Part shown: one piece after another, positions 1-56,017 of the stretch
Numbering within the stretch: the stretch's first letter is position 1
Layout: every line of letters starts with the position of its first letter
Origin: Candidatus Thorarchaeota archaeon
Lineage (GTDB): Archaea > Asgardarchaeota > Thorarchaeia > Thorarchaeales > Thorarchaeaceae
Assembly (NCBI GenBank): GCA_029855935.1
Contig: JAGSHN010000008.1
Span: 1 to 56,017 of the forward strand
Direction of reading: 5' to 3'
DNA: 56,017 nucleotides
The notes under the pieces: generated by a model
Told to the model about the DNA's origin: nothing
The model's input: the letters and a program-made list of their open reading frames with translations, nothing else
Databases searched by the model: none
Program-made: the position numbers and the translations under genes

Positions 1-2
1 AT

Positions 3-893
3 ATGGGGTCAACCAACTACCAAGATGCCTTGGAGAAGACGATTCAGCTGGTCGAACACCTCAGGGTGACGGACGGCTATGGCGACAACGTCGGCGGCGT
101 GCAGGCAGGGACCGTTCTCTTCTTCTCGGATGGGAAACCGGACTTCGGAAGGGCAAGGGAGGACTTGGTCTTCCAGATTGTGGGTCGTGGCTTCACATTC
201 CACACAATGGGCCTCGGAGGGGGCGTCGAGCCGACAACCCTGCTCTCAATGGCCGAGAACGGCGGTGGACTGTACAGGCACGCAAATACGGAGGACGAGC
301 TTCAGGAGCATCTCAATCACGTCCTGTCGTTCTCTCAGAACCTCGTCTTCTCTGCGCCCAAACTGGAGATCAACGTGATGCCAGGAGCGAGGCTCAACAA
401 CGTGTGTCTCATCGCTCCACCAAGACAGCTTGTGGACAGTATCCCCGAAGGGGGGAGCGAGACTGTGACTCTGCCCGACATTCAGGCGGGGGGAATGCTA
501 GAGATAGGATATGAGGTGTGCGTTGACAATCCCGGGAGCGAGGGCCAGACACAGGACCTCATTGAGTGGAGAATTGGTGGTGCGCCACCCACAATGACGC
601 GAGTCCGCTGGGTGTCGCTTGAAGAGGCAATGATTCAGAGGCCCAATACCAGACCCACCATTGCAATGTCAATCTATCAGGGCATGTCTGCGGTGATGAG
701 TGGAGATACTCGAAGGGCGGAGGAGATCCAGAAGCGTCTGACCAAGCTCGGCCAGACGGATCCGTTCGCAGCCACCGGGGCCACAGTGGTCAGCAAGACC
801 ATCGAGGTGGGCAAGACAGGCAACCTAGGAGAACTGTTTATGCAGGTGACCCACACACGCACGAGGCGCGACGGAGGACTGGAGGTCGAATGA
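3..893 (+). CDS. von Willebrand factor A (vWA) domain protein, probably 5'-truncated by the window edge
   Basis: GSTNYQDAL, VLFFSDG, HTMGLG and LLSMAENGGGLY match the C-terminal half of a vWA/MIDAS fold. The DxSxS motif would lie upstream of the window. Confidence 0.75.
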   Translation: MGSTNYQDALEKTIQLVEHLRVTDGYGDNVGGVQAGTVLFFSDGKPDFGRAREDLVFQIVGRGFTFHTMGLGGGVEPTTLLSMAENGGGLYRHANTEDELQEHLNHVLSFSQNLVFSAPKLEINVMPGARLNNVCLIAPPRQLVDSIPEGGSETVTLPDIQAGGMLEIGYEVCVDNPGSEGQTQDLIEWRIGGAPPTMTRVRWVSLEEAMIQRPNTRPTIAMSIYQGMSAVMSGDTRRAEEIQKRLTKLGQTDPFAATGATVVSKTIEVGKTGNLGELFMQVTHTRTRRDGGLEVE

Positions 894-894
894 A

Positions 895-2193
895 TTGGTG
901 AAATGCGAGATATGCGGACAGAAGCTGGTACCAGACGACCTGGCATTTGGCCTGTGTCCTAACTGCAACACTCCGATATCGGATGAGGCGCGGGAGAGGC
1001 TGCTCAAGGAGGCAGGGGTCGGAGGTACATCTGAGCCCCCAGAGGAAGGCAAGGGAAAGAAGCCGGCTGAACTCCCGCAGACTGCACAGTGCAAGTCATG
1101 CGGCGCAGCAATGCCTCTCGATGCATACAATGCGGGCACGCCCTGTCCCAGCTGTGGAGCAGACCCGAGGGTAGAACCGACCCCAGAGGGCTTGCAGCCC
1201 TCCGGTCCGGGGCCTCAGCCGCGGAGTTCTGGCGGAGGCGTGCAGATAGAAGGGCCAACATCGGAGGATCAACAACAGTCTGTGTCAGCGCCCGGGAGTT
1301 CCAGTGGGGGCGTGCAGGTTCCGCCTGATTCCTCTCCATCAAAAGGAGTCGAAGCGGCCGTGGAGCCTGAGGGCAAAACTCCACCCCCTGACTCGGTGGC
1401 TGTGTCCCAACCTTCAGGGCGACCCCCATCAGGTGAGGTCAATGTTGTTCTCGTCATTGGCGAGCTGGCAGGCAAGGAGATTGCATTGCCTCAAGACACA
1501 GACCTTGGGCGCGACGAGCTGGCCGCCATAGCCGGAAGCCGCTTCAAGGGTCTTGACGCGGTATCTCGCAGGCACTTCAAGTTCATCCTGACAGATGACC
1601 ACCTGTACATCACGGATCTAGGCTCAAAGAACGGTACGAGGGTCAACCAGGAGGAGCCCTGTGCGCCCAACGTGCTGAAGAGAGTCGAGATCAACGACAG
1701 GATAGTACTTGCTAATGGCGCCGTCGTCCTGAGGGTGACAGGCTACACTCAAGCAAAGGCAGCGATACCGCCACCGTACAGACTAAGAGACGAGGAGTCG
1801 GGGGTCACATACCCACTATACCTGACGAGCCCTGAGATCATTGGGAGGAGTCCCGTCCAGGGCGGGCCGCCGCATCCCTTCATTGAGGACATCTTCTATC
1901 ATATGATTGTCACAGACGGAGACAAGGAGAAGGCAAAGAACCGCATTGGTACAATCTCCCGGAAACAGCTGGAGCTGTTTTGTCCCAAGACCCCGACATC
2001 GGACTGGACGGGCGACCCGTCAGGAGGACAATACGAGCAGACGGTGAAGGTGATCAATCACTCACGGTACGGCACAATCGTGAATGGTCAGAAGCTCTCC
2101 AGCCCCGGAGACAGCGTCACAGTCCCGGTCACGTCACTCCCTATCACCATCGAGGTTGGAGCGTCCTTCAGATGGATACTCGAACGGGCCTGA
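895..2193 (+). CDS. Zn-ribbon + double FHA domain protein
   Basis: Four CxxC pairs at the N-terminus, then a Ser/Pro-rich linker. FHA1: LGR...VSRRH...DLGSKNGTRVN. FHA2: IIGRS...ISRKQ...SRYGTIVNG. TTG start 1 nt after the vWA stop. Confidence 0.85.
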   Translation: MVKCEICGQKLVPDDLAFGLCPNCNTPISDEARERLLKEAGVGGTSEPPEEGKGKKPAELPQTAQCKSCGAAMPLDAYNAGTPCPSCGADPRVEPTPEGLQPSGPGPQPRSSGGGVQIEGPTSEDQQQSVSAPGSSSGGVQVPPDSSPSKGVEAAVEPEGKTPPPDSVAVSQPSGRPPSGEVNVVLVIGELAGKEIALPQDTDLGRDELAAIAGSRFKGLDAVSRRHFKFILTDDHLYITDLGSKNGTRVNQEEPCAPNVLKRVEINDRIVLANGAVVLRVTGYTQAKAAIPPPYRLRDEESGVTYPLYLTSPEIIGRSPVQGGPPHPFIEDIFYHMIVTDGDKEKAKNRIGTISRKQLELFCPKTPTSDWTGDPSGGQYEQTVKVINHSRYGTIVNGQKLSSPGDSVTVPVTSLPITIEVGASFRWILERA

Positions 2194-2331
2194 GGACGTG
2201 TCCGCCCTATGACGGGAAGACGTGAGATGGAGGCCCGTCAATCGGAATCTGACCTGCTGACCTCTAGGCACAAGGACAGGTCCGGATGGGCTGAAACCCA
2301 GTAGTATGGGAACAAGAGGAAGTCGAGTGCA

Positions 2332-5300
2332 ATGGAAGCGCCAAGCTATGATCTCCGAGAGGAGGATGTTGAGTCAACTCGCGCGAGGTATCCCGGTGAC
2401 AATGCCGGTGTGACGACTCTAGAGGACCCAGTGAGCAAGAAGCCACAAGTGTCAGAGCCCCCGTCCGACGAGGAGAGAAGGGGACTCGATGACGGTACTG
2501 CGGACGCAGAGCCTACTCGCAACGAAGTCGAAACGGACAACGAAGGGGATGGCTCCTCAGAGTCGGGATCCGGAGAGGCTACCCGCAAAGAGACAAGAGA
2601 GGTCGAGACAACGGGACCTCTACGGCCGGAGGAGCTTGAGGAGATTGCTGGCGGCGAGACCGTTGTTGGCGCGCGGCGCGAACTCTCTCGCGGTCCTGAG
2701 GCTGCTGACTGGACCCCGCAGCTTGGAGAGGTACCGAAGAGTCCCATCTCCGTCGTCTACGCAATAGGCGATCTCCATGGCTGGGCGCCCGCGCTGATCA
2801 CGTACCTAGTAAACAATGGGCTCGCAAAGATAGAGGTCAACGGTGTCCAGCTCTACAAGACGGGCCGGGACGGGAAGATGAGTGTTGACACGAACAAGAT
2901 GGACCTGGTCTTTCCGCATCCTCAAGAGTACTTCAAGCAGAACGGCACGTTTCCCAGAGGCGTCTTTCGGGACTTCGGTGTCGACGAGATGATTGTGCAC
3001 AATGAGGGTATTCACTCCGTGAGGGCTGAATGGGTCGCGCCCGACAACGTGGCGCTCGTGCAGATTGGCGACATCTTCGACCGTGGGGACTACAGCGAGC
3101 TTGCAACAGAGATACTCAGACAGCTCGTCATCCAGGCGCCATTCAGGGTATTTGTCCTGACTGGTAATCACGAGCAGTTCCTGCTTGAGAACGATCTTGC
3201 CACTTGGCTGATGAACGAACAGAGGTTCAGTCACCTCTCCCTCCACGGTGACAAGGCCTTCCACACCCGGTTTCACGAGAAGACCTACGGCTGGAGAGTC
3301 GCAGACGAGGACACCATCCGCCGCGAGGTCTTCGACAGATATCGTATCTCAGCAACGCTGCTCTACCTGACCCAGTACGCAGCAATGGTCAGAGCAGGAG
3401 AGGCTGCTGGTGTCAGACTGCCGTCGACAGGTCGCAACACCCTCGACCTGGACAAGATTCTCAATGGCGGGTGGGATGCCTACAGATACGCCTGGGAGAT
3501 TGCAAGCGACGGCAGGTTCTCAAAGGGAGCGACGTTCCCCGGGGCCATCGTGCTGCTCGGACTCGGTCACGCACTCTTCGTCCACGCCGACCCTCTGGCG
3601 TTCAATAAGGTGGACATCGGCGGTGTCAAGGACTCCCTCAGCAGGGTCAAACTCCCCGGAGGGACCGACCTTGTGTTCCTGTTCTACGATACGGGCTCGA
3701 AGGGTGGGCAGAGCTCGAGACACGTGTCGCTGCTCTGGTCCAGAGGGGCAGAGGAGGGATCTACTGCAGAGATTCCCCGACCACGCGCGGCGGAGGCGGC
3801 GCACAACATCATCTCGGTCTTTCCAGGGACTCGACACTACGTGCACGGTCACAGCCCCACACCGATAACGAAGACGTTTATGGGCCTCAGTCCAAACTGC
3901 CCGATCACCTACCTTGCGCGAAACGCCGACGAGATTGTCGACGCCGAGCGGGGGAGCATCCGAGTCCACGTGATTGATGAGGGCATCACACCAGTCTATC
4001 GGGCCGGCGTCGCAGATGTCTACGACCCAGCTCTGGAGCCTGTTGGCCTGAGGGTCCACCCAGACCTTGTAGGTTTTCAGGATGCAGACTCGACCAGGGT
4101 CGAGACAGACAGCTCTCACTGGTTGAGGCTCATAGATTCGACGGACTTCCCTGAGTTCACAGTACCGGAGCGTCTTGCCCTCCTTGAGCCGACGAAGATA
4201 GGACGTTTCTCTCCCGGCATGAGCGTGTGGTCTGATGAAACCGCCCACCCAGAGGACCCACGACACAGGTTCACTATGCCTTGGCCGAGGATCAAGACGA
4301 CACACAGATGGTATCATTCCTCTCCGCAGGAGCCTCTCGGGAGTACTGCGGCGTTTCTCATCTATCCGACAACAGCGAAGGGCTTCTCCCGTCCGGAGCG
4401 TCTCTATATTCTGTCGAAGAGAGTCAACGTGTCTGTGGATGAGGTGTTGTTCGACTTTGGGGTCGAGTCCACCCTCGCATGGTTGACCGACAGAGATGTG
4501 AGCCGGCCCCTTGCTCTGCCTGAGGACCAGAAGGGAGAAGACTGGTTGAAGAACATCCACAGACCGGAGAAGGTCCTGAAGGACTACCTTGGGGTGCTGA
4601 GCAATGAGGGGCCAGGTGCCCTCCTCACTCAAGTGGGGATGGTGTTTGCACTGCTCACCATTGGAAAGGATGGAAGGCTTGCCGTCTTCGTGGCAAACGG
4701 TTCCGACCGTGATATCTATGTCGGCGTACGCCACCTCAACTCGGAAGACGGAGGCGAGCGAGGAATCTTTAGAGTGGACCGGTATTCCTGGAACCTCCGC
4801 ATATCAGACAGGTCACTCGGCGAGGATCCTGCGGTCTTCCTGGCACTGGGCGACGGTGAGAGAGATCTTGACCCTCCACGTGAGATACTCAAGACCGCTC
4901 TCAGTGACCTTGCCGCCAGCGAGATAAAACGCGGGCTGCTACAGGTCAGGGGCGCAGCCTGTCTACTGTGGTTCGGTGGGCGCCTTGACCGTGTTGTCGT
5001 TCGCAGTGACACCTCCGGAATCCTCGCCAGTCCGATGGCCGAGACGATGGTACTCTCATCAAGCACACGGGAGAGGGCGTCGGCTGCCCAATCAGACTCT
5101 GCCGCGCGAACACCAGAAAAGGCTGCTGACGCCTCACGTATCGCGGACGATAGACGGCCGCTGAAGAGCCATAGGGACGTTGCGCAGGCGCACCGGCCGC
5201 AGGGTCAAGTCAGGCCGGGAGAACCACGGGCACAACCGCCACGGCGCGCAAGTCCTGAGCGCGATTCAGAGTTACAGGCTGCGCTCGCTCGTGGAAAGCA

Positions 5301-5898
5301 ACATCTGCGAGGGCCGACGGGCGGGGCGCTCCGCCACGCTCCGCCTCCACCGCTGGGTAAGAAAGGTAGTACTGGCCATGTTCCCAGCAGGGCTGTGCCG
5401 AGCGGTTCTAGTCACGACGGGCATCGGGGAAAGATGGTCTCACCGCCCAAGTCATCTCCCGGCGTGGGGGAGGCAATTGTGAGAGGGGCACGCAAGGGGG
5501 TAGGCAGAGTATTCGGGGCAATCAAGTCCATCGGAGAGGGCGGAGGAAAGGTTCAGAAGATTGTACTCAGGCTGGAGAGACCAGCCAAACGGATTCTCCC
5601 TGTCGAAATAGGAGTGACGGTAGACGCCGAAGTTCTCTCACGATTTGATGTGAGAGCTCACCACGTCGACCCGAGCACACGATTCCTGTTTCACGTGGAG
5701 CGGGGAGCGATACACATCACAAACCTCTCCGGCGAGACGATGATCGTTGATGGAAAGAAGCTCAAGACCGGAAGGTCCACTCCCGTCAAGGTCGGAACGA
5801 GGTTTGTCGTCGGCCGAGCCACGTTTAGCGTTCACACCCTACCAAAGGTGAAGGACAAAATGGGCGGAGGCGGTCGCGGTCTTGGAGGACATGGATGA
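2332..5898 (+). CDS. Calcineurin-like (PPP-family) metallophosphoesterase, multidomain, with C-terminal FHA-like domain
   Basis: GDLHG, GDIFDRG, GNHE and HGHS motifs in order. Acidic disordered N-terminus, Pro/Arg-rich linker, and a C-terminal ITNLSGETMIVDG beta domain. Confidence 0.85.
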   Translation: MEAPSYDLREEDVESTRARYPGDNAGVTTLEDPVSKKPQVSEPPSDEERRGLDDGTADAEPTRNEVETDNEGDGSSESGSGEATRKETREVETTGPLRPEELEEIAGGETVVGARRELSRGPEAADWTPQLGEVPKSPISVVYAIGDLHGWAPALITYLVNNGLAKIEVNGVQLYKTGRDGKMSVDTNKMDLVFPHPQEYFKQNGTFPRGVFRDFGVDEMIVHNEGIHSVRAEWVAPDNVALVQIGDIFDRGDYSELATEILRQLVIQAPFRVFVLTGNHEQFLLENDLATWLMNEQRFSHLSLHGDKAFHTRFHEKTYGWRVADEDTIRREVFDRYRISATLLYLTQYAAMVRAGEAAGVRLPSTGRNTLDLDKILNGGWDAYRYAWEIASDGRFSKGATFPGAIVLLGLGHALFVHADPLAFNKVDIGGVKDSLSRVKLPGGTDLVFLFYDTGSKGGQSSRHVSLLWSRGAEEGSTAEIPRPRAAEAAHNIISVFPGTRHYVHGHSPTPITKTFMGLSPNCPITYLARNADEIVDAERGSIRVHVIDEGITPVYRAGVADVYDPALEPVGLRVHPDLVGFQDADSTRVETDSSHWLRLIDSTDFPEFTVPERLALLEPTKIGRFSPGMSVWSDETAHPEDPRHRFTMPWPRIKTTHRWYHSSPQEPLGSTAAFLIYPTTAKGFSRPERLYILSKRVNVSVDEVLFDFGVESTLAWLTDRDVSRPLALPEDQKGEDWLKNIHRPEKVLKDYLGVLSNEGPGALLTQVGMVFALLTIGKDGRLAVFVANGSDRDIYVGVRHLNSEDGGERGIFRVDRYSWNLRISDRSLGEDPAVFLALGDGERDLDPPREILKTALSDLAASEIKRGLLQVRGAACLLWFGGRLDRVVVRSDTSGILASPMAETMVLSSSTRERASAAQSDSAARTPEKAADASRIADDRRPLKSHRDVAQAHRPQGQVRPGEPRAQPPRRASPERDSELQAALARGKQHLRGPTGGALRHAPPPPLGKKGSTGHVPSRAVPSGSSHDGHRGKMVSPPKSSPGVGEAIVRGARKGVGRVFGAIKSIGEGGGKVQKIVLRLERPAKRILPVEIGVTVDAEVLSRFDVRAHHVDPSTRFLFHVERGAIHITNLSGETMIVDGKKLKTGRSTPVKVGTRFVVGRATFSVHTLPKVKDKMGGGGRGLGGHG

Positions 5899-5922
5899 TC
5901 GTCAACGCGAGGGGGTGATGCG

Positions 5923-7215
5923 ATGATAGCGAACCGAGGACTTGTGGCCCTGAATCCGGGGGATGTCTTTGAGGACCTGGACACGGGACGGATGTTCGAA
6001 GTAGCGGAACATCTTGGCACTGGCGGGTTTGGTTCCACCTACTTTGTCACGGACAGTTCGTCAGGAGACAGGCTCGTTGCAAAGCTTCCTGTGATAACAG
6101 GTGACAAGCAGAACGACGAGTACAGAATCCGCAAGACGGAGCACGAGGGCGAGGTACTCAAGACTCTGCTCGACAACGGCGTTCCGCACGTGGTTCCCTT
6201 CAGGGGCCAGTTCGAGACCGAGATAGCAGGTCACAGGGTTCCTGTTGTGTTGATGGAAGTCGCTCGAGGGACTACCCTTGATGACTACATATTCAAAGAG
6301 CTGCAGGCACCGATGAAGGAGGACGAGGCACGAGAGCTCCTGCTGCAGCTCTGCACGGCGCTGCAGGGAGTGCACAGTCTTGGCATTGTCCATCGAGACA
6401 TCAAGCCGGACAACATATTCATCGACACTCAGCAGCCGGAGCGAGATCTCACGCTGATTGACTTTGGCATCGCCGCACTCTACGATAACTCAAAGACCTA
6501 CGACAAGGTAACGGCCGTGGGGACTCCATTCTTCTCTGCACCTGAGGGTATGTATCAAGGATTCGTGTCGTTCAGCGCGGACGTTTTCTCGGTGGGCGCG
6601 GTAGGTTTCTTCCTGTTGACCGCTCAGCAGCCCGCAGGGCTGAGAGGAGGATACGACCCGCGGCTCTACGAGCGTAAGGGCTTCCCGGTATCGGATGACA
6701 TCGCGCAGGTGATAGTGAAGGCCACGTGGGAGGACTTCAAGCTCCGCTACCCCACGATTGAGGACCTGATGAATGCCATCCGTGGAAGGCCACCGCTGCA
6801 TCTGATGCCACGGATAATAGTGGACGGCACATCCTACGCGATTGACAAGGACCTCATCATCATCGGTAGTGCTCGTGTCGGCTCAAGTGTCGACATTGCG
6901 ATTACGGAGAGAACGCAGGACGGCAAGTACTACATCTCTCGCAAGCACTGCTACATCAAGCTGTGCGACGACGGGCTCTACAGGCTCTACGATGGTTCTC
7001 CTGAGGGCCGTCCCAGCACCAATGGCACCGTCTGGTTGGACAAGCGTGGCAACTGGAGACGCATCCCAAGAGAGGGCCTTGTCCTTGGCAACTCGCCCTA
7101 TATGATCGGTCTGGGCTACTCGGAACCGAGAACGGGAACGGGCCGTGATATGTTCGGCCATGAGAGAATCCCTCGCGTGTACCGGACGATTGAGTACCGC
7201 CCACCCGGGACGTGA
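5923..7215 (+). CDS. Hanks-type Ser/Thr protein kinase with C-terminal FHA domain
   Basis: LGTGGFG, VAK, HRDIKPDN, DFG, APE and DVFSVG. FHA motifs ISRKH and STNGT. Confidence 0.93.
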   Translation: MIANRGLVALNPGDVFEDLDTGRMFEVAEHLGTGGFGSTYFVTDSSSGDRLVAKLPVITGDKQNDEYRIRKTEHEGEVLKTLLDNGVPHVVPFRGQFETEIAGHRVPVVLMEVARGTTLDDYIFKELQAPMKEDEARELLLQLCTALQGVHSLGIVHRDIKPDNIFIDTQQPERDLTLIDFGIAALYDNSKTYDKVTAVGTPFFSAPEGMYQGFVSFSADVFSVGAVGFFLLTAQQPAGLRGGYDPRLYERKGFPVSDDIAQVIVKATWEDFKLRYPTIEDLMNAIRGRPPLHLMPRIIVDGTSYAIDKDLIIIGSARVGSSVDIAITERTQDGKYYISRKHCYIKLCDDGLYRLYDGSPEGRPSTNGTVWLDKRGNWRRIPREGLVLGNSPYMIGLGYSEPRTGTGRDMFGHERIPRVYRTIEYRPPGT

Positions 7216-7253
7216 CCCGAGCTCTCTAACACTGACAGTGTTGCAGAACGACA

Positions 7254-8924
7254 TCACAGCAAGGCGAGTTGACGGACCATCTCGGCCAGAGGATGATTCG
7301 GGTACCTTCGTAGCCAGTCCCCAACCTTGTTTCGCCAGCGGTCGTCAGTCTCACTCGTCACGTGTGTCACTATGATGTCTGCGAGGTCCAGCATAGGCGA
7401 GTCCTCACCTGACAGTGCAGTGTCATAGGATCTTCTTAGAATGCCCAAGATCTCGCCGGTGGCGTGAATCACGTCGGGGTGCGTCGCCCAGTCGTTGTAG
7501 ACGATCAGTGAGGACAGGGTCTCGATACGGTGGATGTTGTCGGGAGGTCGAGACCGGACAGAGTTGTGAAGGTCTTCAAGCAGCCGGACTGTCTCGGGCG
7601 GTACCTGCCCCTCCCCCCACGGCGGATTGAGAGTACGTATCAGCGACCGCAACAGTCTCCAGACGCAGGCATCTCGTGGACCGCTCTTCAGTCGCTGGTC
7701 CGCCTCAACAAGCATGGTGAGACTCAGATTGAAGGTTCTCATCGTGTGCGACTCTGGAGCAATGAGCACGGCAACGGGAAGCACCACAAGTCGCTCTCTT
7801 GGACTCAGGGATGCGACGTCGGGATATCTCGGCGAGCCAAACCAACGCCTCAATGAGGAACTCAGCGAGGTTGACGCGGCGAGCATTCTGCACAGGTCAA
7901 GGAGGGCAGGACTGTCCCCACGATCGAGCGAGTGCCCAGTGGAGTAGCAGACCGCTGGCAAAACACGTTCGAGGACATCTACGTCAGGCCTCGCGCCGTG
8001 GACCTGAAAGACCTCGTGAAGCCAGGTCACATCGGGCATTGGGTATCTCATATTGCGGTATGCCCAATCAATCGTATCGGGCGACCAGCTCTGTACGAGT
8101 CGCAGGATGTCCTCAAGGGGACGGTCCGAGAGTTGCGACGGTGCTGGCACGACCACTGCAAGAGAGGCCCGGGCGGACCACTCACTACGGGATGTCGAAC
8201 GGCTGTCAAACACGGCGTCCACGAATCTGCTCGTAGACGACTTGGCACCGTCACTACCTGGGCCCAGCCGTCTGAGCCAGGCCTCGATGATGTCAATCTG
8301 TCTGATATGCGGCAGCCTCCACACGTCAGGGGCCATCCACTCCTCCGGTAGCCGTCCAACGTGACCCTCAGAGAGTCTCCACGGTGTCTTGGAGGCTAGG
8401 AAGTCGGTGCCGAGTGTGATGAGTGCGGCGACCCACGCCAGAGGCCCCGGATGCTGCGGACCTGTGTGTCCCACCCCGGCGAACTGAATGTCTGTCGGCG
8501 TGATGTAGACCAAGGAGGGCGAGAGAGTAACAGAGCTGTCCTCAGCCGCATCGATGGCGCTCTGAAAAGAAGCAATGAACAATCTGACGATGTCCCCCGA
8601 TGGGTACCTGCCAGATGCCTGAGCGGACTGAATCACCATATCGAGGCGCTGGGCATCGTTGAGGATCAGGACCTCTGGCGGTCCGGCGAGCTTCTGAATG
8701 ACCGTAGGAAGCCCTCTCTGACCGGACTTTCTGGAGACCGCACTGGACGCGCCAACGAGGAACCGAAACCATTGCCGGCGTGTGGACGAATACAGTGCTC
8801 CGCCCCAGACATCCCTGTCCAGAGGTTCGTCAACAGCGAACCTCTCAACGCCTCCCAGGGCAGTGTCAAGAGCCCTCTTCACCTCATCCTCTGCCCTCAT
8901 CCGTCGAGAGACCTCCGTTCCCAA
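7254..8924 (-). CDS. Hypothetical protein; possible pseudokinase N-terminus plus helical C-terminus
   Basis: 556-aa ORF at the end of the minus-strand operon. RFAVDEPL...GGALY and LSPSLVYIT..DIQFAG resemble degenerate kinase subdomains I and VIb-VII. Confidence 0.6.
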   Translation of the reverse strand: MGTEVSRRMRAEDEVKRALDTALGGVERFAVDEPLDRDVWGGALYSSTRRQWFRFLVGASSAVSRKSGQRGLPTVIQKLAGPPEVLILNDAQRLDMVIQSAQASGRYPSGDIVRLFIASFQSAIDAAEDSSVTLSPSLVYITPTDIQFAGVGHTGPQHPGPLAWVAALITLGTDFLASKTPWRLSEGHVGRLPEEWMAPDVWRLPHIRQIDIIEAWLRRLGPGSDGAKSSTSRFVDAVFDSRSTSRSEWSARASLAVVVPAPSQLSDRPLEDILRLVQSWSPDTIDWAYRNMRYPMPDVTWLHEVFQVHGARPDVDVLERVLPAVCYSTGHSLDRGDSPALLDLCRMLAASTSLSSSLRRWFGSPRYPDVASLSPRERLVVLPVAVLIAPESHTMRTFNLSLTMLVEADQRLKSGPRDACVWRLLRSLIRTLNPPWGEGQVPPETVRLLEDLHNSVRSRPPDNIHRIETLSSLIVYNDWATHPDVIHATGEILGILRRSYDTALSGEDSPMLDLADIIVTHVTSETDDRWRNKVGDWLRRYPNHPLAEMVRQLALL

Positions 8925-8979
8925 TCACTGTATTCCAACATCGCCGATGCGAGAGTGAGCCAGAGTAGCTGGACGCGTG

Positions 8980-11316
8980 TCATTTGTTGCCCCCATACCT
9001 ATCGCCCTCGGAATGGGCCACAACGTTCCCGTCCGGGTCAATCAGCCACCAGCGGTCCTTCTTGAGCATTCTTCTCTCGACAGCGAGGACATACCTGCCG
9101 GACTCCTCAATCCTCTCTCGAGAGGAGCTATAGAAGGAGCATTTGTCGAGCGGCAACATAGCAATCTCAGGGGTCTCGCCGTCAGGACCTGCCTGTGCCA
9201 CTGTACTCATAGCCTGTACGGAGAGACTGTAGCGAATCAGCGCAAGTGTTGATCCCTCAGCTTGCTCGAGGCGTTTCTGGTCACAACGCGGACACTTGTC
9301 TCTCCCCTCGCCCTCAGGCTGAATGAAGCGGCAGAGAGCGCAACCGTGACCCTTCAGGGACCCTCCGTATGCCTCTACATCCCACACCTCTGCACAGTCG
9401 GGACACACGGGAATCACGATTCCGAAGGGACTCTGGAAGTCCTTGTCGGGCCGTGTGCGCTGGCACAGCCAGCAGTGTCTCTGGTGGCCCTTGCAGTAGT
9501 ACGTTGTCCTCTTTCTCCTACCTGATGTGTCCTCCACCTCCAGCATCTCAGACTTCAGGTAGAACAGGTCCTTGCCAGTCTCTTCCCTGCAGAGCTCACA
9601 TCGGGCAGACAGGCTCCGCTCTGCTATCCTGCCGTCTGCAAGACGCCGGCTCTCTGTGGTGGCAATGACATCTCCTGTCACGTCGCTCTTGACCGCGTGT
9701 CTCTTGCAGAGGTACGTACCGCGCTTCGAGTGCTGCCTCATACTGCTCTTCAGATACATAGCTGGCCTACCCGACTTCGCGCACACCTCGCACTCCTCGG
9801 CGAGGTCTCTCGCAACGGTCTTCCCTGATGCAAGCTCCACGACCTCAGAGGGTGTGTATACCCGGCCCGTGACACTACAGACGGCAGTGTGCTGAGGACA
9901 TAGTGGCGCCCCGGTCAGACTGTGATGGCTCACACTGCTGGCAAGCCACCACGGGTTTGCAGCGCCGTTCTGTGCACACACAGCGCACTCGGATGCCTCT
10001 GCCCTGTAGACCCTCTTGCCCCCATTGACAACTACTGTCTCGTCGGGCTGAACGATGACGCCTGACGCCTCGCACCTGACGGCGTGATCAGGACAGAGGG
10101 GAGCATTCGTGAAGGAGTGGTGAATGACCGCATCAGGGGCAAGCCACGCGCCACACGCTGCGCACTCTATGTGACACTTGACACAATAGGTGCCGCTGCC
10201 ATAGTCGGCCTCCCGGACGCCCGAGGCGAGTGTCACCCTGCCGCAGTTCGGGCAACGGGCCAGTGTCGGAGGAGCTTCGACTGGCCGGCCAAGTTCAAGC
10301 GGGACCGTCGCGTCAAGGTCGATGTCTGCACACTTCAGACGCACGATGGCCGGGTCCTCGATGTGCCAAGCCGCCAGCACGTTGACCTTGGGGCCTCCAT
10401 CAGGGAGCTGAAAGACGAGCTCTCCTGTCACCATAGTCCTCATCCGAAGCACTACTGCTGAGTTCACGGCAATGATGGGCGGGGTGGATATCTCTCTACG
10501 GTACTCACGAATCCTGCGGTCGTGACTAGTGATTATCTCCCTAGGCTGGCCCTCCTGTTTTGCAATCCTTCTCTGCATCTGCTCTGTCCGGAGGCGGCGC
10601 AGCCGTCGTAGAAACGCTCCGTCCTTGCGCTGCGCGTCGAGTATCTTGGCCACGACAACATCGGCTGCGGTCTCGATTGCCCGTTCCACCTCCTCCAGCG
10701 ACATCCTGAGGGAGGGCTCCACCTCTTCGACCGACAGCAATGAGCCTCGCCGTCGGACGTGCGCCCTCTGAATGTCCGGGCTCCAGCTCCATCGGGTCTG
10801 ACCATTCTGGGTGACCCGTGTCACGACAACAGGGAAGACCCCTCTATTGCCACGTGACTCGTACTCCAGCCACACCTCTACCGCGCTGCACTCGGCACGT
10901 TCAGTGGGGTCATCAATCTCTATGGGAGTGGCCCCGACAGCATAGAATGGCGGTGTCAGCCAGTCAAGGAATTGACTCAGATCAATCTCATTCTCGTGCC
11001 GGTACTCAGCATAGTGGACAGGTACGTAGTCGAGCCCTCTTGTGAGGGCCTCCACTAGAGGGTGATGCATCGTGACCAACACAACGGTGGTCGATGGGTC
11101 AACAAAGGGCTCGACCACATCACGGGGGTCGAATTTCAAGAGGTATTGCCCTGCTCCCGGCAGACCGAACACTGATGCTGAGACCTCGTCCAGCACCGTC
11201 TTCAGACCCGGACCAGCCTCCTCGACCTCCACGCCCTGTTCTCGCAGGCGGGCGGAGACGAAGTCCCTGAGCTCGTCGCGCGGGTCGCGAGTGTCAAAGG
11301 GATGTGCTATTGTCAT
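8980..11316 (-). CDS. Cys/His-rich Zn-binding repeat protein; SNF2-partner (YqhG-like position)
   Basis: ATGA overlap with the helicase stop. Central coiled coil, then repeated CxxC...HH/QH...LCxxH...CxxxG units. Confidence 0.7.
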   Translation of the reverse strand: MTIAHPFDTRDPRDELRDFVSARLREQGVEVEEAGPGLKTVLDEVSASVFGLPGAGQYLLKFDPRDVVEPFVDPSTTVVLVTMHHPLVEALTRGLDYVPVHYAEYRHENEIDLSQFLDWLTPPFYAVGATPIEIDDPTERAECSAVEVWLEYESRGNRGVFPVVVTRVTQNGQTRWSWSPDIQRAHVRRRGSLLSVEEVEPSLRMSLEEVERAIETAADVVVAKILDAQRKDGAFLRRLRRLRTEQMQRRIAKQEGQPREIITSHDRRIREYRREISTPPIIAVNSAVVLRMRTMVTGELVFQLPDGGPKVNVLAAWHIEDPAIVRLKCADIDLDATVPLELGRPVEAPPTLARCPNCGRVTLASGVREADYGSGTYCVKCHIECAACGAWLAPDAVIHHSFTNAPLCPDHAVRCEASGVIVQPDETVVVNGGKRVYRAEASECAVCAQNGAANPWWLASSVSHHSLTGAPLCPQHTAVCSVTGRVYTPSEVVELASGKTVARDLAEECEVCAKSGRPAMYLKSSMRQHSKRGTYLCKRHAVKSDVTGDVIATTESRRLADGRIAERSLSARCELCREETGKDLFYLKSEMLEVEDTSGRRKRTTYYCKGHQRHCWLCQRTRPDKDFQSPFGIVIPVCPDCAEVWDVEAYGGSLKGHGCALCRFIQPEGEGRDKCPRCDQKRLEQAEGSTLALIRYSLSVQAMSTVAQAGPDGETPEIAMLPLDKCSFYSSSRERIEESGRYVLAVERRMLKKDRWWLIDPDGNVVAHSEGDRYGGNK

Positions 11317-14300
11317 CCGATGGCCACCCCCTCTGCGCCCTCTCGCTGCGCGTCCTTCTGACGTTCCTCGTCCGCCTCTGTAGGCAACACAATCTGGCGG
11401 CGAGCCTCGAGCTTCCGTGCTGCCTCCATCAGCCTCTTGAACTGGGTCCTCATCTGCTGCCTCTTTATGCGTCCCTCAAGATAGGCGTTGTACAGTTCGT
11501 CGACCTGCTTTGTGATGTCAATAGACGAGTAGAGGCTCACCAAGTCGAGCTCGCCGACTGTCTCTTGGAATAGCAGAAGGTAGTCCTTATAGGCCTCCCA
11601 GAGAGCCTTCTCCTCCTTGAGGTCGTACATAATGGTCGCGACGAAGACCATCGGATTCCTCTGTCTCAGCCGCTGAACACGGCCAATCCTCTGTTCCAGC
11701 TCTACAGGTGATCTCGGCAGGTCCATATTGATGAGGAAGTTACCGTACTGAAGATTCAGTCCACGGGACTGAGCCCGGCCGCAGACCAGGACCTCGATCT
11801 CGCCCCGATTGAACCGCCTCAGCAGGTTCTGCCGATCCATAATGCTCATCCCTGTCGTGAAGCCGTCTATCGCAACACTTGGCATTGCCCGCTTCAGGGT
11901 CTTGAGAATGGCATCGCGACCAAGATTTGTCCCTGCAAACACGATGACCGGAGAGACACCAAGACCTGCTGAGTCAACCTCCCACTCACCCATCTTGACC
12001 TTCTGCCTTGTTGTCTGATGCCTCTTGAGCACATCGATCAGTGCCCTGAGCTTCGGGTCGCTCATCATCCTGCCAGGGTCGCTGAATATCTCCTCAGTCT
12101 CCTGCAGAATGATTCTGATGGCTGACTTCACATCCTTGCTGAATCCTCGTCTGCGGAGAAGAAGGCGCAGCTGAGTCGCCGTCCGTGACTCCTTGCCCGT
12201 CTTCGTCCGTTGGTGAATGGCCAGCGCGAGTTCGTTAACCGACTGAGTGAACCAGCGGAAGAGGACCCGGCCTATACGTTGAACGTCGTCCCCCTCCGCA
12301 AGCAGTTGGCGAATGGCTCTCTCGATCCTCTTCTCGGACTTGCCAAGCTGGACGATGATGTTCTTCGCCTCCCTCTTCGGGAAGATTATGCTGGGCACAT
12401 CTGCCCGCGTATGACGAATCATCACTTGGGAGAGCAGACCGCGGAGCTGCCTGAGGTCCTGAAGGGACGCTGTTGAACCGTATCTCTTTGCGAATTCCCT
12501 GTAGTCTCCAGCAAGGATTGGGTCGATGGCTCGTATCATAGGGTAGATCTCAGATGGAGACCTCTTCATCGGTGTGGCTGTCACAAGCAGGAGATATCTC
12601 GGGTCCAGTCGGTACAGCCTCTGCCATCTACGACCCTCTGGACTTGCCCCCAGCTCGTGGGCCTCGTCAACGACGACGGCATCCCACTTTATGCGACTCG
12701 GCTCGAAGAGCTCCCACGTACTGTCGACATCTTTTGGATAGATGTCGGCATAGGCCTCAGGGATTGGACGGTCCTCAAGAGCGTGCCAGAAGGTCGCGAT
12801 GATCCGCTCGCCCTCGACAGGCCGGGGCTCGCCCGGCTCCCAGATCCTGAAGCCGCCGGGGTCATCGGGTCCGAGGTGGAACTTCTCGTCGAGCTCCGAG
12901 AGCCACTGGTACTGTAGCTCGCTGCTCGGCACAAGAATCAGAATGGAGTCAATCAGGTCACGGTAGATGAGCTCTCTCAAGATTATGCCGCACTCGATGG
13001 TCTTGCCCAGTCCCACGCTGTCAGCGATTATGCATCTGCCGTCGAGGTCCCTCAATGCTCTGAGGACGGTGTCCTCTTGATGCTCGAACGGCTTGATGTC
13101 CAGTGAATAGTAGACCTCAAGCGTTTCGAACCTGATACCAGACCTCGCAAAGGCCAGCATCGACTTTGGCGTGGGCGTCGGCGTATTGATCAGCCGCAGC
13201 CGGCCCCCTCTGACCACCCGCGGTGTCTTCGGTGCCAACAGAGGGTCGCTGGACTTGCAGATGCTCTTGTGGATCTTCCAGAGCTCATAGTTCGTTGTGG
13301 ACCAATAGCAGTTTGGACAGGTGTAGAGCATGATGTCGGATGTCGATCTGGAGCCACCACCACCATCAGTCTGGACATTGGGATGCGCCTCTGCGTAGTG
13401 AGCGTTCAGCGAACTCAGCGGCACCTCCTTCGAGCAGACGGGACAGACCGCAGTCGGGCTCTCATAGACAAGAGGAGTCAGACAGTGATAGCAGAGAGCC
13501 CAGCCCGGTGCGGTCGGCGCCCCACACTCAGGGTTGGGGCACAGTTCGTGGACCTTCTTTCGTCGTAGTCCAGCCACGGTTGCGCGTCGTATGAGCCTCG
13601 CAAAATCGCGGATCGTGGGCCTCTTCTGTGGAGGCTGTTCCCAGCAGTCCCTGCATAGTGATATGAACTCCTTTAGAGCGTGATTGGTCAGTACCCATTG
13701 CGGCCATCCCCTCTCCGGACCCGCGTTTGCGTCTCCGCGAATGTCGCCCTCCAGCACCCAGTAGAACAAAAGACCCAGGGAGAACATATCGTGCCACGGC
13801 TGAGCGGGCGTCCCGGGTACCAGCTGGTCATGGTCTGCCCAGTCCCTTGAGCCCTCGCCATGCCCCAGCTCGCCGATTCTCAGTGCTATGCCAAGGTCTA
13901 TGAGTGCGACTGTGCCGTCCTCCGCATAGAGCACGTTCCGCGGGTTGATGTCCCGATGGACGAGGCCAAGATCCACATGAAGGTGATACACAAGACCAAT
14001 GAGGCGCTGAGCGAAGTTCAGGAATCTCTCCTCGCTGTCCTCTCTGTCAAGAAACGGGTTCTCGCCGTTGCCCCGGTCCTTGAGAATGACCGACAGAGGC
14101 TGTCCCTCATAGTAGCGCCGGTAGGATGTGTATCCGCCGGGGCCGCTGTCGTCCTCGTAGACGGCGTGCTGAAAGCCGGACTTGACAATCTTGGAGAGAA
14201 TTCGATGCTCGCGACGGATGAGATCAGCATAGTCGGGACTCAGAGCACGCTTTCCGACATAGAGCCTTCCCACACTGTCGTTGAGGTCGCGGAAGAGAAC

Positions 14301-14366
14301 TATCTCTGCTTGGCCGCCGCGCGCGAGAACACGTACCTCTTGCCACCTGAACCGCCGCGCCGGCAC
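11313..14366 (-). CDS. Ser/Thr kinase - Zn fingers - SNF2/RapA(YqhH)-like helicase fusion
   Basis: Kinase motifs LARGGQA, VGK, HRDINPRN, DLG and DMFSLG. CxxC and C2H2 fingers follow. Helicase motifs ADSVGLGKT, DEAH, TATP, GLNLQ and QRIGRVQR. Confidence 0.9.
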   Translation of the reverse strand: MPARRFRWQEVRVLARGGQAEIVLFRDLNDSVGRLYVGKRALSPDYADLIRREHRILSKIVKSGFQHAVYEDDSGPGGYTSYRRYYEGQPLSVILKDRGNGENPFLDREDSEERFLNFAQRLIGLVYHLHVDLGLVHRDINPRNVLYAEDGTVALIDLGIALRIGELGHGEGSRDWADHDQLVPGTPAQPWHDMFSLGLLFYWVLEGDIRGDANAGPERGWPQWVLTNHALKEFISLCRDCWEQPPQKRPTIRDFARLIRRATVAGLRRKKVHELCPNPECGAPTAPGWALCYHCLTPLVYESPTAVCPVCSKEVPLSSLNAHYAEAHPNVQTDGGGGSRSTSDIMLYTCPNCYWSTTNYELWKIHKSICKSSDPLLAPKTPRVVRGGRLRLINTPTPTPKSMLAFARSGIRFETLEVYYSLDIKPFEHQEDTVLRALRDLDGRCIIADSVGLGKTIECGIILRELIYRDLIDSILILVPSSELQYQWLSELDEKFHLGPDDPGGFRIWEPGEPRPVEGERIIATFWHALEDRPIPEAYADIYPKDVDSTWELFEPSRIKWDAVVVDEAHELGASPEGRRWQRLYRLDPRYLLLVTATPMKRSPSEIYPMIRAIDPILAGDYREFAKRYGSTASLQDLRQLRGLLSQVMIRHTRADVPSIIFPKREAKNIIVQLGKSEKRIERAIRQLLAEGDDVQRIGRVLFRWFTQSVNELALAIHQRTKTGKESRTATQLRLLLRRRGFSKDVKSAIRIILQETEEIFSDPGRMMSDPKLRALIDVLKRHQTTRQKVKMGEWEVDSAGLGVSPVIVFAGTNLGRDAILKTLKRAMPSVAIDGFTTGMSIMDRQNLLRRFNRGEIEVLVCGRAQSRGLNLQYGNFLINMDLPRSPVELEQRIGRVQRLRQRNPMVFVATIMYDLKEEKALWEAYKDYLLLFQETVGELDLVSLYSSIDITKQVDELYNAYLEGRIKRQQMRTQFKRLMEAARKLEARRQIVLPTEADEERQKDAQREGAEGVAIG

Positions 14367-14373
14367 TGTCGAT

Positions 14374-14847
14374 TCACCCCTTTATCTTGAAGACCCACCA
14401 CGGACCGAGGAGGCCCCACAGAACCTGCCCTCGGCCTACCCCCATAGGCTCACTGCCTGCACCAGCATCAGCAACCCACTTGCCTTGGCTCGACAGGACA
14501 GCCACACCCTGACCGAGCCACCGGACATTGCCGTTCACATTCCAGACCACAAGTGCTGCGCCGTCAAATCGCAGACCGGGGTCCACCATCACGTGATCAA
14601 TATCTGCAATGTCAACGTCTTCAATGGGGAACATTCGCCCAATCCTGACGCCCCTCCCCTCACGAAGGACAAAAGAGAACGTTGCGGGCTGTCCTGGTCG
14701 AATGTCCAGAAGTGTGAGTGAGGGTGCAGCAAGCTCTCTCTGGGCCGGTGCTGCAAGACCTGAACTCGGAGGATGCAGGTCTGCCCAAGAACTCACGGTC
14801 TTTCTGAGCCGCTCGGGGTCAAGGAACTCTGTGACTTCCGCTCCCAA
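14374..14847 (-). CDS. Small FHA-like beta-sandwich protein
   Basis: VRIGR...DVDI and a beta-rich pattern, but no SxxH. Ends 7 nt before the kinase-helicase start. Confidence 0.5.
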   Translation of the reverse strand: MGAEVTEFLDPERLRKTVSSWADLHPPSSGLAAPAQRELAAPSLTLLDIRPGQPATFSFVLREGRGVRIGRMFPIEDVDIADIDHVMVDPGLRFDGAALVVWNVNGNVRWLGQGVAVLSSQGKWVADAGAGSEPMGVGRGQVLWGLLGPWWVFKIKG

Positions 14848-15170
14848 CTAAAGGCACCTAGCTACCGGTTCTTGGGGGACCTGAGCACGCTGACGGGATA
14901 TAACAGTTGTTTGCCTTGACCATCGGATGCGTTCTGGCAGTTCCTCCGCTATTCTCGCCGATTCCCAGTCTCGGCGGGGGATCAGAGACAGTATGACTCG
15001 CTTGGACTGACAACTACTGGACAACTCTGCGAGCGCAGAGGCACTCAAAGAGCGCTTGCGTATTCCGCTGGTGCTAGATAGAGTGACAGTCCCAGTTTCC
15101 AGTTGGAGGATTGTGCAGCACGGGAAAAGAACATTGCTGGGTTCAGCAGACACGTACGGAGATGATGTAG

Positions 15171-15641
15171 ATGGTCTGCTCCAAGTCATTCAGGGCGTGG
15201 GCAATAGTAACAGCCGTTTCGGCTGCATTGCTGGCAAGAATGGCTGGATTGCATCCTGTACTGATTGCCGTCTCGACTGGTCTCATGGGATATGTTCTGG
15301 TACTGCTCGTGCCCAGTATCGTTCTCGAATCGGTCCGCAATCGAATCAGAGTATAGGACGGCGGAAAAGAGATTGAAGAATGCAGCGAGACAAGAATGAG
15401 CTCAGTACTCATTGACTACGCGGAGAGAAGCGTGTTGTTTGTGGCGCTCCTCGTAGGCCACTCTGAGTCATCAGTAACTGTGAAGGACATCTTGAACGTG
15501 ACTGTGGTACTACTAGCTGCGAAACTCTTCAGGAAGACTGAGAAGGGAATCTGTGAAGACTGGTACATTATGGGAACATTTGCAAGCGTTGCAATGGCAT
15601 TCTTCCTCTCGTGGTTGACCTTCCCCGTACTTATGCCGTGA
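15171..15641 (+). pseudogene. Membrane protein (DUF3307 C-terminus-like) interrupted by in-frame TAG at 15354-15356
   Basis: ORFs 15171-15356 and 15396-15641 share a frame separated by a single TAG. Motifs YAER..LF, LLAAKLFR and WYIMGTFAS. Confidence 0.5.
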
Positions 15642-15897
15642 GGAGAGTGGGGGCACCACAGCACAACACGGACAGGAAGAGAGGTCCTATGGCCTGCGAT
15701 TGCATATTCTTCAATGGCCACAGACTAGGTTGGGCTCAGAGACCCTGATCGGCCGAGTCTACTATGTCCCCTAGGCGTGCCATGATTACACCCTGCGTAT
15801 TTGGGCAGAGTCATCGAGGAGGACAAGTTCTGTCTGCAAAAACGCCTTATGCTGCGGCGTACTAGGTCAATACACCGTACTCGCGTGAGGTGGTGCA

Positions 15898-16122
15898 ATG
15901 GTAGAGATCATTGTCCTCATCAATGTGAAGGCTGGGACCGTGGAGCAAGTCTTCAAACACATCGCCAAGATCGATGGTGTGAAGAAGATAAACGTGGTCA
16001 CAGGTACCTACGATATCATCGTGTATGCAGAACTTCCCTCAAGAGCAAACATCAGAGGCTTCATCTCAGAGATTCACGAACATGACGGAATCGACAGGAC
16101 CGAGACCTGTGTCGTCATCTGA
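15898..16122 (+). CDS. Lrp/AsnC ligand-binding (RAM) domain protein
   Basis: 74 aa with VTGTYDII and IDRTET; no HTH. SD-like GAGGTGG upstream. Confidence 0.88.
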   Translation: MVEIIVLINVKAGTVEQVFKHIAKIDGVKKINVVTGTYDIIVYAELPSRANIRGFISEIHEHDGIDRTETCVVI

Positions 16123-16315
16123 GAGACAGAATGTAGGACTTGATGCCGTCCTGTGACTGGCAAGCCCACAACCACCAGTGGCAGTAGGCGTTGTTGCTTA
16201 CTGCTCTTCTTCATTTTGCCATTCCAGACCACTGTGCGCGTCACGCCCGGAGGTCGTCTTGGCCACCAGAAGACATAACGGGCACCGACGAGGGAAGAAC
16301 AGCGGTGAAAACGCA

Positions 16316-16885
16316 ATGATCTGGGTGACACGAGATCACGTCCACGTGGACAGGGTTGCCAGCCCCTGGCTCATTAGGAGATTTATTGACACCGAGGCGC
16401 AGTTTGTCTTTCTGCCACGAGACAAGATCAAGGACTTTGTCGAGGCGACTGGCGCTACTCCGTTTGATACTGGTCTGGGTATCGGTCCGGACCATCACGA
16501 GTGCGATGGCGAGCGGCACTGTACTTTCGATGCGCTTGTGGAGAAATACCATCTGGGGGATGACCCTGCTCTCAAGAGGCTGAGAGCCCTTGTCAGGGCC
16601 GCGGACACGGGAGGAATCGAGAACGAACCACGCGCATGGGCACTGGAGCTCGTGGCGATTGGTGCACCAATGATGACGGTAAACGACCACGAGTCACTGG
16701 AGCTTGAATTTCCGCTGTACGACTCACTCTACACGTACTTCCAGTACGAGATAGTCGCCGAGGAGCACCGTGACCAGATGAGGGCCCTCAGGTCAAGAGC
16801 AGAGCGACAAGCGTTTGCCCGCGAGAAGATGGCCGAGCTCAAATCGAGGATGAAGATCTCTCTTCTTCCGAAGACGCGGGACTGA
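16316..16885 (+). CDS. Chromate resistance ChrB-domain protein
   Basis: WVTR..HVDRVASPWLIRRFID, GATPFD and CTFD. Start moved to the ATG at 16316. Confidence 0.85.
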   Translation: MIWVTRDHVHVDRVASPWLIRRFIDTEAQFVFLPRDKIKDFVEATGATPFDTGLGIGPDHHECDGERHCTFDALVEKYHLGDDPALKRLRALVRAADTGGIENEPRAWALELVAIGAPMMTVNDHESLELEFPLYDSLYTYFQYEIVAEEHRDQMRALRSRAERQAFAREKMAELKSRMKISLLPKTRD

Positions 16886-16952
16886 GCGGCCATGGACCCG
16901 CCAGCAGGGCGACATCGGTGACAGAGGGGTGGGTGGAATCCTGCAAGAGTGA

Positions 16953-17888
16953 CTATATGCCAGTCTCGGGCAATTCGACATCAACTCCCCGACCGCCCCC
17001 ATTGATCAGAGTTGTCCCGGTCACGACGAGCAGCAGTCCCCCAGAGAAGGTCCAGTAGAGGACCTCTCCGAGAATCAGAACAGACATCGCTGTTCCGATG
17101 ACCGGGACCAGATTGATGAAACCGCCGGTCCGTATCGCTCCCAGATGGCTCACGCTCCGGAAGTAGAACAGAAAGCCAAGGAACGTGACACATATGCTTA
17201 GTAACAGGACATTCCACCAGAACACCGGATCGTGCAGGACGGGCAGTCGCCAGGGCTCCTCGAACAGCATGGCAAGTCCAAAGTACAGAGTGCCGAAGAA
17301 GACAGTGATGCCCGTGGTTTCCAGGGGCGGCAGACTCTTCATCGCCTCCTTCCCGATGGACGAATAGAGTCCCTAGCAGGCCATTGCTCCGAGAGTGATC
17401 AGGTTGCCGGGAAGATAGTCGGGCCTGAAGTCGAGGAGAGCCTGGACTCCAATCACGAACGCGACTCCGGCAAATCTGACAAGAAAGCCAGCATATTGCC
17501 ACACGCTTCGCAGACGCTCCCTGTGGATGACGTGGGCGAAGAGGCTTATCATAGCCGGATTGAAACCTGCGATTATGGAGCCCTAAGCGGCCGTTGTGAA
17601 GCGCATTCCGGTAAGAAAGAGAACGCCGTACCCAAAGATGCCCGTCAGACCTGTCAGGGCCAATAGCTCTAGAGCGCGACGTGTGAGTACCGCTCTTGAG
17701 GGACGCCGTAGCACGATGAACATTGCGAGGAACAACAGACTCGCCGTCAGAAAGCGAAAGAAGCCAATGGTCATCGGCGGCGCGATTGCAACGACAATCT
17801 TCGCAGAGACCCACGAGACGCCCCAAAAGAACATAGCGAGGAGCATCAGAAGGTAGTTGCTGAGCGTCTCTCGGTCCATGAGGCTCAC
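16953..17888 (-). pseudogene. EamA/DMT family transporter with two in-frame TAG codons (17583-17585, 17373-17375)
   Basis: One continuous frame, FFWGVSW...FRF...TTAA*GSIIAG...MAC*GLYS...FINLVPV...LGE, with no frameshift. Confidence 0.85.
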
Positions 17889-18004
17889 GGTCCACTTGGC
17901 TGAGGCTTCAGCCGTCTGCGATGCACCTCATAATATGTGCGATGTGTGTAACGGCCACTAGTCAATTGACCAGACTTATAGCCAGTTGTTGATAACACGA
18001 ATCT

Positions 18005-18997
18005 ATGGAATACGTTGAACCACTCTCCCGCGGGCACTCTCGTTACGTGGCGCTCGTTGACTCTGCAAGGGCCTATCTTCGCCGTCGCGACTTCTTGACC
18101 TACTCCACACAGCTGGTGCCTGAGCCCATCGGCTCTGAGACCTGGACCCTCGCGTGGGGATATATGAGAAAATTCGACGACATGCTTGACTCGCCAGAGA
18201 TCAACAAGGCACAGGCGATGACACTTCTTGAGGGCGAGAAGGAGGTCGTGGAACGGCTCTTTTCCGGGGACTTCCGCGTTCCGAGACGGGCGCCTGCCCG
18301 CCACCATCTTCTGGCCCAGTTCTTCGAGAACGAGAGGAGATACTATTCTGGCCGCGCTCTTAGGGTTGTGAAGGATCTATACGAGAGTGCGTGGGGCGAT
18401 GTCCAGCGCAGAGGAGTGATACTATCCGAGAGCATGATGAACAGGCTCCTGTACAAGAAGGCGCGCAGCTTCTTCAAGCTGTATTTCATCTTGGCAGACT
18501 GGGATCTTGGCGGAAGGATTGACCAGTTCTCCTATCTCTTTGGAATGGGCCTCGGTATGCTCGACGACATACTGGACCTTGCCGACGACTACAGGGCGGG
18601 ATACATCAACATCACGAGAGAAGAGATGGAGCAGCTTGATGTGGATCTCAGCCCCGATGACAGTGCATTTCTCCAGAGAGTCATCAATGCGGGCTACCTG
18701 ACGCTCAAGGCAAAGAAGATAATGTCACTGCTGATCAGGGCTCGCCAGCTTGCACGCACAATCACGTCGAGATACGTCCGCTCGTTCCTGCTTCGTCTCT
18801 CAGAGGTCTTCGCTCGACCGATACTCGAGGGCAAGTTCTTTCCGGGCCAGAAGTACTTCTTCAAGGGAGGCGCACTTGCTGAGAGACTCTTGCCAAGAAA
18901 CGAGTCGCTCGCATACAGGGTCGGTCATAGGCTGATGAGTCTGTTCCTCAGGTTTCCCCAGATACCTGCGGCGCTGTTCAACAATTATGCGCTCTAG
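18005..18997 (+). CDS. Class I isoprenoid synthase fold protein (squalene/phytoene synthase-like)
   Basis: Two Asp-rich motifs, RKFDDMLD and LDDILDLADD..G.I.I, in a helical sequence. Confidence 0.65.
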   Translation: MEYVEPLSRGHSRYVALVDSARAYLRRRDFLTYSTQLVPEPIGSETWTLAWGYMRKFDDMLDSPEINKAQAMTLLEGEKEVVERLFSGDFRVPRRAPARHHLLAQFFENERRYYSGRALRVVKDLYESAWGDVQRRGVILSESMMNRLLYKKARSFFKLYFILADWDLGGRIDQFSYLFGMGLGMLDDILDLADDYRAGYINITREEMEQLDVDLSPDDSAFLQRVINAGYLTLKAKKIMSLLIRARQLARTITSRYVRSFLLRLSEVFARPILEGKFFPGQKYFFKGGALAERLLPRNESLAYRVGHRLMSLFLRFPQIPAALFNNYAL

Positions 18998-19128
18998 AGA
19001 CTCTGTCTGAGCAGCTGATAGCGCCACGTAGGCGTGTCTCGCTCGCTTGCGACTCCGCTGAATCGGGTCTGTGACTGAACCGAACCGATAAATAGGCTGG
19101 TGGACGAACGTCTGTTGAGGTATGCGCA

Positions 19129-21174
19129 TTGAGAGCCCGCGTCATCGCCGCATCGGCCTTAGTTCTCATCCTTGTCGTGGCTGTCTCGTTTGTTGCTTTC
19201 CGCCTTCTCGCGACCGCTCCCACCGAGACACACACGTCTGAAGAGGACACTGAGCCCCCTAGAATGACGATACTCTCTCCCTCCGACGGGTCTACCGTCT
19301 CCGGTACTGTGACCATCGAGTTTGAAGCGGCTGACAACGTCGCCATTGACAGTCTTCAGATTCTCATCGACGGTTCGCTCAGGGCCACCGACTCAATCTA
19401 CATTTGGGACACCACGGCGGAGTCGAACGGACCGCACAACATCCTGTGCCGAGCGTCGGACACGTCCGACAACTGGGCCGAGAGAGGAATCTCTGTTCTC
19501 ATCAACAACACATCGTCGAATCCCCCAGTTGCGGGCGAGGCAATCAAGGTGATGACCTACAACATCGAGCAGAGCGGTGCAGATCCGGACTGGAAACAGG
19601 TAATGAGAGAAGAGAACCCTGACATTGTCCTCCTCGTCGAGACGGGGACATTCGACGACAACGGCAATCAGACTCTCAATGAGATCGTGAACGAACTGAA
19701 TGCGTTCTTCCCCAACGAGACTCCCTACGTGGGGTATTGCGCTCAGGGCATCAGCTTCTGGACAGACGGTGAGGCCATCCTGAGTAGATATCCAGTAGAC
19801 AGGTTCGTTCAGGTCTCCTCTGTACGGCTGGACAATGGATCCTGGTACAACCTTGCGCACGACTTCATTGATGTGACGATAGACGCTGAGGGCGTGCCGC
19901 TGCACGTAGTCGGCGTCCATCTCAAGGCGCAGGCTGGGATTGAGAACGAGTGGCGACGGGAGAACGAGACGGAGGGGATAATCAACTATCTGGACGACCT
20001 TGGGGATGTGCCTCTCATACTGATGGGCGACTTCAACTCGTTCTCACCGGACGACACGGGCGCCCTTGCTCCCAAGGGCGACCTCGGCTACGGGCCGCTG
20101 ACAATGTTGCTTCATCCTGATGACCCCGTATACGGACAATGGAGCTCGGAGGTGCACCAGTTCACCGACGCCTTCAGGGCACTGAACCCGGATGACCCGG
20201 GCTATACCTATGGTCATCAGGACCCCAGTCACAAGTCGAGAATAGACTTCCTCTTGGTCAATCAACAGATCGCGTCGCATCTGATCAACTCTACAGCTGG
20301 GGACACTCCATCAGCCGACACTGGCTCGGATCATTACCCCGTTGACGCATTTATCCAGTGGGGGTCGGAGAACGAGAGTGACACCACTCCACCAGGGAGG
20401 GTGGTCGGTGTCAGCGTGGATGAGGTGACCCTGAACAGTATTCGGCTGTCCTGGGTGCCGAACACAGAGAGCGACCTGTGGCACTATCTGGTGTTCAGGA
20501 ACGGCAGCCTCATCGGGCAGCCTGCCGAGGCGTCTTTCACCGACTCCGGGCTATCACCAGCGACGACCTACCGCTACGAGGTCGCGGCAATCGACCGGGA
20601 TGGGAACGTGGGACCGCACTCCGACCCGGTGGCGGAGACGACACTCGCTAACTACGTGGCGGACCACGTCGTCATCAATGAGTTTCTCCCCGACCCAGAC
20701 ACGCTCTATACCGAGGAATGGATTGAGCTATACAACCCATTGGACTCCGATGTCAATCTCTCGGGCTACATGCTCGATGACATCGTGGGAGGAGGTACGG
20801 CACCATATACCATTCCTCAGGGGACGATCATCTCGGCCCACGGATTCCTAGTGTTCTACGGCAATGTCACCGGAGTGATTCTCAACAACAGCGGTGACAA
20901 CGTGACATTGCTGATGCCAGACGGCGTCACCGTGGTCGACTCTCACTCCTACTCCTCCTCGTCGAACGATGTCAGCATCGGCAGGACTCCCGACGGCGGT
21001 AGCACGTGGACGACGTTTACGACCCCGACGCCTGGTGCGAGTAACGGCGGAGGTGGGTCGTTTGACATCGGCTGCGGGCTCACAGATGATAGGATGGTAC
21101 TTGCAGACGTTCGTCCCGCGCAACTGCATGCGAGAATGATCATCAGAGAGCACGGTTGCGGCCGAGACACATAG
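19129..21174 (+). CDS. Membrane-anchored/secreted endonuclease/exonuclease/phosphatase (EEP) with Ig, FN3 and lamin-tail domains
   Basis: N-terminal TM. EEP motifs MTYNI, GDFNS, RIDF and SDHYPV. FN3 motif LSPATTYRYEV. Lamin-tail motifs VVINE, EWIELYN and PTPG. Confidence 0.85.
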   Translation: MRARVIAASALVLILVVAVSFVAFRLLATAPTETHTSEEDTEPPRMTILSPSDGSTVSGTVTIEFEAADNVAIDSLQILIDGSLRATDSIYIWDTTAESNGPHNILCRASDTSDNWAERGISVLINNTSSNPPVAGEAIKVMTYNIEQSGADPDWKQVMREENPDIVLLVETGTFDDNGNQTLNEIVNELNAFFPNETPYVGYCAQGISFWTDGEAILSRYPVDRFVQVSSVRLDNGSWYNLAHDFIDVTIDAEGVPLHVVGVHLKAQAGIENEWRRENETEGIINYLDDLGDVPLILMGDFNSFSPDDTGALAPKGDLGYGPLTMLLHPDDPVYGQWSSEVHQFTDAFRALNPDDPGYTYGHQDPSHKSRIDFLLVNQQIASHLINSTAGDTPSADTGSDHYPVDAFIQWGSENESDTTPPGRVVGVSVDEVTLNSIRLSWVPNTESDLWHYLVFRNGSLIGQPAEASFTDSGLSPATTYRYEVAAIDRDGNVGPHSDPVAETTLANYVADHVVINEFLPDPDTLYTEEWIELYNPLDSDVNLSGYMLDDIVGGGTAPYTIPQGTIISAHGFLVFYGNVTGVILNNSGDNVTLLMPDGVTVVDSHSYSSSSNDVSIGRTPDGGSTWTTFTTPTPGASNGGGGSFDIGCGLTDDRMVLADVRPAQLHARMIIREHGCGRDT

Positions 21175-21242
21175 AACTTCAATGGTAACGCAATTATCCC
21201 CGTGTGGCACATCGTCTACGCGAATTGGAGAATGCGTGATAC

Positions 21243-23762
21243 ATGAGGAGCGTAGAACTGACGCCGCTTCAGGCGGCTATGCTGGCCCCATTCGCAGCCG
21301 GAATCTACTGGACGGGCTATGCTGTTCCTCTCCTTGTTCGTGTCCCGATTCAACTCGTGACAGGTCTCACAGGACTCATCATACTCCCCGGACTGGTCGT
21401 GAACAGCCACATCTTCACGACTCGGGGAGAGAGGGCCGGATTGGCAATGGCCGTGATCTCGGGAATTGTCGTGAATCTCATCTCTGTGGAGGCACTCTTT
21501 GTCATCTCGTCGCTATGGTCTGCTGCAGTGCCATTTGCCCTTTGGGTCTGGGCCATTGCCATAGCGGTCAGCCTAGTCGGTATCGTCGTTAGACGTGAGA
21601 GCCTCGCGCTCCTTGAGGGGCAGCTACTTGCTGACATAGGGCGGCCGACACTTTCAATCATTGCACTGGGCATAGTCATCAGAGTGACCCTTGCCATTGT
21701 GGCACAGGACTGCATCGCGCCCGATGCGGCACTGTACGCTGACTATGCACGCCATATTGTCACGGAGGGAAGATTCCTCTCGAACGTATCAAATGATGGC
21801 GCGGTTGTCTACGTGGGCGAGAATGCTCACTTTGTTGCTCATCAGGGATTTGCATTCCTCTTTGCCGTCGGATGGCTCCTCCTCCCACCGACCGTGTCGG
21901 GACCAACGGTTGTTCTCATCTCAATCGGCTGCGGACTGCCAGTGCTGGCCTTCACTCTGACAAGACTCGTCCTTGACGCTCACGCAGCACGGTGGGTGGC
22001 CGCTGTCATCGCCGTCCATCCGCTCTTCGTGTTTCACTCCGCTGTCGCCTATGGTCCAGAGATGACGAGTCTCGCACTGATTGTGGTACTCGCCATCCTA
22101 CCGATTGGAGGCAGAGGTGCGGCTCGACGGTCTCAGCTCTTCTATGCAGGTGTTCTCGTCGGGGCCGTAGACATCGTCTGGTTTGCAAACTTCTATCTAC
22201 TTGTGGCGGTCATTGTCGCGTTGCTTCTGTATAGGACACGGGAGAATCCGATCAGGAATATCTCGTTGGCCGTAGTGTTTGGGATTGCGCTCCTGATTCG
22301 GCAGAGCATGCTCATCAGTATTCTGCTCGCTGGCGCTTCCGCGGCATTTCTTATTGTCGCCCTTGCGCGGCGCGTGAGTGCCGGCTCAATGAATGAAAAC
22401 ACCTATGCGCTTCTGACGGGATTGTTCGGTTCCCTGTTTGTGTTCAGATGGGAGTTCTTTCTCGGTGTTGCCAATCAGGTCTACGGCGCCCCGAGTGTGG
22501 CTGTTCCTCTCACCGGACTCTCACGGCTGCTTGCGACAGCCCACGTCTTAGGTCAGTTCTCGATCTTCCTTGTGTTCCACTCAACTGTGCCGGTCCTTCT
22601 GTTGGCTCTCTACGCCTGTCGCATCTCGAATTCCGGAGACTGGACCCGCTCTGCCGCTCTGGCCACAGTTGTCGCCGCCTTAGGTACTCTTTTCGTCTAC
22701 GGCGGCTACACCAAGCAGGTCCTTGTACCGAGATACGTGTACTCAGACTCGCGGTTTTTCCTGTTCATCACTCTGACTCTGATAGTGATGAGCGCGCGGT
22801 ATTTTGCTGAGAGAAGTCTTCCAATGGTCCGGCGTTCTCCCTACAAGCGCGAGCAGATCATTGCAGCGGGGATACTTGCTGTCACCGTGGTCGGTCTTGC
22901 GCCCGGTTACCTCGCGTATCCAGCAGGGCTCGAGCTCGTGGACATCCAGAGCAGGTACGGGTGGAACGACATCGTCGCACAGGCCTCGGCTGCGGCTGGT
23001 GAGGACGCGGTCATCATAGTGGACAGGGCCCGGGAGTTCGCATGGCTGACAGGTCTCAGAACGGTGGTCCTCTACCTCAGTGAGGAACGGCTCTCCTCAC
23101 TTCAAGCGGGACAGGAGATCTCTCTGCTGGCCGAGCAGTTCAATGCCACACATCTGTTGCTTGATGACTATACTCTGGCACACTGGGGAATACTTGAGTA
23201 TGCTCTTGTCGACCCGCTCGCGCCAGATGAGCCTCTCATACTGTTCTCTGACCAACTCTCTCAGGAGTCGGCACCCGCAACCGTACGGGCAACGGCCCTC
23301 AGAGTGGTGCTGGAGAGCAGCATCAATGAGTACGGACGCAGATCAAGACTCCTTGAGTTCACGACGGCAGAGTTTCATCGGACGGAGAACATCACATTCC
23401 TCGGGGACGGCTGGTCAGCTGGAAACGACGGCACACTCTCTAATGTGAGTGGCGCATGCAGACTCGAGATAGGCGAGGGACAGGATTACACCTTCACAGT
23501 CCGCAGGCCGGGAGAGCCGTTGATACTGAACACCACCAGCGGTTTCGGCATTCTGTACGTTCAGGAGGTCTCAGCGACTGTTGCCCGGGTTGAGATCTGG
23601 GACTCCGACGGAACTCTGCTCAGATATGCAGAGCGCATTGATGACCAACGGTTCTACATCCCCTTCGGCGATGTCAGCATCGGTGACATCCGCGTGGTCA
23701 TCGAGGGAAATCCCGGTGCCTATGTCACGATTGGTGGTTTCAGTGTCTGGTATTGGAAGTGA
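21243..23762 (+). CDS. Polytopic membrane glycosyltransferase (GT-C/ArnT-PMT-like)
   Basis: Many TM helices, a PDAALY loop, a HPLFVFHS...PE motif and a soluble C-terminal domain. Confidence 0.65.
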   Translation: MRSVELTPLQAAMLAPFAAGIYWTGYAVPLLVRVPIQLVTGLTGLIILPGLVVNSHIFTTRGERAGLAMAVISGIVVNLISVEALFVISSLWSAAVPFALWVWAIAIAVSLVGIVVRRESLALLEGQLLADIGRPTLSIIALGIVIRVTLAIVAQDCIAPDAALYADYARHIVTEGRFLSNVSNDGAVVYVGENAHFVAHQGFAFLFAVGWLLLPPTVSGPTVVLISIGCGLPVLAFTLTRLVLDAHAARWVAAVIAVHPLFVFHSAVAYGPEMTSLALIVVLAILPIGGRGAARRSQLFYAGVLVGAVDIVWFANFYLLVAVIVALLLYRTRENPIRNISLAVVFGIALLIRQSMLISILLAGASAAFLIVALARRVSAGSMNENTYALLTGLFGSLFVFRWEFFLGVANQVYGAPSVAVPLTGLSRLLATAHVLGQFSIFLVFHSTVPVLLLALYACRISNSGDWTRSAALATVVAALGTLFVYGGYTKQVLVPRYVYSDSRFFLFITLTLIVMSARYFAERSLPMVRRSPYKREQIIAAGILAVTVVGLAPGYLAYPAGLELVDIQSRYGWNDIVAQASAAAGEDAVIIVDRAREFAWLTGLRTVVLYLSEERLSSLQAGQEISLLAEQFNATHLLLDDYTLAHWGILEYALVDPLAPDEPLILFSDQLSQESAPATVRATALRVVLESSINEYGRRSRLLEFTTAEFHRTENITFLGDGWSAGNDGTLSNVSGACRLEIGEGQDYTFTVRRPGEPLILNTTSGFGILYVQEVSATVARVEIWDSDGTLLRYAERIDDQRFYIPFGDVSIGDIRVVIEGNPGAYVTIGGFSVWYWK

Positions 23763-23846
23763 CCCCGCCCGTGGGCGGAGATGCTCTGGCAGAATACTTA
23801 TGCTATGTCAGACATTACACTATGAACGGGGCAGGCGCCAACTGAG

Positions 23847-24158
23847 ATGATTGGTCACTTGTGTCGACAACACTGAGAACACACGTGCTTGGTCGCACAG
23901 GCTGTTGCGACCTGCCTAAGACAGAGAGAGGAGAGAAGTCCTGTGAGGCTGGTTGATAAGGTCGACAGATGCATAGATCTGGGCGCAATTCTTATCGAGG
24001 TGCCTCTGGCGCACTTCAACCGGGTCAGTGAAGAGGAGCGTGACGCAATACGGCGGCTCTGCCACGCGAACAGTGTGGATCTCCAGCTCACCACCGGCTC
24101 GCGTGTTGTGGCCACCATAGTGTATCCTGACCGCGGCAAGATTAGAGTGAGCATCTGA
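23847..24158 (+). CDS. Small hypothetical protein; in-frame TGA at 23874 if the ATG at 23847 is used (otherwise starts at 23889)
   Basis: MIGHLCRQH*EHTCLVAQ... is in frame with the 23889-24158 ORF. Confidence 0.4.
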
Positions 24159-24327
24159 AGGGACAGCATCGCCCGAATGTGCGACTCTTGGTCCAGACCC
24201 TGGTATCGTAGTCTGCCTCCGCGGAAGCTTTTTCTTCGAGTCAGGCGAAGCCTCATCACTACGACATCACCGCGTTCAGTCCCAGGAGTACGGTGGCGGA
24301 ACGTGGTAGTGCGGAAGGGACAGAATA

Positions 24328-24792
24328 ATGAAGCGCGCTCTGATCATATACGAGAGTCTCTACGGGAACACAGAACGTGTGGCCCATCTCATTGCCGAGG
24401 GAATCAAGAACGTTTCGGGTGCGGAGTGTGTGGTCAAGAGAGTTGGCGAGGTCCACCCAGATGTTCTCGCCGAGTACGACATCCTCCTGTTCGGGAGCCC
24501 CAATCACAATCAGGAGCCATCGCGAAACCTGCTGAAGTTCCTCGACCGTGTCGCCATCGTGGACCTCTCTGACAAGTGCGTCGCAGCATTCGACACGTAC
24601 ACAGGCGGCAACAAGGGGATAGCGGTTGGCAAGATAGAGGAGTACATCAGGCAGCATCTCAAGGGGGTCAATGTGCTTACTCCCGGACTGTCGGCTAAGG
24701 TCGCAGGACCAAAGGGGCCACTCGTCGACGGTGAGGAGGAACGCGCAAGGGAGTTCGGGGAGAGGCTGGCGTCTGAAGTCACTCGTGGCTGA
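24328..24792 (+). CDS. Flavodoxin-like protein
   Basis: IYESLYGNTE FMN loop, GSPNH, AAFDT and GPKGPL. Confidence 0.9.
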   Translation: MKRALIIYESLYGNTERVAHLIAEGIKNVSGAECVVKRVGEVHPDVLAEYDILLFGSPNHNQEPSRNLLKFLDRVAIVDLSDKCVAAFDTYTGGNKGIAVGKIEEYIRQHLKGVNVLTPGLSAKVAGPKGPLVDGEEERAREFGERLASEVTRG

Positions 24793-25339
24793 CTGAGCGA
24801 GCTCACGGCGCGGCGCAGCCAGACAAAATTGCAAGCCCTTGGTGAAGAACTCACTTGTCTAGTTGCCCAACCATACAGGGTGGTGGCAGCGCTCAGCAGG
24901 GATTGATACCACGAGTAGGCTTGTCCTTAGGCTGCACATTGCTTGGTATTTCCTGACATAGAACTGGCCCCCGGTTTCTACTGGCGAATGTGTAGACAGG
25001 ACGATAGATTTCAAGAACCGATACTTCCTGGCCGAACCGGAGAAGACGGGAGTCTGGAATGGCTGACACAAATATGCGTGGACGGCCTCGGGACGAGTGT
25101 GCTGACAACGGGTGACCCGCCAAAACAATACCTCGTATCACTTGAGAGAAACAAGTCTGGGTCAGTCAACCTGCCAAGTTCCATCTGGCGAGATGAGTCC
25201 GGTGAGTGAAGGCGGGAGGTCGCAAGGACAGACACAATCTCTGTTGCGTGGGAGCAGGATGTCGAAACTACGATACACGGGGCAGTCACGGTAAGGATGA
25301 CAAAGGTGGCAGCCCTGAAATTGACATGCCCCCATGAAA

Positions 25340-25353
25340 TGACGAACCCGTCA
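25340..25353. promoter_or_regulatory. Palindromic operator-like site TGACG-AACC-CGTCA upstream of beta-helix gene A
   Basis: Identical copy at 29225-29238 and a TGAC-N6-GTCA variant at 33184-33197, each about 90-100 bp before a paralog start. Confidence 0.55.
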
Positions 25354-25453
25354 GGATCTTGGACCGAACCGGCGACTTCGATTTGGCCGGCATAGAGCGC
25401 GGAACATACACACAAGAGATATTACTTAGGCCACGCGGGAAGGCCTCGGGTGG

Positions 25454-28207
25454 ATGATTTTGATTGCGACGCGCCGGCATCATTCTTGGTCATACCTCTT
25501 GCTTTGCGCTGGGCTAGTGGCTTTGTTCCTAGTTGGCACGCTAGGTAGCAATCCAGTCACCGAGTCTATTCCTCTGAACGGCGGAATCAGCACCTATCGA
25601 GACTATGGAGGAGAATCCGAGGTTCTCTTGCCGCAGCATACGGTTTCTGCCTATACTCCTCACGGTCCAATCACAATCACCTCCGACGCGGACTTTGCAT
25701 CTCAGGGCTGGCCGGGGAATGGCACAGAGTCCAATCCCTACGTAGTAGAGGGATTGAGCATAGCCGCTGGCGGAAACTGCATCTCCATCTCAGACACAAC
25801 GGTCTGTTTTGTGATACGCGACTGCCTGCTCACGGGGGGGAACTCCGGAGATGGAGTGTCTCTGGAAAATGTAATCCGTGGAAGAGTGGAGGGATGTGTG
25901 ATCTCAGAGAAAAGTAATGGTGTGTATCTGGTCCACTCGTCGAACAACAGTGTAGTGAACAACACCATCTCACACAACGATGGTGATGGTGTGTTGGTGT
26001 TCAATTCTTCGACTAACAGTGTAGTGAACAACACCATATCAGACAATAGTGGTGATGGCGTATCCCTGTTCGACTCCTCCACCAACAATACTGTGGTCAA
26101 CAACACCATCTCACAAAACTATGATGATGGTATATACCTGTACGACTCCTCCTCGGGCAACAGTGTAGTGAACAACACCATATCAGACAATGTTGATGAC
26201 GGCATATGCCTTGAGTCTTCTTCGAACAACTGTGTCGTCAACAACGAGTTTGTGAATAACGGAATTCTCATACTTGGGACCACGCTATCGGACTGGTTCC
26301 AGACGGTCACATCCAACAACACAGTGAATGGAAAAATGCTGGCCTACTTCACTGGCCTGACAGGAGGCGTAGTCGATGGAAGTCAGTACGGTCAGGTGAT
26401 CCTTGTGAACTGTACGGGAGTGAGAGTACAGGATGGCCTGTTCGTCAAGAGCGCCGGTGGAATAGAACTGGCCTTTTCCTCCAGCAATATTCTGATCAAC
26501 AACACGATCTCAGACAACTCTGACTATGGTGTGTACCTGTACTCTGCCACGAACAACAGTGTGGTGAACAACACCATCTCGGACAATGGCGATGGTGTGT
26601 ACCTTGGTTCCTCCTCGGGCAACAGTGTGGTAGACAATACCATCTCGCACAATGATGATGGTGTGTACCTGTGCTCCGCCTCAGACTACAACACTGTGGC
26701 GAACAACACGATCTCAGACAACTCGAACTATGGTGCGCTCCTGGACTCCTTCACGTCAAACAATCAGTTCTATCTCAACATTTTTGTTGGGAATGACAAC
26801 AACGCGGGCGACTATGGCTCAGACAACCACTGGAACACAACAGGAATAGGCAACTACTGGTCAGACTACAGTGGCACTGGTGTCTATAGCATTCCTGGTT
26901 CTGCAGGTTCGATAGACTACCATCCGAGGACATGGGATGTAACTCCTCCGAGCATCGACCACCCCGCGGACGTTCTGTACAACGAAGGAACTACAGGACA
27001 TTCAATCATATGGAGTCCAAGCGATGCTCATCCTGCCAGCTACGAGATCTATCGGAACGGTAGTCTTCTGGACTCAGGGAGCTGGACTGGTGGCAGCATC
27101 ACAGTTCTCGTCGATAATCTTGCAGTGGGAACATACAACTTCACCATAGTGGTCTATGACAAGAGTGGTAACTATGCCAGCGATACCGTGTTTGTCACGG
27201 TAAGGCCGGGGATTGCTACGATACCTCCACTAGGACTGTCTATGCCGGTTGCAGTAGCAGTCCTACTAGGCTCTGTCGCTGTCGTATCCGTTTCTGCGGT
27301 GGCATTTGTCCGTCGTCGCACTCGGATTAGAATTCAAACAATTGAAACCACTGAAACGGCTCCTCTCCTCGAGCCCCCAGTCGAAACGGGCCGGGAGTTG
27401 GTCAAGGTATACCGCGGATGCGAGATTGTGGGCGGCCGCTTTGAATACAAGGTGAAAGTGATGAATGTGAGTGGCACGGTCATCACCAACGTAGTCGTAT
27501 CCATAATCGGCCATCCGAGTGATTGTATGGAGCTCGTTGGTTCAGATACGAAGAAGATCTCGCGGATAGAAGTAGGTGGCTTCAGATCTCCACAGTTTAT
27601 CTTCGTACCGACAAAGGACTGCGTGGAGGGCAAGATCCTCGCCACGGTCTCATTCATTGACGCCCACGACAACGTCCATTCCATTGAAGTAGAGCCATAT
27701 GTAATACGGTCGGTGTGTGACCTGTTGCAACCACTCCAGATGTCTGCATCGCTGTTTGATGAACTGTTGGAGAACTTGGATCGGCGGACACAGGAGAGTA
27801 CGTTGAGATGGAACCCGCAAGTCCTGTACGAGAAGGCGAAGTCACTGCTCCCTGCGAGAAACTTTATGATCATAGACAGCGATGAGCGAATTGCAGGTGG
27901 GCAATTCATCGGGATGATAAGGGGACTTGCAGAGGGCAAATACACACGCAAGAAGGTGGCCGTTGTTGTTACGTTGATTGGTCCTGCCGAGGGACACGAA
28001 ACGAATGTGACCGTTGAGGTACTGGGCGAGGATGTGTCGATGATACCCACAACAATCGAAGAGCTGACCGAGAGAATCGATTCCTGGATCTGCCTCAGAT
28101 GCGGAGCGCCGCTGCCCGATGAAACGGTTCTGTCCATCAAGGCGGCGAAGATTGTCAAGTGTGAATACTGCGGTCACAGTCTGAGCCTAGACCTGTACAA
28201 GAAATAG
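25454..28207 (+). CDS. Cell-surface parallel beta-helix (NosD/PbH1) protein with Ig domain, TM and cytoplasmic appendage-like + Zn-ribbon tail
   Basis: Signal/TM, NNxVVNNTISxN repeats, GNYWSDY, Ig unit, TM AVAVLLGSVAVVSV-RRR, then about 290 cytoplasmic aa ending CLRC...CEYC. Confidence 0.85.
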   Translation: MILIATRRHHSWSYLLLCAGLVALFLVGTLGSNPVTESIPLNGGISTYRDYGGESEVLLPQHTVSAYTPHGPITITSDADFASQGWPGNGTESNPYVVEGLSIAAGGNCISISDTTVCFVIRDCLLTGGNSGDGVSLENVIRGRVEGCVISEKSNGVYLVHSSNNSVVNNTISHNDGDGVLVFNSSTNSVVNNTISDNSGDGVSLFDSSTNNTVVNNTISQNYDDGIYLYDSSSGNSVVNNTISDNVDDGICLESSSNNCVVNNEFVNNGILILGTTLSDWFQTVTSNNTVNGKMLAYFTGLTGGVVDGSQYGQVILVNCTGVRVQDGLFVKSAGGIELAFSSSNILINNTISDNSDYGVYLYSATNNSVVNNTISDNGDGVYLGSSSGNSVVDNTISHNDDGVYLCSASDYNTVANNTISDNSNYGALLDSFTSNNQFYLNIFVGNDNNAGDYGSDNHWNTTGIGNYWSDYSGTGVYSIPGSAGSIDYHPRTWDVTPPSIDHPADVLYNEGTTGHSIIWSPSDAHPASYEIYRNGSLLDSGSWTGGSITVLVDNLAVGTYNFTIVVYDKSGNYASDTVFVTVRPGIATIPPLGLSMPVAVAVLLGSVAVVSVSAVAFVRRRTRIRIQTIETTETAPLLEPPVETGRELVKVYRGCEIVGGRFEYKVKVMNVSGTVITNVVVSIIGHPSDCMELVGSDTKKISRIEVGGFRSPQFIFVPTKDCVEGKILATVSFIDAHDNVHSIEVEPYVIRSVCDLLQPLQMSASLFDELLENLDRRTQESTLRWNPQVLYEKAKSLLPARNFMIIDSDERIAGGQFIGMIRGLAEGKYTRKKVAVVVTLIGPAEGHETNVTVEVLGEDVSMIPTTIEELTERIDSWICLRCGAPLPDETVLSIKAAKIVKCEYCGHSLSLDLYKK

Positions 28208-28500
28208 CCACGACCTCGGCAGATACTGACGACACTCGATTAAGTCGCACGGGAGAACGCCGGGCATCCCGTGCGCACCCCAACTACCCGGCCAGCGCGC
28301 GCTGGAGTATGGTCAGCGCAGCTATTCCACCTCTCTAGTTTAGGTCGAGGCTGCCTCTTCTCCTCGAAACTGGTTTCCCCATTCCCCCATTCAAGTCAAG
28401 CCGAAAGTACTTGATAGGTCGCGATGTCCCAAGATTGTCAAACTCCTGAAACGTCTTCTCCAATGCTGAATCAGTCCCGCCTGGTGCAACACCCACGGCC
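28149..28500 (+). repeat. Segment duplicated at 37223-37570 (first 50 bp identical)
   Basis: AGATTGTCAAGTGTGAATACTGCGGTCACAGTCTGAGCCTAGACCTGTAC occurs at both sites, followed by about 300 bp of diverged but alignable sequence. Confidence 0.9.
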
Positions 28501-28510
28501 GTGGTAGAGG
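28335..28510 (-). pseudogene. Remnant paralogous to the C-terminus of the 37420-37900 nuclease-like pseudogene
   Basis: VAPGGTDS.LE....FDNLG.SR.IKYFRLDL aligns with VAPGGIDS.LE....FDDLG.SR.IKYFRLDL. Confidence 0.6.
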
Positions 28511-29224
28511 CGAGAGAACAACTTCTGAATCCCTGCATAGATATCATTTGGTTCGGCCAGTCTTGCCAACACAAGTCTTGGCTGTTGAGCTGGGCTGGGC
28601 CAACCGAGTGGAGCACTTCGGGCTGGACGTCGGTCAAGATCTCACGCTTGCGCACTCGAACGAGGTACCATCTCTCACCTATGTATCTGGGCAAAGTCTG
28701 CGGATAGCACGTTGCCCGTCAAAGTCATATCTCTCATCACTTGAGAGAAACTCATCTGAGTTCCACCCGCTAGTTTCGACTCTGCGGCTACCAGTGTGGA
28801 ATGGGCTGCGAATGGCGCTAGTGAGTTCAACATATCCCCTCTCCTCAGTTGGACTCCAAATCCATCCAACGAACGCCACGTACCAACGACACCAGGTTAC
28901 CTCCGTGTACACCAGCACTGGTAGCAGTAGGAGATTGCCCCACGCTATGTGAATTCGCCCCGTTTCAGCTGGTTCACCAGCGGATCAGTCATCGCCAGCG
29001 GCGACTGGACTTGGCACTAGCACGAATACGACTCCAATCAAGATGGCTCTTCGGATTTCGCTTTCACGTGTTCGTGTAGCGGAGGTCAGGTTGGCGTAGT
29101 CACTTGAGACGGCGCAGGCACAGACCTCGCTGAAAGGGGCGGGATTTTAGGGATACGACATACGGGGGAGCCACTGGCAAGACCGACAATGGTGCAGCCC
29201 TGAGATTTGGATACCCAAGTGTAC

Positions 29225-29238
29225 TGACGAACCCGTCA
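29225..29238. promoter_or_regulatory. Second copy of the TGACGAACCCGTCA palindrome
   Basis: Exact match to 25340-25353, inside a homologous ~170-bp leader. Confidence 0.55.
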
Positions 29239-29337
29239 AAACCGCGCACCAAGGCGGCGACTTCGATTCGGTTGGCATCGAAGAGGAACTGTACACAGAA
29301 GACATAATACATGGGCCGTGCGACGGGGCTTGGGTGG

Positions 29338-32300
29338 ATGTATTTGGGTGCAATGCACAGACGTCATTCTCGGTTCTATCTCTTGGTAAGCGCGGGGCTG
29401 GCGGCTTTACTCTTGATTGGCGCGCTTGGTAGCAGTCTGGTCACTGAGTCCATTCTTCTGAATGACAGGGTCAGCCCTGTTGGAAATCGTGGAGAAGAAG
29501 CCAGAGTCTTTCTGCCGCGGCACACTGTGTCTGCCTACACTCCTCACAGTCCGATCACCATCACGTCCAATGCCGATTTTGCATCACAGGGCTGGCCGGG
29601 GAACGGCACTGAGTCCAACCCGTACGTGATAGAGGGACTGAACATAACCACCAGCGGAAACTGCATCTCGATCTCGGACACAACGGTCTATTTTGTGATA
29701 CGCAACTGCCTGCTCACCGGCGGAAGAAACTGGCACGGGGTATCTCTGGACAATGTGATCAACGGAAGGATAGAGGGATGTACAATATCAGGGAAATCAA
29801 GCGGCGTGGGCATATTCCACTCCTCGAACAACACTCTGGTGAACAACACCATCTCAGACAATTGGCATGGCGTTTTCATATACTGTTCCTCGAACAACAC
29901 TCTGGTGAACAATGAGTTTGTAAGCAACGGGCTCATCATTCGTGGAGACAGTGTATCAGACTGGTTGCAGACGGTCACCTCTGACAACACAGTGAACGGG
30001 AAGATGTTGGGCTACTTCTCTGGGCTGACCGATGGAGTGATTGATGGCGGTCAGTACGGTCAGGTGATCCTGGCGAACTGCACAGGAGTGACAATACGAG
30101 ATGGTGTGTTCGTCAACAGCACTGTGGGAGTAGAACTGGGCTTTTCCTCGAACAATACTCTCGTGAACAACATCATTTCGGGTAATCGATTCGGCGTAGA
30201 TATGTGGTATTCCTCGAACAACACGCTGGTGAACAGTATCATTTCGAACAACTCAGACGGCGTCTATATGTGCTATTCCTCGAACAATGGTGTTGTGAAT
30301 AACACTATCTCCCAGAACGATGGCATAGGCGTGTTCTTAGGTTCCTCAAACTACACTAGTCTGACGGGCAACACGATCTCAGAAAATGGTGATGATGGTG
30401 TGTACCTTGAGTCCTCCTCGAACAACAGTCTGGTGAACAACACCATCTCAGAGAACTCAGTTGGTGTGTCCTTGTACTCCTCGAACAACAACAGTCTGGT
30501 GAACAACACCATCTCGTACAATGATGATGATGGTGTGTGGCTGTACTCCTCCTCGAACAACAGTCTGGTGAACAACACCATCTCGTACAATGATGATGAT
30601 GGTGTGTTTCTGTACTCCTCCTCGAACAACACTCTGGTGAACAACACGATCTCACACAACTTATGGGATGGTGTGTGCCTGGACTCCTCCTCGAACAACA
30701 CTCTGGTGAACAACGAATTCGTAAATGACGGGCTCTTCGTGTTTGGGAGCACGTTGTCAAACTCGTTGCAGAACATCATTTCTGACAACACTGTGAATGG
30801 GAAACTATTGGGCTATTTCTCTGGACTGACAGGAGGGGTGATCGATGGTAGTCAGTACGGTCAGGTGATCCTTGTCAATTGTACAGGAGTGACGGTACAG
30901 AATGGCGTGTTCATCAACAGCACCGTCGGAGTAGAACTGGGCTTCTCGAACAACACTCTGGTGAACAACACGATCTCACACAACTCACTATATGGTGTGT
31001 TTCTGTACTCCTCCTCGAACAACACTCTGGTGAACAACACGATCTCACACAACTTATGGGATGGTGTGTGGCTGTACTCCTCCTCGAACAACAGTCTGGT
31101 GAACAACACCATCTCAGACAACAAATATGGTGTGCACTTGTGGTGCTCCTCGGACAACAGTGTGGCGAATAACACAATCTCGGACAACTTGTGGGATGGC
31201 GTGTACCTGGAGTTCGCCTCGGACAACGCTCTGATGAACAATACCATCTCAGACAATGGTAATCATGGTGTGTTTCTTGCATTCTCCCCGAACAACACTC
31301 TGGTGAACAACGAATTTGTGAACAATGGACTCTTCATATTTGGGAACGCACTGTCGGACTGGTTGCAGACTGTCACATTCGATAACACAGTGAATGGAAG
31401 GATGCTGGGGTACTTCTCAGGATTGACTGGAGGAGTGATTGATGGCGGTCAGTACGGTCAGGTGATCCTTGCGAACTGCACAGGAGTGACAGTACTGAAT
31501 GGCGTCTTCGTCAACAGCACGGTGGGAATAGCACTGGGCTACTCATCTGGCAATGCTGTGGTGAACAACACAATCTTGTACAACTCACGATATGGTGTGT
31601 ACCTTGAATCCTCCTCGAATAACGTTGTGATGAGCAGTACTATCTCATACAATGGTGATGGTATCTACCTGCGCTCTTCGTCGAACAACATTGTAGCGAG
31701 CAACACCGTTTCAGACAACTCCAACTGTGGCGTGTATCTGCACTTTTCCTCGAACAACCAGATCTATCTCAACATCTTTGCTTGGAACGGCAACAACGCG
31801 CACGACAGCTCTGGGTCGGACAACCAATGGAACATAACAGGGATTGGCAACTACTGGTCAGACTACAATGGGACAGGCGTGTATAGCATCGCGGGTTCTA
31901 CGGGCTCGGTGGACTATCACCCAAGACCGTGGAGTGACACCACTCCTCCGACCATCAATAACCCATCCGACATCGAGTACATCGAGGGGACCACAGGACA
32001 TTCGATCACGTGGAGTCCATATGATGCCTATCCGGCCAGCTACGAGGTATATCGGAATGGTAGTCTCATAGAGTCTGGCGGATGGTCAGGCGATTCCATC
32101 ACCATCAATGTGGACGGACTAGGCATTGGTTCATACAACTATACGATAGTGGTCTACGACAAGTCAGGAAACTGGGCCAAGGACACAGTGTTCGTGACTG
32201 TGAAAGAGGCTCCTGATACCGACCCGCCAACAATTGACCATCCAGCGGACATTGAATATGTAGAGGGGAGCACAGGTCACATTGTCATCTGGAACCCGGA

Positions 32301-32673
32301 CGATGCGCACCCCGCAGGATATGAGATCTACAGGAACGGTAGTCTCGTGGTCGCTGGCACCTGGACCGGAGGTCCCGTGACAATCGGTGTAGATGGACTC
32401 AGGGCTGGCACCTACAACTACACTATAGTTCTCTACGACGAGTCGGGGAACTGGGTGAGCGACACAGTGTTCGTGACTGTGTTGACCGGGACGAGCACGA
32501 CATCCGCATCCACTACCAGCGAAACTATGACCTCCACCACTACAGCGCCTGACTGGCCAGGAGGGCTCGCCGTGATAATGGTCGTAGTGGGAGCCGCTGC
32601 GATAGCAATTCTCGTAGTACTGCTAGTCATCATGAAACGGCCCCGCCGACCAGTAGATGATACCTCCAGATAG
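29338..32673 (+). CDS. Cell-surface parallel beta-helix (NosD/PbH1) protein with two Ig-like repeats and C-terminal TM anchor
   Basis: Three beta-helix super-repeats, each ending TVNGK/RxLGYFSGL...QYGQVIL. Two PTI.HP.DIEY.EG Ig units, a Thr-rich linker, a TM and KRPRR. Start placed at GGGTGGATG by homology with the paralogs (ORF track start 29311). Confidence 0.88.
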   Translation: MYLGAMHRRHSRFYLLVSAGLAALLLIGALGSSLVTESILLNDRVSPVGNRGEEARVFLPRHTVSAYTPHSPITITSNADFASQGWPGNGTESNPYVIEGLNITTSGNCISISDTTVYFVIRNCLLTGGRNWHGVSLDNVINGRIEGCTISGKSSGVGIFHSSNNTLVNNTISDNWHGVFIYCSSNNTLVNNEFVSNGLIIRGDSVSDWLQTVTSDNTVNGKMLGYFSGLTDGVIDGGQYGQVILANCTGVTIRDGVFVNSTVGVELGFSSNNTLVNNIISGNRFGVDMWYSSNNTLVNSIISNNSDGVYMCYSSNNGVVNNTISQNDGIGVFLGSSNYTSLTGNTISENGDDGVYLESSSNNSLVNNTISENSVGVSLYSSNNNSLVNNTISYNDDDGVWLYSSSNNSLVNNTISYNDDDGVFLYSSSNNTLVNNTISHNLWDGVCLDSSSNNTLVNNEFVNDGLFVFGSTLSNSLQNIISDNTVNGKLLGYFSGLTGGVIDGSQYGQVILVNCTGVTVQNGVFINSTVGVELGFSNNTLVNNTISHNSLYGVFLYSSSNNTLVNNTISHNLWDGVWLYSSSNNSLVNNTISDNKYGVHLWCSSDNSVANNTISDNLWDGVYLEFASDNALMNNTISDNGNHGVFLAFSPNNTLVNNEFVNNGLFIFGNALSDWLQTVTFDNTVNGRMLGYFSGLTGGVIDGGQYGQVILANCTGVTVLNGVFVNSTVGIALGYSSGNAVVNNTILYNSRYGVYLESSSNNVVMSSTISYNGDGIYLRSSSNNIVASNTVSDNSNCGVYLHFSSNNQIYLNIFAWNGNNAHDSSGSDNQWNITGIGNYWSDYNGTGVYSIAGSTGSVDYHPRPWSDTTPPTINNPSDIEYIEGTTGHSITWSPYDAYPASYEVYRNGSLIESGGWSGDSITINVDGLGIGSYNYTIVVYDKSGNWAKDTVFVTVKEAPDTDPPTIDHPADIEYVEGSTGHIVIWNPDDAHPAGYEIYRNGSLVVAGTWTGGPVTIGVDGLRAGTYNYTIVLYDESGNWVSDTVFVTVLTGTSTTSASTTSETMTSTTTAPDWPGGLAVIMVVVGAAAIAILVVLLVIMKRPRRPVDDTSR
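30380..31330 (+). repeat. Intragenic 66-72 bp tandem repeats encoding beta-helix rungs
   Basis: Near-identical units such as TCCTCCTCGAACAACAGTCTGGTGAACAACACCATCTC. The block starting at 30601 recurs at about 30993. Confidence 0.9.
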
Positions 32674-33287
32674 ACAGGAGCGTCCTGTGTTGAAACAGGG
32701 GCCCGGTGTGTCAGGATGCAGCCGACCGGAGAACCATGTTTCGACGAACGACACCGGGCCCAGCACAGCTTCAAGAGACCAGAGAATCTTGAGCATTCGT
32801 AGATCAGCAGCCCACGTTTCCGGATATATCCGAGGACTTGTGGCCACACGAATTCTCCAGTGTTCCGCTGCACGATGGAAAACTCGATTGGTGCTCTCGT
32901 GGCACCGACCGTCCGATTGATGGCTGGACCAACATCATGGAAATAGAACGCAGGTGCAGAGCAGACTCGAGCCCAGCCACAGCAACATCGTTCTTATCCG
33001 CCCCCTTAAGCCGCTCACGACAGCACGAAGCCTGAGTGTCCAGTTCGACGATGAGTCCTGCGCGACAGAAACACGGAGTCATCTAGAGGACACGGGCAAT
33101 TTCTGGTGTCATCCTCTGATCACATCATACTGGCGCGAGTGCTGGCAGTCTGCACCTTGGAACTCTTCGATGCGCGTGGGCCTTGACGCAGTAGTCAGTT
33201 CTTTTCTGCTAGGGAGAGGACTAGTATTAGGAGGGGCCTATCCCCCTAAGAAACAATACTTGGACAGCGCGAGAAGGCCTTGGGTGG

Positions 33288-33941
33288 ATGTCTCTGGGTG
33301 CAATGCACAGGCGTCATTCCTGGCCTTGCCTCTTGGTATGCGCGGGACTAGTGGCTATGTTTCTGATTGTCGCACTCAGTGGCAATCTGGTGACCGGGTA
33401 TGTTCCTCTAAATGATGGGGGCATCACTAGTCGAGACTATGGAGGAGAAGTGCAGGGCATCTTGCTACAGCATACGGTGTCTGCCTACACTCCTCACGAT
33501 CCAATCACCATCACCTCCGACGCAGACTTCGCATCTCAGGGCTGGCCAGGAAGTGGTACTCAGAACGACCCATACGTGATTGAGGGACTGAACATAACCA
33601 CCAGTGGAAACTGCATCTCCATCTCGAACACAAGAGTCCATTTCGTGATACACTACTGCCTGCTCACAGGAGGAATCCTAGGAAACGGAGTGTCTCTAGA
33701 CAACGTGGCTGGCGAAAGGACAGGGGGATGCACAATATCAGAAAAACGGAATGGTGTGAATCTTGGCTCCTCCTCGAACAACAGTCTGGTGAACAATACC
33801 ATCTCAGAGAACTCGAACTATGGCGTGTACCTGTCCTTTTCCTATAAGAACCGAATCTATCTTAACATTCTTGCCTACAATGATAACAACGCGTATGGCG
33901 GGGACCTAGACAACCACTGGAACATAACAGGTGGTGACTGA
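33288..33941 (+). pseudogene. Collapsed/truncated beta-helix surface gene paralog
   Basis: Same signal and TPHDPITITSDADFASQGWPG N-cap, one rung, then the C-cap RIYLNI...NHWN.TG and a stop before GNYW. Confidence 0.8.
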
Positions 33942-34573
33942 TTGGATCTATGGTGCCTGAGACGAGCCGTTCACGAACTTGCAAGGTTCTCTTGTTGCTT
34001 CTTGACCAACTGTTCGTCTCTCTTGTGGTGGCAAGGTTAATAGCCACTTGCTACGCGATAGTTCCTGCTCTCTTTGAGTACTTCTACAAGTTTCGCAAGA
34101 TCTGGGCCGACCAAGCACATAGGCAAATTGTCACATTCTAGCTCACCGGTTCTCAGGCTCAGAAGAGAGGTATCTGTACGGGATGCTCCTAGAGGAGACT
34201 CCCACTACATATCCCTTGAATCACTGGTGACAGGGTCGGGGACCACGGGATCTCCAGAGCGCTGCGCCATCGTCGGATGCGCCCTTTCTTCTGAAGAGTG
34301 ATTCTATTCCCAACTGGACCTCACTGCGCAGGAACAATGCATTGATTCTTCTATATCCGACGAACAGTTTGAAAGTGGAAATGTGAGATGTCGACCAGAT
34401 TGAGGTCAACTCAGCGATGATGTCACACAGAGACGACCTAGATTCCTGCGCGGACACTACCAGTAGCCTTCTGCTACGTTGGGGCCGAGTCTCGTCTATG
34501 ACGCATCGAGGGGGCCTTGTTCACGGTTCACGCAGTTTGACTTGGCAAACGCGGCCACGGCTATAGAATGGGT

Positions 34574-35971
34574 TCAGAGCCTATCCGACGAAGGCTGGAT
34601 ATATCTCTCAAAGTCTGCCAATTGTAGAGCAATCCAATGTCTGTCTCTCAGTCTTGCGGTCCTCTTGAGTTTCCTGGCGATTATGCCATAGAATAGACTC
34701 CATCCGTCCAGACCCACCGTGCTTGATTTTCTCCTCAGTGTCCTTAGTAGGTCCTCTGCGGTCCTAGCCTGAATGTCACCCCATTTGACCTCAACGAACA
34801 GAGCAGCCTTCCCGACCTCATCTAGTGCGACAAGGTCAATCTCCTGATCTCTGTACCACCATCGCCCGAGTCTGGAGAACCTGAGAGGCAGGGCTCCATC
34901 TTTGTTTAGCCTTATCAGGAATTGTCTTGCTATCTCTTCAAACACTCCTCCGAGGTATTGATCGTAGTCCTCCATTACCTTATCTACCAGTATCTCCCCC
35001 TGGTCGGTCTCAATCAGGTCGTTGTTCGGATGGACATATCTGAACCAGAATGCAAAGTAGGGGTCATTGACGTAGTATCGCGCCTTTCTGCTCTTCCAGC
35101 TCGCTGTTATGGGAACTTCTCGTCTAACAAACCCGAGATCTCTGAGGATCGAGAGATACTTTCCAACAATCGCCCTCCCAAGGCCAGTCTCGTTCATTAT
35201 CTCGCCCAGTGTTGTCTTTCCTCTTGCCACAGCCTCCATGATTGCAAAGTAGTTTCTCGGCTCATCCAGTTCTTCTCTGAGAACGAAGAGTGCATCCTGG
35301 TACAGGAATGAACTTCTCCTAAAGTAGTTCAGAAGGTTCTCTCGAAAGCCTGACCCGTCGCTGAACTCGAGCAGGTACATCGGAGTGCCACCCACGGCCC
35401 CGTACACCCTCACAAAGTCCTGTACCGAAGAGTGGGGCAGGAACAACTTTGCGCTGAAGAAATCCATTGGCTTCAGCTCCAGTTGTGCCGTTCTCCTTCC
35501 GTAGAGTGGGTTCCTGTAACCAAGTAGTCTCCCCATCATGCTGACCGAGGAACCACATATCACAAGGAAAATCATCGTGCGAGAGAGCTTCAAGTCCCAA
35601 TATTCTTGGAGCACCGAGGGCAGGCTTCTATCGTCCTTGACGAGATATGGAAATTCGTCCAGCACAACTATCTGCCTACTGCTAGTCTTCTGACTGAGAT
35701 ACTCGAAGAAGGAGTCCCAGTCCTGAAGAGGATTCGTCCGAAGAAGATCGTCTTCGAAGTGGTCAGCCAACTTCTCCGTGAAACGCCTGAGGTTCTCAGT
35801 CTTGCTTGTTTCTCGCGCAAGGAGGTAGATCCCACCATGCCTCCGAATCAGTTCCAACAGAAGCGTGGTCTTTCCTATTCTCCTTCTCCCGTACAGAACT
35901 ATGAACTCAGCCCTGTTGAGATCTAGTCTGTCTTCGAGGAGGCTGATCTCGGACTCCCGGTCTATGAACAT
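34574..35971 (-). CDS. Archaeal ATPase (AAA/STAND-like) with wHTH and DUF234/PD-(D/E)XK domain
   Basis: FIDRESE, YGRRRIGKT, LDEFPYL, CGSS, PLYGRRT, DPYFAFWFRY and EIDLV...EVKW. Confidence 0.93.
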   Translation of the reverse strand: MFIDRESEISLLEDRLDLNRAEFIVLYGRRRIGKTTLLLELIRRHGGIYLLARETSKTENLRRFTEKLADHFEDDLLRTNPLQDWDSFFEYLSQKTSSRQIVVLDEFPYLVKDDRSLPSVLQEYWDLKLSRTMIFLVICGSSVSMMGRLLGYRNPLYGRRTAQLELKPMDFFSAKLFLPHSSVQDFVRVYGAVGGTPMYLLEFSDGSGFRENLLNYFRRSSFLYQDALFVLREELDEPRNYFAIMEAVARGKTTLGEIMNETGLGRAIVGKYLSILRDLGFVRREVPITASWKSRKARYYVNDPYFAFWFRYVHPNNDLIETDQGEILVDKVMEDYDQYLGGVFEEIARQFLIRLNKDGALPLRFSRLGRWWYRDQEIDLVALDEVGKAALFVEVKWGDIQARTAEDLLRTLRRKSSTVGLDGWSLFYGIIARKLKRTARLRDRHWIALQLADFERYIQPSSDRL

Positions 35972-35975
35972 TGTA

Positions 35976-36002
35976 TACTCACAAGTAATTTACTTTCACG
36001 TA
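35976..36002. promoter_or_regulatory. Tandem TACT-N4-AGTA inverted repeats abutting the ATPase start
   Basis: TACT-CACA-AGTA (35976-35987) and TACT-TTCA-CGTA (35991-36002), 15-bp period. Confidence 0.5.
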
Positions 36003-36584
36003 GACTAATTGACTCTTTCTGTTCCTCGTGGCGGCAATAGAAGGCCAATCCGCTAGACTTCCAATACGTCAGGGGAGTCACAGTGCATTCGATCATACGG
36101 TTTCCAAGTGATTCTCATCTTGCCAGATGCGTCATCTGTCAAAACGGAAGTCCTGTGAAGTTAGGGGGGTGGGCTGATGGTGTAGTTGTGGATGTTGTTG
36201 CACTTCTGGTTGTCGTGACCAGACGACGCCATTGACTTGAGTAAGACGCTTTTCCGGAGAGCGCTGAGACTGCGGTCCCGATGTTGATCCTGTCAGGCAA
36301 GATGCCTCACCGTCTTTCTGATCCAACAAGGCGAGGTTGAAACGAGGGAACCTGTGATTGCCGACATGCAGAGTATGCCCTGTGAACCTCTGACGGCAGA
36401 ACGCTCTGGGAGGCGCTTGAGAAACACTGTTCTCACATAAGTCATCGTGACTCCTGTTGACCACTCAGGCCTCGAGAGGGCATTGGCTTCATAGAACTTC
36501 TCCGATTGCTATCGACATGCCTTTGCCCCAATACTATTTACCGCAAGAGACTGTCTGTGGGGTTCATTGTGACACGAGCGGACG

Positions 36585-37281
36585 GTGAATGTGTTATCGG
36601 TTGCGAGATGGAGCCGCCCTCATGAAGCTCTCTGCTGCTCTGTGCGCCTCTTTCTTGTGATCGTCACTCTGGCGGGTATTCTTGCCGCTGCCCCTGCCAC
36701 TACTCCGTTTTCAACGAGCAACGGGTCCCGTACGGTCGGTGACCATACAGGAGAAGAGACTAATCGGTCTGTGCGGTACGCGGTGTCCTACACTTCTCAC
36801 GATCCAATCAGCAATTCCTGCAATACCGACTTTGCATCGCAGGGCTGGCCGGGAAATGGCACAGAGGCCGACCCGTACGTGATTGAGGAACTGAGCAACC
36901 ACCAGCGGAAATTGCATCATCTTGGATACAACTGTCTATTTTGTGATACGCGACTGCCTGCTCACAGGGCGGGACCTCCGGGAACGGAGTGACTCTGGAG
37001 ACTGTAATCCACGGAAAGGTAGAGGGATGTATGATCTCAGTAGAAGGAATTGGTGTACACCTGTACGACTCCTGCTCGGGCAACAATGTGGTGAACAATA
37101 CTATCTCAAGCAACTCAGTTGGTGTGTACCTGTCCTCCTCCTCGAACAACAGTGTGGTGAGCAACACAATCCCAGATAACTCATAATGTGGTGTGTGGCT
37201 GGTCTCTACTTCGGACTACAATAGATTGTCAAGTGTGAATACTGCGGTCACAGTCTGAGCCTAGACCTGTACGAGAAGTAG
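36585..37281 (+). pseudogene. Frameshifted, internally deleted copy of the 25454-28207 gene
   Basis: N-cap and rungs are split over three frames, with TAA at 37184. The sequence then jumps to the last codons (IVKCEYCGHSLSLDLYEK*) of gene A. Confidence 0.85.
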
Positions 37282-37419
37282 CCAAGACATCGTGACTGAC
37301 TGACGACATTCAAACAAGTCGCACGAGAGCCTGCTGAACATCCCGTGCGCCCCTACCCGGCCAGCCCGTGCTGGAGTACGGACAGTGCAGATCTCCTACC
37401 TCTCTAGCTTGGGTCGAGG

Positions 37420-37900
37420 CTACCTCTCCTCCTTGACACTAATCTTCCCATTCCCCGCATCCAAGTCAAGCCGGAAGTACTTGATAAGTCGCGATATCCC
37501 GAGGTCGTCAAACTTCCAAGACCTCATTTCCAGTCTTGAGTCAATCCCGCCGGGTGCAACAATCACAGGCTGAAAATTGTGGTGGTCGGCCCCAATGAGG
37601 TGCTGGCCGTAGTCCTTCGCCCGGAGCACATATCGGCGCATCCATTCAACGATTGTTTGTTCGACTAGTCTGGCTCTCAAGTCTATGATACGGTACTCGA
37701 CCTCACATCCTCTCCAATACATTGCTAGAGTGTCAATCTTTCCCGTTTCAACTCCGCAGGGTACCTCTTGTCAAACCTTACTATGTCCGGACTGGAGATT
37801 CTGTTGGGACTCCTGTCGCGTCTAACTGCTCACGAGATACCAAGTTGTCGATTATGAACACATGGACCCTTTCAGATATCTGCGAGACCATATCACCAGA
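37420..37900 (-). pseudogene. Decayed PD-(D/E)XK (NucS/DUF91-like) restriction-type endonuclease
   Basis: Extending the 37722 ORF upstream gives EVPCGVETGKIDTLAMY...YRIIDLRA...EQ....MRRYV...PVIVAP. A frameshift and stops lie further upstream. Confidence 0.45.
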
Positions 37901-38024
37901 CGCTGGGCTCCTACTAGTAGGGGCTGCCTAGTCGGTACCTATCGAGGCCGCTTGTATCCCCATACAGCTGGTCCTCTTGCCGTAGCAGTGCAGAGTATAT
38001 TAGGGTTCGACTGGCACGGTAGCG

Positions 38025-39230
38025 TTGCAAATAGGGCTGGAACACATGACAGAGAAAGGGTCCGGTATGAAGGATTACGATCCAGATGAAGAGGAAGACG
38101 TGACAGTCCAGATGAGGCTAGAGGGGGCCGCCGAAGGAACCCGAGCACCAGCGAACCTCGTAATGGATAGAGTGAGATTCTCTGAGGTTCTTGAAGAGGC
38201 GGAGTCTTCCGACAGACTCGTCACGCTGAGGAACGTCATTCGGCGACTGAGGGCCATCATCGAGTCACCAAAGTCCGACCGTGAGACAATCATCCGTGAG
38301 AGGCCGGACGCAGAGGGCTGCACCGTGATCGTGAGGCGGGATATCCTCCTCTCCGAGCTCGACCAGATCCTTGAGGCCCGTACGATTGAGCGAGCCAAGT
38401 ATTACGTCAGGCGCCTGCGTGCAGGCATCCTTGGGACAAAGACGAATCACATCAACGAGATCAACCTGCTCAGATGGAAGGAATACGACGACATCATCAC
38501 AGATAGCCTCTGGATACTGCCCAGAAGGGACACGTCAGGCGCTCATCTCGCGTGGTACTGGGGGAACTTCATACCGCAGATTCCGCGTCAGATGATGCTG
38601 CGCTACACCCGCACGGGCGACTGGGTCCTGGACACGTTCGTCGGCAGCGGGACCACGCTCATCGAGTGTCGCCGTCTCGGACGCAATGGCATCGGCATAG
38701 AGCTGAATCCGGAGGTTGCTGAACGGGCAAGAGAACTCGTCGAGAGCGAGCCAAACGAGCACGGAGTTGTGTCCGATATCGTGGTCGGTGACAGCCGGAC
38801 AATAGACATCGCCGAGATGCTGAAGAGGTACGGCATAGACAGCGTCCAGCTGGTCATCATGCACCCTCCATATCACGACATCATCAAGTTCACCGAGGAT
38901 GACAGAGACCTATCGAATGCGCCGACTGTTGATGAGTTTCTCAAGATGTTCGGCGAGGTCGTCGACAACGTCACACCATATCTTGAGAAGGGCCGCTACC
39001 TCGTCCTTGTGATCGGTGACAAGTATACGAAGGGTGAGTGGATTCCGCTCGGCTTCTACTGCATGCAGGAAGTGATGGATCGGGACTATCTCCTCAAGAG
39101 CATCATCGTGAAGAACTTCGAGGAGACACGCGGAAAGAGAGCGCAGAAGGAGCTGTGGAGGTACCGCGCTCTGGCGGGCGGATTCTACGTGTTCAAGCAC
39201 GAGTACATTATGCTATTCGTGAAGAAATGA
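38025..39230 (+). CDS. N4-C/N6-A DNA methyltransferase (FxGxG before HPPY)
   Basis: GNFIPQIP, DTFVGSGTT, GIELN, HPPYHDII and HEYI. The true start may be the ATG at 38046 or later. Confidence 0.9.
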   Translation: MQIGLEHMTEKGSGMKDYDPDEEEDVTVQMRLEGAAEGTRAPANLVMDRVRFSEVLEEAESSDRLVTLRNVIRRLRAIIESPKSDRETIIRERPDAEGCTVIVRRDILLSELDQILEARTIERAKYYVRRLRAGILGTKTNHINEINLLRWKEYDDIITDSLWILPRRDTSGAHLAWYWGNFIPQIPRQMMLRYTRTGDWVLDTFVGSGTTLIECRRLGRNGIGIELNPEVAERARELVESEPNEHGVVSDIVVGDSRTIDIAEMLKRYGIDSVQLVIMHPPYHDIIKFTEDDRDLSNAPTVDEFLKMFGEVVDNVTPYLEKGRYLVLVIGDKYTKGEWIPLGFYCMQEVMDRDYLLKSIIVKNFEETRGKRAQKELWRYRALAGGFYVFKHEYIMLFVKK

Positions 39231-39416
39231 CGGTGACAATCAGTCAGTGACCCAATACTGTCAGCAAACGGGAGGCGATAGTCAAGTGCCGGGCTGTTCT
39301 TGTATCTGGAGGAAGTGCGCAGACCAGCCCGGTGAAACAATGGTCCGTTCGTGTGACCACAACAATTAGTCTGGAGCGACTTTTCCGAGAATGTAGACCA
39401 TCTATGAACACGACCA

Positions 39417-40376
39417 TTAGTCGCCAATCCAGGAGTCGATTGTCGCCTGAACCTCGTCATCTGAGGATTGCCTGTAAATCTTGCCAAACTTTCTTCTTGC
39501 CTTTTCAACCAGGGGGTCTCTTCGTTGTGAATATGGTACGTAGAATGCCCCTGGCTCAACGAGGGAGAGGTTACGCTCAATCACTTCACGCATTCTCGGG
39601 TTTATCTCAAAGCCCAAGTAGTGGCGAAACGAGCCCTTGCAAGCCACTGCTGTAGTCCCGTTCCCCATAAACGGGTCCAACACTAGGTCGCCCGGACGCG
39701 ATGTGAAATCAATACACCTCATAACAAGGCTTTCGGGAAGTTTCGTACCGTTCTTGACCTGCCCTCTCAGATATGTTCGATTAATCTCCCACACATCGAG
39801 CGGGTAATGCTCAATCTTGTTGAAATAGTATCTTGTGGGGTCTTTCACGAGAAACAAGAGATGGTAGTGGCTGGTCACAAACTTGCGCCTTGTGAAAACT
39901 CCAAACTGGTACTTCCAAATGATATGGTTGATGAGGGTAAGACCGCTTGCGTCTATCGCATCGAGCACGTCACGTAGGTTTGTCCATCCGCTGAACACCC
40001 AAGCAGAGCCTGAGGGTTTGAGGATTCTTGCAAGTCGACTTATCCAAGCATTCGTGAATTCCGCGTAGTCTTGGCGAATCTCCTGATAGCCCTCTACCAC
40101 TAGGTCGGAGTCGCGATTGTACACTGTTTCTCTTCCATTAAACTCAATACCAAACGGAGGGTCCGCAACTATCACATCAATGCACTCATCGGGTAGGCGG
40201 TCCATTGCTGGAATGCAGTCCTCGTAGTAGATCACATCAACTTCGAAGTCGAATTCCGCGTTCTCGTACGCAGACTGCGCCTCCTCCCAACTCCAATCAT
40301 TAGTAGGTCTGAAGCGAAGCGCTGCTTCATGCGGTACGTAACGCCGCTTTCGCTTCTTTCTTGGTTCGGCTCTCAT
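39417..40376 (-). CDS. Beta-class N4-C/N6-A DNA methyltransferase
   Basis: DPPF precedes DPFMGNGTT; also NHIIW, TKLP and GFEIN. Start placed at the ATG at 40376 to avoid overlap with the divergent gene. Confidence 0.92.
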   Translation of the reverse strand: MRAEPRKKRKRRYVPHEAALRFRPTNDWSWEEAQSAYENAEFDFEVDVIYYEDCIPAMDRLPDECIDVIVADPPFGIEFNGRETVYNRDSDLVVEGYQEIRQDYAEFTNAWISRLARILKPSGSAWVFSGWTNLRDVLDAIDASGLTLINHIIWKYQFGVFTRRKFVTSHYHLLFLVKDPTRYYFNKIEHYPLDVWEINRTYLRGQVKNGTKLPESLVMRCIDFTSRPGDLVLDPFMGNGTTAVACKGSFRHYLGFEINPRMREVIERNLSLVEPGAFYVPYSQRRDPLVEKARRKFGKIYRQSSDDEVQATIDSWIGD

Positions 40377-40397
40377 TACGTGTGCATTGCTCCATGA

Positions 40398-40411
40398 ACT
40401 CTTATAAGAGT
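40398..40411. promoter_or_regulatory. Perfect palindrome ACTCTTATAAGAGT, a probable bidirectional TATA box
   Basis: TTATAA centre lies about 26 bp from the MTase ATG and about 40 bp from the glycosylase TTG. Confidence 0.65.
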
Positions 40412-40445
40412 CACCCAACAGCCTGTAAGGTAGGGGATACGGCAA

Positions 40446-41633
40446 TTGATACTTGGGCGTGACTTGGCAGAGGAGCTCACACTTCGGATTGCCTCGGTTG
40501 GCACGCTGGCAGGGAAGACCGATTCGACCCATCTTGTTGCTCCTCTGAAACACTTCTTTGACTCGCGAGGATATCTGCTCGTAGATGAGATTGGAGTCAA
40601 AGATGGCAAATGGACTAGGAAGGAGATTCTTGCGCGGTATCTCTTGTTAAGAACCGTGGTCGACCAGGGCCCAGATATCAAGGGAATCCGGATGCTGTTG
40701 GTCGAGGTTCTAAACAAGCTCTACAGTCACGATATTGCGATACTGCACGAGCCACTTGATTTCTTCAGGAACATCGACACAGTAGTCAAAGTTGTGAAGT
40801 CAAGTCACGAATCCATCAAGAAGGCAAGAGCTGAGGAGTGGGCCAAGGCTGAAGGTAGCACGCCGAATAGGTACAGTCTCATCTACGGGCAATCAATGCG
40901 AGGCCTAGTTTCGACAAGGCAAGTCTTGGAGTTTTGCATCTCCCGCTGGGGCACGCCGCTTGCTGTTCCTCTTATCCTAGAACAGAGAGGCCAAAGTCTT
41001 GTTGAATTTGTGGAGAGGCACGAGTCGGCAGAGCTTATGAGCAGGGATCTAAAGAGCAATGAAGAGGTAGGCCTGGGGCAAGTGATTGGTGACAAGGCCT
41101 GCCACGTCTTTGCGAAAGCATATGTGCACACTTACAAGATGTCCTATTCAATCACGGATGCTGGGTGGAGCCCCTACTCGTTCGAACTGCCACTAGACAG
41201 TAATGCGGGACGTGTCCTATTTGGAACGGGATGGCTCCAATGTTGGGCGGATCTCTCATCATACGAGAAGTGGGACGTAATAAGGAAGAGGGCAGGAAAG
41301 GGCGGCACCGACTACATAAGAGTGACAAACATACGCAATCAGTCGATCCCAAAGGACAAACTGGGCAGAAGCCTCTTGCATAAGTATGACACAGTTGTGC
41401 GCCACCATCTCAAGACTAGGACTCGTTGGAGCCGTGTGAGAATCCAAGAGATTCCGAATGCCATTCTCCTAGGTACAGAATACGGTATAGGTGACTTTGA
41501 TGACGGGCTACTTGAGATTGGCCTCAAGTACTGCAAGAACCACTCGAATCCCGATTGTGGTGCCTGTCCGCTATCTGACATATGTGTGGGACACACCTCA
41601 AGGCCTGATTGGATAGTTGGGTACAGGACCTGA
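40446..41633 (+). CDS. HhH-GPD/endonuclease III-like DNA glycosylase with [4Fe-4S] loop
   Basis: HhH-like GLGQVIGDKAC, catalytic-Asp-like LPLDSNAGRV, and C-terminal CKNHSNPDCGACPLSDIC. Confidence 0.7.
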   Translation: MILGRDLAEELTLRIASVGTLAGKTDSTHLVAPLKHFFDSRGYLLVDEIGVKDGKWTRKEILARYLLLRTVVDQGPDIKGIRMLLVEVLNKLYSHDIAILHEPLDFFRNIDTVVKVVKSSHESIKKARAEEWAKAEGSTPNRYSLIYGQSMRGLVSTRQVLEFCISRWGTPLAVPLILEQRGQSLVEFVERHESAELMSRDLKSNEEVGLGQVIGDKACHVFAKAYVHTYKMSYSITDAGWSPYSFELPLDSNAGRVLFGTGWLQCWADLSSYEKWDVIRKRAGKGGTDYIRVTNIRNQSIPKDKLGRSLLHKYDTVVRHHLKTRTRWSRVRIQEIPNAILLGTEYGIGDFDDGLLEIGLKYCKNHSNPDCGACPLSDICVGHTSRPDWIVGYRT

Positions 41634-42055
41634 GGATTGATACATAGGCCAACGACGTAGATCTTACAGGGAATCGGATTGGGAAGGCTGGGCGCTTGAT
41701 GCCACACAAGGCAGGACAGGTCTCTTCACATAAGATGGAAATGAAGGTCACCAAGGCTGCCGTGCGTTTAGGTATGCGACCACTTTGTTCCTGCTTGTCG
41801 CAGGAAATACAGAGGCACAGGATACCATGCCGCCTTTTGACACCACGTTTGAGACACTCTCCACCAGCCAGCACGAAATCAGTACCGACGTAGAGCTCCT
41901 TCCGCAGGAACGAAACAACACGTCGAGCATCAGAATAGGCGATTCTCCATTCGCCGGGTTGGACACCGTCGGGAGCATCGGGATCTACTTTCCCGCAACC
42001 CAGAGGGGCGAAACTGTGCTGCACATTCATCTTGAGTACGGGAGTCTTCGACCTG

Positions 42056-42487
42056 TCATTTGCGTGGCATCCACCCCTCTGGTGTCCGACGAATTCCACG
42101 GCGTTCAATCACCTGCGCGCATTTCCGCCGTAGCTTCTCCGAGACACCGAGGTCGTCGTACAAGACTCGCCCCTCTGTGAGCGCGTCCAGCAGGATTGTG
42201 TGCGCCTGCTCCAGTAGGACCTCGGCCTCGTCAGGCCTGATCACGAACAGGTCAACTCCGTGGTCACGGGCCCTAGCACGCAGCTCTGCTCGAGGCAAGT
42301 CCTCTCCTGTGATCAGCAGTACGTCGTAGTCGCTCATATAGGACGCCGTGCCCCGGATTCGGGACCCGAACAGGAAAGCGCTCGAGGGTCGAGTCGTCCC
42401 ACGCAGACGTCGGACGAAGGCTGGGAACTCGCGGGCCAACTTCTCGCTCTGCTCACGGAGTTGGCGGACGAACCTTCCGTAGGAAAT
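42056..42487 (-). CDS. Minimal nucleotidyltransferase (MNT) antitoxin-like protein
   Basis: LFGSRIRG...SDYDVL...VDLF...EGRVLYD. Start is either TTG at 42439 or ATT at 42487. Confidence 0.88.
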   Translation of the reverse strand: MSYGRFVRQLREQSEKLAREFPAFVRRLRGTTRPSSAFLFGSRIRGTASYMSDYDVLLITGEDLPRAELRARARDHGVDLFVIRPDEAEVLLEQAHTILLDALTEGRVLYDDLGVSEKLRRKCAQVIERRGIRRTPEGWMPRK

Positions 42488-42836
42488 CGATCATCACCTC
42501 CATACGCCTGATGGCCTCTGCTGCTTCTTCCCGCGTGTAGTCGTTGAGTCTCGCATCAGGATCTCGGGCCTGTAGATAGTGCTCGCTCAGAGCCCGAGCG
42601 CACTCTGTCACCCTTGGCGGGACCTCAATCCCTGTTCCGGCAAGGGCGCGCAGTAGCGTAGTGAGCGAGTGAGAGTAAGGCCTAGCGCCGGTGATCTGAA
42701 TCAGAAGGCCCTTCAGGTAGAAGTCAACGGCCTGCTGCGCCGAATAGCATGAGAAGTCGTAGCGTTGTTTCTCAAGTGACTCGCTTGCCAGTTCCTGGTA
42801 CATCTGACTTCTCTCGAACCACTTCTCTGTCATCAC
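42453..42836 (-). CDS. HEPN domain protein (COG2250-like)
   Basis: SCYSAQQA..LKG, SHSL..L and HY..ARxPD, directly upstream of the MNT. Confidence 0.88.
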   Translation of the reverse strand: MMTEKWFERSQMYQELASESLEKQRYDFSCYSAQQAVDFYLKGLLIQITGARPYSHSLTTLLRALAGTGIEVPPRVTECARALSEHYLQARDPDARLNDYTREEAAEAIRRMEVMIDFLRKVRPPTP

Positions 42837-43151
42837 GATGGGAACCTACCCTACTTGACTAGAGTGTGGGCTGTTGCCTAATGTACTTGATGACACAACA
42901 TCATCCCGCGCACCGAGTGTCGTCAGAGTGGCCAGACGGCGGCTGCACCCACACCCACACATAGGCCTCGAATCCTTCGTCAAGAGAGAGAACATCTCCA
43001 GGGGCTCGAGACTCGGTTCTCAGTGCCTCACGGATCGTGCTCGTCCACTATACAAGAGAATCATCCCTGCTTCTCTGTTTGACACTATCCTCGACCTTCA
43101 CGTTGATCGGATCCCGTAGCAGGCTGACCTCTGCGGTCCTGCTGATGCCAG

Positions 43152-43916
43152 TCACAGCCGGGCTGGAAGCGATCTCCGATGGGCGACCACGACAATCTTG
43201 GCGAGAACAATAGTGAACCCCACAATGCACAGCAGGTCGACGAGAGGACTGAAGACCCCTGAGCCGGTCACGAGCTCGTTCAGGATGTCTGCAAAGTACG
43301 TGAGTGGAGAGAACAGAGAGAGTATGAAGAATGGCAGCGGTAGGTTTCGCAGCGGGACGAATATGCCACTGATGAATATCAGAGGGAACTTGACGAGGCT
43401 TGTGATCATCATGATTGTCGACGGCTGGTCGGCGGGGGGTGACGAGAGAAGCAGTCCAAAGAGAGAGTATGAGAAGCTACCGAGAGCAATCACGCAGACC
43501 AGACACAACACCGTGAACACCGTCTGTGGAACAAGGACGACAATCAGCACTAACGGGATTGAGCTTGAGATCAGCGCGAAGAGAAACGAGGCAATCGTGT
43601 CGCCGAGCAATATGGCCCAGAATGGTACCGGGAGTGTGAGTAGTCTCTCGAGGGTGTGAGACCCGGTCTCGATGGGCATGATGACAGGAGACACAGCGGT
43701 TGCGGAGAAGAACACGACCATTGCCAACAGGCCCGGCAGCAGGAAGAGAGGGTCCATACTTCTCCCGACAACAAATGCCAGAAAGAAGAAGGACGGAAAT
43801 AGCAGGCCAAAGATCAGCGTCGGTCCCCTCGTATAGTACACGTGCACGTCCTTGGCAGCAATGGCCATCGCCTTGCGGAAGGCAGACATCAAGAACTCGT
43901 GTCTATCTCGTTTCAT
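43152..43916 (-). CDS. ABC-2 type exporter permease
   Basis: Six TMs; TLERLLTLPV, FISGIFVP and SPLTY. Confidence 0.9.
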   Translation of the reverse strand: MKRDRHEFLMSAFRKAMAIAAKDVHVYYTRGPTLIFGLLFPSFFFLAFVVGRSMDPLFLLPGLLAMVVFFSATAVSPVIMPIETGSHTLERLLTLPVPFWAILLGDTIASFLFALISSSIPLVLIVVLVPQTVFTVLCLVCVIALGSFSYSLFGLLLSSPPADQPSTIMMITSLVKFPLIFISGIFVPLRNLPLPFFILSLFSPLTYFADILNELVTGSGVFSPLVDLLCIVGFTIVLAKIVVVAHRRSLPARL

Positions 43917-43919
43917 CTC

Positions 43920-44849
43920 TTACGCCCCCTTCCGTATCAGGCTCAGAAACACGTCTTCCAGAGAGGCCGCCTCCGTCTGAGCGGAGAGAATCTTGAGGTT
44001 ATTTCTCTGAGCGAACTCCACCAGCCGGACAAGTACCTCTCCGGGCTCAGGAGTGAAGCATCGGACCCGAGTGTTGAAGGACTGGACCTCTGTGATCCCC
44101 TCAAGTTTGGACAGTGCGCCCACATCAGGAACAGATGAGAACTCCATCACCACACTCTGTCGCTCACGGAAGCTTCGACGCAGCTTGGTCGGCGTGTCAA
44201 TGGCCGCAATCTTCCCGTGGCTCATGATTGCCACGCGGTCACACAGCGTTTCCGCCTCGGCCAGATTGTGGGTGGTCAGTAGGATAGTCTTCCCCTCCTC
44301 TGCAAGACCGGAGATCACTCCCCGTACCTGCTTTGCGCTCTCCGCGTCAAGACCAGATGAGGGCTCGTCGAGGAAGAGCAACTGACCATCGCTCATCAGA
44401 GTCATCGCCAAGCTGAGTTTCTGCTTCATGCCCTTCGAATAGGTCTTGGCGGGGCGGTCCTTGTGTTCGTACAGCCTCATCTCCTGCAAGAGCCTTGCAG
44501 ACCGCTCCCTCATCTCATCGGGGTCAATGCCATAGAGGCGTCCGCAGAGCTCCAGGTTCTGCTCGCCCGTCAGGTCGTTGTACACGTTCGCGGTCTCGGG
44601 GAGAACGCCGATATGTTGCCGAATCTCAAGGGAGTGTTGAGGCATAGATAGGCCGAAGATCTCTATCTCCCCAGCAGTCGGACGAATGACTCCGGTCAAC
44701 ATCCGTATCGTGGTTGTCTTGCCCGCACCGTTTGGACCGAGAATTCCGAAGATCTCACCTTCACAGACCGTGAAGGAGATGCCATCAACAGCAGTGAGAT
44801 TGCCAAACTGCTTCTTGAGGTCCGATACGACTATTGTCTGACTTGGCAT
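43920..44849 (-). CDS. ABC exporter ATP-binding subunit
   Basis: GPNGAGKTT, YSKGMKQ, LDEP and TTH. Confidence 0.95.
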   Translation of the reverse strand: MPSQTIVVSDLKKQFGNLTAVDGISFTVCEGEIFGILGPNGAGKTTTIRMLTGVIRPTAGEIEIFGLSMPQHSLEIRQHIGVLPETANVYNDLTGEQNLELCGRLYGIDPDEMRERSARLLQEMRLYEHKDRPAKTYSKGMKQKLSLAMTLMSDGQLLFLDEPSSGLDAESAKQVRGVISGLAEEGKTILLTTHNLAEAETLCDRVAIMSHGKIAAIDTPTKLRRSFRERQSVVMEFSSVPDVGALSKLEGITEVQSFNTRVRCFTPEPGEVLVRLVEFAQRNNLKILSAQTEAASLEDVFLSLIRKGA

Positions 44850-44889
44850 TGTTCATCATCTTCGGCGACACCGGGGGTCTCGTGCTGGC

Positions 44890-44920
44890 GCGATAGTCAT
44901 ATCGCTTTACTTAAAAAGTT
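44890..44920 (-). promoter_or_regulatory. TATA box plus adjacent inverted repeat GCGATA-N4-TATCGC
   Basis: The minus strand reads CGAACTTTTTAAGTAAA, then the 16-bp palindrome at 44890-44905, upstream of the ABC operon. Confidence 0.5.
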
Positions 44921-45215
44921 CGATTTGATATGCGGTCGTGCAGAGAGGCTGCATCAAGGAGGTCGCCCTCAGACAGTATGCTGCGCGGTGTCTGTGGCCT
45001 TGCAGAGTTCATCAGCAGATACGGGGAATGCAGAGGCTTGTCTTGGCACGATGGTTGCGAGCGGGCGATGTCTCTTCAGATGAACCTTGGTCTCCTGAAG
45101 CAATAGATCAATGAGGTGGTCAGTACGTCTGCGCAAGAGAGCCTGACCACCCTGCACCGGTTGTCGCAGGTTTCAGGCCTGTCTCCATTCTCCCGTCAAG
45201 GGCGATTGTCCATCT

Positions 45216-46478
45216 TCACAGAGTTATGGTTCCCCCGTATCCGACAGGAAGTGACAGAACGTCCGATACGGGATGGCCAACGCCGCTGTCATCGTCGCAG
45301 TATAGCGGTGTCTCTGGCCAGCTATCCTGAAACGCGGCATGGATGAACGCCTCTCGTAGACTGACGAGGCCATTATCGTTGTAGTCGGCATCCACCGGAT
45401 TAGTGTAGTCATTCAGATGCCAGCCAATCATTGCGCTCATGAAATGGTAGACGAACTCATCCCATTGTCCTTCGGTGTCGCACCCGTAGGAGCTCTCCAC
45501 AGAGCAGGCGGTGAGTATCACTCTCCTGTCGGCGCTGATGTACGGGATGAACTTCCCTGCGTAGCACTGCTCCATGACGACAATCATATGGTCGCAAGGG
45601 ACCATATCGAGCCAATTCGCTACCTGGGTGTGCGTGAGGGCACCTGAATGGTCCATAGGTGTCCATACCGATATGCCAGAGCCTCCACCATGATTTGTGG
45701 TGAAGAAGAACAGCGTGTCTCGAAAGGTCATAGTCTCGTTTAGGATCCCAAACACGGTGGCGAGAGAGTCGTGCGTCGCTGGATAGTGAACTGGCATGTA
45801 GTGGGACTCGGGCGTGCCGTTCTTGTAGATGACATAGATGTGATCGTTGGGATACCCGTAGGAGAGTAGAATGTAGTACATCCAGACGAGGTCATTCCAG
45901 TATCTGGTGTATGCCTTCTTGGGGTTGATTCCCCCTGAGTACAGGACCGCATATTTCTGTGGAACCGGCTCAGGAAAGTCTGGCTGGTCCTCGACAAGCT
46001 TGTTCGGCGACACGACGCGATCCACGAAAGACCCCTGCACGACGGGTTCTGTTCCCACGGCCTTGTGACTCAAATACCGGATTCCCAACAGGCCGTCATC
46101 CTGGTCTGACCACTCAATCGTACCCTTGACCAAGCACCTCATTCCTGCGTACTCGTAGAGTGAGTCCGGAGGGGTACCATTGATGAATAGGTAGTTGCTG
46201 GAGTCCAGCGAGTTGTTGAGAAACGACAGAGGGTTCTCGACCAGCAGGGGGTACTGACCCGCCGAGAGGACGGGATGACCCGCTACTGTCAGCGTCCGCC
46301 CTATATAGTCCTCGGGGCTCTCCGTGAGGTCCGCAATCTCCATGGGAACATCTTCAGCGGGGACTGCCTGTCGGTAGACCAGAAAATAGTACAGCGTGCC
46401 GATGTTGGTTCCCACAAGAATCAATACCAGGGCCAGCATCGCAAGCGATCGGCCGTTTGCTCTCTTCTTGGCAGGCAT
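45216..46478 (-). CDS. Membrane-anchored clan CD cysteine peptidase (C13 legumain-like)
   Basis: N-terminal TM; YAVLYSGG...RYWND; His in TTNHGG and Cys in MEQCYAG; EF-hand-like DYNDNGLVS. Confidence 0.8.
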   Translation of the reverse strand: MPAKKRANGRSLAMLALVLILVGTNIGTLYYFLVYRQAVPAEDVPMEIADLTESPEDYIGRTLTVAGHPVLSAGQYPLLVENPLSFLNNSLDSSNYLFINGTPPDSLYEYAGMRCLVKGTIEWSDQDDGLLGIRYLSHKAVGTEPVVQGSFVDRVVSPNKLVEDQPDFPEPVPQKYAVLYSGGINPKKAYTRYWNDLVWMYYILLSYGYPNDHIYVIYKNGTPESHYMPVHYPATHDSLATVFGILNETMTFRDTLFFFTTNHGGGSGISVWTPMDHSGALTHTQVANWLDMVPCDHMIVVMEQCYAGKFIPYISADRRVILTACSVESSYGCDTEGQWDEFVYHFMSAMIGWHLNDYTNPVDADYNDNGLVSLREAFIHAAFQDSWPETPLYCDDDSGVGHPVSDVLSLPVGYGGTITL

Positions 46479-46735
46479 AGAAGCCAACTCCTCTCTCTCG
46501 GCATCAGGACTCGAGAGTCGGAATAGTTGGTGCTACTATCGAACCAATATAAAACCCGCGCCAGTCGGGACAGACCCTGCTGCACGGGCCGAGATCGCTC
46601 CGGTGCTCGGGAGCAGTGGGAACAAATGTCCGGCGCGATGGCCTACCGGGGCTCTTCTCAACAGCAGACCATCGACACCAGCCTCTCGGTCTTCCACTGC
46701 ACTACTAGTAGGCTGATCTTTGTGGGAGGCCGAGG

Positions 46736-47995
46736 TCAGAGGAAGATGCCTGCCCCATACCCCGCTTTTGAGTTGATGACCGAGTCCAGGCTCAGGCCAA
46801 CCCCGTCACCATTGTCGTCATACTGTGGAATCTCATTGACGCTGTCCCGGATTGCCGCGTAGATGTATGCCTCTCGCATAGACACACGGCCGTCATCGTT
46901 GTAGTCAGCATCGACGACAGTCGCATAGTCGTTGAGCTGCCTGCCCAAGACTGCACACATAAAGTGGTATACGAACTCGTCCCACTCGCCCTCCGTGTCG
47001 CAGGCCCAGGATTCTGTACCCCTACACGCGGTGAGAATCACTCTGTTCGGCGCACTGATGTACGGGATGAACCTGCCTGCGAAACACTGTTCCATGATGA
47101 TGATCATATGGTCGCACGTTATCGAGTCAAGCCAGGACGCGACCAGTGTGTGATTGAGATTGGTATCATCCATCGGCGCCCAGGTTCTTATGTCATCCCA
47201 CCCACCGTGATTGGTCGTGAAGAAGAACAGCGAGTCCCGGACTGTCAGTGTGGCGCTCAGGTTGTTGAACACCGTCTGCATAGATGCCACAGTGGCAGGG
47301 TAGTCCACGGGCATATGGGCGTCCTCCGGCACTCCGTCCTTGTAGATGACATAGATATGGTCGGCCCGGTATCCGTATGCTCTGAGAATGAAATACATCC
47401 AGACTAGGTCGTTCCAGTATCGCATATAGGCGTAGTCCGGATCGATACCGCCAGAGTACAGGACGGCGTACTTCTGTGGGGTCGAGTTGGAAAAGACGGG
47501 GTGGAACTCGATCAACGGCAGCGGTTCGACCACTTGGTCATTGTAGGGGCCCGGGACCACTGGTTCAGTCGCAGCCCTTGCGTGATTCAAATAGGTGAGC
47601 CCCAGTATTGCCGCCTCCTCATCGAACCATCCGACTACCCCCTTGACCTCACACCTGAGACCTGCTGACTCCGCCAGGGACTGAGGGACCTCCCCCACAA
47701 CCCGCACGTAGTTAGAGGGGCTGAGAGAGTTGTTGAGAAAGGACAGCGGATTCTCAATTAGCATCGAGCGGTTCCGGGCTGCAATGACATAGTAGCCACT
47801 GACGGTGACCCTTTGACCGAGATAGTCCTCAGGACTCCGGGTAAGATCTGATATCTCCATCGGAACGTCTTCAGCAGGAACTGTCTGTCGATACACAGCA
47901 AAATAATACAGCATCCCAACGTTCGTTCCTATCAGAATCAGCGCAAGGGCCAGCATTGCTCGTGACCGGCCCTTCGTTTCCTTCTTGGCGGGCAT
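46736..47995 (-). CDS. Membrane-anchored clan CD cysteine peptidase (C13 legumain-like), tandem paralog
   Basis: Same architecture: TTNHGG, MEQCFAG and DYNDDGRVS. A TTTATAT promoter is conserved upstream of both copies (about 46547 and 48056). Confidence 0.8.
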   Translation of the reverse strand: MPAKKETKGRSRAMLALALILIGTNVGMLYYFAVYRQTVPAEDVPMEISDLTRSPEDYLGQRVTVSGYYVIAARNRSMLIENPLSFLNNSLSPSNYVRVVGEVPQSLAESAGLRCEVKGVVGWFDEEAAILGLTYLNHARAATEPVVPGPYNDQVVEPLPLIEFHPVFSNSTPQKYAVLYSGGIDPDYAYMRYWNDLVWMYFILRAYGYRADHIYVIYKDGVPEDAHMPVDYPATVASMQTVFNNLSATLTVRDSLFFFTTNHGGWDDIRTWAPMDDTNLNHTLVASWLDSITCDHMIIIMEQCFAGRFIPYISAPNRVILTACRGTESWACDTEGEWDEFVYHFMCAVLGRQLNDYATVVDADYNDDGRVSMREAYIYAAIRDSVNEIPQYDDNGDGVGLSLDSVINSKAGYGAGIFL

Positions 47996-48333
47996 AGAAG
48001 CAAACTCCTGTCGTTCCGTTCAAGACTTGGAGTAGCAAGGTGTCCACTCGAATCCATATAAACCCGTTCACTCTCTCGCAGGGTGCTTCTGCGACTTGGC
48101 AGGTTCTCTCAGCCGACAGAGCAGGAGTCGACTACCGCCATCAAGGAGGTCCTGGATCAGAAAGTGGTGGTGAATCGGGGAAGGAGATTCTCGGTAGCAG
48201 AAGGAGACGGCGCGCCTACCGCCCTCGACCTGCTGGACAACAGACCCAACCAAACATCACACTTTTATTGCGGAAGTTTCAGTTTGAAACTCACGTTGTC
48301 AACGGCTCAATAGAAGATTGGATGTGATAGAAA

Positions 48334-48804
48334 ATGGCAGATGCGCTGATTACACTGGCAGCCGGTGCCCACGTATTCACGGCCGTGCTGGTCATGATAT
48401 TCTCGGTACTGATGTTTGGCGAAACCCTCTGGGGAGGATCACCCAAGCGAATGAGAATATACGGCATTATGATAATCATCTTTGCCGTACTGACGTATGC
48501 ACTGGCCGGTTGGTGGTACGTGGTCTACTATGGTCCCGACAAGCAGGTGATCATAAACGGTGAGATGGCGTGGGCTCACGCACTCGTAATGGAGACGAAG
48601 GAACACGTCTTCATCGCAGGATTCTGGTTCTCGGTGGTCCTAGGCCTCTTCGGATACTTCGCCAGCGAAGAGCAACTCGACAACCCGTACTACAGGAAAA
48701 CGGTGGCGCTGCTCGCCATATTCCTGATTGTGGGAGTTCTCCTTCTGGAAGGAATGGGCGCGATCATAACAGCAGGCCTGAAGATTGGATTGGGAGGTGC
48801 GTGA
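48334..48804 (+). CDS. Four-TM hypothetical membrane protein with His residues
   Basis: AHVF...WYVVYYG...WAH...METKEH. Confidence 0.7.
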   Translation: MADALITLAAGAHVFTAVLVMIFSVLMFGETLWGGSPKRMRIYGIMIIIFAVLTYALAGWWYVVYYGPDKQVIINGEMAWAHALVMETKEHVFIAGFWFSVVLGLFGYFASEEQLDNPYYRKTVALLAIFLIVGVLLLEGMGAIITAGLKIGLGGA

Positions 48805-48807
48805 TGG

Positions 48808-49146
48808 ATGAACAAAGATACGACCGCGGCTCTGCAGATATCTGCGTTGATCTCCCTGATGATAACGTCAATCATCAACACTATCATAGTGATTGGCAAA
48901 GAGGAGAGCACGGATTTCAAGAACTTCTTCGTCGGCATAACGGGTCATCATTGGACCGGCCACGGAGTGGTGATCTTCATCCTATTCGTGGTCTTGATGG
49001 TCGTAGGATACTTCTTGGTTCAGAAGGACATCATCAAGAAGGACCTAGACATCTACAAGCTCGCGTGGATAACAATCGTCATCGTCGCGGCCTCCGAGCT
49101 GGCAATCTTTCTGTTTATGTACGGGATTGCCATGAGCGCAGCATGA
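48808..49146 (+). CDS. Three-TM hypothetical membrane protein with GHHWTGH motif
   Basis: Starts 3 nt after the previous stop; hydrophobic segments. Confidence 0.7.
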   Translation: MNKDTTAALQISALISLMITSIINTIIVIGKEESTDFKNFFVGITGHHWTGHGVVIFILFVVLMVVGYFLVQKDIIKKDLDIYKLAWITIVIVAASELAIFLFMYGIAMSAA

Positions 49147-49163
49147 TGCGTGCGTCAGCTTCT

Positions 49164-49191
49164 GGCGCGCTCGTCGCGCCTCTTTTTTTTT
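49164..49191 (+). terminator. Hairpin plus oligo-T terminator
   Basis: GGCGCG-ctcgt-CGCGCC followed by TC and T9. Confidence 0.7.
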
Positions 49192-49382
49192 CTCTCTTCA
49201 GTAGCACGCCGGCATGTCGATTCGGTTTCTCGGTACTCAACTCACAGGTGCTGGCCTCTGCTGGTAGGCGCCTTTCACGACACACCCTGTAGGCGATCTC
49301 ACCCGAGACCTGACTGCCCAACACCTAGCAGGAGTACGCAGCAACTACTTCAAATAGGAATGAGGGAATAGAAGCCGCCGAG

Positions 49383-49925
49383 ATGGGAGTCCTTCACATC
49401 TACGGCTTTGACGGAACGCCCCGGGATGTCCTCAGGAGACTGGTGGTCGAGCGCGGTCAGCGTCTGTCAACGTACTTCGGTGGAGTGAGACTTGAGGACG
49501 CCGAGATTCCCCTCACTCCCGAAGCGTTCGATGTCGGCCGCCAACAATATGATGCTACAGCCCTGCTCAGAGAACTGGACAGATGCGTTCCAGCCGGGGA
49601 CCACGCGGTAGCACTTGCTGATGCAGACCTGTTTGTTGACCCGCTCAACTTTGTGTTCGGCCTGGCGCGACCGGGCGGGCACGCCATCGTTGCGCTACCA
49701 AGACTGAGACAGTCCTTCTATGGACTTGAGGACGATCAGGACCTCTTCTTTCTCAGGGTGGCCAAGGAGGTCTTCCACGAACTCGGACATGTCCTTGGTC
49801 TTCGGCACTGCAGGAACAGGTGTGTGATGCGCTTCTCCAACTCGTTGGGGGACACTGACCGCAAGCCGGAGGAGTACTGCGAGTCGTGCCTCAGAGCCAT
49901 CATAGGGGGAATACACGCGAGATGA
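49383..49925 (+). CDS. amzA: Archaemetzincin (M54 zinc metalloprotease)
   Basis: QY.A..LL, LNFVFGLA, HELGHVLGLRHC, CVMRFSNS and CESC. Confidence 0.93.
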   Translation: MGVLHIYGFDGTPRDVLRRLVVERGQRLSTYFGGVRLEDAEIPLTPEAFDVGRQQYDATALLRELDRCVPAGDHAVALADADLFVDPLNFVFGLARPGGHAIVALPRLRQSFYGLEDDQDLFFLRVAKEVFHELGHVLGLRHCRNRCVMRFSNSLGDTDRKPEEYCESCLRAIIGGIHAR

Positions 49926-49987
49926 ATGGGACGGCTACAGGCGCGACAAGATTAGCAAGGCGAGTCCACGATACGGAGTGAGAAGAG

Positions 49988-50413
49988 TTGCTAGTTGACG
50001 CGATCATCTCGGCCCTGAGGTTCGCTGTGATAGTGATGGGGGGTTGGGTGTTTTTTATCGGCCTCTTGCTCTTTGTGATCGCCGACAGACTTGAGACCCC
50101 CGTGTTCCTGTGGCTCAGCTCCACCCGTACCAGCCCAGCCGGAGCAGAGTCTACAGCGGTCGGATGGCGAGTCCGGAGCTATCTGGCAGACTCAACACGC
50201 TACACGCGACTCGTGAATGCGGTCTATGCCATCAGCGGACTGGTGCGGTCCGCATGGCCGCTGGCCTCGGCACTGGACCTGACGGGAAAACTGATCCTAT
50301 TCCTGATATTCCTCACCTGCGTACCTTATGCGGGCCTGCCAGAGGTGTGGCGACTCTACACCAACCGCACAATAGAGGAGAGGTGGCGTGCCTGGGCCGA
50401 GAATGACAGCTAG
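49988..50413 (+). CDS. Hypothetical membrane protein
   Basis: Hydrophobic ORF filling the gap between two genes. Confidence 0.5.
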   Translation: MLVDAIISALRFAVIVMGGWVFFIGLLLFVIADRLETPVFLWLSSTRTSPAGAESTAVGWRVRSYLADSTRYTRLVNAVYAISGLVRSAWPLASALDLTGKLILFLIFLTCVPYAGLPEVWRLYTNRTIEERWRAWAENDS

Positions 50414-50482
50414 GGGTGGTCGGCCTGCTGGGTCATTGCGACAGCCACGATAGGTAAGGGGCGCAGGGTCCGCCTAGGACAG

Positions 50483-52285
50483 TCACCTGCGCTTGGGAAA
50501 ATGAAGTGTCACTCTGAGGCCCATATCAGGTTGACCTTCGACACGGTCCTCCAGGTCTATTCGAACTCCATATCTTGCAGCAAGGCGGTTGACGAGATGG
50601 AGACCTACTCCGCCGAATCTCCTGTTTGGGTCAAGCAGTCCCTGCTTCGCGGAGTCGTCGAGTCCCGGGCCGTTGTCAGCAATTGACAGCGTGAACAGGT
50701 CATCGTGTTGCATAGCGGTGATCCAGACTCGCTTGTCATCGCGAGGATTGTGCTTTGCAGCGTTCTCAAGAAGATTCCATATCATATGACTAATTCCTGA
50801 ATCGGCCACGACCGGTAGCTCATCAGGAAGTCCCTCAACCTCCACCTTCACAGGATACATCTTCTGCAGTCGAGCGGCCTCGTCCCGTACCACTCTGGCA
50901 AGGTCGACAACCTCGGTGCCAAACCGTTCAGCCTCCTCAGTACGACGAATCTTCTCGATCAGCTCCATGCAGCGCAGGGCGCCATCCATCGCGTACTCAT
51001 AGGCTCTGTCGATAGAGGGAGGCAGCCGTCTCTGCTGCATCATCTCGAGTCCCGCGATGATCGCCTGCATCTGGTTTCCGAAGTCGTGGAGGAGTAGGTC
51101 GAGGAGGAACCTGGCCTCGGCCTCTGCCTCCTTGAGCGCGGACATGTCCGTTATTATGCCGAAGGAGCCGATAAACTTCCCGTCTGCATCGAAGAGGGGG
51201 GCGGCACTGATCAGCACTGGAACTAGTCTGCCGGACCTGTGAATCAGATACGCCTCGTAGGTCTCGCTAACGCCCTTCCTCCTGCGCTCGAAGACGTCCC
51301 GGAGACGCTCACCGGACATGCCCACAATGATGCTTCCCAGTGGTGCCCCAACGATCTCGCTGGCCGACTCGTAGCCGAGCATCCTCACAAGGGCAGGGTT
51401 GAAGTATATCATCCTGCCATCGGCATCAGCGATCCCGAGACCGTCGGTCATAGTCTCAACAAGGACCTTGTAGCGCTCCCTGCTGAGCTCCAGAGCCTGC
51501 TTGTTCTGCAATGACTGGGTGAGGTCCTCAAGCTCGGCGACAGTTCTCACTCTGCCTTTGTCGTCAACCACCGCAGCCGCATTGATCAGAACGACGCGCG
51601 CTGCCCCATCCTTCCGTCGTATCTTGAACCTGTACCGCGACGGCGGCTTCTCTCCGCGCTGTCGCCTGACATAGCAGTCCACAACCATCTCCACGCTGTC
51701 AGGGTGGACAAACTCGCGGAAGTCGTGACCGAGGACTTCACCCCGGGTCGCGCCCAAGATCCTGAGCATCCCATCATTGGCGTAGACGAACCGGTAGTTG
51801 TCATCCACGACAATGAAACCGTGGTGCGAGTGCTCGACGATTGTCCGGAAGAGAGGCTCCTGTTGGGCAATCTGCCTCTCACGTCTCTCCCTCCGTCGCA
51901 TGTCCATTGCGAACACGACAAAGCCGGCAGGGCGACCATTGTCGCACACGAGATCGGCGTGCACCTCCATCGGCACGATTGAGCCGTTCATTCGGGCCAC
52001 CCGCAGCTGGAGACTGCGGGGATCCAGCCCCTCTGTGAGTCGGGCGAGCGCCTTTCTGACGAGGTCGACCTGTTCAGGAACAACAAGGTCCTCCGCCCTG
52101 AGGCCCGCTCTAGGTTGGTCATCGGGGAGTCCAAGAAGCGCACGGGCCGCCGGATTGGCGTACGTCACCCGTCTGTTTCTGTCGAGGTAGACAGTGACCA
52201 CTCGGCTCTTGTCGAAGAACGAACGCGCGACAACAAGTTCTTCGGGTGATATATGGTCTCGACAGTGTGGAGAATCTTTGCTCAT
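50483..52285 (-). CDS. PAS-domain (x3) sensor histidine kinase
   Basis: Three PAS/PAC repeats; H-box HDFGN, N-box NLLENAAKH, DNGPG and GGVGL. Start likely the ATG at 52285 (ORF track 52393). Confidence 0.92.
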   Translation of the reverse strand: MSKDSPHCRDHISPEELVVARSFFDKSRVVTVYLDRNRRVTYANPAARALLGLPDDQPRAGLRAEDLVVPEQVDLVRKALARLTEGLDPRSLQLRVARMNGSIVPMEVHADLVCDNGRPAGFVVFAMDMRRRERRERQIAQQEPLFRTIVEHSHHGFIVVDDNYRFVYANDGMLRILGATRGEVLGHDFREFVHPDSVEMVVDCYVRRQRGEKPPSRYRFKIRRKDGAARVVLINAAAVVDDKGRVRTVAELEDLTQSLQNKQALELSRERYKVLVETMTDGLGIADADGRMIYFNPALVRMLGYESASEIVGAPLGSIIVGMSGERLRDVFERRRKGVSETYEAYLIHRSGRLVPVLISAAPLFDADGKFIGSFGIITDMSALKEAEAEARFLLDLLLHDFGNQMQAIIAGLEMMQQRRLPPSIDRAYEYAMDGALRCMELIEKIRRTEEAERFGTEVVDLARVVRDEAARLQKMYPVKVEVEGLPDELPVVADSGISHMIWNLLENAAKHNPRDDKRVWITAMQHDDLFTLSIADNGPGLDDSAKQGLLDPNRRFGGVGLHLVNRLAARYGVRIDLEDRVEGQPDMGLRVTLHFPKRR

Positions 52286-52535
52286 TTGCTCGCGCCCTGT
52301 CAGACGTTTGAGGGGTGTGCAGTCTTCGCGGTTCACGCACAGCCCTGCACAAATATATTTCTGGTTGTCAACATAGTCGGAATGCTTTTGCATCTTCGTC
52401 CTTTGGCTGGACGATTTTCGTCTGATGCAGGAGATAGCAGATGGTTCCGGTGGAGAATTTCCTCACCTGAATGACCCGCCGCGGGGCGTCTCGCTCGTCT
52501 CAGACAACATCGGCCGCGTTTCCCGTGCTCACAGG

Positions 52536-53036
52536 CTAGTCGCCGCGGTAGGTCTTGATGATCAGCAGAATCTCTTCTTCGATGGTGGGGGTCATTCTCG
52601 GCCTCGTCTTGATACGGCCAATCTCATGCCCAGTCGACTTCTCGAAGATGAGTATTGTGGGGCTGCTTGTGATGCCAAAGATGTCTACCTCCTCTGGACT
52701 CGGAGGCACGGCCCAGTGCTTGTCAGAGCCAAACGGAGGCTTAGTCATCCCGCCCAGTGCGCGGATCCTTATCCCAAGCTCCCTCTCCAGAGCAGCAAGT
52801 GCTGGAACGGCCATCTGGGCATCGCCACACCAGTCCGCAAAGACCACTACTATCTCAAAGTCGTCGACATAGTCTCTGAGTTCCTCCACGGCTGCCTGGC
52901 GCGGCCTGTACGACTTCGCCCGATGCTCGTAGCGAATCCTGTACATTGGACTCATCCCGCTGATATACTCAAGGCAGCAGGGACAGTCCGACCGCACTGA
53001 CTCAAGCGTTGGTCCCTCCGTCAACTCTCGTTCCAT
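52536..53036 (-). CDS. Thioredoxin-like protein (WCGDA type)
   Basis: ADWCGDA, cis-Pro motif SSPTI and EIGRI. Confidence 0.8.
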   Translation of the reverse strand: MERELTEGPTLESVRSDCPCCLEYISGMSPMYRIRYEHRAKSYRPRQAAVEELRDYVDDFEIVVVFADWCGDAQMAVPALAALERELGIRIRALGGMTKPPFGSDKHWAVPPSPEEVDIFGITSSPTILIFEKSTGHEIGRIKTRPRMTPTIEEEILLIIKTYRGD

Positions 53037-53056
53037 CTCATCACGCTCCCGTCACA

Positions 53057-53533
53057 CTACGCACAACTCTCTGTCCTGCCCAGTGTGCCCGGCCTGGGCT
53101 GCAACGGCAGACCCTGAATCATTCGGCACATCTCGTCAAGGTCGGCCACGTGACGCTCCTCGTCATCCCTCAGATGTGTCAAGAGCAGTGTCGCAACAGG
53201 ATCATCTGTTCTCCGCAGCACTCGGGTGACAAGGTCAAACATTCCACCCTCGCTCTCCTTGAGCTGCCTGAGCCTGCGTTCCAGCTTCACGCGGTCAATG
53301 TAGCGGTCGATCTTTGCGCTCCACGAGTCGCAGGGTGTCTCACGGACCATCTCCACGATGCTCTCAAGGAACTTGATATGCTTCCACGTATCCAGCCTTA
53401 GTTCCAGGTAGAGTAGCCGCACAGGTGTGTCCTGAGCGCCCTGCTCCGCGTCAGATATCTCCACCAGTGTCTTCTTCTCAAGAGCGATCTGCTCCTCAAG
53501 CAATCTCACAAGTTCGCGGTCGTCTTCGTTCAA
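53057..53533 (-). CDS. Ferritin/rubrerythrin-like di-iron protein
   Basis: E...DTWKH and E...DEERH paired motifs. Confidence 0.75.
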   Translation of the reverse strand: MNEDDRELVRLLEEQIALEKKTLVEISDAEQGAQDTPVRLLYLELRLDTWKHIKFLESIVEMVRETPCDSWSAKIDRYIDRVKLERRLRQLKESEGGMFDLVTRVLRRTDDPVATLLLTHLRDDEERHVADLDEMCRMIQGLPLQPRPGTLGRTESCA

Positions 53534-53630
53534 CTTCCTTCCCTGATTAACGATAGTTTAGTCATATATATATCTACCCATTCGTGAAACCCGACTCAGG
53601 GGAGAGTTGCCCTTGGTGCACAGAAACGAG

Positions 53631-54659
53631 CTACACAAACAGTGCACTACGTACTTCGGGATGGTCAAACTCGCCCTCGTGTTCGTACTCGTTGCCAAGA
53701 AACTGGTTGATCATCAACGCGGCGTAGTTTCCCGTCCCGACGGCCATTGCGACCTGTTGTGTTATGGGACGGACATCCCCCGCAGCCCACACACCCTCGA
53801 CATTTGTCTTGCCCCGCTTGTCAGTGAGAATGTTTCCCTTATCGTCAACCTTCACGCCCAACTCCTGCGCGAGCTCCGACCGTGCCTCGTCCACAAAGGC
53901 CACAAAGAACACCTCTGCGCGCAGAACGCGACCATCGGACAGTCTCAGACTCTGGACTCTGCCGGGAACGGGAAATCTCACCTCTTCAATACGCCCGACT
54001 GTGTACTCAAAGGGGGAGTTGTCAAGCCTGCCTAGGTCCTGTGTCGCAAGGGGTACGTAGGCGTCATCGGTCATGAGTATTCGGACCCTTCTCGCGAACC
54101 TGCTCGCGGCATTGGCCACGTGAAGGGCACTCCCCACCGTACCAGCGTTGACAACGAGGACATCTTTTCCATCGCATAGAGGGGCCTCGCAGTCAGGACA
54201 ATAGAACGCGGCATTTCCGACATTGGCCACAGGCAGCCACTTTCGCCAGTAGCCTCCGACCCTCGGGTGCTTTCGTGCCGTGCCAGTGGCGAAAATCAGC
54301 GTCCTGGCTCGGTAGGTTGCACGGTCAGACGTCCTATAGCTACGGTCGGTACGCACCTCGAACTTGGGGTACGCGCCTGACACATCCACCACGTTGGCGG
54401 CCTTGAACTCCGCACCTGCGGAACGTGCCGTGCCCTGCATCTGCCTGAGCAGCGTCCGGCCCTCGTGATAGGGCGCCCCTCCGATGAAGTTCATGATGGT
54501 GTTTGTGTGGAAGTGCATCGGACTGGTCCCGCGGTCCAGCACAAGGACGCGCCTTCTGTGAAAAGCAAGATGGAGGGCCGCGGAACAGCCCGCGGGTCCG
54601 CCGCCGACTATGATCGTGTCGTAGACTGCGTCTTCGTCGGACTGCTTCGCACCACTCAT
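53631..54659 (-). CDS. Thioredoxin reductase-like FAD oxidoreductase
   Basis: GGGPAG, FATG, CPDC, WAAGD and QVAMAVGTG. Confidence 0.88.
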   Translation of the reverse strand: MSGAKQSDEDAVYDTIIVGGGPAGCSAALHLAFHRRRVLVLDRGTSPMHFHTNTIMNFIGGAPYHEGRTLLRQMQGTARSAGAEFKAANVVDVSGAYPKFEVRTDRSYRTSDRATYRARTLIFATGTARKHPRVGGYWRKWLPVANVGNAAFYCPDCEAPLCDGKDVLVVNAGTVGSALHVANAASRFARRVRILMTDDAYVPLATQDLGRLDNSPFEYTVGRIEEVRFPVPGRVQSLRLSDGRVLRAEVFFVAFVDEARSELAQELGVKVDDKGNILTDKRGKTNVEGVWAAGDVRPITQQVAMAVGTGNYAALMINQFLGNEYEHEGEFDHPEVRSALFV

Positions 54660-54759
54660 TGCTATCCTCGCCTATCCTTCGACAGTCTCGCGAGAGACAA
54701 GAAAAGGATTGTGAAGTGCCCAAAGAGGTGACACGGGCTTGTATGGCCGGATGCGATGC

Positions 54760-55773
54760 TCAATCAGGCTCGTGACCAGCGTTCACACGCAACTCATCCA
54801 GTGACCTCGGGCCGACATAGCACAGAGCGCCGATATCTGCGGCTGACTCATAGACCCAATCAATCAACTCGGGGCCTGTTGGATACTCGATTATGAACAC
54901 GGCACATCCGGCGTCGAGGAACAGGCCCAGATCCTCCACGGCCCGCTGGCGCTGTTGAACAGGCTGGACCGTGTTGTCCAAGGTGAAGACGTCCTCACGG
55001 CCAATGCCGTCCACTGCATCTAGGTACTGGGGAAAACGTCTGGCGAGGGCCTCACCATTCTGCGGGAAGACCAAGAAGTCCTCTCTCAGTTCTTTTGCAT
55101 GAGTAGACAGGGCGCTCACGAACTCGACCATCTTGGACGCAGCGTCCGACACTCCTCTGTCCTCGTAGTATTCATAGGCATCGATGATGTCAAGGTACAC
55201 GCCATCAAAGCCTGTAGCCAGTACCCGGTCGACATAGCTCGACTCGTCGCCAAAGATGATGCTCTGCCATGAAGGGTCCCAGTATCTGACCTTGTAGTTG
55301 CCGGGCCAGTCCGGATTCTCGACGTCGAGCCACGAAGGAGCGCCCTCGTCCGGAACACCATTATGATCTGCGTCCCAAGACTCGTTCCAGTAGGGGCGGT
55401 AGGACTCCGCCTCGCCAATGCTGACATATGCCAGAACTATCTTGGAGGACTCGGAGTCCACCCCAGTCCGTATGGTGCTGATCTCATCAGCCGACCACGA
55501 CTGGTTCTGTGTGGGATCGTAGTAGGGGTCGATGATGAGCAGGTCGTATCGGCTGGCTGCAAGCTGTGAGACGACATCCTCGCGGGGACCCATGTTGTCG
55601 TACTGGAGCACATAACCAAAGTCGTCAACAACGTGGTCACCGAGCTGGAATGATACGCTCTTGGTCCCATTCGCCGTGGGAGGGCGAATGACTATCACGA
55701 TGCCAGCCACTACCACTATGACGACAATTGCCACTCCTATCGCTTGCGCCTTCTCCACGATTCGAGCCCCCAT
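54760..55773 (-). CDS. MJ1477/TM1410-like (GH114-type) endo-alpha-1,4-polygalactosaminidase
   Basis: N-terminal TM; AYVSIGEAE.YR.YW, ENPDWPGNY.V.YW, GFDGVYLD and PQNG. Confidence 0.88.
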   Translation of the reverse strand: MGARIVEKAQAIGVAIVVIVVVAGIVIVIRPPTANGTKSVSFQLGDHVVDDFGYVLQYDNMGPREDVVSQLAASRYDLLIIDPYYDPTQNQSWSADEISTIRTGVDSESSKIVLAYVSIGEAESYRPYWNESWDADHNGVPDEGAPSWLDVENPDWPGNYKVRYWDPSWQSIIFGDESSYVDRVLATGFDGVYLDIIDAYEYYEDRGVSDAASKMVEFVSALSTHAKELREDFLVFPQNGEALARRFPQYLDAVDGIGREDVFTLDNTVQPVQQRQRAVEDLGLFLDAGCAVFIIEYPTGPELIDWVYESAADIGALCYVGPRSLDELRVNAGHEPD

Positions 55774-55810
55774 CAGCCTACGTCAATCATAGTTCGTGGT
55801 GCCAGACAGA

Positions 55811-56017
55811 TCATCTCGGAACCTGAGAGAGTACCCGTTCAAGATGACTCACCATCGAGATGGCCCAGTTCCCGCCTCTGGTGACCAGGGACCTGACGTA
55901 GCCTATTGCGTCCTCGTACGCAGATGCAGCCTCAGCCTCAAGAGACTGAGGGTTAACTAGTTTACCAAGTTCAACCAGATTCTCGATGTGACGCGCCCTC
56001 GCCTCTTCAGGGAGATC
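55811..56017 (-). CDS. 3' end of a hypothetical protein running off the window
   Basis: Open frame DLPEEARARHIENL...ERVLSQVPR* ending 37 nt before the next start. Confidence 0.5.
   Translation of the reverse strand, partial: DLPEEARARHIENLVELGKLVNPQSLEAEAASAYEDAIGYVRSLVTRGGNWAISMVSHLERVLSQVPR

Follow-up and report, generated by a model that had tools for sequence, protein, structure and literature searches.

The window analysed here is a 56,017-nt stretch beginning at the start of contig JAGSHN010000008.1 from a Candidatus Thorarchaeota archaeon, and its first part (positions 3-14847) carries eight genuine genes in two convergent operons. A sequence-only reading of this DNA had described the same eight clustered genes as a convergent double operon, and all eight ORFs were confirmed at the coordinates given below. 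The plus-strand operon codes for a vWA protein (g1), a Zn-ribbon/FHA protein (g2), a PPP phosphatase (g3), and an FHA-bearing Hanks kinase (g4); the minus-strand operon codes for a small protein (g8), a kinase-Zn-ribbon-SNF2 fusion (g7), and proteins of 778 aa (g6) and 556 aa (g5). Pfam families were assigned to g1, g2, g3, g4, and g7, and none to g5, g6, or g8. Only 1 nt separates g1 from g2, and the g7 and g6 reading frames overlap by 4 nt. The convergent stop codons are separated by a 38-nt spacer, inside which the sequence reads as a 15-nt palindrome (7228..7242, no strand assigned; 7-bp arms and a 1-nt centre) that may serve both operons as a terminator or else be a binding site. The genes flanking the locus code for ChrB_C, a secreted nuclease, and beta-helix surface proteins, with no defence genes among them.

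Because the window begins at the contig start, g1 (3..893, plus strand) is missing ~104 codons at its 5′ end, among them those for the DxSxS MIDAS motif, and the 296 codons present are the 3′ part of an ArnB-like vWA gene, matched by Pfam as a VWA_3 fragment. The complete gene is found in a second assembly of the same strain (400 aa, L005 8797-9999), and the full-length protein scores 46.5 bits with VWA_2, above the Pfam VWA cut-offs. In the family alignment, full-length g1 and its homologues have the MIDAS residues DxSxS...T...D and share a Thr-rich, basic C-terminal tail, T-x-T-[KR]-[KR]-D. The best PDB sequence match is to vWA2 (5a8j), although it is marginal (E 0.024) and restricted to the vWA part. 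The adjacent g2 (895..2193, plus strand; Pfam FHA and DZR) codes for an ArnA-like reader with two N-terminal Zn ribbons, the double ribbon corresponding to DZR, followed by a disordered linker and two FHA domains. FHA1 is above the Pfam cut-off (E 7e-13), whereas FHA2 is sub-threshold (E 0.006), yet has conserved GR...SRxQ...NxSxxGT residues; the GR / SxxH / NGT motifs are conserved across the family alignment, and PDB profile matches are to the FHA domains of OdhI/GarA.

The PPP-family Ser/Thr phosphatase g3 (2332..5898, plus strand; Pfam Metallophos) has the PPP domain first, then a conserved middle domain without a recognised fold, a basic disordered linker, and a C-terminus with only a weak likeness to FHA domains (hhalign P 0.002). 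Its PPP motifs GDxHG, GDxxDRG, GNHE, and HGH are intact and conserved in the family alignment. The C-terminal reader domain is missing in one homologue, the Lokiarchaeia copy, and a second g3 copy exists in a decayed state. The Hanks-type Ser/Thr kinase g4 (5923..7215, plus strand) matches Pfam Pkinase (E 6e-35) and FHA (22.7 bits, with a cut-off of 20.7), and has an invariant EYRPP motif at its C-terminus. Its catalytic residues are complete, with K54, E75, HRD157-159, and DFG180-182 all invariant in the family alignment.

In the minus-strand operon, g7 (11313..14366, minus strand) joins a Hanks-type kinase (residues 1-~265), through three Zn-binding modules (~270-375), to a RapA/DrmD/DpdE-like SNF2 ATPase core (~420-1000), recognised by Pfam as Pkinase, DZR, and SNF2/Helicase_C. 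Conserved residues in the family alignment include K39, HRD137-139, N144, and DLG157-159, together with GLGKT and DEAH. The g7 of the window reads HRDINPRN where homologues read HRDIKPxN, and the g4 homologue in locus L008 reads HRDVTPDN, so that one or other kinase could be weakened in some lineages; the SNF2 gene of L008 carries a nonsense codon. From their intact motifs, we predict that the g4 and g7 kinases are active as writers and the g3 phosphatase as an eraser, and together with the FHA domains these bear out the earlier proposal that writers, eraser, and readers are encoded in one locus. RapA is an RNA-polymerase-recycling ATPase, and the g7 SNF2 core scores 132.3 bits against the NCBIfam RapA model PRK04914 (cut-off 576; model positions 167-635 of 959); it ranks as a relative and not an equivalog. 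A Tudor-like RNAP-binding N-terminus was not found in g7, whose first 420 residues are occupied by the kinase and Zn ribbons.

The AF2 model of g6 (8980..11316, minus strand; pLDDT 82.9) begins with a RapA-CTD/YqhG-like domain (residues 1-~340), continues as a series of Zn-binding repeats of ~65 aa, and closes with a small domain at the C-terminus. The top five Foldseek matches in the PDB are all to E. coli RapA (E 2e-4 to 1e-2), VIA-align places the N-terminus on RapA residues 708-967 (Z 8.0, which alone is borderline, over 235 residues with an rmsd of ~10 A), and the shape matches in the Atlas include YqhG (TM 0.48/0.52) and RapA_C. Giant bacterial proteins also join Zn-ribbon arrays of the g6 type to SNF2 cores. 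The models indicate that the g6 N-terminus provides a RapA_C-like domain in trans, and the SNF2 enzyme would therefore be a split RapA-like motor.

The 556-aa g5 protein (7254..8924, minus strand) is modelled by AF2 (pLDDT 76.7) as a kinase fold (~10-224) followed by a helical-repeat domain (~260-556). Foldseek places Cex1p, a pseudokinase with HEAT repeats, on top, with the remaining matches to kinases, and residues 10-224 align by VIA-align with ~500 kinase chains at Z 9-11.4, including PKR, the Rv3910 pseudokinase, PknI, and RIPK2. None of the four homologues retains HRD or DFG, the equivalent positions reading V-[TC]-L and Q/I-F-x-G. Because the predicted kinase fold, a model from four sequences, lacks the catalytic residues, we assign g5 as a pseudokinase, and the possible pseudokinase of the sequence-only reading can be placed at this gene. 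The identity of g5, and the RapA-CTD/YqhG-like module and Zn-ribbon array of g6, are new in this analysis.

The first gene of the SNF2 operon, g8 (14374..14847, minus strand), codes for a small conserved protein whose homologues hold the same position in four other loci. Language-model features in the Atlas place it near FHA clusters (0.93, with only 134 features shared), whereas hhalign, Pfam, and a PDB sequence search gave no support for an FHA domain, and the pThr-binding residues are not conserved; g8 may be a degenerate FHA-like beta protein. The suggestion of up to five FHA or FHA-like domains thus holds for three (both in g2, and that of g4), and the other two, the g3 C-terminus and g8, are leads only. 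The locus as a whole codes for two kinases, a PPP phosphatase, and a SNF2 core with intact catalytic motifs, at least three FHA domains, a MIDAS vWA protein, and a pseudokinase. A genome-wide Pfam scan found FHA matches only in these eight genes, along with two of the three Pkinase matches in the genome, in keeping with the earlier description of the switch as self-contained.

All eight families recur in the convergent layout in three further archaeal lineages, with 21-51% identity and 28-59% GC: L008 (a MAG labelled Thermoproteota/Korarchaeota), L090/L091 (Lokiarchaeia), and L092/L093 (28% GC). Because the gene set is syntenic in these three, the clustering is far beyond chance. A search of 399 other Asgard genomes did not find the full gene set, with g5 and g3 in none of them and close g1 relatives likewise not found, and 1.84 billion representatives include just four full-length members of the g6 family. 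Could the two operons be an unrelated signalling cassette and SNF2 helicase cassette that merely abut? The convergent arrangement, with no common promoter, would allow this. However, both sets are present on every contig long enough to show both, in all four lineages; the linkage is kept in L092, in which the vWA and ZnR-FHA pair has been relocated to the opposite end; both sets are equally rare; and kinase folds occur on both sides, while the FHA readers have almost no other genomic kinases to read. We regard mere adjacency, already disfavoured, as very improbable. The operons are strictly co-inherited as one conserved unit, and the gene-neighbourhood search is in keeping with the earlier view of one functional unit, with co-occurrence in four lineages, one of them rearranged. 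The co-occurrence statistics are thin because only four lineages are known.

We propose that the locus is one eight-gene accessory system, in which an ArnA/ArnB-type phosphothreonine switch probably controls a Swi2/Snf2 ATPase complex that is RapA-like, split, and fused to a kinase. The order of signalling is drawn at every step by analogy with ArnA/ArnB and Rv3910-FhaA. In the resting state, the Zn ribbons of g2 would hold it loosely on the vWA hub g1, and the phosphatase g3 would keep the system unphosphorylated. A trigger, possibly an encounter of the SNF2 complex with abnormal DNA or a stalled transcription complex, would activate the g7 and/or g4 kinases, which would place pThr marks on the T-x-T-[KR]-[KR]-D tail of g1 and on SNF2-side proteins, with the pseudokinase g5 serving as a docking platform. 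The FHA domains of g2, g4, and g3 could then bind these sites and so assemble or release a motor that pairs the g7 core with the g6 RapA-CTD-like/Zn-ribbon subunit and that would act on DNA or RNA polymerase; g3, brought in by its own reader domain, would remove the marks and reset the switch.

What the motor is for is a separate question. An alternative is that the locus is a host gene-regulation module, in which an ArnAB-type switch uses a RapA-like RNAP-recycling ATPase to relay nutrient or DNA-damage signals to transcription, adjusting host expression in the way that ArnA/ArnB adjust archaellum and DNA-damage genes in the Sulfolobales. ArnA and ArnB regulate host genes and do not themselves bind DNA (PMC12852372, PMC10470591), RapA is an RNAP-associated recycling factor (PDB 4s20 and 8t0l are among the fold matches), and a bacterial SNF2 protein with the same Zn-ribbon array has housekeeping neighbours, groESL and a sigma-70 gene. 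No recognisable trigger sensor or effector (nuclease, toxin, or methylase) was found at the locus, and the lack of an effector domain, with flanks free of defence genes, also fits a regulatory role. Such a module would be expected in close relatives, yet the locus was not found in four congeners and 85 family members, and the genomes that do carry it are spread across Thor-, Loki-, and Thermoproteota labels. One paralogue has decayed, defence-type neighbours occur at two of the five loci (NERD genes adjoin two loci and an Mrr-like REase adjoins one), and a kinase stands in place of the RapA RNAP-binding N-terminal domain. We consider host regulation rather unlikely, and because of the patchy distribution, decayed copies, and occasional nuclease neighbours, a conflict or stress-response role is somewhat more likely than housekeeping regulation.

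The earlier proposal of a DNA translocase acting in virus defence is no more than an inference: the SNF2 enzyme is RapA-like, the locus has no nuclease or toxin effector, and defence-type neighbours are seen at just two of five loci. A more specific form of the conflict role, which we put forward tentatively as a possibility, is a hitherto undescribed, checkpoint-like pThr circuit of FHA-kinase, FHA-phosphatase, FHA adaptor, vWA hub, and pseudokinase scaffold that licenses a SNF2 chromatin, DNA, or RNAP motor when foreign or damaged DNA is met. It would be an immune or genome-surveillance module and, in Asgard archaea, a prokaryotic counterpart of the Rad53/Chk2-to-SNF2-remodeller axis of eukaryotes.

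A 2026 structural paper concluded that ArnA/ArnB-type switches probably act via other DNA-binding proteins. The switch described here is genetically wired to one candidate output, a RapA-like SNF2 protein with its own kinase and pseudokinase scaffold, and as a compact eight-gene system insulated from the rest of the cell it offers a direct test bed for pThr-reader control of a nucleic-acid motor. It further records, in archaea and among them two Asgard lineages, a kinase-SNF2 fusion together with a split RapA architecture. Should it prove to serve defence, its type would be new, with a logic of phospho-signalling, not of nucleotide signalling or DNA modification. Its general importance is limited by extreme rarity: in some 15 billion proteins, it is known from about four lineages.

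In a scan of all eight proteins, no PADLOC or NCBIfam system matched the locus, the hits being sub-threshold ones to helicases and kinases only, and the sequence-only reading was right that no named system is matched in full. It had taken TerY-P (vWA, PP2C, and kinase) as its reference, and one could ask whether the locus belongs to that defence family or is an accessory to DISARM, Dpd, or BREX. The theme of vWA, phosphatase, and kinase is shared, and there are sub-threshold matches of g7 to DrmD, DpdE, and BrxH, and of g4 to PD-T4-6, mad6, and PglW; BrxHII is itself RapA-like (PMC12839542), and DISARM DrmD, Dpd DpdE, and BREX BrxHI/HII are the best-scoring PADLOC/NCBIfam families for the g7 core. 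However, the phosphatase is PPP, not PP2C, and no PADLOC model was matched at E<=0.01 by truncated g1, full-length g1, or three homologues. The NCBIfam scores of g7 are far under their cut-offs (DpdE 172, cut-off 500; DrmD 151, cut-off 950), none of those helicases is described with a kinase fused to it, and neither the eight proteins (PADLOC, NCBIfam) nor the genes neighbouring the locus include DrmA/B/C, a methylase, DpdA-K, or PglZ/BrxC/PglX. Membership in any of these systems is thus extremely improbable. Bacterial vWA-STPK-FHA-PP2C operons, such as the TerY-P triad and T6SS PpkA/PppA/Fha1, similarly bring together a vWA protein, Ser/Thr kinase, FHA reader, and phosphatase, and in Deinococcus DRA0331-0334 the phosphatase, too, carries a fused FHA domain (bioRxiv 10.64898/2026.01.23.701218), but these use PP2C and have no SNF2, pseudokinase, or Zn-ribbon-array partner.

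On the SNF2 side, the closest parallels are RapA (HepA), of which g7 and the g6 N-terminus correspond to the core and the C-terminal fold, and YqhH/YqhG, since yqhH (SNF2) and yqhG adjoin in B. subtilis (PMC6123443) much as the g7 core gene adjoins the CTD-like g6. Unlike RapA, g7 has a kinase and Zn ribbons replacing the Tudor-like N-terminus, the CTD-like protein bears a Zn-ribbon array, the host is archaeal, and the NCBIfam score is well below the cut-off. The dead kinase fold of g5 amid FHA readers and Hanks kinases recalls M. tuberculosis Rv3910 (MviN)-FhaA (PDB 3oun), and this complex, in which the FhaA FHA domain binds the Rv3910 pseudokinase domain, ranks among the best structural matches to g5 (Z 11.3); g5 differs in being cytosolic, in its fusion to helical repeats rather than a membrane flippase, and in having no sequence similarity to Rv3910.

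The plus-strand operon fits an ArnA/ArnB-type module better than TerY-P, and its nearest known counterpart is ArnA/ArnB with the Hanks kinases and PPP phosphatase PP2A of Sulfolobus. ArnB and vWA2 combine a vWA domain with a beta-sandwich and a C-terminal helical bundle that carries the pThr sites. In Sulfolobus acidocaldarius, ArnA/ArnB work with the kinases ArnC/ArnD and the phosphatase PP2A (PMC6509490, PMC7472852, PMC12852372), and bind in two states, first through the ZnF and then the FHA domain (PMC12852372). Shared features are the adjacent genes for a vWA protein with an intact MIDAS and a Zn-finger-FHA protein, Hanks-type kinases as writer and a PPP-family phosphatase as eraser, a Thr-rich basic g1 tail resembling the ArnB pThr sites (PMC6509490), and two vWA paralogues in the Lokiarchaeia copy, as with vWA2/ArnB. 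The sequence similarity of g1 to ArnB is marginal, and the organisation differs: the kinase and phosphatase are in the same operon, each with its own FHA or FHA-like domain, Zn ribbons and FHA domains come in pairs in the g2 reader, and the module is accessory rather than lineage-wide and hard-linked to a SNF2 operon, a coupling that we did not find in the literature searched.

Eight ORFs lie in two convergent operons within window positions 3-14847. Contig C3 begins with this window, and its genome measures 2.97 Mb and is 97% complete. The genes are tightly packed, with a 1-nt gap between g1 and g2, a 4-nt overlap of g7 and g6, and a 7-nt gap between g8 and g7. Where the operons meet, 38 nt separate the stop codons of g4 and g5, and a perfect 15-nt palindrome with 7-bp arms (7228-7242) is centred in this gap. 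We considered a 113-aa ORF upstream of g8 (14848-15189) as a ninth gene and rejected it; it belongs to no family, none of the other loci has a counterpart, and a TATA-like promoter region overlaps with it. Positions 16178-16885, immediately downstream of the system, code for a protein with a ChrB_C domain (chromate-resistance regulator family, E 4e-36), which has ~70% identity to its equivalents in two congeners but has a different neighbourhood there; a search for the insertion site in congeners using this gene and the flanking prenyltransferase gene found that synteny is not conserved. Genes at 19129-21174, 25454-28207, and 29311-32673 code for a secreted nuclease that combines Exo_endo_phos with Ig, fn3, and lamin-tail domains, and for two large surface proteins of the NosD/beta-helix type. 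Two other loci (L003 and L090) likewise have beta-helix giants near the system, which may be coincidence in these archaea.

On the plus strand, the vWA gene g1 (3-893) is cut by the contig end, and full-length g1 was taken from another assembly of the same strain (L005:8785-9999), where the frame is open from position 8797. This open frame and the homologues point to 400 aa, with the MIDAS DxSxS included, and the deposited start (348 aa) is too far downstream; the full-length form has the DxSxS...T...D MIDAS residues and scores above the Pfam VWA cut-offs. All five members of the g1 family end in T-x-T-[KR]-[KR]-D. The g2 product (895-2193) has two CxxC...CPxC Zn ribbons followed by a linker and two FHA domains, and g3 (2332-5898) codes for a PPP phosphatase with every signature motif of the catalytic domain, followed by a conserved middle domain. 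The g4 product (5923-7215) is a Hanks kinase in which all catalytic residues are invariant, with a canonical FHA domain and an EYRPP tail that is likewise invariant.

On the minus strand, g7 (11313-14366) codes for a fusion of a Hanks-type kinase with conserved K39, HRD, N144, and DLG, three Zn-binding modules, and a SNF2 core with GLGKT and DEAH; the kinase motif reads HRDINPRN in the window copy versus HRDIKPxN in its relatives. The best curated matches of g7 are DpdE, DrmD, and RapA, all far under their cut-offs. No family could be assigned to the adjacent g6 (8980-11316), and a direct Pfam scan of its N-terminus for YqhG or RapA_C found neither even at E<=5. YqhG and RapA_C clusters are nonetheless its matches in both language-model and shape searches, so that the link is one of fold and language-model features: for residues 1-345 modelled with AF2 (pLDDT 82.9), the five best Foldseek matches are all Escherichia coli RapA, and the model aligns with RapA residues 708-967 (Z 8.0). 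Since g7 covers only positions 167-635 of the 959 in the RapA model and the g6 N-terminus resembles the later segment, we predict that g7 and g6 together are a split RapA-like enzyme with its RNAP-binding N-terminus replaced by a kinase. Beyond this segment, g6 consists of an array in which a ~65-aa CxxC...CxxHx3-4C unit occurs four to six times, and a full HMMER search places the same array at the C-terminus of bacterial SNF2 proteins of 1400-2100 aa. Three such giants (P0040, P0042, and P0043; 1545-2098 aa) carry g6-like ~65-aa repeats C-terminally, and one of the three has groESL on one side and a sigma-70 gene on the other; together they look like an uncharacterised RapA-like subfamily.

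The sequence-only reading had proposed a possible pseudokinase, and structure prediction for g5 (7254-8924, minus strand) agrees with it. The AF2 model (pLDDT 76.7) has a kinase fold matching PKR, PknI, RIPK2, and the Rv3910 pseudokinase (Z 9-11.4 over ~200 residues), and both HRD and DFG are missing from every g5 homologue. Helical repeats follow the kinase fold, and the best Foldseek match is Cex1p, a pseudokinase-HEAT protein. A complex prediction for g4 with g5 scored 0.01 and gives no answer for or against binding.

The same reading had counted up to five FHA or FHA-like domains. Three of these stand, one in g4 and two in g2, where FHA1 matches at E 7e-13 and FHA2 at E 0.006, yet with GR, SRxQ, and NxSxxGT conserved in FHA2. 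The g3 C-terminus is weakly FHA-like and is found in two of three full-length homologues, and the conserved small protein g8 (14374-14847, minus strand) appears FHA-like by language-model features alone; searching the PDB with a profile of the g8 family gave no match at E<=10, and hhalign of g8 against the FHA domains of the locus did no better than controls. Genome-wide, Pfam FHA matches are confined to g2 and g4, and Pkinase matches to g4, g7, and one 221-aa ORF elsewhere, so by these matches the system's FHA readers appear to have essentially no other writers in the genome to read.

The proposal that the two operons are one unit is borne out by recurrence of the eight-gene set in other archaea. 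A 28.9-kb contig from a MAG labelled Thermoproteota/Korarchaeota (L008) carries, in map order, vWA, Zn-ribbon-FHA, PPP, and kinase-FHA genes converging on genes for a 531-aa protein, an 816-aa protein, the kinase-SNF2 fusion, and a 162-aa protein; seven of the eight window proteins have homology to it by tblastn, and g8 through its family alignment. The Lokiarchaeia locus (L090/L091) has the same layout plus a second vWA gene. A locus of 28% GC (L092/L093) has the SNF2 operon converging on the kinase-FHA and phosphatase genes, with the vWA and Zn-ribbon-FHA pair at the opposite end, where it diverges from g8; the contig of a further locus, L004, ends too early for its layout to be judged. Identities between loci fall at 21-51%, and the GC content of the loci spans 28-59%, which makes the arrangement an old one that has been maintained. 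It is also rare. The g7 fusion has only three close relatives among 5.8 billion clusters, full-length members of the g6 family number four among 1.84 billion representatives, and the g6 alignment, scanned against metagenome contigs, picked up the L008 contig alone. Searches of the genomes of 399 other Asgard species, four congeners included, turned up no close relatives of g5, g3, or g1, and thus both halves are equally rare. Scanning genome contigs with the g7 alignment gave 80 bacterial SNF2 loci (L010-L089; 22-39% identity) that match the helicase part alone, and among these, relatives of the other system genes were absent except for one generic kinase match (L072). The nearest bacterial relatives of the helicase core are in Vicinamibacterales, Verrucomicrobiota, Alphaproteobacteria, and others, and the conserved neighbours at these loci are giant proteins unrelated to the system: 36 loci have an upstream ORF of ~2500 aa, and 26 have a downstream ORF of ~1540 aa.

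We consider it very likely that the locus is a single unit joining a phosphorylation switch to a motor. We suggest a phospho-licensing mechanism, in which the RapA-like motor would be assembled or licensed phospho-dependently and the FHA-guided phosphatase would reset the switch. As to what such a unit serves, we lean towards conflict or stress. The system is patchily distributed, and a fragment at the very start of another contig of this genome (G000:C30:76-606; L095) has 57% identity to g3 residues 604-780, is broken by several in-frame stops, and is what remains of a second phosphatase gene copy. The L008 kinase-SNF2 gene contains a single in-frame stop (L008:18700-18822, minus strand) at a Tyr conserved in relatives, because of which it is annotated as two genes (597 and 356 aa); possible explanations are a pseudogene, a sequencing error, and recoding. 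NERD-domain genes adjoin two divergent loci (L008:5147-6199 and L004:2217-3278), coding for proteins of similar size that are 43% identical in the core, and an Mrr-like type IV restriction enzyme gene adjoins one (L004:3296-4621); these may be facultative nuclease partners or mere defence-island neighbours. Against a conflict role, no effector is recognisable, the window flanks are ordinary, and one bacterial SNF2 protein with the same Zn-ribbon array occurs in a housekeeping context. Viral contigs scanned with g7 and g4 yielded no relatives. That the switch and motor instead serve host regulation seems to us rather unlikely.

No system in PADLOC or NCBIfam matches the locus, in line with the sequence-only reading, which did not recognise the arrangement, and the literature searched gave no description of a coupled switch-SNF2 system or of such a kinase-SNF2 fusion. 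The sequence-only reading had likened the locus to TerY-P, but it does not belong there, given its phosphatase type and the lack of a match to the vWA models. The plus operon appears closest to the ArnA/ArnB module of Sulfolobus, which includes Hanks kinases and a PPP phosphatase, and the ArnB paralogue vWA2 is the best PDB sequence match of g1. There, the ArnA Zn finger holds ArnB loosely until ArnC phosphorylates the ArnB C-terminal bundle and binding switches to the FHA domain (PMC6509490, PMC12852372). Another analogue of the plus operon is found in bacterial vWA-STPK-FHA-PP2C operons (bioRxiv 10.64898/2026.01.23.701218).

Follow-up and report, generated by a model that had tools for sequence, protein, structure and literature searches.

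Two N-terminal Tudor-like domains autoinhibit the ATPase of RapA (HepA in E. coli) and contact RNA polymerase. RapA is an RNA polymerase recycling factor (PMC8501970). [quoted passage not shown]

Protein kinases occur in several accessory systems. PglW of BREX type 2 carries a pseudokinase and an active kinase (PMC12839542), and the prophage-borne kinase-kinase-phosphatase (KKP) module controls lysogeny and defence (PMC11341870). A Deinococcus operon that encodes vWA, kinase, FHA, and PP2C proteins modulates the radiation-responsive kinase RqkA (bioRxiv 10.64898/2026.01.23.701218). In Saccharolobus, ArnA and ArnB bind promoter DNA and repress DNA-damage-response genes (PMC10470591), and the pair is reported to be under the control of Hanks kinases and of PP2A, a PPP phosphatase (PMC7472852, PMC5300886). 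We describe here an archaeal gene cluster that has features in common with each of these systems.

Results

A kinase, zinc modules, and an SNF2 core in one protein

The window (the whole stretch of DNA that we analysed, 56,017 nucleotides) comes from a Candidatus Thorarchaeota archaeon (GCA_029855935.1, JAGSHN010000008.1:1-56017). It contains an eight-gene cluster whose minus-strand half is a single, tightly coupled operon of four genes:

14374..14847, minus strand: beta-rich small protein of 157 aa that opens the operon, with a stop codon 7 nt ahead of the fusion's start
11313..14366, minus strand: P0001, kinase/zinc-finger/SNF2-core fusion, 1017 aa, GTG start, open ORF
13572..14366, minus strand: kinase domain of P0001, residues 1-265
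13251..13553, minus strand: three zinc modules of P0001, residues 272-372 (Cys4 ribbon, C2H2-like finger, C2HC finger)
11532..13106, minus strand: RapA-like SNF2 ATPase core of P0001, residues 421-945
8980..11316, minus strand: P0002, an N-terminal domain similar to the RapA Spacer/CTD (AF2 model, Foldseek), followed by zinc repeats and a C-terminal domain
7254..8924, minus strand: P0003, pseudokinase of 556 aa with a following helical-repeat domain (AF2 model, pLDDT 82)

A sequence-only reading of this DNA had described P0001 as a kinase with an atypical HRDINPRN catalytic loop and no APE motif, fused through zinc fingers to a complete SNF2 ATPase. The loop and the missing APE are both present in the protein. 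Pkinase (PF00069) matches its kinase domain over residues 112-254, scoring 47.2 bits where the cut-off is 31.7; among solved kinases, StkP, PknA, and PknB are nearest. Residues K39, E53, D139, N144, and D157 (in a DLG motif) are kept in every relative that covers them (seven sequences, or six for K39 and E53). The atypical loop deserves less emphasis than it had been given, since the canonical Lys persists in relatives: the catalytic-loop residue is Asn, in place of Lys, in P0001 and P0007 but Lys (HRDIKP) in the other five of the seven, and APE is found in three of seven. The HRDINPRN loop is lineage-specific, and neither the Lys-to-Asn change nor the loss of APE is a trait of the family.

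The zinc fingers and the SNF2 motifs were correctly recognized. Three modules separate the kinase from the ATPase, with the ligands C276/C281/C292/C295, C308/C311/H323/H328, and C350/C353/H366/C370, and all twelve ligands are invariant across the seven relatives. The Pfam matches of this region are weak: the excised segment gave a double zinc ribbon at residues 279-318 (E 3.6e-5, below cut-off) and zf-C2H2 at E 0.02, and zf-Di19 also matched weakly. In the ATPase, motifs I (GLGKT), II (DEAH), III (TATP), and VI (QRIGRVQR, with its arginines) are intact and conserved. SNF2-rel_dom (PF00176; 84.3 bits, cut-off 24.9) and Helicase_C (PF00271; 55.8 bits, cut-off 23.5) match above their cut-offs, and the ResIII and DEAD models likewise match.

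We considered whether the fusion could be an artefact of assembly or gene calling, or a decaying pseudogene without function. An in-frame stop in the copy at locus L003 and the loss of the catalytic-loop Lys in two of seven members would fit such an explanation. Against it, we found seven independent fusion sequences from different samples and assemblers (four JGI metagenomes, one NCBI MAG, and Logan runs), of which five are full-length and collinear, and the full-length relatives are 42-44% identical. The zinc ligands and ATPase motifs are invariant, the other catalytic residues of the kinase are conserved, and position D+4 is basic in both Asn variants (Arg or Lys) but in only one of the five Lys variants. 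We therefore regard an artefact or pseudogene as hardly credible; the caveat of misassembly attached to the sequence-only reading falls away, as the fusion recurs collinearly in independent assemblies. Its other caveat, that the architecture might be common and already characterized, also fails. The fusion is extremely rare, with approximately seven clusters among 1.84 billion representatives, and a literature search returned no paper describing it or its cluster.

P0001 and P0002 as a putative split helicase

Residues 443-936 of P0001 align with residues 171-635 of RapA (E 8e-23), which is the best solved-structure match of the core. The start codon of P0002 overlaps the stop codon of P0001 (ATGA). 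In P0002 the N-terminal domain (residues ~9-295) and the C-terminal domain flank a series of CxxC...HS...LCxxHxxxC zinc repeats. A single, template-free AF2 model built from a five-sequence alignment (pLDDT 73) gave four top Foldseek matches that were all E. coli RapA (best E 1e-4), and residues 9-295 superposed on RapA 708-968 with Z 9.5 and a high rmsd of 7.5 A over 237 aa. Taken together, the two matches would make the gene pair collinear with RapA 171-968.

Other searches with P0002 returned little. A profile of the N-terminal domain found no match among PDB sequences and no sequence similarity to RapA 708-968. RapA was absent from the top matches listed by a PDB search independent of Foldseek, which were trivial helical hairpins (Z <= 8.3), and an ESM-Atlas shape search gave only TM <= 0.39. 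A word-based search found no relatives, comparison with the ~340-aa partners of bacterial SNF2 relatives was not significant (BLASTP, hhalign), and no longer single protein joining P0001 to P0002 was found.

Because a RapA-like core is followed by an overlapping gene whose model matches RapA 708-968, we assign P0001 and P0002, on the strength of the model, as a putative split helicase of the RapA/BrxHII type in which the kinase and zinc fingers have replaced the N-terminal Tudor domains. We infer that the two proteins would assemble into a RapA-like motor. No N-terminal tandem Tudor-like domain is present in P0001, where residues 1-420 are the kinase and the zinc modules. The models of described families match P0001 below their cut-offs: NCBIfam RapA (NF003426) at 132.3 bits against 576, the DrmD models at 151 against 950 and 136 against 610, and DpdE at 172 against 500; the PADLOC BrxHII model matches residues 429-687 (E 7.6e-28) with a score far below its cut-off.

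The SNF2 part of P0001 is RapA-like in its core but is not a complete RapA-like protein, as the C-terminal domains are, by the model, encoded by the next gene, and the comparison with stand-alone RapA/YqhH proteins overlooked both the probable two-gene split and the eight-gene setting. Likeness to RapA lies in the ATPase core (RapA 171-635) and the modelled domain of the next gene (708-968). Unlike RapA, the motor is divided between two genes, three zinc modules and a kinase stand in place of the Tudor-like domains, the C-terminal piece is extended by a zinc-repeat array, and the host is an archaeon. BrxHII of type 3 BREX and the BR helicases share the RapA-like plan. They differ in having a Tudor domain where P0001 has a kinase and in being unsplit, and the partners here are kinases, a phosphatase, and FHA and vWA proteins. 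PglZ, PglX or another methyltransferase, BrxC, and DUF499 gave no model match among the eight proteins (Pfam, PADLOC, NCBIfam).

Plasmids carry pairs of an SNF2-core gene and a coupled partner gene that lack the kinase; defence or addiction genes surround two of the three. The Halocatena pair lies beside REase and HNH genes, the Halapricum pair beside DUF499, DUF262, and TrlF, and the Nostoc pair beside toxin-antitoxin modules and an integrase. In Halocatena the partner can be aligned with P0002 (E 1e-5), and the CxxHxxxC repeats are common to both.

Partner genes of a proposed phosphorylation circuit

The remaining four genes of the cluster are on the plus strand:

3..893, plus strand: C-terminal 296 aa of an ArnB-like vWA protein, cut by the start of contig C3
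895..2193, plus strand: two zinc ribbons followed by two FHA domains, an ArnA-like architecture (Pfam FHA E 6.7e-13, weak DZR)
2332..5898, plus strand: PPP-family (calcineurin-like) Ser/Thr phosphatase, 1188 aa (Pfam Metallophos E 1.2e-7)
5923..7215, plus strand: canonical Hanks kinase fused to an FHA domain (Pfam Pkinase E 5.7e-35, FHA E 1.4e-4)

On the minus strand, the region of P0003 around residues 10-224 best matches the kinase-homology domain of Rv3910 (Z 11.3, rmsd 4.0 over 194 aa), and its model matches hundreds of kinases at Z>8. Substitutions have removed the HRD Asp, the catalytic Asn, and the DFG Asp in five of five orthologues, and P0003 is assigned as a pseudokinase, with the kinase fold predicted by the model and all three catalytic residues lost. 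The kinase-FHA protein has HRDIKPDN, DFG, and APE, and its gene is conserved in every locus that reaches that far and is duplicated in L019. The phosphatase keeps GDxHG and GNHE in four of four orthologues compared and GDxxDRG in three of four; orthologues are present in L001, L003, and L019, and the C-terminal ~700 aa match neither a Pfam model nor an Atlas feature. Judged by their conserved catalytic residues, both kinases, the phosphatase, and the ATPase look active.

An orthologue of the small protein lies directly upstream of the fusion in L001, L003, L017, and L019 (23-30% identity). Language-model features classed this protein as FHA-like (0.93), a lead that comparison with the cluster's own FHA proteins by hhalign did not confirm (0.2% probability).

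Over the C-terminal two thirds of the 400-aa vWA proteins (Pfam VWA) that adjoin the cluster at L017 and L019, the vWA fragment shows 36-39% identity, and the L019 orthologue matches the ArnB chain 8s05_A (E 1.8e-5). The Zn-ribbon-FHA-FHA gene adjoins the vWA gene here and in L019. Its alignment contains two FHA signatures and invariant Cys pairs, and it matches ArnA weakly (8s05_C at E 8.6e-3 full length; 5a8i at E 1.2e-6 with a profile).

These matches raise the possibility that the cluster is an accessory host regulator of the Arn kind, in which the vWA/Zn-FHA pair regulates transcription in a phosphorylation-dependent way and the RapA-like kinase-motor acts on RNA polymerase or chromatin, where it senses DNA damage or stalled transcription and signals it by phosphorylation. 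Both chains of the ArnA-ArnB structure 8S05 are matched, though weakly, by the vWA and Zn-FHA proteins, as is ArnE (5A8J). The Arn network of the Sulfolobales (ArnA/ArnB/PP2A/ArnC-ArnD) likewise pairs a zinc-finger-FHA gene with a vWA gene and includes a PPP phosphatase and Hanks kinases, and ArnA/ArnB act on archaellum, pili, and DNA-damage genes. The Deinococcus operon that modulates RqkA, the position of RapA as the closest solved relative of the motor (PMC8501970), and the cluster's lack of an effector nuclease fit the same explanation. However, generic FHA proteins outrank ArnA in a profile search with the Zn-ribbon-FHA-FHA protein, gene pairs related to the motor pair but lacking the kinase are plasmid-borne and have defence and addiction genes as neighbours, and a regulator of a core process would not be expected to occur in one of 400 genomes of the phylum, to be absent from congeners, and to have atypical GC. 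The cluster also differs from the Arn network in being a single cluster of sporadic rather than lineage-wide distribution, in having two FHA domains and two ribbons in its FHA protein and a phosphatase of about 1000-1190 aa, and in its link to a helicase and a pseudokinase. We consider Arn-like regulation a possible explanation, though a less probable one than the genome surveillance proposed below.

Other kinase-bearing systems were compared with the cluster. Like the cluster, PglW, MkoA, MAD6, PD-T4-6, and Stk2-like proteins belong to accessory systems of several genes that include a Hanks kinase, which in some cases is joined to a helicase; PglW resembles the cluster in pairing a kinase with a pseudokinase, and KKP in combining two kinases with one phosphatase. 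The PADLOC models MkoA, mad6, PD-T4-6, and PglW match the two kinases, all far below their cut-offs. The model of MkoA (Mokosh type I) aligns only with the P0001 kinase (residues 42-263), and the MkoA helicase is of the SF1 type, whereas that of P0001 is an SF2 SNF2 enzyme. Unlike these defence proteins, the cluster has no NERD or PLD nuclease, and Pfam, PADLOC, and NCBIfam revealed no nuclease, toxin, or other obvious effector in the eight genes. TerY-P-type modules and Deinococcus DRA0331-0334 share the vWA, Ser/Thr kinase, FHA, and phosphatase components and push-pull regulation, but here the phosphatase is PPP rather than PP2C, the host is archaeal, and the set is joined to a motor operon.

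Of the coupling that had been proposed for the fusion, the link of a DNA motor to phospho-signalling gains strong support from this context: co-inherited with the motor are the PPP phosphatase, the pseudokinase, another kinase, and FHA domains in two proteins. DNA sensing may drive phosphorylation, or the reverse.

Distribution and mobility

The same gene set is found at five independent loci (18-50% identity) with constant gene order and variable orientation, convergent or co-directional. The fusion is 42-50% identical between loci and the faster-evolving partner proteins 18-32%. We found no other kinase-zinc module among 400 genomes of the phylum, including four congeners and 85 genomes of the family, and no phosphatase in the same 399 other genomes. 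Two peptide patterns, searched against 185,579 species genomes, found SNF2-only loci and no fused form. The genome itself was confirmed as archaeal; Pfam profilin and Vps28 models matched nothing in it, nor in the control genomes. The GC content of the cluster (58.7%) lies in the top 2% of 15-kb windows (genome mean 55.7 +/- 1.6%), and contig C30 carries a decayed paralogous phosphatase fragment. The five loci have different flanks, which include genes for surface proteins, a RelA/SpoT-like protein, and a tRNA deacylase and do not consistently form defence islands. Synteny with congeners (65-73% DNA identity, matches scattered over contigs) is too eroded to define insertion borders. By its sequence features and distribution, the cluster looks like a horizontally acquired, accessory set of genes.

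Such a set might instead be the own module of an integrated mobile element or plasmid, concerned with maintenance, replication/transcription conflicts, or exclusion of competitors rather than with host defence in the strict sense. The patchy distribution and GC deviation, the break of contig C3 inside the cluster, the prophage KKP precedent, and the SNF2-only relatives on plasmids and, at L102 and L103, directly behind an HTH_17 (excisionase-type) gene are consistent with this proposal. Yet we saw neither a tRNA gene nor a terminal repeat beside the cluster, in the window or at L001-L019, and no gene for an integrase, replication, or partition; phage and plasmid collections contained no fused form. 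We judge this explanation improbable, more so than Arn-like regulation.

Discussion

What is new here is the putative helicase split, the pseudokinase neighbour, and the conserved eight-gene block around the fusion. The interpretation that we favour, with a probability of roughly one half, is that the cluster encodes an accessory, phosphorylation-gated split DNA translocase of the RapA/BrxHII type that serves in genome surveillance, most likely against viruses or mobile DNA.

In this model, the fusion would be the motor-and-kinase subunit of a self-contained, horizontally acquired system, in which P0001 and P0002 form the motor and the kinase-zinc module takes the place of RapA's regulatory Tudor domains. 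The pseudokinase P0003 could pair with the fused kinase or serve as its substrate, by analogy with the PglW tandem. When the motor engages DNA or a transcription-complex target, the kinase would be switched on or off; the FHA and vWA proteins would recognize the resulting phospho-threonine marks in the manner of ArnA/ArnB, and the PPP phosphatase would remove them, giving a push-pull switch. Its output might be growth arrest, a change in transcription, or the removal of polymerase from invading DNA.

This reading is supported by co-inheritance, the accessory character of the cluster, the putative split RapA architecture with its BrxHII-like plan, the plasmid relatives among defence genes, the precedents for kinases in defence, and the apparent activity of the enzymes. 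Set against these are the lack of a recognizable effector, the variable flanks, the single model and high rmsd behind the RapA match of P0002, and the resemblance of the vWA/Zn-FHA pair to ArnB/ArnA, a pair that acts on host genes, including those of the DNA damage response (PMC10470591), and not against viruses.

A more specific version is offered tentatively: an undescribed archaeal immune or surveillance system whose split RapA-like motor, partnered with the pseudokinase, reports foreign DNA or stalled transcription as phospho-threonine through its own kinase. It is conceivable, at a similarly low level of confidence, that the FHA/vWA adaptors read these marks and the giant PPP phosphatase resets them in a system known mainly from Asgard-type bins. 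Equally speculative is the suggestion that the logic of eukaryotic DNA-damage checkpoints, with a kinase, FHA domains, a PP2A-type phosphatase, and an SNF2 motor, was assembled independently in a mobile operon pair.

If the favoured interpretation is correct, P0001 would be the first Swi2/Snf2 translocase with a built-in protein kinase. The cluster would connect a DNA motor directly to a complete circuit for writing, reading, and erasing phospho-threonine, all within eight genes that form a compact and transplantable system. Kinase-based and SNF2-based defence systems would gain a new class, which would be the first of them from Asgard-type archaea, and the regulation of RapA-type motors through their N-terminal domain could be studied in a natural experiment. 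Testable leads that reach beyond this genome are the split RapA architecture and the recurrence on plasmids of paired genes for an SNF2 core and a zinc-repeat partner.

The Kinase-Zinc Finger-SNF2 Fusion Is Real and Rare

The fusion gene (P0001) is an uninterrupted ORF of 1017 codons with a GTG start, at 11313-14366 on the minus strand. The sequence-only reading described its product as a protein kinase joined through zinc fingers to a SNF2 ATPase, and this architecture was confirmed by the open reading frame, by Pfam matches, by invariant zinc ligands, and by intact helicase motifs (GLGKT, DEAH, TATP, and QRIGRVQR). In Pfam, the protein kinase domain (residues 112-254) scored 47.2 bits (cut-off 31.7); the SNF2-related, ResIII/DEAD, and Helicase_C domains each exceeded their cut-offs, and a double zinc ribbon (residues 279-318) was slightly under its own. 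We used two alignments of the fusion, one of five sequences and one of seven; the 12 Cys/His residues between the kinase and the ATPase are invariant in all seven aligned sequences.

Zinc modules of the fusion
Module 1: C276, C281, C292, C295, Cys4 ribbon
Module 2: C308, C311, H323, H328, C2H2-like finger
Module 3: C350, C353, H366, C370, C2HC finger

When 5.8 billion clusters were searched through a word index, four relatives proved to contain both domains; three of these are full-length or almost so (42-43% identity). An exhaustive HMMER search of 1.84 billion representatives yielded P0007, P0062, and P0063 as full-length relatives, as well as an N-terminal half, two partial C-terminal sequences, and a short fragment; the remaining matches were all SNF2-only, at no more than 196 bits. 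These relatives, drawn from separate JGI metagenomes, an NCBI MAG, and Logan assemblies, align collinearly with the fusion across its junctions. Because relatives from such diverse assemblies share these junctions, chimeric assembly is excluded, and we regard an artefactual origin of the fusion as extremely improbable. Nor is the architecture a common, characterized one, as relatives are few among the 1.84 billion representatives and the literature searched held no relevant description of kinase-SNF2 fusions or of this gene set. We conclude that this is a genuine and rare fusion, not described before.

One relative, P0008, is encoded as a 597 aa protein followed by a 356 aa Helicase_C gene (L003:10020-10330). 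This split was ruled out as a natural two-gene form of the fusion, as it arises where one in-frame stop codon stands in for a conserved Tyr (...DPVNL*PLI...), whether through nonsense mutation or through an error in sequencing.

The Fused Kinase Is Predicted to Be Active

The HRDINPRN catalytic loop and the missing APE motif are present in the window protein as first described. K39 (β3 Lys), E53 (αC Glu), D139 (HRD Asp), N144 (catalytic Asn), and D157 (the DFG-equivalent Asp, in a DLG motif) are kept in every member of the seven-sequence alignment that covers the position. The catalytic-loop Lys is found in five of the seven sequences, and Asn takes its place solely in the window protein and P0007. 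Both Asn forms carry a basic residue at Asp+4 (Arg and Lys), whereas only one of the five Lys forms does; in this small sample, the combination recalls the HRDLAARN loop of tyrosine kinases. An APE motif occurs in three of the seven. Given these frequencies of Lys and APE, the atypical loop is a lineage variant and not a defining feature, and the kinase otherwise looks active from its conserved residues. Among kinases of solved structure, bacterial StkP, PknA, and PknB are the closest.

A RapA-like Helicase Is Probably Divided between the Fusion and P0002

Two further genes follow the fusion on the same strand.

Genes following the fusion
8980-11316, minus strand: P0002, 778 aa
7254-8924, minus strand: P0003, 556 aa

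Fusion residues 443-936 align in sequence with E. coli RapA 171-635 (E 8e-23), and NCBIfam models for RapA, DpdE, and DrmD and PADLOC models for DrmD, BrxH, and DpdE all match the fusion far under their curated cut-offs. The fusion and P0002 overlap, with stop and start codon sharing the sequence ATGA. P0002 has no match in Pfam, NCBIfam, or PADLOC, and no sequence similarity to RapA was found. A template-free AF2 model of P0002 (pLDDT 73 overall and 75-93 at residues 10-590) returned E. coli RapA entries at ranks 1-4 in Foldseek (best E 1e-4, probability 1.0). VIA-align placed P0002 residues 9-295 on RapA 708-968 with Z 9.5 over 237 residues, at a high rmsd (7.5 Å) and with a model built on a shallow alignment; the next-best matches spanned no more than 84 residues. 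A structure search independent of Foldseek returned helical hairpins alone.

As P0001 matches RapA 171-635 and P0002 matches RapA 708-968, the pair is collinear with RapA 171-968. RapA, BrxHII, and the helicases of DUF499 "BR" defense systems share a C-terminal α+β domain (PMC12839542), and the modeled β-sheet of P0002, with its long coiled-coil insert, fits that description. The alignment of P0001 and the model of P0002 thus suggest that one helicase is probably split over the two proteins.

After the RapA-like domain, P0002 contains four tandem units of the form CxxC...HS...LCxxHxxxC (about 60 aa each, residues 351-680), with further zinc ribbons on both flanks. The repeats are modeled at pLDDT 85-93 and match no Pfam family. 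Orthologs of P0002 range from 778 to 959 aa.

P0003 Is a Pseudokinase

The first 220 residues of P0003 adopt a protein-kinase fold in a confident model (pLDDT 82). The best match was the kinase-homology domain of M. tuberculosis Rv3910 (Z 11.3, rmsd 4.0 Å, 194 aa), and 370 of Foldseek's 998 best chains (mostly protein kinases) exceeded Z 8. The HRD Asp, catalytic Asn, and DFG Asp are substituted in all five orthologs. A kinase fold with substituted catalytic residues indicates that P0003 begins with a pseudokinase domain, after which comes a helical domain.

Just upstream of the fusion, at a distance of 7 nt, lies the gene of a β-rich 157 aa protein, which holds the same position in every locus. 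Language-model features suggest an FHA domain, for which profile comparison gave no support.

A Convergent Operon Encodes Phospho-Signaling Proteins

A second group of four genes is convergent with the fusion operon.

Genes of the second operon
1-893, plus strand: vWA gene (3′ part), cut by the start of the contig
895-2193, plus strand: Zn-FHA protein with two zinc ribbons and two FHA domains
2332-5898, plus strand: PPP phosphatase, 1188 aa, with GDxHG, GDxxDRG, and GNHE intact
5923-7215, plus strand: kinase-FHA fusion with a canonical kinase

About 110 N-terminal codons of the vWA gene are missing from the contig, and a search of the rest of the assembly did not recover them; strain-level variation in an accessory region may account for the break.

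The vWA and Zn-FHA proteins weakly match the two chains of PDB 8S05, identified by its depositors as the ArnA-ArnB complex of Sulfolobus acidocaldarius. In a profile search with the Zn-FHA protein, generic FHA proteins outscored ArnA. We therefore term the pair ArnA/ArnB-like in architecture rather than orthologous. This resemblance is one ground for the main rival reading, in which the genes would act as an accessory regulator of the Arn type, controlling transcription or the DNA-damage response. RapA acts at RNA polymerase, a Deinococcus vWA-kinase-FHA-PP2C operon offers a parallel, and the cluster contains no recognizable nuclease or toxin. We consider such a regulator possible, if somewhat unlikely.

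The Eight Genes Form an Accessory Unit

The same eight gene types occur in the same order around P0007 (L001 and L002), P0008 (L003), P0062 (L017), and P0063 (L019). The vWA gene is complete in L017 and L019; in L019 every gene points the same way and there are two copies of the kinase-FHA gene. Pairwise identity is 42-50% for the fusion, compared with 18-32% for P0002, P0003, and the small protein.

The source genome carries an archaeal SSU rRNA (1167 bits), and the source MAGs of P0063 and P0008 are labeled Promethearchaeota and Thermoproteota/Korarchaeota, respectively. Neither the kinase-Zn part nor the phosphatase was found in any other of 400 genomes of the phylum, a set that includes 4 congeners, 85 members of the family, and 90 genomes of high quality, and a scan of 185,579 species genomes found no further carrier. 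The GC content of the cluster (58.7%) lies in the top 2% of 15 kb windows of the genome. On another contig of the assembly (C30, bases 76-606), a fragment with in-frame stops and without a long ORF is 57% identical to phosphatase residues 604-780 and resembles what is left of a decayed second copy of the system. The patchy distribution, GC content, decayed fragment, in-frame stop in L003, and identities indicate that the unit is accessory, moves horizontally, and is both acquired and lost. A selfish mobile-element function for this unit seems improbable to us.

On the contig of the relative P0006 (Logan SRR28370465), NERD and Mrr_cat/NA-iREase1 genes lie upstream of the fusion on the opposite strand, with one 125 aa gene between; it is the only orthologous locus with recognizable defense-type neighbors. 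Downstream in the window, 19129-21174 and 25454-28207 encode a secreted Exo_endo_phos nuclease-like protein (lamin-tail, Ig, fn3) and NosD/beta-helix surface proteins, and L003 likewise encodes a NosD/beta-helix protein close to its cluster (L003:1014-3473).

Kinase-less Relatives Circulate on Plasmids

The closest SNF2-only relatives (27-30% identity, 570-830 aa) each precede a coupled gene, whose product of 340-680 aa matches no family.

SNF2-partner pairs
L101:8001-10885
L102:8001-11512
L104:3649-6665
L115:6998-10873
L116:6031-8935
L117:4074-6843

The partners in L101, L102, L104, L115, and L116 end in or run into Cys-rich zinc ribbons. Some pairs lie on contigs of bacterial type, others on plasmids of haloarchaea and cyanobacteria. 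The Halocatena plasmid pair adjoins a restriction endonuclease and an HNH nuclease, the Halapricum pair adjoins DUF499, DUF262, and TrlF-like genes, and the Nostoc pair lies amid toxin-antitoxin genes and an integrase; on two of the three plasmids the module sits amid defense or addiction genes. In a single comparison, the Halocatena partner aligned with P0002 residues 122-567 (E 1e-5), with which it shares CxxHxxxC repeats, and the Halapricum partner is a clear homolog of the Halocatena partner (E 5e-23). The plasmid pairs show that a two-gene module of SNF2 core plus partner circulates on mobile DNA; it looks like an independent module that has yet to be named, and it may be where the fusion system came from. 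Only in the rare fusion family have a kinase-Zn head and phospho-signaling genes been added to it.

A Role in Conflict Is Favored

The anatomy, catalytic-residue conservation, co-inheritance, and accessory distribution of these genes are observations; beyond them, we infer a mechanism in which the kinase would occupy the regulatory N-terminal position of a split RapA/BrxHII-type motor and the pseudokinase P0003 would work with it. The resulting phospho-marks would be read by the FHA and vWA proteins and erased by the PPP phosphatase.

We favor a conflict role, against viruses or mobile DNA, with a probability of roughly one-half. It is favored by the distribution of the unit, by the faster evolution of its nonenzymatic parts, and by the occurrence of the kinase-less relatives on plasmids and in defense contexts. 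The same helicase plan has been published for BREX type 3 and BR systems, and PglW, Mokosh, MADS, and KKP provide kinase precedents, including a pseudokinase-kinase pair.

The general proposal that a DNA motor is coupled to phosphorylation, in either direction, gains support from this context. To it our analysis adds, above all, the probable split RapA architecture, the P0003 pseudokinase, and a delineation of all eight genes of the system together with its plasmid relatives that lack a kinase.
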